Positions 1 through 32,000 of a DNA stretch of 32,000 bases are shown one piece after another. The notes below the pieces were generated by a model. That model was not told the origin of the DNA. It ran no database searches and was given only the letters and a program-made list of their open reading frames with translations. This DNA comes from Pirellula staleyi DSM 6068 (lineage in GTDB: Bacteria > Planctomycetota > Planctomycetia > Pirellulales > Pirellulaceae). The position numbers and the translations under genes were made by a program. Every line of letters starts with the position of its first letter. The stretch's first letter is position 1. The stretch spans positions 5,940,001-5,972,000 of the forward strand of contig CP001848.1 of NCBI GenBank assembly GCA_000025185.1, in the 5' to 3' direction.

Positions 1-140
1 CGCTGTCGCTTGCCCTGACGCGCATGAAGTGGGGGAAGCCTCGCGATACCACCCCCAGCCGATTTCTGTTCGAAATCATCGGTCAGGCAGATAATCCTCA
101 CTCGCGCGGCGGAACTCGCCCTCGTAGTTCCAGCCGCTAG
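1..140 (+). CDS. C-terminal fragment of a UvrD/PcrA/Rep-type superfamily-1 DNA helicase (5' part lies outside the window)
   Basis: Frame +3 is open from the window edge and reads LSLALTRMKWGKPRDTTPSRFLFEIIGQADNPHSRGGTRPRSSSR*, with TAG at 138-140. G-x6-PSRFL-x-E matches the conserved extreme C-terminal tail of UvrD/PcrA helicases. Only 45 codons are visible, so the call rests on this one motif. Confidence 0.5.
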   Translation, partial: LSLALTRMKWGKPRDTTPSRFLFEIIGQADNPHSRGGTRPRSSSR

Positions 141-166
141 TAGATCTTGCACGAAGCATTTTTGTG

Positions 167-1645
167 CTACGTCAGGATCTCTTTCACCACATGTCCCTCA
201 ACATCGGTGAGGCGGAAATCGCGACCCTGGAACCGATAGGTCAGCTGCTCGTGATTCACTCCCATGAGGTGCAAAATCGTGGCATTCAGGTCGTGAATAT
301 GGACCGGCTTGTCGACGACGTTGTAGCTGAAGTCGTCGGTCTCACCATGCACCACGCCCGGTTTCACACCAGCTCCTGCCATCCACATGGTGAAGCAGCG
401 GGGATGGTGATCGCGACCATGATTTTCCTTGGTGAGGGTCCCTTGGCTGTAGACCGTACGGCCAAACTCGCCACCCCAAACGACAAGCGTATCTTCGAGC
501 ATGCCACGTTGCTTTAGATCCTTCAGCAAACCGGCGGCAGGCTGATCCATGCTCTTGCACAGAAGTGGAATCTGCTTCGGCAAGTTGTTGTGATGATCCC
601 AGCCTCGCAAAAAGACCTGGGTGAAACGGACACCACGTTCGGCCAAGCGACGTGCGAGCAAACAGTTGTACGCAAAGGTTCCAGGCTCTTTTACTTCCGG
701 GCCATACAGATCGAGCGTTTCCTGCGTCTCTTTCGAGACATCGACGAGTTCCGGAACCGACGACTGCATGCGATACGCCATCTCGTACTGCGCGATGCGC
801 GACGTGATTTCGGGATCCCCTACCGCTTCGTACTTCTGCTGATTGAGCTCAGCCAAACCATCGAGCATCTTGCGGCGAGTTTCTTTCGAAACACCACCTG
901 GATTCGACAGATAAAGGACCGGATCGCCACTACTACGTAGCGCCACACCTTGATGCTTGGTCGGCAAAAAGCCCGATCCCCACAAGCGTGAGAAGAGGGC
1001 TTGGGATGAGGAACCAGGCGCTAGTTTCGAGTGCAGCACGACATACGCTGGCAGGTCTTGGTTTTCACTTCCGAGACCATAACTACTCCAGGCACCCATG
1101 CTCGGCCGACCTGGAATTTGACTCCCCGTTTGGATGTAGGTGATCGCTGGATCGTGGTTGATCGCCTCAGTGTTCATCGTCTTGATGATGGCGATATCGT
1201 CGACCACTTCACCCAGTTTGGGAAGGAGTTCACTGAGCCAGGTTCCGTTCTTGCCGTGCTGAGCAAACTTGAAGGTCGACGGCGCCACAGGCAACCGGGA
1301 TTGCCCCGACGTCATCGTCGTGATGCGTTGTCCTTGACGAATCGATTCGGGCAAATCCTTATCGAAAAAATCAGCCAGTTTCGGCTTATAGTCAAACAAG
1401 TCGAGCTGTGAAGGAGCATCGGCCATGAAAAGCCAAATGACCCGTTTTGCTTTCGGCGCGTGATGCAGCGACTTGAGTGCGCCAAGTGAAACGAGTTCAT
1501 TGGCCGCAGCTACTTTCGCGGCGTCGTCGGCCTGCGAATCGTGTGCAAGGAGCGAGGCTAGCGCTGCGGTCCCGAGACCGTGAGCCATCTTTCCAAAGAA
1601 GTAGCGGCGTGTGTGAGCAGCGAGCAAATCGTCGAACATAGACAT
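167..1645 (-). CDS. DUF1501 family protein (sulfatase/alkaline-phosphatase-like fold, Tat-type signal)
   Basis: 492-aa ORF. The N-terminus [24 protein letters not shown] resembles a twin-arginine signal. The body carries motifs typical of planctomycete DUF1501 proteins ([24 protein letters not shown]). It lies directly downstream of a PSCyt/DUF1549/DUF1553 gene, its usual partner. Confidence 0.85.
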
Positions 1646-1658
1646 AAAATATTCTCCA

Positions 1659-1699
1659 CAAGTGCTTGAACTATTTCTTCAAATTCCTTCAAGCACTTG
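1659..1699 (-). promoter_or_regulatory. Intercistronic stem-loop (12-bp perfect inverted repeat) between the PSCyt/DUF1553 and DUF1501 genes
   Basis: caagtgcttgaa (1659-1670) and ttcaagcacttg (1688-1699) are exact reverse complements, separated by a 17-nt loop. On the minus-strand mRNA the 3' arm ends just before tGGAGaatattttATG, the putative SD and start of the DUF1501 gene. No U-tract follows, so it is not called a terminator. Confidence 0.4.
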
Positions 1700-1721
1700 G
1701 CGATGATTCTGGAAGAGTGAT

Positions 1722-4700
1722 TTATTCCTTCGTCACGACTTCGTCGAGATTCAGGACCAGGTTGCTCACCATCGTCATCGCGGCGAGACTTGTGACATCG
1801 AGGCTAGCGTCGCGCGGGCTCGCGCCAGTGGCAATCAGTTTTTCAGCAGCCGGTTTGTCGGCGGTGTAGTCGGCCAAGTGGGCCTCGTACATTCGGAGCA
1901 AAACTGCTTGCTCGGCTTCGGTAGGAACTCGCCCGGTCGCGATGCGGAAGGCAAACTTCAGCTGATCGGCGGCTGCAGTTCCCCCTTCTTTCATCGAGCG
2001 TTCGGCCAATTTGCGAGCCGCTTCGACATACTGCTCGTCGTTCATCAGCACGAGGGCTTGCAGCGGCGTGTTGGTGCGAGCCCGACGCACCACACACGCT
2101 TCGCGCGATGGTGCATCAAACGTGGTCAGCGAGGCCGGGGGTGCAGTCCGTTTCCAGAACGTGTAGATGCTGCGGCGAAAGAGGGCTGTCCCTTCATCGC
2201 GTTTGTAGTTCTGCGTGTTGCTCCCTTGGAAAGCGACAGCTTCCCAAATGCCACCTGGTTGATAAGGTCGAACACCACGACCTCCACGTTCTTCGACGAG
2301 CAAACCGCTGGCGAAGAGCGCTGCGTCGCGAATCGCCTCGGCATCGAGACGGAAACGTGGACCACGCGAAAGCCATTCATTGGCAGGATCTTTTGCCAGC
2401 AGATCGGCGGTGATTTTCGACGACTGCTGATAAGCGGTCGACATCACCATCAGCTTCATCATGTGCTTCGTGTTCCAGCCACTTTCGATATACTCGCGAG
2501 CGAGCCAGTCGAGCAGTTCGGGATGTGTGGGGGATTGCCCTTGAGCACCAAAATCTTCTGAGGTTTTTACGATCCCCGCACCAAACAGGTTTTGCCAGTA
2601 GCGGTTGACGGCGACGCGAGCGGTGAGGGGATGATTGGGGTCGACCAGCCACTTGGCGAGCCCGAGGCGATTCTTGGGAAGCGACTCGGCCATCGGAGGA
2701 AGTGCGCCGGGAGTTCCCGCATCGACCTTATCGCCCTTCTTATCGTAAGCCCCTCGGATGAGCACGAATGTTTCGCGCGGCTTTTCCATTTCAGCCATCA
2801 CCAGCGAGGTGGGAATGGCCCCTTCGACTTTAGTCTTTTCAGCCTTCAACTCTTCCGTACGCTTCACAAAGGCCTGTAGTTTTTCCTTCGAGCTTTTGTG
2901 AATGTTCTCGAGGAAGTATTCACGAATTTTGGCTTTGTCGTCGTCGGTTTGCTTGTCGGCCTCTTTTGCAATTAGATCTTTGATCGGCTTAGGAATCGAC
3001 GATTTTGCCTGCGATTTCTCGTAGCTTTGCCAGGCAGCGAGGGACTCGAAACTTCGGCCGAGTTGGGGAGTGCGTGTGACGATGCCAGCAGTATCCCAGT
3101 AGACTGTGCCACCATTCTGAGTGAAGGCCCAGCCGTTGAGCGCGGCCCCAGGAGCGAGCCCAACTTTGGCCGCTTCGACTTCGAGTCGCACCCATTCGCC
3201 CGTTTTGGGAAGGGGTCCCATCTCGATGCGTGATGCGGTTCCGGCAGCACCCCAATCGATCGAGTTATCGCCCCAGTAGCAGCGATGCTCCCAGTTGCCA
3301 TCGTTGAACTGCAGCATCACTTCCTTGGGAGGATTCGTAGGGTCGAGATAGACGTAGGCAAACAGTTTGTCTCCCTCGCCGATCGAGAGTGTGGCCGTGG
3401 CGCCGGTGAAGAAGTGCTGGCTCAGTCCGTCAGCCTTACGCGTCGTCGCTTTCGCACCGCTATGCACCGGGCCTTCTTTCTCGGTGATGAACTGCCATGG
3501 GGTGTTGCCTTGCAACTGCGCACCGGCAGGCGCTTCGTCGTCGATCCAGACGAAGTCTTTCGGTTCGCTGGTGTTCCCATCGGCGGTTTCACCAGGGTCG
3601 ACATACTCGAGGGAAGCGAGCGTTGTTTTGCGCTCGTTCTCGGTAGTTTTCAGCTGCTCGTCGAGTTCAGCAAGTTTCTTTTGCTGATCGTCCGAGGCAA
3701 GTTTCATGATCGGCGGTGGCGAGAGGGCGTTGCCATCCATCGCGTTTTCAGCCACGCCGCTGAAGAATGCAAACAGGCTGTAAAAATCTTTTTGCGTCAG
3801 TGGATCGAACTTGTGATCGTGACAAACGGCGCACCCCATCGTGAGCCCCATGAAGACAGTGCTCGTGGTTTCGACGCGATCGACGCCGTAGCGCACCAGC
3901 ACTTCGTCGTTGATCGAGCCACCTTCACTGGTGCTCACGTTGCAGCGATTAAAGCCGGTGGCGACCTTCTGTTCGGGGGTCGCATTCTCAAGTAAATCAC
4001 CTGCGAGCTGCTCGATCGTGAATTGATCGAATGGCTGATTTTTGTTGTACGAAGCAATTACCCAGTCGCGATAAGGCCAGAGCGAACGTTCGTTGTCGAA
4101 GTGCAGCCCGTGCGTGTCGCCGTAGCGAGCAGCGTCGAGCCAGTAGCGGGCCATGTGCTCGCCATAGCGGGGCGAGAGAAGAAGTCGGTCGACCACTTTC
4201 TCATACGCTTCGGGACTTGTGTCAGCGAGGAACGCATCGACTTCCGCCATCGTTGGTGGAAGACCGGTAAGGTCGAGCGTCACGCGTCGCAGCAGCGTCA
4301 CGCGATCGGCTGGCTCGACGAACGTCATGCCGCGTTCTTCGAGTTTTGCAAGCAGAAACTGGTCGATCGGGCCGCGGGCTTTCGCGGCATCACGGACGGA
4401 CGGTGGTGCGGTGCGCTGAGGCGGAACAAAACTCCAGTGAGGCTGATACTCGGCCCCTTCGCTAATCCAGCGCCGGAGGAGTTCCTTTTGCTCAGCGGTC
4501 AGTTTCTTGCCCGATTCGGGGGGCGGCATCTGTACCGACGGATCGTCGCTCAAGATGCGCGCGATAAGCTCGCTCGCTTCAGGCTTGCCGGGCTCGATTG
4601 CTTTGGCGCCCGATTCGAGGGCTGCTGTGGCCCCTTCGAACTGGTCGAGACGAAGTCCAGCAGCACGCTGTTTTTCGTCGAAGCCGTGACACTTAAAGCA

Positions 4701-4868
4701 ATTGTCGGAAAGGATTAAGCGAATGTCGCGACCGAAGTCGAGATGCTTTCCTCCCGGCGCAGTTGCTGCGGGTGCGGGCTCGTCGGCTAGCGACCAAGAG
4801 CAGAACAAGAGGGCTGTTGCCGACGCGAAAACCATTCGCGCAGCACGCCACCAAGACGCGTGGAGCAT
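1722..4868 (-). CDS. Planctomycete cytochrome-c domain / DUF1549 / DUF1553 (PSCyt-PSD) protein, secreted
   Basis: 1048-aa ORF with a signal peptide (MLHASWWRAARMVFASATALLFCSWSLA). It has a CxxCH haem-c motif (NCFKCHG) and a DUF1549-like block (LLLSPRYGEHMARYWLDAARYGDTHG). It also has a second Cys/His motif (GCAVCHDHKFDP) and a DUF1553-like C-terminal block (VNRYWQNLFGAGIVKTSEDFGAQGQSPTHPELLDWLA). Confidence 0.85.
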   Translation of the reverse strand: MLHASWWRAARMVFASATALLFCSWSLADEPAPAATAPGGKHLDFGRDIRLILSDNCFKCHGFDEKQRAAGLRLDQFEGATAALESGAKAIEPGKPEASELIARILSDDPSVQMPPPESGKKLTAEQKELLRRWISEGAEYQPHWSFVPPQRTAPPSVRDAAKARGPIDQFLLAKLEERGMTFVEPADRVTLLRRVTLDLTGLPPTMAEVDAFLADTSPEAYEKVVDRLLLSPRYGEHMARYWLDAARYGDTHGLHFDNERSLWPYRDWVIASYNKNQPFDQFTIEQLAGDLLENATPEQKVATGFNRCNVSTSEGGSINDEVLVRYGVDRVETTSTVFMGLTMGCAVCHDHKFDPLTQKDFYSLFAFFSGVAENAMDGNALSPPPIMKLASDDQQKKLAELDEQLKTTENERKTTLASLEYVDPGETADGNTSEPKDFVWIDDEAPAGAQLQGNTPWQFITEKEGPVHSGAKATTRKADGLSQHFFTGATATLSIGEGDKLFAYVYLDPTNPPKEVMLQFNDGNWEHRCYWGDNSIDWGAAGTASRIEMGPLPKTGEWVRLEVEAAKVGLAPGAALNGWAFTQNGGTVYWDTAGIVTRTPQLGRSFESLAAWQSYEKSQAKSSIPKPIKDLIAKEADKQTDDDKAKIREYFLENIHKSSKEKLQAFVKRTEELKAEKTKVEGAIPTSLVMAEMEKPRETFVLIRGAYDKKGDKVDAGTPGALPPMAESLPKNRLGLAKWLVDPNHPLTARVAVNRYWQNLFGAGIVKTSEDFGAQGQSPTHPELLDWLAREYIESGWNTKHMMKLMVMSTAYQQSSKITADLLAKDPANEWLSRGPRFRLDAEAIRDAALFASGLLVEERGGRGVRPYQPGGIWEAVAFQGSNTQNYKRDEGTALFRRSIYTFWKRTAPPASLTTFDAPSREACVVRRARTNTPLQALVLMNDEQYVEAARKLAERSMKEGGTAAADQLKFAFRIATGRVPTEAEQAVLLRMYEAHLADYTADKPAAEKLIATGASPRDASLDVTSLAAMTMVSNLVLNLDEVVTKE

Positions 4869-5180
4869 GACAATCTACCTGGCTAAAGAAGTGGGGGGAT
4901 CGTTGGCAGGGGCGAACATGGTTCCCAACCCCAGACGTAGCCAGATGAGCAGGTAGTGCCACCTGACGGCGAGTGACCACACGCATTGGGCCGCAGGTTT
5001 TCCGCAGCAGAAACAGGTGTGCAAAGCTCGCAGTCGTCCTACACTCGGAACCAATGTCCGGCACAGGAGGCTCCCACAAACGAGTCGTAGGAGTGAACGT
5101 GCCCCCTTATTGAACCATGAAGGAGGAGCAATGTCCAGCGAAGTTCACACAAGCGGGCAACTTTTAGTAGACATGAAAAA

Positions 5181-5234
5181 CGACGCGCGATCGGCATGCT
5201 CCCGGGAACTGGGATGACAAGCAATCGCGCGTCG
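5181..5234 (-). terminator. Probable intrinsic terminator of the DJ-1/cadherin/RTX gene
   Basis: cgacgcgcgat (5181-5191) and atcgcgcgtcg (5224-5234) form an 11-bp perfect stem. On the minus strand the stem is followed directly by TTTTTCATGT. It lies about 40 nt downstream of the stop at 5273. The 32-nt loop is unusually large. Confidence 0.5.
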
Positions 5235-5272
5235 CGGATGGTTACGGTAAGCCATTCAACAACTTGCGCCGA

Positions 5273-7252
5273 TTAGCGACGCACAAGTTCATCTCCAGGC
5301 TCTTGCTGGTAGATATAGTCGGTCAAACCAGCCAGCAGCCAATCGTTGCCACTTCCGCTAAACAGACAATCGACGGCCGAATCGCCCACCACGCTGAAGT
5401 CGCCACCGAGGTCCCCTTGGTCCCAGATTTGCGCCCGGGTGGCGGCATCGGTGTTCCACTGGGCAAGCAACCCCAGGAGTGAAGCACCAACCGCAGCACT
5501 TTGCAGATCGCCACCAATCAGCAGGTCGTCGTCGGCCTGACCGTTGAGTCGATCAGGTCCCTGGCCACCGATTAGGATGTCGTTACCCAGTCCACCATTG
5601 ATCGTGTCAGTTCCGGCTCCACCCTGCACCAAGTCGGCCCCACCACGAGCTTCAATCTGGTCGTCCCCGTTGCCACCAACGATCCAGTCCGACGAAGCAC
5701 CACCGTAGATTCGGTCGCTCCCCTCACCTCCGTCGATGTAGCTCGGTGCAATAGCGCCGTGCAGTTCGTCGTGGCCATTACCGCCATAGATTTCGACACT
5801 CAAATTCAGCATGCAGGTGCCGACAAAATCATCGCCCCCCAGAGCGTGAATCACAGCCGAGTTCACCGTGCCGGCTGCGAAGCTGAAGTATTGCCCGTTG
5901 CGATAAACCATCACGCTCCCAGCCTGAGCACCGGGATAGACATACAAATAGTCGGCCCCTTCTGTCCCTTGCACAATCAGCACGCCATCCACCACAGCGA
6001 CGGGACTTGCCGGTAGCGTCAGATTGGAAGGTCCCGGTGGAAGTGGCATCGGAGGAGGTGGCGGAGTTTCATCGACGTCGAGAACGGCAATCTCGATACT
6101 GGCCTCCGAACTGAGTTCGCCATCACTCACGGCCACAACCAGCGTGTGGAGTGCATCGGCTTCGAAATCGAGGTTGGTGCTGGAAGCGATCCGAATCTCG
6201 CCCGTCGCTGCGTCGATCGAGAAAATGCCGGACTCGTTGCCACTCACGATCGAGTAAGTGAGCAGATCTTCGGGGTCAACATCGCTGCCGCTTACCTGCA
6301 CGACGAGCGTTGCGATTGCGGAATTCTCTTCAATGGACATTGAGCCATCTGCTATCGTCGGCGCATGGTTGGTGGGTGGAGGAGGATCGATCGGTCCACC
6401 CTCGTCGTCCCCCTCAGCATCTGCGAGCAGATGCGATGCAATCACCTGACCAAACATTGCGGCCGAGTCGTAGTTCTCGGCGGTGATAATTTTTCCATCG
6501 ACCCACACGTCATCGGCCGCGGTATCAGGATCGCCAATCGCGCCAGAGGAACCTTGCGTGATAGCGCCGTTGAAGTCCATCTGCGCTTGCTGCGAGAGTT
6601 CGAAGTAACCGTAATACTGCCCCTGATAGAAGGTGGCTGGCGAACCGATGTAAGGAATGGCAACAGTCCGGCCTGCGAGCAGGCTCACGCCATCGACACG
6701 CGCCCAAGCCAGCACGGTCGTGCCGTGGCAAATGGCCGTGACATACTTGTCCTGCTCCACGAAATCGTTGATCAGTTCATTCACCACTCCCTTCGTCGCC
6801 AGATCGCCGTTGTAGCGACCATCGCTATAAGTTCCTGGGAAGGCATACTGGTACATCGACGAACCCCAGCCCCCCACGAAGACGATGGCCGAATAGTCGG
6901 ACGCATTAACATCCGCTAGTGCAAGGTCGGGAGTAAGAAGACCACCATCGGCTCCTTCACCCGTGTTGACGTGCGGAACTGTTGGGTTCGTAGTAGTTGC
7001 GGCGACTTGCACATCGAGCCCTGCAGCTTCGATCGACATGCGTGTATCGCCGTACTCTTGGTAGTAGAAGTCGCTTTGATCAGCGACCACCATCAGCACC
7101 GGCAAGATATCACTGGCCATCATCGCGCGTGATTCGAGCGACTCAAGACGCAACCTACCTCGTCGATTTTTCGATCGTGAGTGTGATCGACTTGAAGACT
7201 CGCCAGTGCTGCGGCGAAGTGCTTCGCCGAGCCATTTCCAAAGATGTTTCAT
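5273..7252 (-). CDS. Secreted multidomain protein: DJ-1/PfpI-like (class-I glutamine-amidotransferase fold) + cadherin-like repeat + RTX (hemolysin-type) calcium-binding repeats
   Basis: I place the start at ATG 7252 (MKHLWKWLGE...), not at the ORF-track start 7459. The DJ-1/PfpI-like block spans nt 6422-7108 and has the nucleophile-elbow motif YVTAICHGTTVLA. The cadherin-like block reads NHAPTIADGSMSIEENS...VSGSDVDPEDLLTYSIVSGN...FSIDAATGEIRIA...LDFE...HTLVVAVSDG. C-terminal GGxGxD nonapeptides follow (GGNGHDELHG, GGEGSDRIYGG, GGNGDDQIEARGGADLVQGGAGTDTINGGLGNDILIGGQGPDRLNG). Confidence 0.8.
   Translation of the reverse strand: MKHLWKWLGEALRRSTGESSSRSHSRSKNRRGRLRLESLESRAMMASDILPVLMVVADQSDFYYQEYGDTRMSIEAAGLDVQVAATTTNPTVPHVNTGEGADGGLLTPDLALADVNASDYSAIVFVGGWGSSMYQYAFPGTYSDGRYNGDLATKGVVNELINDFVEQDKYVTAICHGTTVLAWARVDGVSLLAGRTVAIPYIGSPATFYQGQYYGYFELSQQAQMDFNGAITQGSSGAIGDPDTAADDVWVDGKIITAENYDSAAMFGQVIASHLLADAEGDDEGGPIDPPPPTNHAPTIADGSMSIEENSAIATLVVQVSGSDVDPEDLLTYSIVSGNESGIFSIDAATGEIRIASSTNLDFEADALHTLVVAVSDGELSSEASIEIAVLDVDETPPPPPMPLPPGPSNLTLPASPVAVVDGVLIVQGTEGADYLYVYPGAQAGSVMVYRNGQYFSFAAGTVNSAVIHALGGDDFVGTCMLNLSVEIYGGNGHDELHGAIAPSYIDGGEGSDRIYGGASSDWIVGGNGDDQIEARGGADLVQGGAGTDTINGGLGNDILIGGQGPDRLNGQADDDLLIGGDLQSAAVGASLLGLLAQWNTDAATRAQIWDQGDLGGDFSVVGDSAVDCLFSGSGNDWLLAGLTDYIYQQEPGDELVRR
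5501..5839 (-). repeat. Coding tandem RTX GGxGxD nonapeptide repeat block within the 5273-7252 CDS
   Basis: About 113 codons run from GGDDFVG to LIGGDLQ and contain at least eight Gly/Asp-rich nonapeptide units. One further unit (GSGNDWLLAG) lies downstream of the block. Confidence 0.7.
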
Positions 7253-7424
7253 AGCCCGTTCCTTCTCTCTGTTCCGGTAGATAAGAGTCCGCGAAGAAGC
7301 AGCCACAGAGTTGCTTGTCGGACAGAGAAAGAATGGCAATTCGCGCCGCGACCTTTCAGCAAGAGGGAAACAATTTGCGGGGTTTAATGCCAGCAACGGT
7401 CCTGAGGCAAGCAAGAAATAAAGA

Positions 7425-7456
7425 AAGACTTCTCTGCAGAGTCGCAAAGAAGTCTT
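7425..7456 (-). terminator. Probable intrinsic terminator after the Ser/Thr kinase gene
   Basis: aagacttct (7425-7433) and agaagtctt (7448-7456) form a 9-bp perfect stem with a 14-nt loop. On the minus strand it is followed by TCTTTATTTCTT. It lies about 90 nt downstream of the kinase stop (7547) and upstream of the RTX gene start (7252). Confidence 0.5.
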
Positions 7457-7546
7457 CAAATTAACCTCAATATATTGTGAGTTATTACAACACTATTTCC
7501 ATCGAATTAGCACCGACTTATTCATGTTTTATTCACAAATTACTGA

Positions 7547-9730
7547 CTATTTTTGACGTGCCGCAAGATAGCCAGCGAGTCGTTTGCCAAGTTCGGCGGC
7601 GGCCTTATCGTCGCGGGCTGTCAGGATCGAGCCATCGACTTTCACAGCCAGGTCGTGATCGAAATTGGCACCACAGGCGTTGTACTTGGGATCTTGTGCC
7701 GCGATTGGACTGTGAGCCACCGTGCGGCCTTCGAGCCAGCCGTGATATGCCAGTACACGCTGACCACCACAGATTCCGACAAGCGGCTTGCTCTCGCGAT
7801 TCATCTTCTCGAGCAGCCCTTTCACCAGTTTTGCATCGGCACCATCGCACATGCTGGCGACGTTGAATCCCGCCACCACGATCGCTCCATAATTCGTAGT
7901 ATCGACATCTTTCAGCACCAGATCGATATCGACAGCCGAGCCTTCACTCCCTTCCAGGAGTTCAGCCTGCCCCGCTGCTGTCGAGGCGACGGTGACGGTA
8001 TAGCCCTCTTTTCGCAGTTGATCAGCCAGCGGTCCAAAGTCGCCATACCAAAGTCCACGACGTGGCAAAACGACCAAGATATTTTTGCTGACGGCGGCTG
8101 CAGGCGAAGTTGAAGCTGACGCTGGTTCGGTGTTTTCGGAGGCGAATTTCTGGGCAGCGATCGATCCTGGCGAGTTGTCGCCAGCCGCTTGTGTTTCCGA
8201 AGAAATACTTGCTGCAGGAGCGGCAGACGTCTCTTCCGTGCCTGAATTTGAGGCTGCCGTTGGTGATGCGGTGGGGATGCCTTCCGAAGTGCTGGATGGC
8301 GGCGATTCAGCCTGCGTGGCTTGCTGATGCGCGGCCTCTTGCTCGGTCATCCCTTGCACGATCGGTGTCGGCTGGGGGCGTTCGACCACATCCACGGTGT
8401 AAGCAAACATCCCCAAGCCTGCGACAGCGACGATCCCCAGCAGTAACACTCCTCCGATCACTGCGGCTGCAATGGCAAGGATCATGCCAGTTCCCGTGGA
8501 CTCTCGCTCTTGAGTGGCATGCATCGGAAGTTCCTTCGAAACGATCGGCGCGAAATTGGCAAACTCGCTGGCGGCGGGTTGTTCGGGAATGGTGGTTTTG
8601 CTCACGGAAGGCTCCGTTTTTTGTTTCACATGCGGGGCTAGAGCCGCGACCAACTCCGAGGGAGTTTGGAATCGATCGGCAGGATTCTTCGCGAGTAGCT
8701 TCCCCATGATCTGCGCGAGCTCAACGCTCACGTCGTTGCGCTTGGTGCTCACCGCCACAACTTCACGCGAGAGATGTCCCGACAACTTGTCGACGACACT
8801 TCCGCCCGCAAAGGGTGGTTCGCCTGTGAGGAGGAAATAGAGCGTGCAACCGAGGGCGTAGAGGTCGCTCCGCACATCGGCGGCGCGCGCATCGGTGACT
8901 TGCTCGGGCGCGATATAGTCGGGAGTGCCGAGCACCATGCCCGCTCGTGTTGCGCCGGGCGCTAGATTTTTTTCGTGAGTCGGATCGTGCGCCGCCGATT
9001 CATCGCCAACTGACGTCGCGAGACGAGCCAAACCGAAGTCCAGTATCTTCAGCTGACCTTTCTTCGTGACCATCAAGTTCTGAGGCTTGATGTCGCGATG
9101 CACCATACCATGCGAATGCGCGTGTGAGAGACCGGTGGCTGCCTGACGAATCAGCTGCGCAGCCTCGTGAGGTGCCAGCGGACCACGTTTCTTCACCAGT
9201 CGATCGAGGCTGATTCCGTCGACATATTCCATCACCAAGAAGTGGAGTCCGTCGGCTTCTTCAGCGTCGTAGGCGGCGACAATATTGGGGTGGGAAAGCT
9301 TGGCTGCGGCGCGGACTTCACGTTCAAAGCGTTCGACCAGCGCTTTGCTGGCAATGAAGTTTTGACGAATCACTTTCAGCGCCACGGTGCGCTGCATCAT
9401 GCGATGCTCGGCTTTGTAGACAGCTCCCATCCCTCCCGTTCCGAGCCCCCCTGTCACTTCATAGCGTGGATGCTGCAGTAGTTGCACAGGCACCGTATCG
9501 CTTTTTGGCTCGGTGGCGGTTTGTTCGGTCGGCATGTGCATGCCGAGGGTCTGTTTTTGGGCATCGCGAGCGAGCTGAATCAGCGTGTCGTCGGGGACTG
9601 ATTCGAGGAGCCTGCCACACGCCTCACACTCGGCGAGATGCGACTCGATGACTGCAGCTTCCGCTGGTTCGAGTCGTCCTTGGCCGAACTGCACCAATCG
9701 CTCGATGCTCGGATGTTGGGAGACGATCAT
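7547..9730 (-). CDS. Membrane Ser/Thr protein kinase with N-terminal zinc-finger anti-sigma-like motif and C-terminal extracytoplasmic DJ-1/PfpI-like domain
   Basis: 727-aa ORF. The N-terminus carries H-x3-C-x2-C (HLAECEAC, nt 9617-9640), as in zf-HC2 anti-sigma factors. All Hanks kinase motifs are intact: GTGGMGAVYKA, VALKV, HRDIKPQNLMV, DFGLA, YIAPE. There is one TM helix (GMILAIAAAVIGGVLLLGIVAVAGLGMFAY) and an S/T/A/P-rich linker. The C-terminal block ILVVLPRRG...YGAIVVAG...PLVGICGGQRVLA...VDGSILTA has a DJ-1/PfpI-type nucleophile elbow. Confidence 0.85.
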   Translation of the reverse strand: MIVSQHPSIERLVQFGQGRLEPAEAAVIESHLAECEACGRLLESVPDDTLIQLARDAQKQTLGMHMPTEQTATEPKSDTVPVQLLQHPRYEVTGGLGTGGMGAVYKAEHRMMQRTVALKVIRQNFIASKALVERFEREVRAAAKLSHPNIVAAYDAEEADGLHFLVMEYVDGISLDRLVKKRGPLAPHEAAQLIRQAATGLSHAHSHGMVHRDIKPQNLMVTKKGQLKILDFGLARLATSVGDESAAHDPTHEKNLAPGATRAGMVLGTPDYIAPEQVTDARAADVRSDLYALGCTLYFLLTGEPPFAGGSVVDKLSGHLSREVVAVSTKRNDVSVELAQIMGKLLAKNPADRFQTPSELVAALAPHVKQKTEPSVSKTTIPEQPAASEFANFAPIVSKELPMHATQERESTGTGMILAIAAAVIGGVLLLGIVAVAGLGMFAYTVDVVERPQPTPIVQGMTEQEAAHQQATQAESPPSSTSEGIPTASPTAASNSGTEETSAAPAASISSETQAAGDNSPGSIAAQKFASENTEPASASTSPAAAVSKNILVVLPRRGLWYGDFGPLADQLRKEGYTVTVASTAAGQAELLEGSEGSAVDIDLVLKDVDTTNYGAIVVAGFNVASMCDGADAKLVKGLLEKMNRESKPLVGICGGQRVLAYHGWLEGRTVAHSPIAAQDPKYNACGANFDHDLAVKVDGSILTARDDKAAAELGKRLAGYLAARQK

Positions 9731-9873
9731 GGCAGGAACTCACAAAAACGACGGTCGAAGTTCAGGCAAATAGTGCTGCAGTAGGAAAGCTGAAAAAGGT
9801 GAAAAGTGCGATGCGGCACCGTGAGTTGGCAGGCCTCTTCCAGAGAGAAGATGCCCCGCGTCGCTCTGATCTT

Positions 9874-10476
9874 TCACAACTCTTCTGAATTTTCTTCTAC
9901 GAGGCCCTTCGCCTCTTGCCGTAAACGACTAAGCACACGGGACTTAGCTATAAAAACCGCATTGGTAGAAATTTGCAGGTCCTGAGCCACTTCCGAAGCT
10001 GAACGCCCAAGCAAAGCGACCTCGGTGAAGGCGCGCCAGGTGGTCGGCTCGAATTCTTTTTCAAGCTGCGCAAGGAGTTGCCGGGTGATATAGCGATCGT
10101 GCTCGAGGTCGAAGGCCTGACTCAGCTCGCTGCTGGGATCTTCGAGATCGGCCAAAAACTGCTGAAAATCGCTCGCGCCGGTCGCCATGGGGCGGGCTTT
10201 GCGCGAACGCCAGTGGTCGCGCAGAACGTTCACCGTGATGGTGCGGAGCCATGTTCGAAAGGCACCAATTCGCTGATTATGCTCGAAATCTTTCAGCCGA
10301 CGCACGACCACCGCCAGCACATCCTGCACTAGATCGTCGGCATCGTGCGACAACACTTCCTGGCGGCGCAAGTAGTTACGAATCAGTGGGCTATAGAGCT
10401 GCACCATTCGCTCCCACTCAGCCGAGTCGGGATCGGTGCGCAAGCGATCGAGCAAGCTGGCTGAAGTTTCTGCCAT
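9874..10476 (-). CDS. ECF-type RNA polymerase sigma-70 family factor
   Basis: 200-aa ORF. Region-2-like block: DADDLVQDVLAVVVRRLKDFE...FRTWLRTITVNVLRDHWR. Region-4 HTH block: SASEVAQDLQISTNAVFIAKSRVLSRLRQE. AGGAG lies 7 nt upstream of the ATG. It sits directly upstream of, and co-directional with, the kinase gene. Confidence 0.85.
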   Translation of the reverse strand: MAETSASLLDRLRTDPDSAEWERMVQLYSPLIRNYLRRQEVLSHDADDLVQDVLAVVVRRLKDFEHNQRIGAFRTWLRTITVNVLRDHWRSRKARPMATGASDFQQFLADLEDPSSELSQAFDLEHDRYITRQLLAQLEKEFEPTTWRAFTEVALLGRSASEVAQDLQISTNAVFIAKSRVLSRLRQEAKGLVEENSEEL

Positions 10477-10511
10477 CGGGTGCTCCTGATGTTGGGCGTC
10501 CGAGTCGCCAC

Positions 10512-10666
10512 GGGCTAGGAAAACAGCAAATCGCGGTCGACCGCAGCAGCCAAGTTGCCTTGGAGAATCCCCGCTATCGTTGGGCTAGGAACGATCGTAG
10601 CAGTTATTCCGCAAAAATTCCCCCCGCGTGCGGCTTGTGGTCTCATTCTGCCACCAAGTGCGGCTT
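10512..10666. promoter_or_regulatory. Divergent sigma / response-regulator control region with repeated motifs
   Basis: GGGCTAGGAA occurs at 10512-10521 and again at 10582-10591. A perfect 12-bp palindrome, GCGGTCGACCGC, lies at 10533-10544. GTGCGGCTT occurs at 10628-10636 and 10658-10666. All lie in the 227-bp gap between the divergent starts at 10476 and 10704. Their function is inferred only. Confidence 0.35.
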
Positions 10667-10703
10667 AGTACTAACCTACTCTTTCGCAAGGGGCAGGACT
10701 TTT

Positions 10704-11393
10704 ATGATCGACAATAAACCTCGCGTACTCGTGGTCGACGACGACGTTGCCATCATGCAGTGCGTCGGCGCATTCCTCGAGCATCATGAACAGATGGACG
10801 TGGTTGGCTATGCCAGTCATGCCCAAGCTGGCATTGCAGCAGCGGCGGCGCTGAAGCCCGACGTCGTGCTGCTCGACATCCACATGCATGGCCACGACGC
10901 CTTTTGGGCGTGTCGGCAGATTGTGGACCAATCGCATGGCAGTGCCAAAGTGTTGTTCTACACAGGTTTTCCGCGCGATCAGTACCTCGATCGTTGCATC
11001 GCCGCCGGTGCTTCTGGCATGGTGAGTAAGCATAGCGAGTCGATTCATAACGTGGGCATTGCCATGCGTTATGTCTTGCAGGGGAATACCTACTTTTCTC
11101 CCGAACTGGCCAAACGACTCATTGAAAGCGAGTCGCAAGCACCTCAGTCTCGCCTGGCAACTCTCACCCATCGCGAAATCGAAGTGCTCCGGCAATTGTC
11201 GGAAGGACGATCGAATCGCGAGATCGCGCAGTCGCTCGATATCAGTTTGCGGAGCGTCGAAAAAGAGGTCTCGGACCTGAAAGAAAAGGTTCAGATGTCG
11301 ACGATTAACGAACTACTGATGTTTGCCGCGAACGAAGGTTTGATCTATCCCGAGCTGATGCACACTCGGAGCCAGGCACTGCAGGCCAACTAG
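10704..11393 (+). CDS. NarL/FixJ (LuxR-type HTH) two-component response regulator
   Basis: Start placed at ATG 10704 (MIDNKPRVLVVDDD...). The part of the ORF-track frame upstream of it overlaps the sigma gene. Receiver motifs are present (VVDDD, VLLDIHMHGHD, YTGF, VSKH). The C-terminal LuxR HTH reads LTHREIEVLRQLSEGRSNREIAQSLDISLRSVEKEVSDL. No cognate histidine kinase is in the window. Confidence 0.85.
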   Translation: MIDNKPRVLVVDDDVAIMQCVGAFLEHHEQMDVVGYASHAQAGIAAAAALKPDVVLLDIHMHGHDAFWACRQIVDQSHGSAKVLFYTGFPRDQYLDRCIAAGASGMVSKHSESIHNVGIAMRYVLQGNTYFSPELAKRLIESESQAPQSRLATLTHREIEVLRQLSEGRSNREIAQSLDISLRSVEKEVSDLKEKVQMSTINELLMFAANEGLIYPELMHTRSQALQAN

Positions 11394-11962
11394 CTGTGCG
11401 GGCTGAGCGAGTTTTCATAACGGGGCGATCGGCCCCTCTACGCAGCGCTCACAGCAAGCGATGTGCTATCGCGCGCTACAAGCGTGCTAGACGCGGCTTT
11501 GTGAAGTTTCCGCAAACAAATCGCCCCACAGTTGGCCGATTCGTTAAAGAGACATTGAAGCCAGCGGCCATCATGAATACGATAAATAAATAGAAGTGAC
11601 GTGCGCCGAAGTTGGTCCATCGTCTAGAGATTTGCGGAGTCGTAGTGGCGGAGACTTGCTCGCTAAGCAGGTCGGCACTACTAGATTCGCACTTGTAACG
11701 ATTGCTTGGCACACTCCTGGTGGCCGATGCCCGACCTGCGGAACACCGTAGTTTTGAGTTTTCGGCGATCATCCGTGTAGCACAAGTTCGCCATGCTTAG
11801 CAGCACGCGAGCCAGCTTCATTCGCATCGATCATTCGCGTTGCCATCCTGCTGTGGGGATGGCCCAGCCGCGAGAATTGCAAGTTGCCTGCTTTCGAATT
11901 CGGAACCGAGAAGAACCGAAACTCAAAGCTGGTGGGGAGGTTTCCTGGCAGGAAATACCGAC

Positions 11963-12292
11963 ATGTACCAGCCTGGTGATCGCGTGGTTTATATGACCAC
12001 GAAACACAGCTCGCACCCAACGCCTCGCGCTTGCGCCGTTCAGCCTGAACCGCATGGCGAAGGCTATACGTACGACGTGAAAAAGTTTTGGCTAGTGCAG
12101 GATGTCGGCGCCGATGGCAACTTGGTGGTGGTGACACGTCGCGGAAAAACACGCACGGTTGCTGCCACGGATTCTCGACTTCGCGCCGCCAATTGGTGGG
12201 AGCGGATGTTCCTTGGGCATCGTTTTCCTCAGCCCGGTTCAGGCTCCGCCCCAGAGAAAGATGAGAAGTCGGAAAAGCTGATGGCGGGCTAG
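11963..12292 (+). CDS. Hypothetical small protein (109 aa)
   Basis: The ORF-track frame is 11840-12292. I favour ATG 11963 (MYQPGDRVVYMTTKHS...), preceded by gggaGGtttcctGGcAGGaaataccgac. I recognise no family, and coding status is moderately uncertain. Confidence 0.45.
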   Translation: MYQPGDRVVYMTTKHSSHPTPRACAVQPEPHGEGYTYDVKKFWLVQDVGADGNLVVVTRRGKTRTVAATDSRLRAANWWERMFLGHRFPQPGSGSAPEKDEKSEKLMAG

Positions 12293-12406
12293 TTTGATCG
12301 CCCCTCGGTCGTCACACTAGTCGCGTATCGCACACAACTCTGGCTGGGCAATTATCTTTCCCAAGCCATTGCTTGTAGCGACCTTCCGCTATTTCCCTCG
12401 CGCTCA

Positions 12407-12886
12407 GTGACTCTCTCCGCCATGCACAAACTTCTGACCGGTCAAACGGGCGACGTTGCCGGCGATTACGCCATCGTCGTTTCGCGCTATAACGATTCGA
12501 TTACGTTCAAGCTCCGCGACGCCGCGATCTCTACCCTCACCGCTGCTGGCGTATCGAGTTTTTCGATCACCGTTTGCGAAGTCCCCGGCGCTTGGGAAAT
12601 TCCTCTCATCGCCAAGAAACTCGCTGCTACCAAACGCTATGCCGCGATTCTCACCCTGGGTGCCGTCATTAAGGGGGAGACCACGCACGACGAGCATATT
12701 AACCGCCAGGTGAGCCTCAGCTTGGGGCAACTGAGCTTGGAGTTTGGGATCCCCATTTTGTTTGGTGTGCTGACGACCAACACGCTCGAGCAAGCGATTC
12801 ATCGCGCGGGTGGCAACGTCGGCAACAAAGGGGAAGAGTGCGCCACAGCCGCCCTCGAGATGGTACGACTGGTTCGCAAACTCTAA
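12407..12886 (+). CDS. ribH: 6,7-dimethyl-8-ribityllumazine synthase
   Basis: Lumazine synthase motifs: AIVVSRYN, EVPGAWEIPL, YAAILTLGAVIKGETTHDEHI, IPILFGVLTT, RAGGNVGNKGEECA. The start is either GTG 12407 or ATG 12422 (MHKLL...). Confidence 0.9.
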   Translation: MTLSAMHKLLTGQTGDVAGDYAIVVSRYNDSITFKLRDAAISTLTAAGVSSFSITVCEVPGAWEIPLIAKKLAATKRYAAILTLGAVIKGETTHDEHINRQVSLSLGQLSLEFGIPILFGVLTTNTLEQAIHRAGGNVGNKGEECATAALEMVRLVRKL

Positions 12887-13041
12887 TCAACCGATTCGCT
12901 ATATTTCTCGGCAAGACGTAACATCTGCGTCACTTCTCTTGCATTTCGTAGCGACTACGGGTCACAATTCCCTCCGCCTGCTCATCGAGCTTTTTGCGAT
13001 GAGCCGATCTCGCCTATTTTCAACGTGCGACGGAGGTTCTT

Positions 13042-13569
13042 GTGAAGCGAACTCTTGCGGCCTGGTTGGTTGTCGTTCTTGCCGGCGTGCTGTGTGTGTC
13101 CACGGCTATCGCCGACTTGGCTCCTCCTCCACCGCCTGACAAGCCAGAAATGATCACCGAGTTTTCGGTTCTTATCGAAGTGGCGTATCAGGATCTCGAT
13201 CGCGCTGAACCGGGGCTGAAGGCCAAGCTGATGCTTCCCGAAGGTGCGTTTCCTGGCGCTGCTCCAGAAGCCGTTCCCATGACATCGCCACCCGCCGCTC
13301 CGTTTGGTTTTTCTCCGTCGGGCTTTGGCACGGTGATGGCAGGCATTGCTCTCACCTTGGCCATTGCTTCAGCAGGCTTGCTGATGCGCGGCAATCGACG
13401 TCTGCGGACAGCATCAGCCGCGTTGCTGGGGCTTGCGCTTGTGCTGGGTGGCTACTCGATGGCCGTTGCCGATATCCCTCCATTTAGCCGCCCTCGCCCT
13501 GCTCCACCTCACTTGGTGATTCAGGTCCTGAAGGATCTGAAGCAAGCGAAGTTGATCATCGACAAATAG
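13042..13569 (+). CDS. Hypothetical exported/membrane protein
   Basis: GTG start. Signal peptide: MKRTLAAWLVVVLAGVLCVSTAIA. A PPPPP tract follows. Two C-terminal hydrophobic helices are present (GTVMAGIALTLAIASAGLLM, ALLGLALVLGGYSMAV). No family recognised. Confidence 0.6.
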   Translation: MKRTLAAWLVVVLAGVLCVSTAIADLAPPPPPDKPEMITEFSVLIEVAYQDLDRAEPGLKAKLMLPEGAFPGAAPEAVPMTSPPAAPFGFSPSGFGTVMAGIALTLAIASAGLLMRGNRRLRTASAALLGLALVLGGYSMAVADIPPFSRPRPAPPHLVIQVLKDLKQAKLIIDK

Positions 13570-13597
13570 TCGAACAGCGCATTTCATCGAGAGCCCG

Positions 13598-14644
13598 ATG
13601 TCGACCACGCTCATCGAATGTGAAACGTCCATCGCGCCGAGCGCTGTAAGCTCGGTGCCGGGGACTTCGCGCATGTTGCTGGCACTTGCTGTGGGACTGA
13701 TTCTCGTTTCGGCAACGCTTGCGGCCGCTTTGCCGATCGGTTTTTCGATCATCACCGTCTTTCTCTTTGCTGGGCCACACAACTGGCTCGAAGCACGGTA
13801 CATGCTCTCGCAGATGCCCGCCCGCTGGGGGAAGCTGCGAGTCTATTTTCTGACCGGGATTCTCGGCGCGATGCTCCTGACGGGCCTCGCCGCGTCGATG
13901 CCTCTGGTGGGCATTTCGCTCGATTTCTCGCCGCAGTCGTATAGCTACCTCATCGCCGCGTGGAACTCGCTGCTGCTGCTCTGGATCCTGACACTCTCGC
14001 AGCTGCGGGCGGCGCAAAACCCTCGTCGCAATTGGCAGGTAGCCTATCCCCTCACGTTCGCGTTAATTGCCGTTAACTGGCTCTATCCGACAACGATGGG
14101 AATGCTGCTGGTTTATCTCCATCCGCTAGTGGCCCTGGCCTTCCTCGATCGCGAACTCGCACGCCGCGATCGCCTCGAGCAGACCAACTTGCAAACACCG
14201 TATCGCCAAGCGCTACTGCTGTTGCCGCTTGCGATTTTTGGCATTGTCGTCGCACTCTGGAATCAGCCGAACTTGCCGGGAGACGATTTACTCTCGCAAG
14301 CGATCACACATCACGCGGGTGAATCGGCATTTGGCAACGTCTCGACGCACATGCTCGTTGCCTTGCACACGTTTCTCGAGATGCTGCACTACGGTGTGTG
14401 GGTCGTCGCGATTCCACTGCTTTCCATTCGACGCTGGCCATGGCAAATCGATACGGTTCCACTCACACGACGTTCACCGATTTGGCGACAAGCGATCCTC
14501 GGAGTCGTGGCGCTCGGTGCGATCGTGATGCTCGTACTGTGGGGTTCCTTCCTGGCCGACTATCCACTCACGCGCAATCTCTACTTCACCGTTGCGATGC
14601 TGCACGTGCTCGCCGAAGTTCCATTCCTTCTGCGACTTCTCTAA
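13598..14644 (+). CDS. Hypothetical polytopic membrane protein with intramembrane His/Glu motifs
   Basis: 348-aa ORF with about 8 or more hydrophobic segments. Recurrent His/Glu motifs: GPHNWLEARY, YLHPLVA, THHAGE, LHTFLEMLHYGVW, MLHVLAEVPF. No family assigned confidently. Confidence 0.65.
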   Translation: MSTTLIECETSIAPSAVSSVPGTSRMLLALAVGLILVSATLAAALPIGFSIITVFLFAGPHNWLEARYMLSQMPARWGKLRVYFLTGILGAMLLTGLAASMPLVGISLDFSPQSYSYLIAAWNSLLLLWILTLSQLRAAQNPRRNWQVAYPLTFALIAVNWLYPTTMGMLLVYLHPLVALAFLDRELARRDRLEQTNLQTPYRQALLLLPLAIFGIVVALWNQPNLPGDDLLSQAITHHAGESAFGNVSTHMLVALHTFLEMLHYGVWVVAIPLLSIRRWPWQIDTVPLTRRSPIWRQAILGVVALGAIVMLVLWGSFLADYPLTRNLYFTVAMLHVLAEVPFLLRLL

Positions 14645-14683
14645 ATCGCGCCGACATGCCTCCACCCTCGAGCAGCCGACACT

Positions 14684-15073
14684 GTGGCACCCACGAACGC
14701 TGAACTTTGGAGCTTTCTCGTCGGCGGTTATTTCCTCACCGTCCTGATCGAAACTCCGATTCTTTTTTTCGGTCTGTCGAGACGTCACTCCGCTTTCACC
14801 AAATTGCTGGCAGGCTTTTGGCTCACTGCCTGTACCTACCCCATGGTGATCTTGGTGCTACCCAATTTGCTGTGGCGTCCGTTTGGCTACTGGCCGTACA
14901 TCGCTATCGCTGAAACGTTCGCGCCTCTGGCCGAGTGTCTGCTGTTTCACTTTTTTGCGTCACGAATCGCAAGCGACCAGCGCACGACTTTTCAAGATTC
15001 GCTGGCAATCACTGGCGCTAATTTAACGTCGTTTTTGCTCGGGCTTGCCCTCGCAGCACTCGGACAATCGTGA
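14684..15073 (+). CDS. Hypothetical small membrane protein (129 aa)
   Basis: GTG start 40 nt after the previous gene. About 4 hydrophobic segments. Glu-containing motifs LIETPILFFG and AIAETFAPLAECLLFHFF. Same strand and close spacing as the two preceding genes. Confidence 0.55.
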   Translation: MAPTNAELWSFLVGGYFLTVLIETPILFFGLSRRHSAFTKLLAGFWLTACTYPMVILVLPNLLWRPFGYWPYIAIAETFAPLAECLLFHFFASRIASDQRTTFQDSLAITGANLTSFLLGLALAALGQS

Positions 15074-15107
15074 CTTCGCCGTGCCACAGGCAACAACCGC
15101 TCTCGCG

Positions 15108-17951
15108 CTAACTGCGAGGCTCGGGACGCCAGCGCCACATCCAAATTAATCGCCGCGCAACGGTGGGGAGCAGCAGATAGCCGATCATCAAGACCCAAAA
15201 GATTCGTGCCGGGGTTAGCATGGCAGGCATAAGATGCAGCGATGTCAGCAGCGCCGCAGCGGTCGGCATACCAACGACAAAGCGACGCTGGCGCGCAAGC
15301 CAGTCGATCACTGGGCTGGGATGTTTTTCTCGGCGTTTCGAGCGCGGCGCAAGCGCGAGCCACATAGCTCCCAGGGCTACGATCAGTAGTGCTAGGGCAA
15401 CTGGCAGAGGTATGCTTTTACGCAGCCCCCCGAGGAGCGCCGGCCAGCGCAGGTCGACTCCTCCATGCCCCAGTTTCAGTAGCAAGAGCATACCGATCGA
15501 CGCAGCAGCCAGCGCGAGCATGATGGCGTAGCTGTATTGAAAAAAGATCCGCTCACTCGTGGATTTCCACTCGCCTGTGCGATGCAGCATCGCGATTTTG
15601 ATCACAGCGGCGAATGCTGCGGCACAAGCAACGTTTTCAAGTATGGCCCACTCGCTCAACCGATAGCCAAACTGCCCCATCCGCAGCATCACCATATCTC
15701 CCATCGCCATCACCCGATCGAGAGCGATGATGGGAATCAGCAGCGTCAGGACTTGGCGATAGAGACCGCCGACTCCCAGAACTAAGGCCCAGCGCGCGTA
15801 GGCAGAATTATTCCGCGCCAGGATGTTCACTCCCCAGTAGTCGTGAAAACGCTTGCAGCGATGGAGCAACTGGCCACGCGCAGTGACCACGACTTCATTG
15901 ACACGAGGCAACCACGTGAGCAGACCGAGCGACGCGACAAACAGCACGCCGCCGAGCATCAGCCCACTTCCCCAGCGAGGTTCATAGGTCAGCCGCACTT
16001 CGGTCGTCCCGACTGGCATGTCGAACTGAATTCGCCCCAGAGGATCTTCTTTGCACAAAACTCGCACCCCATTGCAGCGCACTACGGAGCGTTTTAAGTA
16101 CAGAAAGTTCAGAGTCCCTTGCGAGGCTCGCGAAGCTGGCGCACATGTCGCCTCGAAGCTGCTGAGCTTCTGTCGACACGCGAACGCCTTGGAATCGAGT
16201 TCGGCTGTCCAGATCAGACCGCGAGGATCTTTTACCTCGATCACCCGCAGCATGCTGCGTGATGTGGGCTGCGGCGTTTGCTCGCGATGGAGCAGTTCGT
16301 CGAGAGTTCCCCAGTGATAGATCAGCACTGCAGCGACACCATACTCGCGGAGCATCCGATCATTCCGCAGGTTGGTGGCGATCCGCTGCGAGGCTGGCCA
16401 TGTGGAGACCAGTGGGTCATAACCATCGACCGAGGGAATCTGATAGTAGCTCGCGAAGTTGTGCCCCAGCGAAGTGGAGTAATCCTCGGCGGGATAGCGC
16501 GCTGGCATCTCTGGCTTTACACGCAGCAGCGATGGAGGTGGAAACATCGCGGCAATATCAGGTGCGAGCGCTGGGTAGTTGTTACCGCTGAACGTGCAAA
16601 ACGAAGGTTTGGGAAACGATGCATCGTGCAGCGTCAGGCCGATCGAGGCGAGGCTGAAAACGATCGCAACCAGATTCCACCAGCGACTTGCTCCAGCTAT
16701 GGACTGCAGCACCATCGCCCCCCACAGCAGTGTGAAAAAGGCAACAAATGGCAGGAATTTAATCGGATAGCTGAACTTCGACAGAATCGGCAACACTTGG
16801 TGGAGTCCCCAAAGTGGTGTCGCAGGTCCGAGCGCGAGTAGCAGAAAAACGACGAGCCCCCACCACACCGCCGAGTGGAGCAGTTTGCACTGGCTCCGGC
16901 GCACAACCACTTCGACCAGACTGGCAAGGGCGAGCCAAGCAAACACACCTCCGAAGAAATACATCGATCCGAAGTAGACACCTGCCTCTGTGGGTTCTCG
17001 CCCATCAACGTGCGAGGAAAACTGAAGTGGCATCGGCCACAAGATCGAGTTAAGCGCCTCGTATATGCCAGTCCCCAGTCCACCCTGGCGATTGATTCCC
17101 GAAGTCCCTTCGAGTTGCGTTAGCAGCAGTGGCGCGGCGATAGCAACTCCTAGGGTAAGCGCTACAATGCGACAGATCGTCAGCTTTACGGAACCTCGGT
17201 CCGCAGAGCATTCGCGTGCGTAGTCCAGCAAGGTGGCGCCAAGCACACCCAGCATGACGTAGAACCACATCTGCGCGTTGCCTGCATGGAACAGAGCGCC
17301 GAGCGAAACGCCGAGCAGGAGTGTTGCGAGTCGTTGGTACTTGGTGCTGGAGAGCCACGCGTAACAGCCAGCGGCAAGGGGCCCCCAGAGATAGAGCGGC
17401 GTCATGTAGTACCACGATCGCCCCGCGATGAGTGCATAGCCACTGAGCGCAAGCGAGACCCCGAGCGCGACGCGCAGCCAGGGATGCAGCCCAACCCGCG
17501 CGCCGCACCACCACATCGCCAAGTACCCACCCAGCAAATGGCCGATGCAAAAAATCTCGATGGTATACCGCTCATCTCCCAGGCATTTGGCTAGTGCGTA
17601 AGACGCGTAGGTGGGGGGATAAGTGAGAGCATAGGTCCCACGGTCAGCGAGCGGAGCGCCGAGGAATTGATACGGGTTCCAGTCCGGAAATTCTCCCGCC
17701 TCGAGGCAGCGACAGCCGTGCAGCATCGCAGGAAAGAACTGCGTGTAGTTATCGTCTTGCAAAAAAAACAGTGGCGAGTAATGCTCGATCCCCAGGAGCA
17801 TCGCCGCCACAACGATTAAGCCAACAGCGCACGAAAACAGGCCGCGACGATGATCGCGCTGCCAAGGCTCACTTGCTCCGGCATCGAGCCAGAGTGCTAG
17901 ACGTGCCAAACTCCCTTGAGCTTGGATTAGTACGTTTCGAAGCAATACCAC
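15108..17951 (-). CDS. Large polytopic membrane protein, putative GT-C-fold (YfhO-like) polyprenyl-phosphate-sugar-dependent glycosyltransferase
   Basis: 947-aa ORF with a GTG start 7 nt after the AraD-like stop. An N-terminal region of about 430 aa has many TM helices. A soluble domain of about 200 aa follows, then a second multi-TM region of about 300 aa. The architecture and its neighbours (GT2 and a GtrA-like module) suggest a GT-C enzyme. I did not recognise a diagnostic motif, so the function is inferred. Confidence 0.45.
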   Translation of the reverse strand: MVLLRNVLIQAQGSLARLALWLDAGASEPWQRDHRRGLFSCAVGLIVVAAMLLGIEHYSPLFFLQDDNYTQFFPAMLHGCRCLEAGEFPDWNPYQFLGAPLADRGTYALTYPPTYASYALAKCLGDERYTIEIFCIGHLLGGYLAMWWCGARVGLHPWLRVALGVSLALSGYALIAGRSWYYMTPLYLWGPLAAGCYAWLSSTKYQRLATLLLGVSLGALFHAGNAQMWFYVMLGVLGATLLDYARECSADRGSVKLTICRIVALTLGVAIAAPLLLTQLEGTSGINRQGGLGTGIYEALNSILWPMPLQFSSHVDGREPTEAGVYFGSMYFFGGVFAWLALASLVEVVVRRSQCKLLHSAVWWGLVVFLLLALGPATPLWGLHQVLPILSKFSYPIKFLPFVAFFTLLWGAMVLQSIAGASRWWNLVAIVFSLASIGLTLHDASFPKPSFCTFSGNNYPALAPDIAAMFPPPSLLRVKPEMPARYPAEDYSTSLGHNFASYYQIPSVDGYDPLVSTWPASQRIATNLRNDRMLREYGVAAVLIYHWGTLDELLHREQTPQPTSRSMLRVIEVKDPRGLIWTAELDSKAFACRQKLSSFEATCAPASRASQGTLNFLYLKRSVVRCNGVRVLCKEDPLGRIQFDMPVGTTEVRLTYEPRWGSGLMLGGVLFVASLGLLTWLPRVNEVVVTARGQLLHRCKRFHDYWGVNILARNNSAYARWALVLGVGGLYRQVLTLLIPIIALDRVMAMGDMVMLRMGQFGYRLSEWAILENVACAAAFAAVIKIAMLHRTGEWKSTSERIFFQYSYAIMLALAAASIGMLLLLKLGHGGVDLRWPALLGGLRKSIPLPVALALLIVALGAMWLALAPRSKRREKHPSPVIDWLARQRRFVVGMPTAAALLTSLHLMPAMLTPARIFWVLMIGYLLLPTVARRLIWMWRWRPEPRS

Positions 17952-17958
17952 CGGTGAC

Positions 17959-18690
17959 TTACTCCTCCACCGATGCCATCGTAGGAAGATTCATCGCGGC
18001 AGATCCTACTGTAGGTTCGTTTCGCACCTGTCCATATCGATGCTGGAACCGATCGTTCCACATGGCCACTTGCGTTTGCGAGAGCGACTGAACAGGGCCA
18101 AGCTGCATTGCTAAGTGGACCGTCCGAGCTGCTTGCTCGACTTGCTCCGCGTGATAGATCGCCTTCGCAACACTGCTTCCCCAGCAAAAGACACCATGCT
18201 TTGCCAAGAGAACCGCAGGCGCGACGCTGATCGTCGCCAGGATCGCGCGCCCGATATGATCGGCGACATTATCGGCATAAGGCGCACATGGAATCTCCCC
18301 TCCAAAAACATCGGCGATCCCAGTACAGCAAACAGGAATCGCGCGCTCCTGAATCGCAAACGCCGTGGCGTAAGTGCTGTGCGTATGCACGACACCCCCG
18401 ATCTCGGGCAGGTTTCGATAAAGGAATAAGTGATGGGGCAAATCGACACTGGGACGCAAATCGCCATCGACTACTGCGCCGGTTGCCAAGTCGACTTCGA
18501 CCAAATCCTCGGGTTGAAGCAGATCGTAATCGATCCCCGACGGCTTGATCACAACGCGACCAGCAGCGCGATCGATGCCACTAACGTTCCCCGCATGCCC
18601 TACCACCAGCCCCGCAGATGGCAAACGTTTACAGGCAGCGCATACCGCCACTCGCAAGCGCGACAGACGTTCGTTTCGCTTCGATTCCAT
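17959..18690 (-). CDS. L-ribulose-5-phosphate 4-epimerase family (class II aldolase/adducin fold, AraD/SgbE/UlaF-like)
   Basis: It aligns by eye along its whole length with E. coli AraD: GNVSGIDR, VVIKPSGIDY, RPSVDLPHHLFLY, IGGVVHTHSTYAT, GGEIPC, AKHGVFCWG, and a C-terminal RYGQ. ATG 18690 (MESKRNERL...) fits AraD N-terminal spacing. The alternative TTG 18735 would lie 3 nt from the upstream stop. Confidence 0.85.
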   Translation of the reverse strand: MESKRNERLSRLRVAVCAACKRLPSAGLVVGHAGNVSGIDRAAGRVVIKPSGIDYDLLQPEDLVEVDLATGAVVDGDLRPSVDLPHHLFLYRNLPEIGGVVHTHSTYATAFAIQERAIPVCCTGIADVFGGEIPCAPYADNVADHIGRAILATISVAPAVLLAKHGVFCWGSSVAKAIYHAEQVEQAARTVHLAMQLGPVQSLSQTQVAMWNDRFQHRYGQVRNEPTVGSAAMNLPTMASVEE

Positions 18691-18738
18691 GGCCGTTCCA
18701 CCCTCGCGCTGCCAGCGCAGCTCATCAGGTTGCAAACA

Positions 18739-19431
18739 TCAAATGCTTCCACGATCAAAACTTTTTTCACTGCCAATGCGAGCAACTTCGCTCGCGCTCC
18801 ACTCGCCTGCATTACAGCCAGCCTTCTGCCACAAATCGATCCGTTTGGTGCAAATGGCATCGACACGTATTCCGCGAAGCTGCTGGGCAAACTCGGCAAT
18901 CCATGCCACCGGATGCCCTTGTAGTTCTGGCGAAACGAGGCAAATCTTGAACTTGCCAGCGAGTCGCGCCGCTAGTGGTGCGTCGAGAATCAGTCGCGAA
19001 AAACAATCGATCCAGACCCAGTCGAGACTTCCCGCCAGGGCGAGTGCCCCTTCCACCGGTTCGATCTCACTCACGCGAGCAGCGATACGATGCTCGCCGC
19101 GCTGCGTGAGTTGTCGCACCATCGGCAGCGAGCAATCGAGAAAGAAATAATCGCGCACCGTGCCAGCTCGGGCGATTGCCTCGAGCACGCGCGACTCAAT
19201 CCGTTCACTCTTGATATTCAGGACCATCAGCCCGTGCTGATAATGTGCCAGGTAATCTTCAAAACGCTCGCCCCCCACAAACGGATCGTGCGCTAGGATG
19301 AGTTGATCACCGTGATCGCGCAGATCGAGTTCCACACCGAACTCCCGCGGCGTTGCGCGAAGCTGCTCCACCGTGTTCACACGATGAGCAATCCACGCAA
19401 CCCGATCGAAGCTGCTGATTGGATAATTCAT
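18739..19431 (-). CDS. PLC-like phosphodiesterase TIM-barrel protein (glycerophosphodiester phosphodiesterase-like)
   Basis: Start placed at ATG 19431 (MNYPISSFDRVAWIAHRVNT...), which overlaps the upstream stop as ATGA. The motifs IAHR..N, GVELDLR and LILAHDPF match the H-R/E-x-D/H-D pattern of the GDPD family. The 94 ORF-track codons upstream of it overlap the preceding gene and are rejected. Confidence 0.5.
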   Translation of the reverse strand: MNYPISSFDRVAWIAHRVNTVEQLRATPREFGVELDLRDHGDQLILAHDPFVGGERFEDYLAHYQHGLMVLNIKSERIESRVLEAIARAGTVRDYFFLDCSLPMVRQLTQRGEHRIAARVSEIEPVEGALALAGSLDWVWIDCFSRLILDAPLAARLAGKFKICLVSPELQGHPVAWIAEFAQQLRGIRVDAICTKRIDLWQKAGCNAGEWSASEVARIGSEKSFDRGSI

Positions 19432-20228
19432 CGTGCCGTTCTCCCCGCTGCTTCCAGTGGCAACTGCTCCCAAGCAGCAAGCTCCTCGGGAGTTCCCCAG
19501 CCCAGATAGCGATCGACCTCGAAAACTTCGACGTGTTTTCCTTGCTCGACGAGCAAGTTGGGGACGATGTCGAGATAGAACTCGCCACGGGCCCTGATCT
19601 GCCGTGCGAACATGGTGTCGATTGCGCTGAACATCAACTGCGCCGTGCGGAAGTAGAAGCATCCGCTCACCACATGATCGTTCAGCAACTGCTCCGAGAT
19701 CGGCTGTTTGCACGACACGCGGAGGACGCGACGAGCATTCACTTCAACCCAGCCAAACTGCTGAGGACGTGCAACGACCCGAGGATCACCTCGATAGGTC
19801 CACACCAGCGCGTCGACGTCGCGCGCGGCAGCTTCCGACCAAGCTGCTGGCGAGTACCGATGTGAATTATCGCAGGCACCGACGAGCACCGGGAGCGCGG
19901 GATCGAGCAGCGGCTCGGCAAGTTTTACCGTCGCAGCCTGCCCCGCCGTTAAGCCTTCGACGAAGAGCCATTCAGCGTGGGGCAGGAACTCCGAAACTCG
20001 TGCGCGAAGCTGATGCTTACGATCATGCTCGGCACGGGCCACCAGAACAAGTCGACTCGCCTCGGGCATATCGGCGAGCGCGCGAACGATCATCGGTATC
20101 CCATCAACCGGTATCAATGGCTTGGGAAGTTCGAAGCCTACGTCGGCGAATCGGCTCCCCTCCCCCGCCATCGGCACAACGATCTGGAGCGGCGCTGCGG
20201 CACCGAGTTCCGCTTCGTAAGGCTTCAT
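19428..20228 (-). CDS. Sugar-phosphate nucleotidyltransferase (NTP_transferase-type)
   Basis: The N-terminal signature IVVPMAGEGSRFADVGFELPKPLIPVDGIPMIV matches (G)xGxR...PKPL.p. Both ends overlap their neighbours as ATGA (20225-20228 and 19428-19431). Confidence 0.75.
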   Translation of the reverse strand: MKPYEAELGAAAPLQIVVPMAGEGSRFADVGFELPKPLIPVDGIPMIVRALADMPEASRLVLVARAEHDRKHQLRARVSEFLPHAEWLFVEGLTAGQAATVKLAEPLLDPALPVLVGACDNSHRYSPAAWSEAAARDVDALVWTYRGDPRVVARPQQFGWVEVNARRVLRVSCKQPISEQLLNDHVVSGCFYFRTAQLMFSAIDTMFARQIRARGEFYLDIVPNLLVEQGKHVEVFEVDRYLGWGTPEELAAWEQLPLEAAGRTAR

Positions 20229-21751
20229 CGGGACGCTCCTACCGGCGGCCGATACGCCCGAGAGAGCCCCCAGCGATCGCGTGCAAAGAGCCGCGGCTCC
20301 AGTTCTTGCGAGAGATTAACAAACGATCCGTAACGCGGTGTCACCATCATCTCGATCGGATAGAGGTGCGGGATCTCGAGACGAAAAGCATCGGCTCGCG
20401 CGATTCCTAAGTGCCGCGCGAGGAGGACTCGGAGCACCCCTTGATGCGTAGCGATGACACCGTGCGAAATACTCGATTCCGTTAGTTCCGTAACGAATGC
20501 ATCGAGACGCGTTTCGAGATCGGCTGTGCAATCACCACCAGGAAAGGCAGGGTCTTCACCACGCGTCCAGGCATCGAAGAGTTCCGGAAACTGCTGCCGA
20601 GTGGCATCGACCGTTAGACCTTCGCACGCGCCGTAGTTGAGTTCGCGAAGACGCTCATCGGTAGAAATGAACGCAGGTGATTCAGGATAAGTGCGCCGCA
20701 GCAGTTCGATCGACTCGGTAGCGCGTCGCAGGGGGGAACTAATCCAAGTCACATCGCTCCACGGAACTTGTTTCCAAGCGACAGGTGGTGAGGGCTGCTG
20801 CTCGTCGATTGAGAGATCCGTACTACCGACGAAACGTCGCGGGCCGCGAGAAAGTGGCGTGGCTGCATGCCGAAACCACCAGAAACTCCGAGCTTTTTGC
20901 TGAAATTCTTCTGCGAACTGCTGCTGAAAGGTCTGCAGGAACAGCTCAAGCAGCGACTGACACTGCTCGGGGAGCGCTGCGAAGTCGCGGATCGTTTTAC
21001 GACGCGTGAGTTCGAGGAAAAGAGGCTCAAGCAGTTCTCGATGCGCGGGCATTTCGCGAAAGTATCGCTCGGAAATTTCCTGGGCCGTAAGTGCCAGATT
21101 TTGTCGCGCGATGAGCTTCAGGAAGTTCAGCATCAGGAACTTCATGACGTGATAGCCAAACTCGAGACGGTCGCGCATCGTCATCGGCTGTCGACACGGA
21201 ACTTCCAAGAGACGCTGGTCGACAAATTCAATGCGTCGAAACGAAAGCTCCCCCGCCGCGAGATCCGCCAGATAGTCCCCTGCTCCACGTCGCGCCTGAG
21301 CCAGGTGTCGAGGCTGCAGCAGTGGGCATGGAAAGATCTCGGCCAGTGAGTTCTTGAACCAGCGACGGGAACGCTGCCAGTCGAAACAGGTGAGGGGACT
21401 TGCGAGAACATGGTCGCGATGCGAATCAGGCGAATACATCATCAGATGCAGCACCGCAGTCCCCGGCGCATCGAGCTTGCGTGGCCCGAGCGTATCGTTG
21501 ACCACTAGCGAAAGTCCGTGCTGCTCGACAACATCAGCTAACGCGCGAGAAAAATGTTCGCGGCACTTCTGGAAAGTCGTCGTCGTGAGTGGCTCGACAA
21601 CCACCACAACATCGATATCGGCAATCGCATCGAGAGAGCGAGCGCTATCAAAACTTCCCGTGATCGTGGCGGAAACAACCTCCTCGAGATCTCCTGCGAC
21701 TTGTTCCATCGCCTGCTCGATCTCTCGCTTGAGAAACTCGCTGGCGCTCAT
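20225..21751 (-). CDS. Fusion protein: Pol-beta-type nucleotidyltransferase fold + helical domain + histidine phosphatase (phosphoglycerate-mutase-like) domain
   Basis: N-terminus: ITGSFDSARSLDAIADIDVVVVV, a GS...DxD minimal NTase signature. C-terminal third: WWFRHAATP (RHG-type motif), SSPLRRATES, ELNYGACEGL, IATHQGVLRVLLA. The start ATG overlaps the upstream TGA (21748-21751). Confidence 0.65.
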   Translation of the reverse strand: MSASEFLKREIEQAMEQVAGDLEEVVSATITGSFDSARSLDAIADIDVVVVVEPLTTTTFQKCREHFSRALADVVEQHGLSLVVNDTLGPRKLDAPGTAVLHLMMYSPDSHRDHVLASPLTCFDWQRSRRWFKNSLAEIFPCPLLQPRHLAQARRGAGDYLADLAAGELSFRRIEFVDQRLLEVPCRQPMTMRDRLEFGYHVMKFLMLNFLKLIARQNLALTAQEISERYFREMPAHRELLEPLFLELTRRKTIRDFAALPEQCQSLLELFLQTFQQQFAEEFQQKARSFWWFRHAATPLSRGPRRFVGSTDLSIDEQQPSPPVAWKQVPWSDVTWISSPLRRATESIELLRRTYPESPAFISTDERLRELNYGACEGLTVDATRQQFPELFDAWTRGEDPAFPGGDCTADLETRLDAFVTELTESSISHGVIATHQGVLRVLLARHLGIARADAFRLEIPHLYPIEMMVTPRYGSFVNLSQELEPRLFARDRWGLSRAYRPPVGASR

Positions 21752-22872
21752 GTTTCGGCGATCCCTTCCATCAGCATCAGCGCTGCACGGAGCGGATGCT
21801 GTGCGCTGGTGACCGCCGAACTCGAGACCAGAATTCGCGATGGAATGCGCGGCAACGTAGCGAGCGAAACTCCCCCATCAAACATCGTCTGAAAGTGGTA
21901 GCGATTTTCGAGATTCACCAGCTCGGTAGCGATCGCAATCGCCTCTTCGCGAATCGGCTGCCCCGATTGTCCCGGTCGCTCGATACCGAGGACCATGACG
22001 TAGTCGACCATCGGTAGAAAGCGGAGCAAATCGGAGAATCTCATCGCGCCATGCCACACCACCCCGACACGGAGCGATAGCTCTCGCGCTCGAGCAATCA
22101 CGTCGAGTGGATCGTCTTCTCCATCGGGATGAAACAGCACGGTGTCGACTTGCGGCCCCAACTCCTCAGTCCAGCGCAGAGGGGTGCGCGACATGATATG
22201 CAGCACCAGCGGCTGCCATGTCCAGTGCTCGCGCGCGGCAGCAATGCGGCTGCTGTCGATCGGCGCTGCGTTGGGATCGAGCGTGCGATCGATTAGGTCG
22301 AAATGGACATGGTCACAGGCATCGCGAAGGTGCTCGAGTTCGTGCGGGCCAGGTCGATCGCTATTGAGATAGATCGCGAGCCCGAGATTGCGACTCAAGC
22401 GGTGAAAAGTCCAGCGGCGATGGACAATATAAATCACTCCGCAAAGGGCCCCGGAAGCGACCAATCGGCCAATCGAATAGGGCATCACCTCGAACAAGCG
22501 GAGGGCGTAGGCGAGTCCAAGATTGAGCGACAAGCTGACAAGCGAGACGATTCCGTAGACCAGAATGGCGCGCAGCTGACGCGAGGGGGTCACTTGGAAA
22601 TTGAACTGCACGTTAACGACTGCGGCGATCAGCATGCCGACAACGAAGGCGAGACTAGCCCGCATCACCCAGGGCCAGTTTTGCGGGAGTAAGGACTCGA
22701 TCAGCACCGCTTCGAGCACCAGCGAAGCGAGTCCCACGATTAAGAACACACCCAGGTGACGATAGCGCCAGCTGATCATCGTCGCGAATCGGCGCAAGTT
22801 GGTTCGCCAGGGAATGGCGGGCGAGAGTGGACGTCGCATCGCGGACGACAATGTTCCACCGGATTGTTGCAT
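21748..22872 (-). CDS. Fusion protein: GtrA-like four-helix membrane module + ribulose-phosphate 3-epimerase-like TIM barrel
   Basis: The N-terminal ~160 aa have four TM helices ending in IVHRRWTFHR, a GtrA-family hallmark. The C-terminal part aligns by eye with E. coli Rpe: HVHFDLID (cf. VHFDVMD), LVLHIMSRTP (cf. DVHLMV), VDYVMVLGIERPGQSGQPI (cf. LDVILLMSVNPGFGGQSF), TMFDGGVS (cf. EVDGGV). The metal/catalytic His, Asp, His and Asp positions appear retained. Confidence 0.7.
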   Translation of the reverse strand: MQQSGGTLSSAMRRPLSPAIPWRTNLRRFATMISWRYRHLGVFLIVGLASLVLEAVLIESLLPQNWPWVMRASLAFVVGMLIAAVVNVQFNFQVTPSRQLRAILVYGIVSLVSLSLNLGLAYALRLFEVMPYSIGRLVASGALCGVIYIVHRRWTFHRLSRNLGLAIYLNSDRPGPHELEHLRDACDHVHFDLIDRTLDPNAAPIDSSRIAAAREHWTWQPLVLHIMSRTPLRWTEELGPQVDTVLFHPDGEDDPLDVIARARELSLRVGVVWHGAMRFSDLLRFLPMVDYVMVLGIERPGQSGQPIREEAIAIATELVNLENRYHFQTMFDGGVSLATLPRIPSRILVSSSAVTSAQHPLRAALMLMEGIAET

Positions 22873-22929
22873 GGAAGAACCCGCGCATGCTGAGGCCTAA
22901 TAGCCGCCTGGAGTTGCGGCGACCAAAGG

Positions 22930-23586
22930 CTACATTGCCCCCGGAATCGCCAAGGCCTGACTCTCAGCCACTGCCTCGAGTTCTAGACGAATTATGTGAA
23001 GACTCGTCAAAGAGAAGTCGTTCGTTATGGAGAACTCTTGCACCATGGGCCACGCGATCGATGCTGCGGAGGGTGGCAGCGATGCAATCGTAAGATGCGG
23101 AATCCAGTCGTCACCCGTGTAAGGAAAGCCCCACGTTTCGATCGATTGTTGGCGGAGGGGCGAGAGCCGGTCCCAAGCTGCTGTGTAAAGTTCGAGTGAA
23201 GCTTGGCGATCGCGCTGACCGGCCACTCCTTCTAGCAGCGTGGTCTGCAAATGGCGGAGCGTTTGTGTGCTTGAAGCGTTTAGCGTGCAGACGATCGTCG
23301 ATTCCCCAGTGAGCGGATCGGCTTCAAAGAGATGCCAGCCAGCCGTTTGTAGTCGCGGAAACGTTGTTTGTGCGAGCCACTGTGAGAGGCAATGTGTCAT
23401 CTCGCTGCGCTGGCGAAAACAGCTTTTGGTCAGCGTGATGTGGGGGGGATGATCGAGATAACGCTGCGGTCCGACCTTGCGCGCGACAGCCTGTTTGACA
23501 CTCTCGATCTGCTCGGCAAGTCGCTCGTCGGGCAGAAGCAAAAGGGCATAGCAGTCGGCCGTCATGGAGGGTTCTGCGCTAGTCAA
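22930..23586 (-). CDS. 2H phosphoesterase superfamily protein (LigT / cyclic phosphodiesterase-like)
   Basis: 218-aa ORF with the two diagnostic H-x-T-x motifs in the expected halves: HPPHITLT and IPHLTIAS. Confidence 0.65.
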   Translation of the reverse strand: MTSAEPSMTADCYALLLLPDERLAEQIESVKQAVARKVGPQRYLDHPPHITLTKSCFRQRSEMTHCLSQWLAQTTFPRLQTAGWHLFEADPLTGESTIVCTLNASSTQTLRHLQTTLLEGVAGQRDRQASLELYTAAWDRLSPLRQQSIETWGFPYTGDDWIPHLTIASLPPSAASIAWPMVQEFSITNDFSLTSLHIIRLELEAVAESQALAIPGAM

Positions 23587-23693
23587 GATCGAGGATCCCT
23601 CCCTTACACTAGGTAAAGTTTACTGCGTGAAGCAGAGGCAAACGCTTGATTAAGTATCAATTCTGTCACAACTGCAAAGGAATCAGGCACCCC

Positions 23694-24431
23694 CTAGTTA
23701 CCCAGGAGTCCGAGTCTCGCCATGTAGCGGATGCTGCGGGCGATTGTACGCCAGCGCGAGAAGAGAGTCGCCGACCAGTTGCTGCTGCCATAAGGTCGCG
23801 GAGGGAACTTCACTTCGATTTCTTCGATTTTCCAGCCGGCAGCCAGTGCGCGATAGAGAACATAGACATCGAAATTAAAATCTTTCGCGGGGCGCGTAAG
23901 CTGCGCGAGAAGTTCACGATGAAAGACTTTGGGCTGCGCGTTGATTTCGCGGAGATTTCGTCGCAGCAGCACAAACGCAAACAGTTCCATCCCGCGACTC
24001 ACGATCCGCTCGCGAAAATGACGCCCCACGCGGCGTCCTTTCACGATGGTGCGACGGGGATTAGCGCTCCGCTGCAGCTGTTCAAACGCTCGCAGCACAT
24101 CGGCCGGATCGCACTGCAAATCGGCATGCGACCAGGCAATGAACTCCCCTTCCGCTGCGGAAATTCCGGCAAAAATGCCGTGCCCATAACCTTGATTCAC
24201 TTCCACGAGAACCGATCGCGCGAACGGATAGCGTGGCAGCAGTTCGTCGAGCACTTGCTGCGAGTTATCGCGCGAGCCGTTGTTCACCAAGATCAGTTCA
24301 AGCGTTTGCTGGCGCGCAAGTGGCGCGAAACGTTCCAGAATCGCCGGAATGCCGCGCGCTTCGTTGTAGCACGGTAGCACGATGCTGAGAGGAATCGGGC
24401 GGCCGATATCCAAGGCAGGAGCAGAGGCCAT
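23694..24431 (-). CDS. Family-2 glycosyltransferase, polyprenyl-phosphate glycosyltransferase-like (GtrB/CsbB/ArnC/DPM1-like)
   Basis: LSIVLPCYNEARGIPAIL, ELILVNNGSRDNS, NQGYGHGIFAGISAAEGEFIAWSHADLQCDP (DxD-type motif). Its small size (245 aa) is typical of the soluble or membrane-associated GT2 core. Confidence 0.75.
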   Translation of the reverse strand: MASAPALDIGRPIPLSIVLPCYNEARGIPAILERFAPLARQQTLELILVNNGSRDNSQQVLDELLPRYPFARSVLVEVNQGYGHGIFAGISAAEGEFIAWSHADLQCDPADVLRAFEQLQRSANPRRTIVKGRRVGRHFRERIVSRGMELFAFVLLRRNLREINAQPKVFHRELLAQLTRPAKDFNFDVYVLYRALAAGWKIEEIEVKFPPRPYGSSNWSATLFSRWRTIARSIRYMARLGLLGN

Positions 24432-24717
24432 CGCGGGTGTCAGTGTTCGGTCGAGGTAAGTGGCGCGACAAGCTCGAGGATGGCAAGTCGATCAGGCTGT
24501 GAATTGCACTGCAGCAAGAACCGCATCTCGGTGAAGGATCGATGAATTCTTCATGAGCAACCAAATACTGTGTGGTGCGTCACCATCGATTCATCGACTC
24601 TTCTCGTGATGTTCCACGAATCTTCGTGAAAAACTCCTTCGATTGCATGCAGCATGCTTTACCTTGCGATTCCTCTCATTCCATTCGAAATTTATCCTTC
24701 CCAGAAACACTCGACTC

Positions 24718-25986
24718 ATGGATCGTCGCGCCTTCACACTGATTGAGATGCTCGTGGTGATTGCCATCATCGGGATTCTCGTAGCAATTCTGCTCCCGGC
24801 CCTCAGCATGGCCCGTGAAGCGAGTCGCAATGCGGCCTGCAAAAACAATCTGCGGCAGTTTGGTATCGGCATGATGCTGTTCGCCGACAAAGACCCCGCT
24901 GCTCGACTCTGCACTGGTTCGTTCGATCACAGTCGCGATGGCTGTATGGACACCTATGGGTGGGTGGCTGATCTGGTGAGCACCAATGCCGCAATTCCCG
25001 GCGAGATGACCTGTCCCAGCAATCCACTGAAACACAACGTCAAACTCCTCGACGCCTATGGCAAAGCAACTTGCGATAACCTCGATTTTGCCGCTTCGAC
25101 GAGGCTCATCGCGGGTCAGTGCGGCAAAGACAATTTGAAAGGACTCTCCGGAACCTCGGGAACTACTTTTGCCAAAACAGCTCCGCAAACGGCTGATCGA
25201 GCGGCTTTTGTGTCGCGCTATTTCCTGGGTGGTGGATACAACACGAACTACGTCTCGAGCTGGTTTCTTGCTCGCACAGCGCCACGCACCTACTTTCGCG
25301 ATGCCGACAAGTCACTCCGCACCGGTGGTCAAGTGGGACGCCAAGGCCTCAAGGGATTGGCAGCTTCGATCGGCCCACTTCGGCGTCCCTACATCGAAGG
25401 GAGCCGCATCAGTTCGTCTAACATCGTGCTGCTTGGTGATGGTGGTCCTGAAGATCTCGACGAGGCTGTTTCACCGGTCGATTTTTCGATCAGTTCGAGT
25501 GACATCTTCGCTGGTGGAAATGGGGAGAATCGCGACTTCATTCGGACCGGTGAACTGCTCGTCGAAACTTCATCGGACGGTCCCGTGTTCTACGACACGA
25601 CCGACAAAAAGATTAAACGGATCGCCTCGTTCGATGGCAATCTCACCAAGCAGGTGCAGTGCGAGCGCGATGGTGAATGCTTGCCACCTCCCAGCAGTTC
25701 GACCAACCGTCTGTACTGGCAAGATACGCGCGACTGGGCGGCGCTGCATGGTGGAGGTAAAGGAGGGACCTGCAACTTTCTGTTCGCCGATGGGAGCGTG
25801 CGCGATTATCGGGATACCAATAGCGACGGGATTCTTAATCCCGGTTTGAAAGTTCCTCAGACACTCACCGATAGCGAGTATTTGCGGGTCGGCTATCGCG
25901 ACAACGTGGTCGAGCTCTCACCAAGTGAATTCTTCAGCGGCGTCTTCTTGTCGAAGAGTTCATGGAAGGGTGTTTTCGAAGACTAA
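24718..25986 (+). CDS. DUF1559 protein with type IV pilin-like N-terminal cleavage/methylation motif
   Basis: Start placed at ATG 24718: [49 protein letters not shown]. The C-terminal motif [11 protein letters not shown] is typical of DUF1559. Confidence 0.85.
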
Positions 25987-26005
25987 TTGCCTGCCTAAAA
26001 AAGAA

Positions 26006-26034
26006 GGCCGACGAACGGATGAGGTTCGCCGGCC
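26006..26034. terminator. Probable bidirectional intrinsic terminator between convergent genes
   Basis: ggccgacgaac (26006-26016) pairs with gttcgccggcc (26024-26034): an 11-bp stem with one A.C mismatch and a 7-nt loop. It is flanked by aaaaaagaa on the left (a U-run for the minus-strand transcript) and tgttctt on the right. Confidence 0.55.
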
Positions 26035-26101
26035 TGTTCTTAGCGTTTTCGCCCCTTTTCGCCTGAATCACAAGCGATCGTAAGGGGTTAAGTTTCGCGT
26101 A

Positions 26102-26308
26102 CTAGCTGCCGCTTGTTTGCATGCGCTGCGCCTCGGCCTCTGCGGCACGCTGCTGTTCCTCGGCGAGTGCTTTCTCATCGTCGGGTGTTGCTACGACAGG
26201 TCCGCTCGGCGTGCCACCACCACATCCGGTGGAGAGCATGCTCCCGATCAGCGCAAAGCACATGAGCAAGGAAAACATCGAGCGGGTCTGCATCGAGTAT
26301 CGAAACAT
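26102..26308 (-). CDS. Small lipoprotein (about 60 aa)
   Basis: The signal peptide with lipobox reads MFSLLMCFALIGSMLSTGC, followed by GGG. The mature part is short and Ala/Glu/Gln-rich. It lies about 75 nt downstream of the DUF1559 gene on the same strand. The start could be at 26308, 26293 or 26278. Confidence 0.6.
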   Translation of the reverse strand: MFRYSMQTRSMFSLLMCFALIGSMLSTGCGGGTPSGPVVATPDDEKALAEEQQRAAEAEAQRMQTSGS

Positions 26309-26383
26309 TCGGAGTGCTCCCTATCGAGACACTCGCCCCTGCGAGAGAGCGAGCGTCTTTATTTGGTGAATGAGTGGGCCAGA

Positions 26384-27265
26384 TTAGAAATCGCCGCCGA
26401 GAGGCTGACCGTCGTTGATCGAGCAGAAGCGGCGGAAGACGTCGAGGTTCACGGTGTAAGTGACCATGCTCACCGAGCCATCGACCCGTACAACATTCAC
26501 GCCCGACGGATGCGAGCTGCCGAACTTGCGACTCCAGTGGGCGGGCTGCGACGAGTTAGGATGCTTGAGATCCGACTCGGGAATAGCCGAGGCATCGCGC
26601 ACGATGCATTCATCCCAGCCAGCGTTGTTGTATGTTTCGTTGTCACCACCCGCCGTTCCCCACGTGGTTGGATGCAACTGTTTCTCGCCAACGTAGAGGA
26701 CTTGCGAAGTCCCATCGATTACGTCGGACATGCGGCGACGCTGATCGACGGGGGTTCCGGCAGGTCGAGTGAGCGTAGCCCATTGGCGGAGCATCATTCC
26801 GTCCTTGCCAAACTGGCCATGATCGGTGCCAGCGTTTCCGGCGTAGTCGTTCTTTACACTCGAGCCGTATTTGCCCGGTGCGCGGCGCGAGGGACAAAAG
26901 TAGGTGCTGATCGGCGTCAGCGACACGACGCTATCACTCGTTTGCTCAAAAACGTTTTGCTGTTCCATGTAGGGGAGCAGATAGAAGGCCCAACTCCAAC
27001 CGGCACGCTCGGTGGCGCTGCAGCAAGTGTTAGTCGGTCCATCGGAACCGGCATTGGGAAAGAAGCCCAGCACATCGTGATGATTGTGAGCCGCCAAACC
27101 GATCTGCTTCAGGTTGTTCTGACACTGCATGCGCCGAGCAGCTTCGCGAGCCGCCTGCACAGCGGGGAGTAGCAGCGCCACCAGCACTCCAATGATCGCA
27201 ATCACCACCAGCAGTTCTACCAGGGTGAAGCCTCGTGCACGTTGAAATCGCAACATTACCACCAT
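26384..27265 (-). CDS. DUF1559 protein with type IV pilin-like N-terminal cleavage/methylation motif
   Basis: Start placed at ATG 27265 or 27256: M(VVM)[52 protein letters not shown]. The C-terminal part reads SSHPSGVNVVRVDGSV. The ORF-track extension to 27403 is rejected. Confidence 0.85.
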   Translation of the reverse strand: MVVMLRFQRARGFTLVELLVVIAIIGVLVALLLPAVQAAREAARRMQCQNNLKQIGLAAHNHHDVLGFFPNAGSDGPTNTCCSATERAGWSWAFYLLPYMEQQNVFEQTSDSVVSLTPISTYFCPSRRAPGKYGSSVKNDYAGNAGTDHGQFGKDGMMLRQWATLTRPAGTPVDQRRRMSDVIDGTSQVLYVGEKQLHPTTWGTAGGDNETYNNAGWDECIVRDASAIPESDLKHPNSSQPAHWSRKFGSSHPSGVNVVRVDGSVSMVTYTVNLDVFRRFCSINDGQPLGGDF

Positions 27266-27913
27266 CCTCCGAAACGAGTCGAAAACAAAAACTGCAGGAA
27301 CAACAGACACGCTAGGGGGGAGCTTGAAACGGCCCATCCAGTAGCGGCGACGACTTCGGCGGCCGAAATCTGCAACCAGAAACACGGCAAACCGCACAAC
27401 CAACTAGGGAATATAAAATTCCGCTAAACGGAGACTTTTCCGTCGTCGGCGGGTCATCGTAGGAAGCAGCAGAATTGTGAGCGAGTGGCAATCGCCGTTT
27501 CTCCGGTGAATTCACCAACACTTCACGCGGAGGGTGGTCACGAGGGGGGAGTGCGTAGCACAGAAGCCTTAAAAAATGAATAATTCGCTAATAATTGCCA
27601 CCGTCTACGCCGCAATCCTAGCGGCTAACCAAGTCGGCAAAGGAGAGCGACAAACTCCACGCAGGAATACCTGCTGCGGCTTTGTCCAACTTCGAAATGG
27701 TTCTAGCCCGATACTTCCTGAGATATTAACCGCCAGGGCAATTTCCATTAATGGCATGCCGATTGCGATGAAAGAATGAATCGAGCGGCATTCCGCATTC
27801 AGTCTCGATAGCTGCGAGGGACAAGAAACGACTGCAGCCAACCACCGGCGAGGATGATTGGCTGCGTGCTGCTTGAGATGAGCAGAATTCCGCTGAGCTA
27901 TCGGGGCGGACGC

Positions 27914-29251
27914 TTACGAAAGTCCTTCGACTTTGAAGCCGTCGCGATACTCGCGTTTGATCAATTGATTCGCTTCAGCGAGGTTCGTCACCTCGAGCTT
28001 TTCAGCATCCCACATCAGCTTGGTATCGGGATAGCGATTGGCGACGACACCTAGCAGCAGCGATTCGGTAAGTGGTCCACCGTAGCTGAAAGGTGCGGAG
28101 GTCGTTCCCTTCCCCATGCAGGCGTCGACCCACTGATGATAGTGGTTTTGGTCTTCGACCTGCGGTGGAACGTAGTCCTTGAACTTCTCTTGAGGAAAGA
28201 GGACCGCTTCGCCAACGTGCGGCAATAGCATGTAGCCCCCTTCGCCCACAAACAGAGCCCCCTGCCCTGGCAGATTCAAACCGGCTGGGAGTTGCAGTGC
28301 TTCGCTTTTGGGAGGAGCAAAGCCGCCGTCGTACCATTTCCACGAGAGCGATTCGGTGGTGTGCTTGGTGGCGGGGAACTCGTACTCGACGATGTTCTCT
28401 TCCGGATGCCCCACACCAGTTGGTGCGCGGCAAGTGGTCTTGGCCCACTTGGGGGTGGTGAGTTCGAGTGCGGCATACGGGGTGTCGAAGATGTGCACAC
28501 CCATGTCTCCCAATGTGCCGGTGCCGAAATCGATCAGCTTGCGCCAATTGCCGGGGTGATAGACCCCCGGGACAAACGGACGCTCCTTCGTGGTGCCGAG
28601 CCAAAGGTTCCAGTCGAGCTTACCTGGAACCTTATGATCGCCCTCAAACGCGGGTCCATCGTAGCCCCAGTTCTTGTTCGACCAGGCATGTACCTGGCTC
28701 ACTTTTCCGATCACGCCACTTTGAATCATCTGCACAGCGCGGCGATAGACGCTGCTGCTATGCACTTGGATCCCCATTTGCGTGACCAATTTTTTCTCTT
28801 CGGCAAACAGCCGTAACTTGCGAGCTTCGAACACTTCGTGGGTCAGCGGCTTTTGGCAGTAAACAGGCTTACCTGCGAGCATCGCGGTCATTGCTGCAGG
28901 CGCATGCGTATGATCAGGAGTCGAGACAACCACGGCGTCGATCGTGTCCCCCATGGCTGTGATCATTTCGCGGAAGTCTTTGAACTTCTTGGCGTTGGGG
29001 AAGCTTCCCGCAGCAACGTCGAGATTGCCACTGTCGACATCGCACAAAGCGGCGACTTCGACACTTCCGTGGGAAGCGATGGAACCTAAATCGGCCCCAC
29101 CCATGCCACCTACACCGATGTGCGCGGTGCGAAGTTTGCTATTGGCGTCGACAGCGACCGCTCGGCGGCCAGCCATTCCGAGTGCGAGAAGTGCAGCACC
29201 GGTACGAAGAAAATCACGGCGAATCAAACGATGCGTCATCAGAGTGTCCAT
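27914..29251 (-). CDS. Gfo/Idh/MocA family oxidoreductase with twin-arginine signal
   Basis: Start placed at ATG 29251 or 29239: (MDTL)MTHRLIRRDFLRTGAALLALGMAG. The Rossmann region reads LRTAHIGVGGMGGADL...AALCDVD. VVVSTPDHTHA and YCQKPLTHE match the EKP-type motif of this family. Confidence 0.8.
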   Translation of the reverse strand: MDTLMTHRLIRRDFLRTGAALLALGMAGRRAVAVDANSKLRTAHIGVGGMGGADLGSIASHGSVEVAALCDVDSGNLDVAAGSFPNAKKFKDFREMITAMGDTIDAVVVSTPDHTHAPAAMTAMLAGKPVYCQKPLTHEVFEARKLRLFAEEKKLVTQMGIQVHSSSVYRRAVQMIQSGVIGKVSQVHAWSNKNWGYDGPAFEGDHKVPGKLDWNLWLGTTKERPFVPGVYHPGNWRKLIDFGTGTLGDMGVHIFDTPYAALELTTPKWAKTTCRAPTGVGHPEENIVEYEFPATKHTTESLSWKWYDGGFAPPKSEALQLPAGLNLPGQGALFVGEGGYMLLPHVGEAVLFPQEKFKDYVPPQVEDQNHYHQWVDACMGKGTTSAPFSYGGPLTESLLLGVVANRYPDTKLMWDAEKLEVTNLAEANQLIKREYRDGFKVEGLS

Positions 29252-29635
29252 GACACTAGAGGAAAGAACTGGAACGTTAATTCGTGAGCCGCGGAGAGAG
29301 ACGCGGGCTTGGCGGGAGGTCGCTAGTGTACCATCCACCTGCGGCAATCGTGGAATAGAAAATGAAAAAAAGCGGAGTGCCCTAGGCATGGCACGTTGGC
29401 AAGCGAGAGTGGTGATTCACGCCGCAGAGAGATCTGGCTACGCTTCGCAGAAAAGCTGGGTCCCCAGGGGAGAAATGATCGGGTATGCTCTTGGCGACCG
29501 ATTGATTCAAGCGTTTCCTAGGCCCGGATTCGTGCGCTCACGCTGCCTCAGCGCGGGGCATTGAACGCGGCTTAAGGGGACGTCGACTCCCGATCACCAC
29601 TCCGCCTCAGTACATATGCAAGAAAAGCTTTGGCC

Positions 29636-30691
29636 ATGAGTAGCTCGAACGCCACAGATGGAAGCACAATTTCCCTGGGCCTACCCGACGGCGGTGCGGC
29701 CGATATCGATCAGCGACAGATCGCGCCACTCGACGACAACACAGTTCCCCTCCCGTCGATTTTTGGATGGTTCCTAGGAATCGGCGCATGCATCATTCTA
29801 TTCGCGCCACTTATCTGGCTCGATCAGGCCTACCCCGATCCTGAGAAAGTAACCACCACCCTGCTTCCCGAAACGGTTGGGGTGGCAGTGATTCTTCGGG
29901 CAACGCTGCGACGACTTTTTCGATCAGGCTCGCGCAGTTTGCTTCAAACCACCGTGGGAACCGTGATGCGAGCTTCGGCCCGAACGATGACGCGACGCGT
30001 GGTGCGTGTGAGTGTGAAATCGCTTGCGATGTTCCTTGGGCGATCAGCTGTCTCCGACGAGTCGCTCGATGGCGATGAGGCTCCACTTCAGCAGCCCGCT
30101 TGGCTTGCGCTGCTGCTGGGCTTTGTCGTTCTGATGGCGTCGATGGCAGGCGTGCTCTACATGGTCGATATCGAACAAGAGGCGGGGCAAGCCACCATTC
30201 GCGAAGGGGTACTCGGATCGATGTCGATGCTCACCGGCGTGGTGCTGGGAGCCCTTCCCCTGCTCATCTACGGCGGGCTACTACTCATGGCCGCGCCGCT
30301 GGTGGGTGCCACGGTGAAACTTCGTACCACCTGGGAAGCAGTGCTACTGCAGGCCTACTTCACCGGCAGTGGATCGTATCTGCCGCTCGCCACCGATAGT
30401 GAAATCGAAGGCCCTTCGTGGGCACGCGTTCGATTAGCGTATGTCAGCTTGGGTGGGCTTCTCGCACTACACCTCCTGTGCACCTTTGCTGGACGACAAT
30501 CGGGCTCCGATGCGCTGGAGTATCTCGGCGCGATGTTCCTGATTTACTCGTTTGTTTTCTCGTTCCCGATTGCCCCTCTCGACGGCTACTACATTTGGGC
30601 GCAATCCAAACTGCTGTGGGTGCTCACCTGGGCACCGCTTCTGGGCTGTTTCATTTGGAATCTACCTGAGCGACTGCATGCCATCCTCTAA
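29636..30691 (+). CDS. Hypothetical polytopic membrane protein
   Basis: ATG 29636 (the ORF-track TTG is at 29630). There are several hydrophobic segments. The C-terminal motif FSFPIAPLDGYYIW resembles the P-x-PLDG motif of M50 site-2 proteases, but I find no HExxH. Confidence 0.55.
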   Translation: MSSSNATDGSTISLGLPDGGAADIDQRQIAPLDDNTVPLPSIFGWFLGIGACIILFAPLIWLDQAYPDPEKVTTTLLPETVGVAVILRATLRRLFRSGSRSLLQTTVGTVMRASARTMTRRVVRVSVKSLAMFLGRSAVSDESLDGDEAPLQQPAWLALLLGFVVLMASMAGVLYMVDIEQEAGQATIREGVLGSMSMLTGVVLGALPLLIYGGLLLMAAPLVGATVKLRTTWEAVLLQAYFTGSGSYLPLATDSEIEGPSWARVRLAYVSLGGLLALHLLCTFAGRQSGSDALEYLGAMFLIYSFVFSFPIAPLDGYYIWAQSKLLWVLTWAPLLGCFIWNLPERLHAIL

Positions 30692-31553
30692 GAAAAAAAC
30701 TCGCAGCGGAACAGCCGCCAAGTCCGAGAAAATCGACCTCGCCAGCAGCGCTGCGCGCAATGCATCCAGTTCGCGAGTGACGGCGATCATCGGCTTCGTC
30801 CTCGCGTGGACCTTTGCCTACAACCTGCTGATCAAGCGGCAAGGGATCGCCCGCGCGTTCTTTCAAATTCTCGATACGATCAGCGACGATTTCGTGATGG
30901 GGTCGCTTGTTGCCATTTTTCTGGGACTTGCGATCGTCGTCGTCTTCTCGGTGACGAAACTCTACGGACAAATCAACGCGAATATCTATTCGTTCGCGAT
31001 TCTCGAGAATCTGCTCTACGACGATTTGCGAAGTGGCAATGCTTACGCGTTCGTTTCAAAATTGCTCCATTTTCGCGATCAAGCGGCACCAAAAAACGTT
31101 TGCCCACGGCGCGTGGGAGGCATTTTGTTTGGCATGGGCTTCATCTACGCCATGAGCTGGATCTATGTGATCGTGTTCAGCGAAGCGCTCTTCTTCTTAT
31201 CGTGGAGTTCCGGCGTGAATCTGCCGATCACCAAGGAGAACATGCTGCTGATGCCTACTTTGGCTCTTTCGATTCCGTTCTCGGCCCGGGTGATGGCCTA
31301 CCTGCGCTACCCGTATGCCCAAGACTATGCCGACTTCATGCCCGCTGCGGTCTTCGGTTTACTGATGGTCACGGCGCTCGGCTACCTGTTTGAATCAGGT
31401 GATCAAAAGTTTTTTCTCAAAACGATCTACGACGACAAATTGTTCCTCGAGAGCTTCTTGAGGAACGGTCTGTTTCTAGCCTTCATTCCGGTCTTTTTCG
31501 AAGCTTGCTACTGGCTGCTCGATAGCCTGCGAGCCGAGAAAAAAGCGGCGTAG
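30678..31553 (+). CDS. Hypothetical polytopic membrane protein
   Basis: Start placed at ATG 30678 (MPSSKKKTRSGTAAKSE...), overlapping the previous gene's end by 14 nt. A basic N-terminus is followed by about 6 hydrophobic segments. No family recognised. Confidence 0.55.
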   Translation: MPSSKKKTRSGTAAKSEKIDLASSAARNASSSRVTAIIGFVLAWTFAYNLLIKRQGIARAFFQILDTISDDFVMGSLVAIFLGLAIVVVFSVTKLYGQINANIYSFAILENLLYDDLRSGNAYAFVSKLLHFRDQAAPKNVCPRRVGGILFGMGFIYAMSWIYVIVFSEALFFLSWSSGVNLPITKENMLLMPTLALSIPFSARVMAYLRYPYAQDYADFMPAAVFGLLMVTALGYLFESGDQKFFLKTIYDDKLFLESFLRNGLFLAFIPVFFEACYWLLDSLRAEKKAA

Positions 31554-31592
31554 CTCACTCTTGATGAACCGCTGGCCGCTCGCATCTTGCAT

Positions 31593-31991
31593 CTACGCTT
31601 GCGGCTGAACATGTGCGGGATCCATGTAGAACAGCTCCCAGATGTGGCCATCGAGATCTTGATAGCCATGCTGCAGCATGAAGCCGTAGTCCTTCTCGTC
31701 GGCATACTTGGTGCCACCAGCAGCCAAGGCTTTGGCCACCATTTCGCGCACTTTATCGCGACTTTCGCACGAGAGCCCAATCAGCATCTCGGTGGTCTTG
31801 GTGGCATCGGCGATTGCTTTGGGAGTGAACTCCTGAAAGCGGCCTTCGGCCAGCAGCATCACGAAATTCGATTCGCTCACAATCATGCAGGTGGCCGATT
31901 CGTCGGTGAACTGCGGATTGAACTTATAGCCGAGCTTCGTGAAAAACTCGATCGACTTCGGCAAATCCTTCACGGGGAGATTCAGGAACAT
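31593..31991 (-). CDS. VOC (glyoxalase/bleomycin-resistance/dioxygenase) family protein
   Basis: 132 aa: MFLNLPVKDLPKSIEFFTKLGYKFNPQFTDE...DLDGHIWELFYMD, typical of small single-domain VOC proteins. The frame stays open to the window edge (STK precedes the Met), so the true start may lie a few codons beyond position 32000. Confidence 0.75.
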   Translation of the reverse strand: MFLNLPVKDLPKSIEFFTKLGYKFNPQFTDESATCMIVSESNFVMLLAEGRFQEFTPKAIADATKTTEMLIGLSCESRDKVREMVAKALAAGGTKYADEKDYGFMLQHGYQDLDGHIWELFYMDPAHVQPQA

Positions 31992-32000
31992 CTTGGTCGA

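Follow-up and report, generated by a model that had tools for sequence, protein, structure and literature searches.

Sigma factors of group ECF43 have an uncharged motif where the acidic DAED is missing and are switched on by the charge of a phosphate (PMC8999054); kinase-dependent activation of the sigma factor has been demonstrated in this group (PMC8999054; PMC13147305). In Mycobacterium tuberculosis, the anti-sigma factors that restrain SigH and SigE are substrates of PknB, whose phosphorylation of them releases the sigma factor (PMC8999054; PMC13147305). The kinase-linked groups ECF59/61/62 and ECF217 typically occur without anti-sigma factors, and the sigma factor's direct phosphorylation has been presumed for them (PMC7826278). 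DJ-1/ThiJ/GATase1-like domains are known ligand sensors in the GATR AraC-type regulators GbdR, CdhR and CahR, and a supplementary table from 2024 already includes a Pkinase-TM-DJ-1 architecture (PMC11032199), which together temper the view of the first-pass annotation that a DJ-1/PfpI input to kinases or anti-sigma factors was undescribed. Here we present a locus of Pirellula staleyi in which, by an assessment somewhat better than even, a 727-aa single-pass membrane protein combines the roles of anti-sigma factor and signalling kinase for the ECF sigma factor encoded upstream of it.

The window, a 32,000-nucleotide stretch of P. staleyi DSM 6068 (contig CP001848.1), contains on its minus strand the gene of a 200-aa ECF sigma factor with sigma2 and sigma4 domains (positions 9874–10476; assigned by Pfam, TIGR02937 and PDB relatives) and the gene of a hybrid anti-sigma/Ser-Thr kinase/DJ-1 membrane protein (7547–9730; ORF and domain searches). 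Both reading frames and the 143-nt gap that the first-pass annotation had placed between them on the same strand (9731–9873) were found again. This spacer contains no ORF, a terminator scan of its minus strand called no terminator-like site, and its folding is at the level of shuffled sequences (z 0.39); in five other loci the corresponding spacer measures 39–113 nt. A terminator-like hairpin had been claimed solely 3' of the kinase gene, and that is where the scan and the fold comparison with shuffles place one: an intrinsic-terminator-like hairpin with a U-rich tail (7412–7457, minus strand) closes the unit, the hairpin proper (7424–7457) forming a stem of 15 bp without mismatches (dG -20.1 kcal/mol, z -4.8, none of 200 shuffles as stable). 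The sigma and kinase genes are probably co-transcribed.

The hairpin overlaps the TTG at 7459 that was mechanically called as the start of the ORF that follows. Translation of this gene almost certainly begins instead at an internal ATG at 7252 (MKHLWKWLG...), which makes the hairpin intergenic. According to Pfam, the product of this neighbour (5273–7252, minus strand) is a secreted protein that begins with a planctomycete extracellular motif and also has a DJ-1/PfpI domain (AICHG), a cadherin domain and RTX repeats; the DJ-1 domains of this protein and of the kinase protein share 27% identity (E 1e-12). At one homologous locus, L084, an ortholog of the neighbour lies directly 3' of the sigma-kinase pair (43% identity, 392 aa, E 5e-85), and the secreted protein is a possible regulon member or partner. 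The search for a shared ECF-type promoter upstream of the sigma genes returned none, and neither the ORFs nor the Pfam matches of the locus included another anti-sigma gene. The window also holds Planc_extracel, PSCyt/PSD1, DUF1501 and DUF1559 genes, in keeping with its planctomycete origin.

Residues 1–62 of the kinase protein (9545–9730, minus strand) were assigned by profiles, modelling and conservation to a class I zinc anti-sigma domain (ASD) with putative HHCC ligands H6, H31, C35 and C38. The HLAECEAC motif originally reported occupies residues 31–38 (9617–9640). Pfam zf-HC2 matches residues 18–38 with 22.7 bits in the full-length protein (cut-off 22.2) and with 27.5 bits in the isolated ASD, and it matches 28 of 29 members of the protein's family. 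Against the PDB, the family profile of the ASD retrieved anti-sigma factors only (DdvA, 4.5e-6; ChrR and RslA, 1e-3 each; also RsiW), with the N-terminal His of the family aligned to ChrR residue 6. AF2 predicts a bundle of four helices with moderate confidence (pLDDT 76.5), and every one of the 15 structures that Foldseek matched to it is an ASD, either solved in complex with an ECF sigma factor or known as the partner of one; ChrR superposes with TM 0.63 and an rmsd of 1.4 Å over 42 columns, E-values for a domain of 62 aa being above 1 throughout. Profile matches, model and structural matches thus uphold the earlier proposal of an N-terminal anti-sigma domain, which is predicted to be a sigma binder. 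The four putative ligands keep the same spacing over a fixed 33-aa span, [H/C]P-x24-HxxxCxxC, in 117 of 120 homologs, and the only substitution seen for the first of them replaces His by Cys, likewise a zinc ligand.

All 45 of the 45 long top matches to this ASD subtype join it to Pkinase, with varying C-terminal domains (DJ-1 in 33, WD40 in 5, PEGA plus FGE-sulfatase in 1). This constancy argues for functional coupling and weighs against a cytoplasmic redox switch in which the HHCC site responds to oxidation of its thiols, as RsrA does and RslA does in part, while kinase and DJ-1 domain form an independent fused unit. HxxxCxxC is indeed the ZAS motif, some ZAS proteins are redox sensitive (PMC3177212; PMC2877774), and most homologs carry an extra Cys beside the motif (CxxCC); however, zinc is structural in most ZAS domains, including ChrR, and the Pirellula protein reads CEACG, without the extra Cys, so that we regard such a switch as very improbable. 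The Pkinase-TM-DJ-1 architecture is present in 119 of the 120 best matches and very common in Planctomycetota, and a literature search for a hidden anti-sigma domain in planctomycetal DJ-1 kinases found no description of one.

The pairing of sigma and kinase genes is conserved, in line with the original proposal: of the 15 loci with enough upstream DNA, 12 have an orthologous sigma gene upstream of the kinase gene and in the same orientation (phmmer 1e-27 to 1e-77), and at least 16 further sigma/kinase matches share a contig. Distances among the sigma factors are congruent with those among the kinase proteins (mirror-tree PCC 0.83–0.88), a signal that is not specific to the ASD, since the kinase and DJ-1 domains correlate with the sigma factor equally well. 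The two genes might also be mere neighbours, with a generic zinc ribbon at the N-terminus and the DJ-1 domain acting as a membrane-tethered periplasmic detoxifying enzyme. In three of the 15 loci (L086, L094 and L097) the ASD-kinase gene has no adjoining sigma gene, which speaks for this reading; the Foldseek E-values, none of them significant, point the same way. We nevertheless find this explanation scarcely credible, because the synteny persists across kinases only about 40% identical, the divergence of the two proteins is congruent and the ASD matches anti-sigma factors exclusively.

The sigma protein matches Pfam Sigma70_r2 (E 1.5e-13) and, over residues 20–188, TIGR02937 sigma70-ECF (E 6e-18), and its PDB relatives include CnrH, SigE and RpoE, the partner of ChrR. 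Its region 2.2 carries the acidic core-binding motif DADDLVQD (residues 45–52; 10321–10344, minus strand). In an alignment of 120 homologs (58–87% identity), position 45 is acidic in all and position 47 in 117, D48 and Q51 are invariant, and position 52 is Glu or Asp in 107; the acidic DxDDxxQE motif is intact in 120 of 120. The charge-switch mechanism of EcfP/PknT is consequently not applicable to the Pirellula sigma factor, and a sigma factor with a normal core-binding motif would need an inhibitor. Of the earlier idea that one protein both sequesters and phosphorylates its sigma factor, the ASD, the DJ-1 fold and the co-conservation hold, whereas the precedent cited for it does not: the ECF43 mechanism requires a sigma factor without the acidic DAED, and any phosphorylation of the Pirellula sigma factor must concern another site or serve another purpose.

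Such sites may lie in the conserved linker between sigma2 and sigma4 (residues 102–119, SDFQQFLADLEDPSSELS; 10120–10173, minus strand), where Ser or Thr occupies position 102 in 104 of 120 homologs and position 119 in 118, and S116 is invariant. By analogy with the linker sites of EcfK and SigH (PMC13147305), S102, S116 and S119 are candidate phospho-acceptors. The same serines, conserved in 104–120 of 120 homologs in the linker where EcfK and SigH are phosphorylated, the Glu that replaces S102 in one ortholog (L099), and the adjacency of sigma and kinase genes, a hallmark of ECF43, ECF59–62 and ECF217 (PMC7826278), would also suit a kinase that activates the sigma factor by phosphorylation in the manner of PknT-EcfP and PknS-EcfK, with the zinc module as a docking site and no inhibitor. 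We consider this unlikely, although it is compatible with the anti-sigma/kinase model and the two are not exclusive. With its acidic motif intact the sigma factor lacks the intrinsic inactivity of EcfP, and all solved matches in which the ASD fold sandwiches sigma2 and sigma4 (ChrR, RslA, RsiW, DdvA) are inhibitors.

The Hanks-type Ser/Thr kinase domain spans residues 88–360 (8651–9469, minus strand; Pfam Pkinase, residues 90–356, E 3e-55). Its catalytic motifs are intact, as first described: K119, E138, H211-R212-D213, K215, N218 and D231-F-G233, together with T261, P275-E276, D289 and R353, are invariant in 30 homologs, and the kinase is predicted to be catalytically active. The single transmembrane helix originally assigned corresponds to the sole hydrophobic segment, residues 416–446 (8393–8485, minus strand; Kyte-Doolittle maximum 2.83), and a single segment of this kind follows the kinase domain in 105 of 120 homologs. 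With one K/R on either side the positive-inside rule is uninformative; the C-terminal domain is placed outside the cytoplasm because the kinase and the ASD must be cytoplasmic. Between membrane and C-terminal domain lies a flexible 99-aa low-complexity linker (residues 447–545; 8096–8392, minus strand; A 20%, S 17%, P 11%, T 11%), which differs in length from homolog to homolog and cannot be aligned.

The DJ-1/PfpI fold proposed for the extracytoplasmic domain (residues 546–727; 7550–8095, minus strand) is borne out by Pfam DJ-1_PfpI (residues 564–717, E 3.6e-16), by the family profile (AtDJ-1D, 1e-36; PH1704, 2e-20; DJ-1, 5e-17) and by an AF2 model of pLDDT 98 that Foldseek aligns with 4hcj (TM 0.88), PfpI (0.83) and DJ-1 (0.82). 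Cys654 (codon 7769–7771), within GICGG (7763–7777), is the nucleophile-elbow Cys, and its acidic partner is Asp564. Among 122 DJ-1 domains the Cys is kept in 115 and an acidic partner, Asp or Glu, in 121, and a search of the same domains for a conserved His found none, leaving the PfpI-type Cys-His pair without its His. A DJ-1-fold sensor had been proposed; the fold stands, and the retained Cys/Asp reactive pair means that the domain could be an enzyme instead of a pure sensor.

A flexible linker followed by a conserved nucleophilic Cys also evokes regulated proteolysis, in which an ordinary membrane anti-sigma factor is released by site-1/site-2 cleavage, the kinase has a separate or modulatory role, and the DJ-1/PfpI domain is a steric block or a self-cleaving Cys hydrolase that clips the linker, as has been proposed for the CHAT domain in DdvA. 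Among PDB entries the ASD matches DdvA itself best, which joins a ZASD to a periplasmic Cys-protease-like domain through a flexible linker, and relatives of PfpI carry protease annotation. Nonetheless, we judge proteolytic release improbable: the His of the PfpI pair is missing with none conserved nearby, a fully conserved active kinase between ASD and TM segment would be left without a role, an intramembrane cut would free an ASD-kinase of about 45 kDa with the sigma factor still bound, and in relatives WD40 or further domains that are not hydrolases stand in the place of DJ-1.

From fold, motif and synteny we infer that, in the resting state of the anti-sigma/kinase model, the cytoplasmic HHCC zinc ASD would bind sigma2 and sigma4 and so tether the sigma factor to the membrane, out of reach of RNA polymerase. 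The extracytoplasmic DJ-1-fold domain on its flexible linker would be the input module, either binding a small ligand or reacting with an oxidant or electrophile that modifies the Cys654/Asp564 pair. This signal would turn on the Hanks kinase, probably through dimerisation and autophosphorylation, and the kinase might then phosphorylate the adjacent ASD or its linker, or the sigma2-sigma4 linker serines. Either event would break the ASD-sigma complex, and the freed sigma factor would transcribe a regulon that may include the neighbouring secreted DJ-1/cadherin/RTX protein. The scheme would be a cis-fused version of PknB acting on RshA/SigH and RseA/SigE in M. tuberculosis, and the ASD-kinase fusion could explain how kinase-linked sigma factors are restrained in Planctomycetota.

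Compared with the ZAS/ZASD anti-sigma factors (ChrR-RpoE of R. sphaeroides, RslA-SigL of M. tuberculosis, RsiW-SigW of B. subtilis, DdvA-DdvS of M. xanthus), the Pirellula protein shares a helical bundle of about 60 aa with an H/C...HxxxCxxC zinc site, of HHCC type as in RslA, a gene that adjoins that of an ECF sigma factor, and a single-pass topology with an extracytoplasmic C-terminal domain; in DdvA, too, a periplasmic domain of Cys-hydrolase fold sits on a flexible linker. Unlike characterised membrane anti-sigma factors, it has a whole kinase domain between ASD and membrane. ChrR, RslA, RsiW and DdvA are all kinase-free, whereas here an intact Hanks kinase of about 270 aa precedes the TM helix, so that release is probably not, or not only, by proteolysis or zinc oxidation. 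With the PknB systems (PknB-RshA/SigH, PknB-RseA/SigE) it has in common a transmembrane Hanks kinase, an extracytoplasmic sensor, a ZAS-type anti-sigma module and an ECF sigma factor. There, however, kinase and anti-sigma factor are separate proteins encoded apart, PknB has many substrates and the sensor is PASTA; in Pirellula there are one polypeptide, one sigma factor and a DJ-1 domain.

As in ECF43 (EcfP-PknT of V. parahaemolyticus, EcfK-PknS of X. citri), the sigma gene adjoins that of a Hanks kinase that crosses the membrane once and whose periplasmic domain varies, but no ASD has been reported in ECF43 kinases, whereas the Pirellula kinase has one and its sigma factor keeps DxDDxxQE. The planctomycete origin and the order of ECF gene then kinase gene recall planctomycetal ECF59/61/62 (ECFSTK1-4 of Jogler 2012) and ECF217, and a DAED-like motif is kept as in groups other than ECF43 (PMC8999054); unlike the published descriptions of ECF59/61/62 and ECF217, the kinase itself contains an anti-sigma domain. 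Finally, the GATRs likewise place a DJ-1-superfamily input module, often with its conserved Cys, in a transcription-control protein, but they are cytoplasmic one-component regulators, whereas the DJ-1 domain of Pirellula is extracytoplasmic and would feed a kinase/anti-sigma factor.

The locus comprises two genes on the reverse strand. The first, at 9874-10476, encodes a 200-residue ECF sigma factor, and the second, 143 nt away at 7547-9730, encodes a 727-residue protein, termed here the kinase protein, in which an N-terminal putative anti-sigma domain (ASD) is followed by a Hanks kinase, a transmembrane helix, a linker, and a DJ-1/PfpI-fold domain. The coordinates and motifs that the first-pass annotation assigned to this pair were all correct on re-examination. 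The window as a whole is planctomycetal in character, as illustrated by the Planc_extracel motif, PSCyt1/PSCyt2/PSD1 together with DUF1501, and DUF1559 with a prepilin motif. The spacer between the two genes contains no ORF, no called terminator, and no unusual structure (fold versus shuffled sequences, z 0.39), and a terminator-like hairpin at 7424-7457 (reverse strand), with a perfect 15-bp stem and a U-rich tail (dG -20.1 kcal/mol, z -4.8), lies about 90 nt 3' of the kinase gene. Directly 3' of the stop codon of the sigma gene, the spacer at 9800-9873 (reverse strand) could fold as RNA into a branched, GC-rich stem with two U-rich stretches after it (ACUUUUCACCUUUUUCAGC); this stem drew no call in the terminator scan, and the whole fold is no more stable than its shuffled counterparts. 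Partial attenuation may occur between the sigma and kinase genes.

ECF sigma factors are frequently termed the third pillar of bacterial signaling, and the family member encoded here is a minimal (group 4) ECF of about 200 residues with sigma2 and sigma4 only (Sigma70_r2, E 1.5e-13; TIGR02937 across residues 20-188, E 6e-18). It scores far below the cut-offs of the planctomycete NCBIfam subfamilies TIGR02989 and TIGR02984. The family is tightly conserved, with 58-87% identity among the best 120 homologs, which, where named, derive from Pirellulaceae, Anatilimnocola, or Zavarzinella. Region 2.2, whose motif contacts the beta' clamp of RNA polymerase, is intact and reads DADDLVQD in the window, and acidic residues occupy sigma positions 45, 47, and 48 in 120, 117, and 120 of these 120 homologs, respectively. 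The linker between sigma2 and sigma4 is also unusually conserved across the same set (Ser or Thr at position 102 in 104/120, Ser116 in 120/120, Ser or Thr at 119 in 118/120), and its serines 102, 116, and 119 are, purely by analogy, possible phospho-acceptors.

The arrangement of an ECF gene with an adjoining Ser/Thr kinase (STK) gene is conserved in Planctomycetes, as in ECF59/61/62/217. The kinase-associated groups in the ECF reclassification are ECF43, ECF59-62, ECF217, ECF267, and ECF283 (PMC7826278). Their mechanism is settled for ECF43 only, in which a phosphate stands in for the missing acidic motif (PMC8999054); EcfP and EcfK, the sole kinase-dependent ECFs with a solved mechanism, lack the region 2.2 charge, which Thr phosphorylation supplies (PMC8999054, PMC13147305). 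A 2022 review notes that the kinase-linked groups other than ECF43 retain a DAED-like motif and may act differently (PMC8999054). The sigma factor described here likewise retains such a motif. Because its acidic motif is intact, it should bind core RNA polymerase unaided and hence require an inhibitor. For the same reason we reject its assignment as an ECF43-type phosphorylation-activated sigma factor, with an uncharged sigma2.2 and a phospho-acceptor Thr. A purely ECF43-like activation of the sigma factor, with the N-terminal domain of the kinase protein serving as a docking module, is likewise weakened by the intact acidic motif and appears unlikely.

A candidate for the required inhibitor resides at the N-terminus of the kinase itself. 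The candidate zinc ligands His6, His31, Cys35, and Cys38 form an HxxxCxxC motif with an upstream fourth ligand some 25 residues earlier, a ligand set termed HHCC in PMC11506125. In 117 of 120 homologs all four ligands are kept over the same span of 33 residues, the first being His in 116 and Cys in one, and two of the three homologs departing from this span are gene calls truncated at the N-terminus. Within the full-length kinase protein, residues 1-62 match zf-HC2, the Pfam entry for zinc anti-sigma (ZAS) domains, at 22.7 bits against a gathering threshold of 22.2; the isolated domain reaches 27.5 bits, and the entry is also matched by 28 of 29 homologs. A search of all PDB sequences with a profile built from the family N-termini recovered practically only anti-sigma factors (DdvA, E 4.5e-6; ChrR, 1e-3; RslA, 1e-3; RsiW, 0.2), and the invariant His of the family's 'HP' motif aligns with ChrR residue 6. 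An AlphaFold2 model of the domain (mean pLDDT 76.5) folds into four helices comprising residues 7-14, 20-32, 34-42, and 47-60, in keeping with the bundle of three helices and an additional fourth that typifies the class, and all 15 matches returned by Foldseek from the PDB are anti-sigma domains, namely those of ChrR, RsiW, RslA, and DdvA. The top match superimposes with a TMq of 0.63 and an rmsd of 1.4 A across 42 columns, but the Foldseek E-values all exceed 1 and are non-significant, as expected with a 62-residue helical query; it is therefore the exclusivity of the matches that counts and not their scores. By motif, profile, helix bundle, and sigma neighbor, this region is a class I ZAS domain, predicted to bind zinc and sigma2/sigma4, and we consider it probable, with good confidence, that the N-terminus of the kinase protein functions as a sigma-binding ASD. 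An RsrA-like redox switch operating at the zinc site of this domain is very improbable.

The Hanks kinase domain occupies residues 88-360 (Pkinase, E 3e-55), and the residues of its Gly-rich loop, VAIK Lys, alphaC Glu, HRD, DFG, and APE motifs are invariant across 30 homologs. A sole hydrophobic segment follows the kinase (residues 416-446) and leads into a 99-residue linker rich in Ala, Ser, Pro, and Thr. The last 182 residues adopt the flavodoxin-like DJ-1/PfpI fold (Pfam, E 3.6e-16). A profile of this domain family recovers Arabidopsis DJ-1D (1e-36), PH1704 (2e-20), and human DJ-1 (5e-17), and the structural model, with a pLDDT of 98, matches 4hcj, P. aeruginosa PfpI, and DJ-1 with Foldseek TM scores of 0.88, 0.83, and 0.82. 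Both ASD and kinase have to reside in the cytoplasm, and one transmembrane helix separates them from this domain, so we place the DJ-1 domain outside the cytoplasm; the positive-inside rule is uninformative for the kinase protein itself, although it holds for 70 of 105 homologs.

Cys654 lies at the nucleophile elbow, aligned with the catalytic Cys, and in an alignment with DJ-1beta Asp564 matches Glu18 of DJ-1. Among 122 such domains from 119 homologs, the Cys is conserved in 115 and the acidic residue (Asp or Glu) in 121. A conserved His was sought in the same 122 domains and found neither directly after the Cys, as in the PfpI type, nor at the position of His126 in DJ-1: the residue following Cys654 is Gly in the window protein and variable, but never His, across the family, and the His126-equivalent column is mostly Gly, Arg, or Ala. 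The absence of the dyad or triad His largely eliminates PfpI-type protease activity. The domain is thus a superfamily member with a conserved reactive Cys/carboxylate pair, neither a PfpI-type protease nor a DJ-1 ortholog. This bears on a DdvA-like scheme in which proteolysis releases the sigma factor and the DJ-1 domain acts as a self-protease or steric block; the missing His weakens that scheme, which also leaves the conserved kinase unexplained, and we judge it distinctly unlikely. Two extracytoplasmic DJ-1 domains stand in tandem in some family members, namely the homologous proteins P0078 (856 residues, from locus L086), P0042 (879 residues), and P0094. In P0042 and P0078, Gly replaces the nucleophile Cys of the first domain, so that the Cys is kept in the second only, and the second match in P0094 is a mere fragment (503-551) with a gap at the Cys column.

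The two genes travel together in related genomes. Synteny was assessed by phmmer with homologous kinases on six long contigs and in metagenome loci. Briefly, the metagenome scan used an N-terminal alignment seeded on a kinase motif, and the ASD was present in only about 14 of 51 loci, which were used for the synteny count; a genome-contig scan with a full-length alignment seeded on HRDIKPxN and KILDFGLA returned unrelated kinases from many phyla, and only one locus, L004, was useful. A sigma ortholog (E 1e-27 to 1e-77) lies upstream on the same strand in 12 of the 15 ASD-kinase loci with at least 700 nt of upstream sequence, mostly at a distance of 39-113 nt and in three loci at 0.65-2.1 kb. 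The remaining three (L086, L094, and L097) lack an upstream sigma gene; L086 is also the locus encoding the tandem DJ-1 protein P0078. At least 16 further pairs of sigma and kinase matches share a contig, to judge from the equal lengths of their longest contigs. That the two genes are merely adjacent is accordingly an extremely improbable account of the locus.

Sequence divergence of the sigma factor is congruent with that of the kinase protein across 26 pairs, with PCC values of 0.83 (ASD), 0.85 (kinase domain), and 0.88 (DJ-1 domain); these fall within the range reported for true ECF/ASD pairs, which yield 0.82 versus 0.5-0.6 for controls (PMC7406223). Equally strong signals across domains indicate a co-inherited unit rather than an ASD-specific contact, and this mirror-tree analysis does not single out the ASD from the kinase and DJ-1 domains. 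A promoter search in the sequences preceding 11 orthologous sigma genes did not yield any bipartite motif above shuffled controls, the maximum of 3/11 equaling the null. GGAATT occurs upstream of five of the 11 sigma genes, a frequency that is non-significant after correction for multiple testing, and the -10 regions disagree.

The gene downstream of the pair (5273-7252, reverse strand) encodes a secreted protein with Pfam matches to the planctomycete extracellular N-terminal motif, DJ-1/PfpI, cadherin, and RTX repeats. Its DJ-1 domain contains a Cys-His pair (AICHG), is 27% identical to that of the kinase protein (E 1e-12), and shares with it an aromatic-rich strand motif, 'FYYQEYG / LWYGDFG'. 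At the homologous locus L084, whose kinase is just 42% identical to the window kinase, an ortholog of the secreted protein (6000-9062, forward strand; 43% identity over 392 residues, E 5e-85) lies directly 3' of the sigma-kinase pair; none of the five other loci examined has this gene. The secreted DJ-1/cadherin/RTX protein may belong to the regulon or act as a partner of the system. The mechanical ORF start of its gene is a TTG at 7459, within the terminator hairpin, and the true start is likely the ATG at 7252 (MKHLWKWLG...). The intergenic region would then measure 294 nt and be AT-richer (GC about 0.52 in 7001-8000), and a promoter of the downstream gene would be located there.

Divergent from the sigma gene, a NarL/FixJ-type response regulator (Response_reg and GerE) is encoded on the forward strand by ORF 10251-11393. 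At its start the ORF as listed runs into the sigma gene, and translation therefore probably begins at an internal Met at about 10704 (MIDNKPRVLVVDD); no histidine kinase gene is found nearby. We reject this regulator (about 10704-11393) as a system component, since it does not accompany the pair in other loci. ORFs 15108-17951 (reverse), 13598-14644 (forward), and 18739-19713 (reverse), encoding 947, 348, and 324 residues, give no Pfam match at E <= 1e-4. Further downstream of the pair, 167-4868 (reverse strand) encodes a typical planctomycetal pair, a PSCyt1/PSCyt2/PSD1 protein of 1048 residues and a DUF1501 protein of 492. At another homologous locus, L085, a PSCyt2/PSD1 gene lies directly upstream of the sigma gene, an adjacency that is probably coincidental since such genes are abundant.

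The architecture of the kinase protein is widespread in Planctomycetota and not particular to the Pirellula staleyi genome. Pkinase and DJ-1_PfpI occur together in 119 of the best 120 full-length matches, and the ASD profile recovers 1,352 proteins at E <= 1e-10 from 1.84 billion cluster representatives. Among the best 150 ASD matches, the 53 proteins of at least 378 residues that were new relative to the earlier search were scanned with Pfam. A single ASD is present in 45 of the 53, and every one of these 45 also contains Pkinase; their C-terminal domains are DJ-1 in 33, WD40 propellers in five, and PEGA with FGE-sulfatase in one, with none recognized in the rest. With the kinase constant and the C-termini variable, the conserved core consists of the ASD and kinase joined to a swappable sensor, most commonly DJ-1. 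A precomputed zf-HC2 match exists for just some 20 of the 120 closest homologs, and automated context surveys would miss the ASD because its score lies so near the Pfam threshold. Eight proteins of 380-540 residues (P0241, P0266, P0277, P0284, P0285, P0306, P0341, and P0356) contain three to five tandem ASD-like H/C...HxxxCxxC modules ahead of a hydrophobic segment and lack a kinase; such a series of sigma-binding modules is unusual for an anti-sigma-like protein.

The first-pass annotation proposed a protein that both sequesters and phosphorylates its sigma factor under the control of a DJ-1-fold sensor. Its predictions of an N-terminal anti-sigma fold, a C-terminal DJ-1 fold, and co-conservation of the two genes are upheld by the four-helix model with its PDB matches, by the Pfam and structural matches of the DJ-1 domain, and by the synteny of 12 of 15 loci, while sigma binding and phosphorylation are steps that we infer. 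We modestly favor a composite model in which a cis-fused anti-sigma/kinase holds and then releases the sigma factor. The ZAS domain would tether an intrinsically competent sigma factor to the membrane, the extracytoplasmic DJ-1 domain would switch the kinase on when it receives a signal, and phosphorylation of the ASD, of the ASD linker, or of the sigma linker would free the sigma factor.

A broader and more tentative reading, which we hold to be possible though somewhat less than probable, is that planctomycetal kinase-linked ECFs that keep the DAED motif are governed not by sigma phosphorylation alone but by an unrecognized class of one-polypeptide anti-sigma/kinases with interchangeable sensors. 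Throughout such a class the ZAS domain would sequester the sigma factor and the fused Hanks kinase would release it through cis phosphorylation of either the ASD or the sigma linker, with output gated by exchangeable extracytoplasmic sensors, the DJ-1 fold being the commonest. The reactive Cys of the DJ-1 domain might then report periplasmic oxidants or electrophiles, or else a specific ligand, which would be common to the DJ-1 sensor and the co-regulated secreted DJ-1/cadherin protein.

In a full-text literature search combining zf-HC2 or anti-sigma with kinase, and DJ-1 with planctomycetal kinases, the fusion was undescribed; Jogler 2012, Wiegand 2020, Iyer 2020, and the supplements of Casas-Pastor 2021 lie outside that search. 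A 2024 paper lists the kinase-TM-DJ-1 architecture in a supplementary table, and no zf-HC2 entry was found in the accessible part of its text (PMC11032199). The locus suggests that an anti-sigma factor is present, hidden at the kinase N-terminus. It thereby gives a specific hypothesis, amenable to testing, for the control of those kinase-linked ECF groups that retain DAED. The system would also supply synthetic circuits with a compact, modular part that unites sensor, kinase, and anti-sigma factor, and would represent the first regulatory role of an extracytoplasmic DJ-1-fold domain.

The DJ-1 fold is not unprecedented as a sensor, since ligand sensing is an established function of the DJ-1/ThiJ-like domains of GATR regulators, which are cytoplasmic; an extracytoplasmic DJ-1 domain on a kinase/anti-sigma protein appears to be undescribed. 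The closest working precedent for the proposed release is PknB of M. tuberculosis, which phosphorylates the separate ZAS anti-sigma factors RshA and RseA and thereby frees SigH and SigE (PMC8999054, PMC13147305). In contrast to the PknB system, kinase and anti-sigma domain are here one polypeptide. The locus is a variant on elements of already known kinds, a ZAS anti-sigma domain, a Hanks kinase, and an STK-linked ECF.

Follow-up and report, generated by a model that had tools for sequence, protein, structure and literature searches.

What do the enzymes of a compact eight-gene locus in Pirellula staleyi DSM 6068 make, and where is the product delivered? The window, a stretch of 32,000 nucleotides, contains eight tightly packed minus-strand ORFs, Psta_4567 to Psta_4574 (gene products ADB19209-ADB19216), numbered here from g8 (Psta_4567) to g1 (Psta_4574). 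As in the original prediction, made from the sequence, the genes are co-directional with gaps of at most 107 nt, and all ORFs lie at their predicted positions.

Gene order and protein families

From g1 to g8 the intergenic gaps are 107, 57, -4, -4, -4, 48 (or 3) and 7 nt, with 4-nt ATGA-type overlaps at three junctions. The g6 ORF spans 18739-19713, its true start being the ATG at 19431, which overlaps the g5 stop codon; the g7 ORF spans 17959-18735 and probably starts at 18690. The eight predicted family assignments were all supported by profile searches, AF2/Foldseek comparisons or homologue matches. Profile HMMs matched the GT2, 2H, GtrA, RPE, His_Phos_1, nucleotidyltransferase and Aldolase_II domains directly, whereas for the g4 NTase, the g6 GDPD and the g8 GT-C assignments the window proteins themselves gave no match and support came from orthologues, structure and homologues, respectively, and is only indirect for g8.

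The product of g1 (23694-24431; PF00535, 5.6e-21) is a GT2 protein with a polyprenyl-phosphate glycosyltransferase catalytic domain that aligns as a whole to ArnC (9bhc, residues 14-220) and to P. furiosus DPMS (5mlz, residues 13-236). Its subfamily motif W-[ST]-H-A-D-[LM]-Q-T-D-P is invariant, with HAD in place of DAD in all 65 of the 65 family members. A scan of g1 for TM segments found none. The polypeptide of P. furiosus DPMS includes its own GtrA-like TM domain (Pfam name GtrA_DPMS_TM), and a domain of this type is encoded by g3 (21748-22872), whose product joins a GtrA/DPMS-type 4-TM domain (aa ~43-156; PF04138, 2.7e-11) to an RPE-like TIM barrel (aa ~165-370; PF00834, 2.4e-14). The TM-less g1 probably works together with this TM domain.

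Aligned to residues 13-215 of human RPE, the g3 barrel retains the HxD, H and D metal/catalytic residues, which do not vary among 16 homologues. Such fusions form a rare family nearly confined to Planctomycetota. For an early soluble step one would not expect the RPE to carry a membrane domain. The second predicted epimerase, g7 (17959-18690; Aldolase_II, 1.4e-51), has an AraD-like class II aldolase fold, and its best NCBIfam match is L-ribulose-5-P 4-epimerase with 241 bits (cut-off 251), as compared to 117 bits for FucA. It is 39% identical to what we take to be the E. coli AraD sequence, and 14 orthologues show no variation at the equivalents of N28, K42, D76, H95, H97, D120 and H171. Judged by family and catalytic residues, the g3 barrel is RPE-like and g7 AraD-like, and from this we infer pentulose substrates for both.

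Although annotated as 'phosphoglycerate mutase' in the record, g4 (20225-21751) encodes a fusion protein in which a Pol-beta-type NTase and helical part (aa 1-~290) precedes a histidine phosphatase (aa ~290-490; His_Phos_1, 4e-25). A Pfam search of the window protein gave no match over the N-terminal NTase domain, but this domain is recognised through its orthologues, with PF01909 matched by 29 of 31, Polbeta by 14 and Adenyl_transf by 6. The best NCBIfam match of g4 is alpha-ribazole phosphatase, and the AF2 model (pLDDT 86.5) has CobC and GpgP-type phosphatases as top Foldseek matches; residues G32, S33, D45, D47, R294, H295, E370 and H436 are invariant. The neighbouring g5 (19428-20228; NTP_transf_3, 1e-7; NTP_transferase, 3e-6) encodes a sugar-phosphate nucleotidyltransferase (NT) of GlmU/RmlA/IspD-like fold that matches the NDP-sugar pyrophosphorylase 4evw over its full length.

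Two phosphodiesterase-type enzymes accompany these proteins. The 2H phosphoesterase g2 (22930-23586; PF13563, 6.7e-19), a predicted cyclic phosphodiesterase, also weakly matches DUF1045 and Phn-operon families, and neither of its HxT motifs (H49/T51, H164/T166) varies among 20 orthologues. A Pfam search of g6 (18739-19431) gave no match. Its AlphaFold (AF2) model (pLDDT 91.8) is a GDPD/PI-PLC-like TIM barrel of a metal-dependent phosphodiesterase, with glycerophosphodiester phosphodiesterases as best Foldseek PDB matches (3ks6, E 7e-7, TM 0.62), and the sequence keeps the H-R...E-x-D...H-D motif with H16, R17, E34, D36 and H48 conserved. The modelled structure confirms the prediction of a GDPD-fold phosphodiesterase. 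Its role might be simple hydrolysis, for proofreading or recycling. The g6 family comprises 1297 representatives at 50% identity, some fused to GT2, NT or GT61.

The last gene, g8 (15108-17951), encodes a polytopic membrane protein of 947 aa with about 13 or more hydrophobic segments. The protein itself matched no Pfam model, GT-C models included, but YfhO PF09586 is matched by 9 of 32 g8 homologues, and source annotations name some of them YfhO. F63, D66 and D67, just past TM1, are invariant in the homologues (DD motif). On these grounds g8 is a candidate distant YfhO-family (GT-C-like) periplasmic glycosyltransferase.

Conservation of seven genes and a sister module

Of 38 independent genome loci, about 25 contain genes for GT2, 2H, GtrA::RPE, NTase::HisPhos, NT, GDPD and AraD together, with the order shuffled. 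The genomes with this set are almost all Planctomycetota and cover Pirellulales, Gemmatales and Phycisphaerae. Since the synteny is conserved despite the shuffling, chance juxtaposition is excluded. The neighbourhood survey found no recurrent extra function near the seven genes, so the set looks self-sufficient. The catalytic residues of the RPE domain, AraD, HisPhos, 2H, GDPD and NTase are intact and conserved. A large polytopic membrane protein adjoins the set in nearly every locus; a g8 homologue, however, lies next to a g3 homologue in just four distinct loci (the L002 group, L013, L014 and L017), and the other loci hold polytopic proteins unrelated to g8. The expected co-occurrence was thus borne out with strong synteny, but the conserved unit is the other seven genes, and g8 is a variable, interchangeable partner.

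In other organisms the g1, g5 and g6 types also occur fused to each other as GT2::GDPD, GDPD::NT::NT and NT::NT::GDPD, the g5-homologous domains forming tandem pairs in proteins that carry the g6 domain. Far beyond Planctomycetes, too, GT2, NT and GDPD form a functional triad. A widespread sister module is made up of NT-NT, GtrA, GT2, GDPD, membrane::PRK, HAD and Aldolase_II; across 43 loci, each of these components occurs in 28-39. Its kinase domain scores 190.7 bits as phosphoribulokinase vs 92 as uridine kinase, and its HAD protein best matches haloarchaeal ribulose-1,5-bisphosphate 5-phosphatase (167 bits; next family 102). Such a pair of PRK and RuBP-5-phosphatase shifts the phosphate of ribulose from C5 to C1 (PMC9700705). 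As the PRK-like and RuBP-5-phosphatase-like enzymes are non-homologous to those of the operon, both sets independently point to ketopentose phosphates. The sister module is found on E. coli plasmids, and in Azospirillum it adjoins wzm/wzt, gmd and GT1 O-antigen genes, supporting a role in envelope glycan synthesis. The O-antigen locus of the E. coli strain with the sister module is O35-type, not O95 or O97, giving no tie to a known xylulose-containing antigen.

A proposed route to a lipid-linked pentulose

These data suggest that the operon probably couples pentulose-phosphate enzymes to lipid-carrier glycosylation, decorating the envelope with an unusual five-carbon keto-sugar by an undescribed route. 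We consider it very likely that the genes are dedicated to making a lipid-linked sugar donor for glycosylation in the periplasm. The fuller reading, in which pentulose 5-phosphates from the pentose phosphate pathway are converted to a polyprenyl-phosphate five-carbon sugar that is transferred onto an envelope glycan by a periplasmic GT-C-type enzyme, is somewhat favoured. The original prediction of a dedicated pentose or pentulose donor feeding GT2, GtrA and GT-C is still the best reading, backed by the PRK-like and RuBP-5-phosphatase-like enzymes of the sister module. A ketopentofuranose is more likely than a generic pentose, and the balance tips slightly towards it as the sugar. Some bacterial glycans contain ketopentofuranose residues, for which the literature names no donor.

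The specific chemistry is our inference. The g3 RPE-like domain and g7 would set the stereochemistry by interconverting D-Ru5P, D-Xu5P and L-Ru5P, possibly also L-Xu5P. The g4 histidine phosphatase, acting as 5-phosphatase or 5->1 mutase, may then free O5 so that the ketose closes to the furanose, and the Pol-beta NTase domain of g4 could place an activated phosphate on the primary O1, giving NMP- or NDP-1-O-pentulose. With the neighbouring anomeric 2-OH as nucleophile, g6 would produce pentulofuranose 1,2-cyclic phosphate, which g2 would open to the anomeric 2-phosphate. This opening is modelled on 2H cyclic phosphodiesterases, which convert ADP-ribose 1'',2''-cyclic phosphate to the 1''-phosphate. 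The sister-module loci lack a 2H enzyme, so ring opening there would need another catalyst. Overall, the phosphate would move to the anomeric oxygen via the cyclic phosphate, g5 would yield NDP-pentulofuranose, and g1, docked on the g3 TM domain, would transfer the sugar from this putative donor to polyprenyl phosphate. By analogy, the lipid-linked sugar would be flipped by the GtrA domain and then transferred extracytoplasmically by g8 or a different GT-C enzyme. The cyclic-phosphate 'phosphate walk' in this detail is tentative. We know of no precedent for nucleotide-diphospho-ketopentoses or for GT2s using ketose donors, the known ketose donors being CMP-linked.

A rather unlikely alternative is a DPA-like polyprenyl-phosphate aldopentofuranose (Araf, Ribf, Xylf or Lyxf) made without PRPP: pentulose phosphate would be converted to a pentofuranose 1-phosphate, g5 would form the NDP-pentofuranose, g1 would load the lipid, and 2H and GDPD would merely salvage 1,2-cyclic phosphates from the decay of labile NDP-furanoses. 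Lipid-linked aldopentofuranoses used by GT-C enzymes are well established (mycobacterial DPA; Citrobacter, PMC11127046), the best g1 matches include the pentose transferase ArnC, and among HisPhos enzymes are mutases as well as CobC, a ribosyl-5'-phosphate phosphatase. Yet no ketol isomerase of the SIS, RpiA/B, MtnA or R15P-isomerase type was found in the cluster or recurrently nearby, and the second nucleotidyltransferase would be left without a role. Being strictly conserved in both modules and found in fusions with GT2 and NT, GDPD seems to be a core enzyme rather than a repair function.

The two phosphodiesterase-type enzymes would also fit a pathway in which the pentulose enzymes and g5 make CDP-5-pentulose and a pentulose- or pentitol-phosphate is joined by a phosphodiester to a glycan or lipid-linked sugar, with GT2, GtrA and GT-C handling an ordinary hexose. 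AbpA of S. pneumoniae makes CDP-xylulose and TarI makes CDP-ribitol; pentulose 5-phosphates are direct substrates of AbpA-type cytidylyltransferases, and g5-type domains weakly match IspD/TarI-like families. We regard this as improbable, as the conserved set has neither a reductase nor a CDP-alcohol, LicD or TagF-type phosphotransferase, the g4 NTase domain matches MNT/ANT-type families instead of LicD, and the PRK and RuBP-5-phosphatase pair of the sister module strips the very 5-phosphate on which CDP-5-pentulose depends. Least probable is a cytoplasmic small molecule, e.g. a glycosyl-pentulose compatible solute made by synthase and phosphatase as in glucosylglycerate synthesis, or a chance juxtaposition of pentose catabolism and glycosylation. 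Planctomycetes make unusual glycoside solutes, the g4 HisPhos model resembles glucosyl-3-phosphoglycerate phosphatase, and the N-terminal part of g1 weakly matches GpgS. However, g1 aligns to lipid-phosphate GT2s across its whole catalytic domain, GtrA domains and large polytopic proteins constantly accompany the set, the sister module sits within an O-antigen locus, and the synteny in about 25 loci excludes chance.

Comparison with known glycosylation systems

A literature search revealed no characterised equivalent of the operon, in line with the original prediction. Its logic resembles that of Gtr (GtrA/GtrB/GtrC) and CsbB/GtcA/YfhO, where a polyprenyl-phosphate GT2 is likewise encoded with a GtrA-family domain and a GT-C/YfhO-like polytopic transferase, for cytoplasmic loading, flipping and periplasmic transfer. 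In contrast to Gtr systems, the GT2 of the operon lacks the TM anchor of GtrB and has HAD where Gtr-type enzymes have DAD, GtrA is fused to an RPE-like barrel, and the unit has five further cytoplasmic enzymes predicted to make the donor; Gtr systems draw on UDP-Glc or UDP-GlcNAc from housekeeping metabolism.

The mycobacterial DPA pathway (Rv3806c, Rv3807c, DprE1/E2, Rv3789, Emb/Aft) and PpgS/Rv3632/Rv3779 are similar in that a phosphatase frees the pentose O5, a GtrA-family protein partners the synthase and the final transferases are GT-C enzymes; there, a TM-less GT2 is aided by the small GtrA-like Rv3632. The mycobacterial donor, however, derives from PRPP, that of the operon presumably from pentulose phosphate and NTP, the loading and epimerisation enzymes belong to different families, and the mycobacterial pathways have no phosphodiesterases. 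The PRPP-dependent Citrobacter youngae O1/O2 system (PPPRS, MATE flippase, GT136, SDR epimerase; Kelly et al. 2024, PMC11127046) likewise attaches a five-carbon furanose outside the cytoplasm, using a lipid-phosphate donor, and has auxiliary epimerases to diversify the sugar. This system is limited to aldopentoses and relies on a UbiA-type synthase, a MATE flippase and an SDR epimerase whose substrate is the sugar already linked to the lipid. Instead of UbiA, MATE and SDR the operon has GT2, GtrA, two nucleotidyltransferases, GDPD and 2H, and its sugar-phosphate epimerases would act before lipid loading.

In CMP-Kdo and CMP-sialic acid synthesis a 2-keto sugar is similarly dephosphorylated and then nucleotide-activated at the tertiary anomeric hydroxyl by a GT-A-like NT fold, but there the free sugar receives CMP in one direct step and the GT families are dedicated ones; these routes involve no cyclic phosphate, GDPD, 2H or polyprenyl-phosphate GT2. 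The RuBP 5-phosphatase and Ru1P aldolase of the haloarchaeal non-carboxylating pentose bisphosphate pathway (PMC9700705) are most similar to the sister-module HAD and class II aldolase-family proteins, which with the PRK-like kinase would yield ribulose 1-phosphate. The haloarchaeal pathway is catabolic and ends in DHAP and glycolaldehyde, whereas the sister-module enzymes sit inside a glycosylation module, and the planctomycete operon uses the non-homologous HisPhos, NTase, RPE and AraD enzymes.

Domain assignments in the operon

ORF calling identified eight genes between positions 15108 and 24431, all on the minus strand and separated, from g1 to g8, by gaps of 107, 57, -4, -4, -4, 48 and 7 nt, in agreement with the co-directional arrangement and the maximum gap of 107 nt described in the original prediction. 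An exact look-up matched them to Psta_4567 to Psta_4574 (ADB19209-ADB19216). The start codon of g6, the GDPD-like gene of 230 amino acids, is the ATG at 19431, in agreement with the database entry, and the ORF listed for it opens within g5; the AraD-like gene g7 most likely starts at 18690 (243 amino acids). A simple promoter and terminator scan of the operon gave no signal above that of shuffled sequence. The operon is flanked by unrelated planctomycete genes, namely a divergently transcribed gene for a DUF1559 protein and genes for a Gfo/Idh/MocA oxidoreductase, for kinases and for a sigma factor. Two neighbouring minus-strand genes in the window (7547-9730 and 5273-7459) carry DJ-1/PfpI domains in unusual fusions, one with a Ser/Thr protein kinase containing an anti-sigma-type zinc finger, the other with cadherin/Big_9 and RTX repeats in addition to a planctomycete extracellular motif.

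The glycosyltransferase g1 matches PF00535 (5.6e-21) and its entire catalytic domain aligns to ArnC, DPMS of P. furiosus, PgfS and AglJ, supporting its designation as a polyprenyl-phosphate glycosyltransferase-like GT2. It belongs to the polyprenyl-phosphate GT2 subfamily, with the caveats that no transmembrane segments, and hence no membrane anchor, were found in g1 and that HAD replaces DAD. Together with 64 homologues, g1 (23694-24431) shares an invariant W-[ST]-H-A-D-[LM]-Q-T-D-P where ArnC and DPMS have D-A-D-L-Q, and [DN]-N-G-S at the position of the ArnC/DPMS D-D-G/D-S. This family thus has its own alteration of the nucleotide- or metal-binding site, and the exchanges of DAD for HAD and of D-D-G-S for N-N-G-S may reflect an unusual donor.

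g3 combines, as predicted, a GtrA domain (amino acids 43-156, PF04138, 2.7e-11) with the four helices of the GtrA family and an RPE domain (PF00834, 2.4e-14) within one protein. The RPE domain aligns to residues 13-215 of human RPE, retaining HFDLID, LHIM and FDGGV, and the H-x-D, H and D that bind metal and take part in catalysis do not vary among 16 homologues of the fusion family. With its full (β/α)8 barrel, these residues and the phosphate-binding loops it qualifies as a ribulose-phosphate 3-epimerase family member, and as its score of 48 bits is far below the NCBIfam equivalog cut-off of 213 it has to be regarded as a divergent one. The fusion itself is rare, with 16 clusters among 5.8 billion proteins. 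For g7 the NCBIfam model NF005123 gave 241 bits (cut-off 251) versus 117 bits for FucA. The residues which we take to be equivalent to AraD N28, K42, D76, H95, H97, D120 and H171 are invariant in 14 orthologues. g7 has the class II aldolase fold, the three Zn-binding His, the phosphate-binding N/K/S and the Asp acid/base of L-ribulose-5-phosphate 4-epimerases, and the AraD-like assignment stands as a predicted activity.

The product of g4 shows 100% identity to the protein annotated as 'phosphoglycerate mutase' in P. staleyi. Its C-terminal domain matches PF00300 (4e-25), finds CobC, GpgP and dPGM as structural matches, and has R294, H295, R343, E370 and H436 invariant; with the RHG motif, the second His, the Arg residues and the acid Glu it falls into branch 1 of the histidine phosphatases. 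Fold and residues are compatible with a phosphatase as well as a mutase, between which they do not distinguish. For the N-terminal 290 residues the window protein itself gave only a 0.055 match among nucleotidyltransferase models (DNA_pol_B_palm), and a PDB sequence search with this domain returned nothing useful; 29 of 31 orthologues match PF01909, the best with 4e-6. G32, S33, D45 and D47 are invariant and the modelled secondary structure is consistent with a Pol-β-type fold, so that the G-S and D-x-D motifs and the NTP_transf_2 match place g4, through its orthologues, in the Pol-β-type nucleotidyltransferase superfamily. Both halves of the proposed NTase-fold::histidine phosphatase fusion were thus recovered. 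The assignment of g5 as a sugar-phosphate nucleotidyltransferase is supported by direct Pfam and NCBIfam matches.

The 2H phosphoesterase g2 matches PF13563 (6.7e-19), and 20 orthologues all retain the two H-x-T/S motifs of the superfamily, H49-x-T51 and H164-x-T166. For g6, named PI-PLC/GDPD by NCBI and UniProt, four orthologues were searched and gave no Pfam match, to the GDPD model or any other, even at E <= 10. The structure model of g6 (pLDDT 91.8) is most similar to glycerophosphodiester phosphodiesterases, with 3ks6/3ks5 and 3mz2 at Foldseek ranks 1-6 and 8ghi at rank 13, and has their GDPD-type TIM barrel. The H-R/E-x-D/H-D constellation (H16, R17, E34, D36, H48) is conserved in 47 sequences, so that model and catalytic residues agree with a GDPD-like phosphodiesterase where Pfam is silent. 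PDB sequence searches with g6 and g2 yielded nothing useful, and a homologue search with a joined g4 and g6 query returned g4 relatives only. The g6 family comprises 1297 representatives at 50% identity, some of them fused to g1-type GT2, tandem g5-type nucleotidyltransferases or GT61.

Profile searches, which supported the RPE, AraD and GtrA assignments, gave no Pfam match for g8 itself, the 947-amino acid polytopic protein named PTPS-related membrane protein in UniProt; there was no PDB sequence match, nor a useful one with the g8 family profile. It has more than 130 homologues, and YfhO was matched by 9 of the 32 scanned (best 1.5e-6). In GT-C enzymes catalytic acidic residues are located in the loop after TM1, and an invariant DD motif of the g8 family lies in this loop. 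As judged from these sequence features, g8 is a probable YfhO/GT-C-like transferase. Its C-terminal ~290 amino acids (15108-15970) contain about six extra hydrophobic segments to which homologues do not align (query coverage 65-70%), and the only match of this extension is weak and MerT/CopZ-like.

Conservation of the gene set in Planctomycetota

Scanning one genome per species for the GtrA::RPE fusion gene yielded 38 loci, nearly all from Planctomycetota (Pirellulales, Gemmatales including Limnoglobus roseus, and Phycisphaerae), with a few MAGs labelled otherwise. About 25 of these loci contain homologues of g1, g2, g4, g5 and g6 next to the fusion gene, and about 22 contain one of g7; the gene set occurs in at least four orders, indicating functional coupling rather than inherited adjacency. 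Chance adjacency was rejected as the set is kept in so many loci and in several arrangements; a catabolic role of RPE and AraD was rejected as well. The expected synteny of all eight genes holds for g1 to g7 and not for g8, a homologue of which adjoins the cluster in no more than four distinct loci. In most of the others its place is taken by one of several unrelated polytopic proteins of 550-750 amino acids. Since these proteins show neither a Pfam match nor an hhalign link to the g8 family, they cannot be assigned as GT-C.

A small free-standing GtrA gene is located between g5 and g6 in most related loci and is missing in P. staleyi. A Pfam census of 115 neighbouring ORFs revealed no further recurrent function, and specifically no recurrent isomerase, kinase or reductase, the sole recurrent extra being occasional methyltransferases. 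The empty census and the variable polytopic protein suggest that the seven genes g1 to g7 form a unit that appears to be self-sufficient in donor synthesis and loading, the final transferase being exchangeable.

Several loci show individual features. Methyltransferases are present in four related loci, and one Pirellulales version of the cluster (L008, 6542-8014) codes for a SAM-methyltransferase joined to a GtrA domain; these findings hint that the lipid-linked sugar might be O-methylated. In one Planctomycete lineage (L002, 10001-13913; also L003 and L004) the GtrA::RPE gene has a g8 homologue as its only neighbour from the set, next to sulfotransferase genes; the other five genes must be located elsewhere or be missing, indicating that the pair of fusion and GT-C-like protein can occur by itself. 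A polytopic family of 560-690 amino acids with an invariant G-W-D-G-Q-F-Y-Y adjoins the cluster in nine genomes (L021, 5741-9902; L046, 5198-7030; and 7 others) and is duplicated in one of them. Neither Pfam nor a profile comparison with the g8 family gave a match for it, and it may represent a new GT-C-like family.

A sister module and the proposed donor pathway

Among 80 metagenomic loci around g6 relatives we identified a second and highly conserved gene set, the sister module, in genomes of 24-67% G+C. It consists of an NT-NT tandem, a small GtrA, a g1-type GT2, a g6-type GDPD, a PRK-family kinase with a fused polytopic membrane domain, a HAD hydrolase and a class II aldolase-family protein, each present in 28-39 of the 43 loci counted. 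The kinase domain scores 190.7 bits with the phosphoribulokinase subfamily versus 92 with uridine kinase, and the HAD hydrolase matches the haloarchaeal ribulose-1,5-bisphosphate 5-phosphatase far better than any other family. This phosphatase has been characterised together with a class II Ru1P aldolase (PMC9700705). The sister-module loci gave no match to HMMs built for g2, for the RPE domain or for either half of g4, indicating that the two modules have GT2, NT, GDPD, GtrA and an enzyme of the class II aldolase fold in common, the remainder being non-homologous.

Like the Gtr and CsbB/GtcA/YfhO three-component systems, the P. staleyi operon comprises a GT2, a GtrA and a probable GT-C; unlike them it also encodes a pathway to the donor. 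Conceptually nearest are the Citrobacter aldopentofuranose system described in 2024 (PMC11127046) and the mycobacterial DPA route, which proceed from PRPP via a UbiA-type synthase, with a MATE flippase or Rv3789 and with epimerases acting on the lipid-linked sugar, all families absent from the operon. As neither UbiA nor MATE matches were obtained in the eight operon proteins or their recurrent neighbours, membership in this PRPP/UbiA pentofuranose system (PPPRS/MATE/GT136) was rejected. Full-text literature searches returned no description of either module, in line with the original view that no characterised pathway of this composition is known. The operon is probably a variant of the three-component glycosylation type with an uncharacterised and probably chemically novel donor branch.

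Any explanation has to account for the constant companions of the lipid-phosphate GT2, namely a pair of pentulose-phosphate-type enzymes, a phosphatase, a phosphodiesterase and two nucleotidyltransferases, the last two having different folds in Planctomycetes and being tandem paralogues elsewhere. The prediction of a pentose- or pentulose-type donor feeding the GT2/GtrA/GT-C set is strengthened and sharpened by the sister module, which also contains pentulose-phosphate enzymes. We consider it very likely that the set is dedicated to supplying periplasmic glycosylation with a lipid-linked donor derived from pentulose phosphate, and we slightly favour a ketopentofuranose as the donor sugar.

A 2-ketopentose 5-phosphate neither closes to a furanose nor has an anomeric phosphate available for activation. 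Only tentatively, and from family chemistry, do we propose that the 2-ketopentose might be activated at its tertiary anomeric oxygen via a 1,2-cyclic phosphate and an NDP-pentulofuranose, a scheme that is doubtful as it stands and employs every conserved enzyme of both modules. In the sister module PRK and then the RuBP 5-phosphatase would shift the phosphate from C5 to C1, freeing O5 and leaving the phosphate beside the anomeric 2-OH. The 1-phosphate would be nucleotide-activated by the first NT, in Planctomycetes by the histidine phosphatase-fused Pol-β NTase g4, and the GDPD/PI-PLC-like g6 would cyclise the phosphate onto O2. The resulting 1,2-cyclic phosphate would be opened to the anomeric phosphate, in Planctomycetes by the 2H enzyme g2; 2H cyclic phosphodiesterases yield ADP-ribose 1''-phosphate. 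From the anomeric phosphate the conserved NT (g5) would form NDP-pentulofuranose, the HAD-motif GT2 (g1) would move the pentulofuranose to polyprenyl phosphate, and RPE and AraD would decide which pentulose is formed. The scheme does not explain why the RPE barrel and GtrA are joined in one protein, how the ring is opened in the sister module, which is devoid of a 2H enzyme, or why the GT2 subfamily carries invariant HAD and N-N-G-S substitutions.

Xylulose, as a ketopentofuranose residue, is a constituent of O antigens (E. coli O95/O97, Yersinia enterocolitica O:10), of the capsule of Campylobacter jejuni RM1221 and of glycans from marine bacteria, and the literature records neither an activated donor nor biosynthetic genes for it (PMC7685785, PMC11380512, PMC8707391). 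A conserved, self-contained set joining pentulose-phosphate enzymes to lipid-carrier glycosylation is a candidate for this missing ketopentofuranose pathway, in two non-homologous versions, one of them on IS26-flanked E. coli plasmids. If true, it would explain how the xylulofuranose and ribulofuranose residues of bacterial glycans are made, and the large GDPD-like family (~1300 clusters at 50% identity) as well as a distinct GT2 subfamily would receive their first function. Periplasmic glycan decoration would gain a third mode of donor supply beside UDP-hexose/GtrB and PRPP/UbiA, and a first access to the envelope glycan chemistry of Planctomycetota would be opened.

Genomic settings of the sister module

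In two E. coli strains among 5426 genomes the sister module is located on 33-kb plasmids between IS26 copies. On the plasmid of a human stool isolate (L127, NZ_CP145712.1, 4986-17325) two IS26 flank eight genes, NT-NT, GtrA, GT2, GDPD, membrane::PRK, HAD, class II aldolase and a hypothetical protein of 586 amino acids, with the cassette itself at 6022-14984. The second copy, on a plasmid from a bullfrog isolate, is ~100% identical over the full 8,963-bp query. The E. coli version looks like a mobile glycan-modifying cassette; a phage-borne sister module was not found. The idea that the E. coli host is a xylulose serogroup was not supported, its O-antigen locus being of the O35 type.

The module is also present on a Hirschia plasmid and on a plasmid of Azospirillum brasilense, where it lies directly beside the O-antigen genes wzm/wzt, gmd and GT1. 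The genes adjoining the module there (L128, plasmid p5, NZ_CP032350.1, 3365-18579), two of them GT1 and the others gmd and the ABC-transporter pair wzm/wzt, mark an ABC-transporter-type O-antigen locus whose polymer is probably a D-rhamnan, and the arrangement suggests that the sister module provides a side-branch decoration of the adjoining polymer.
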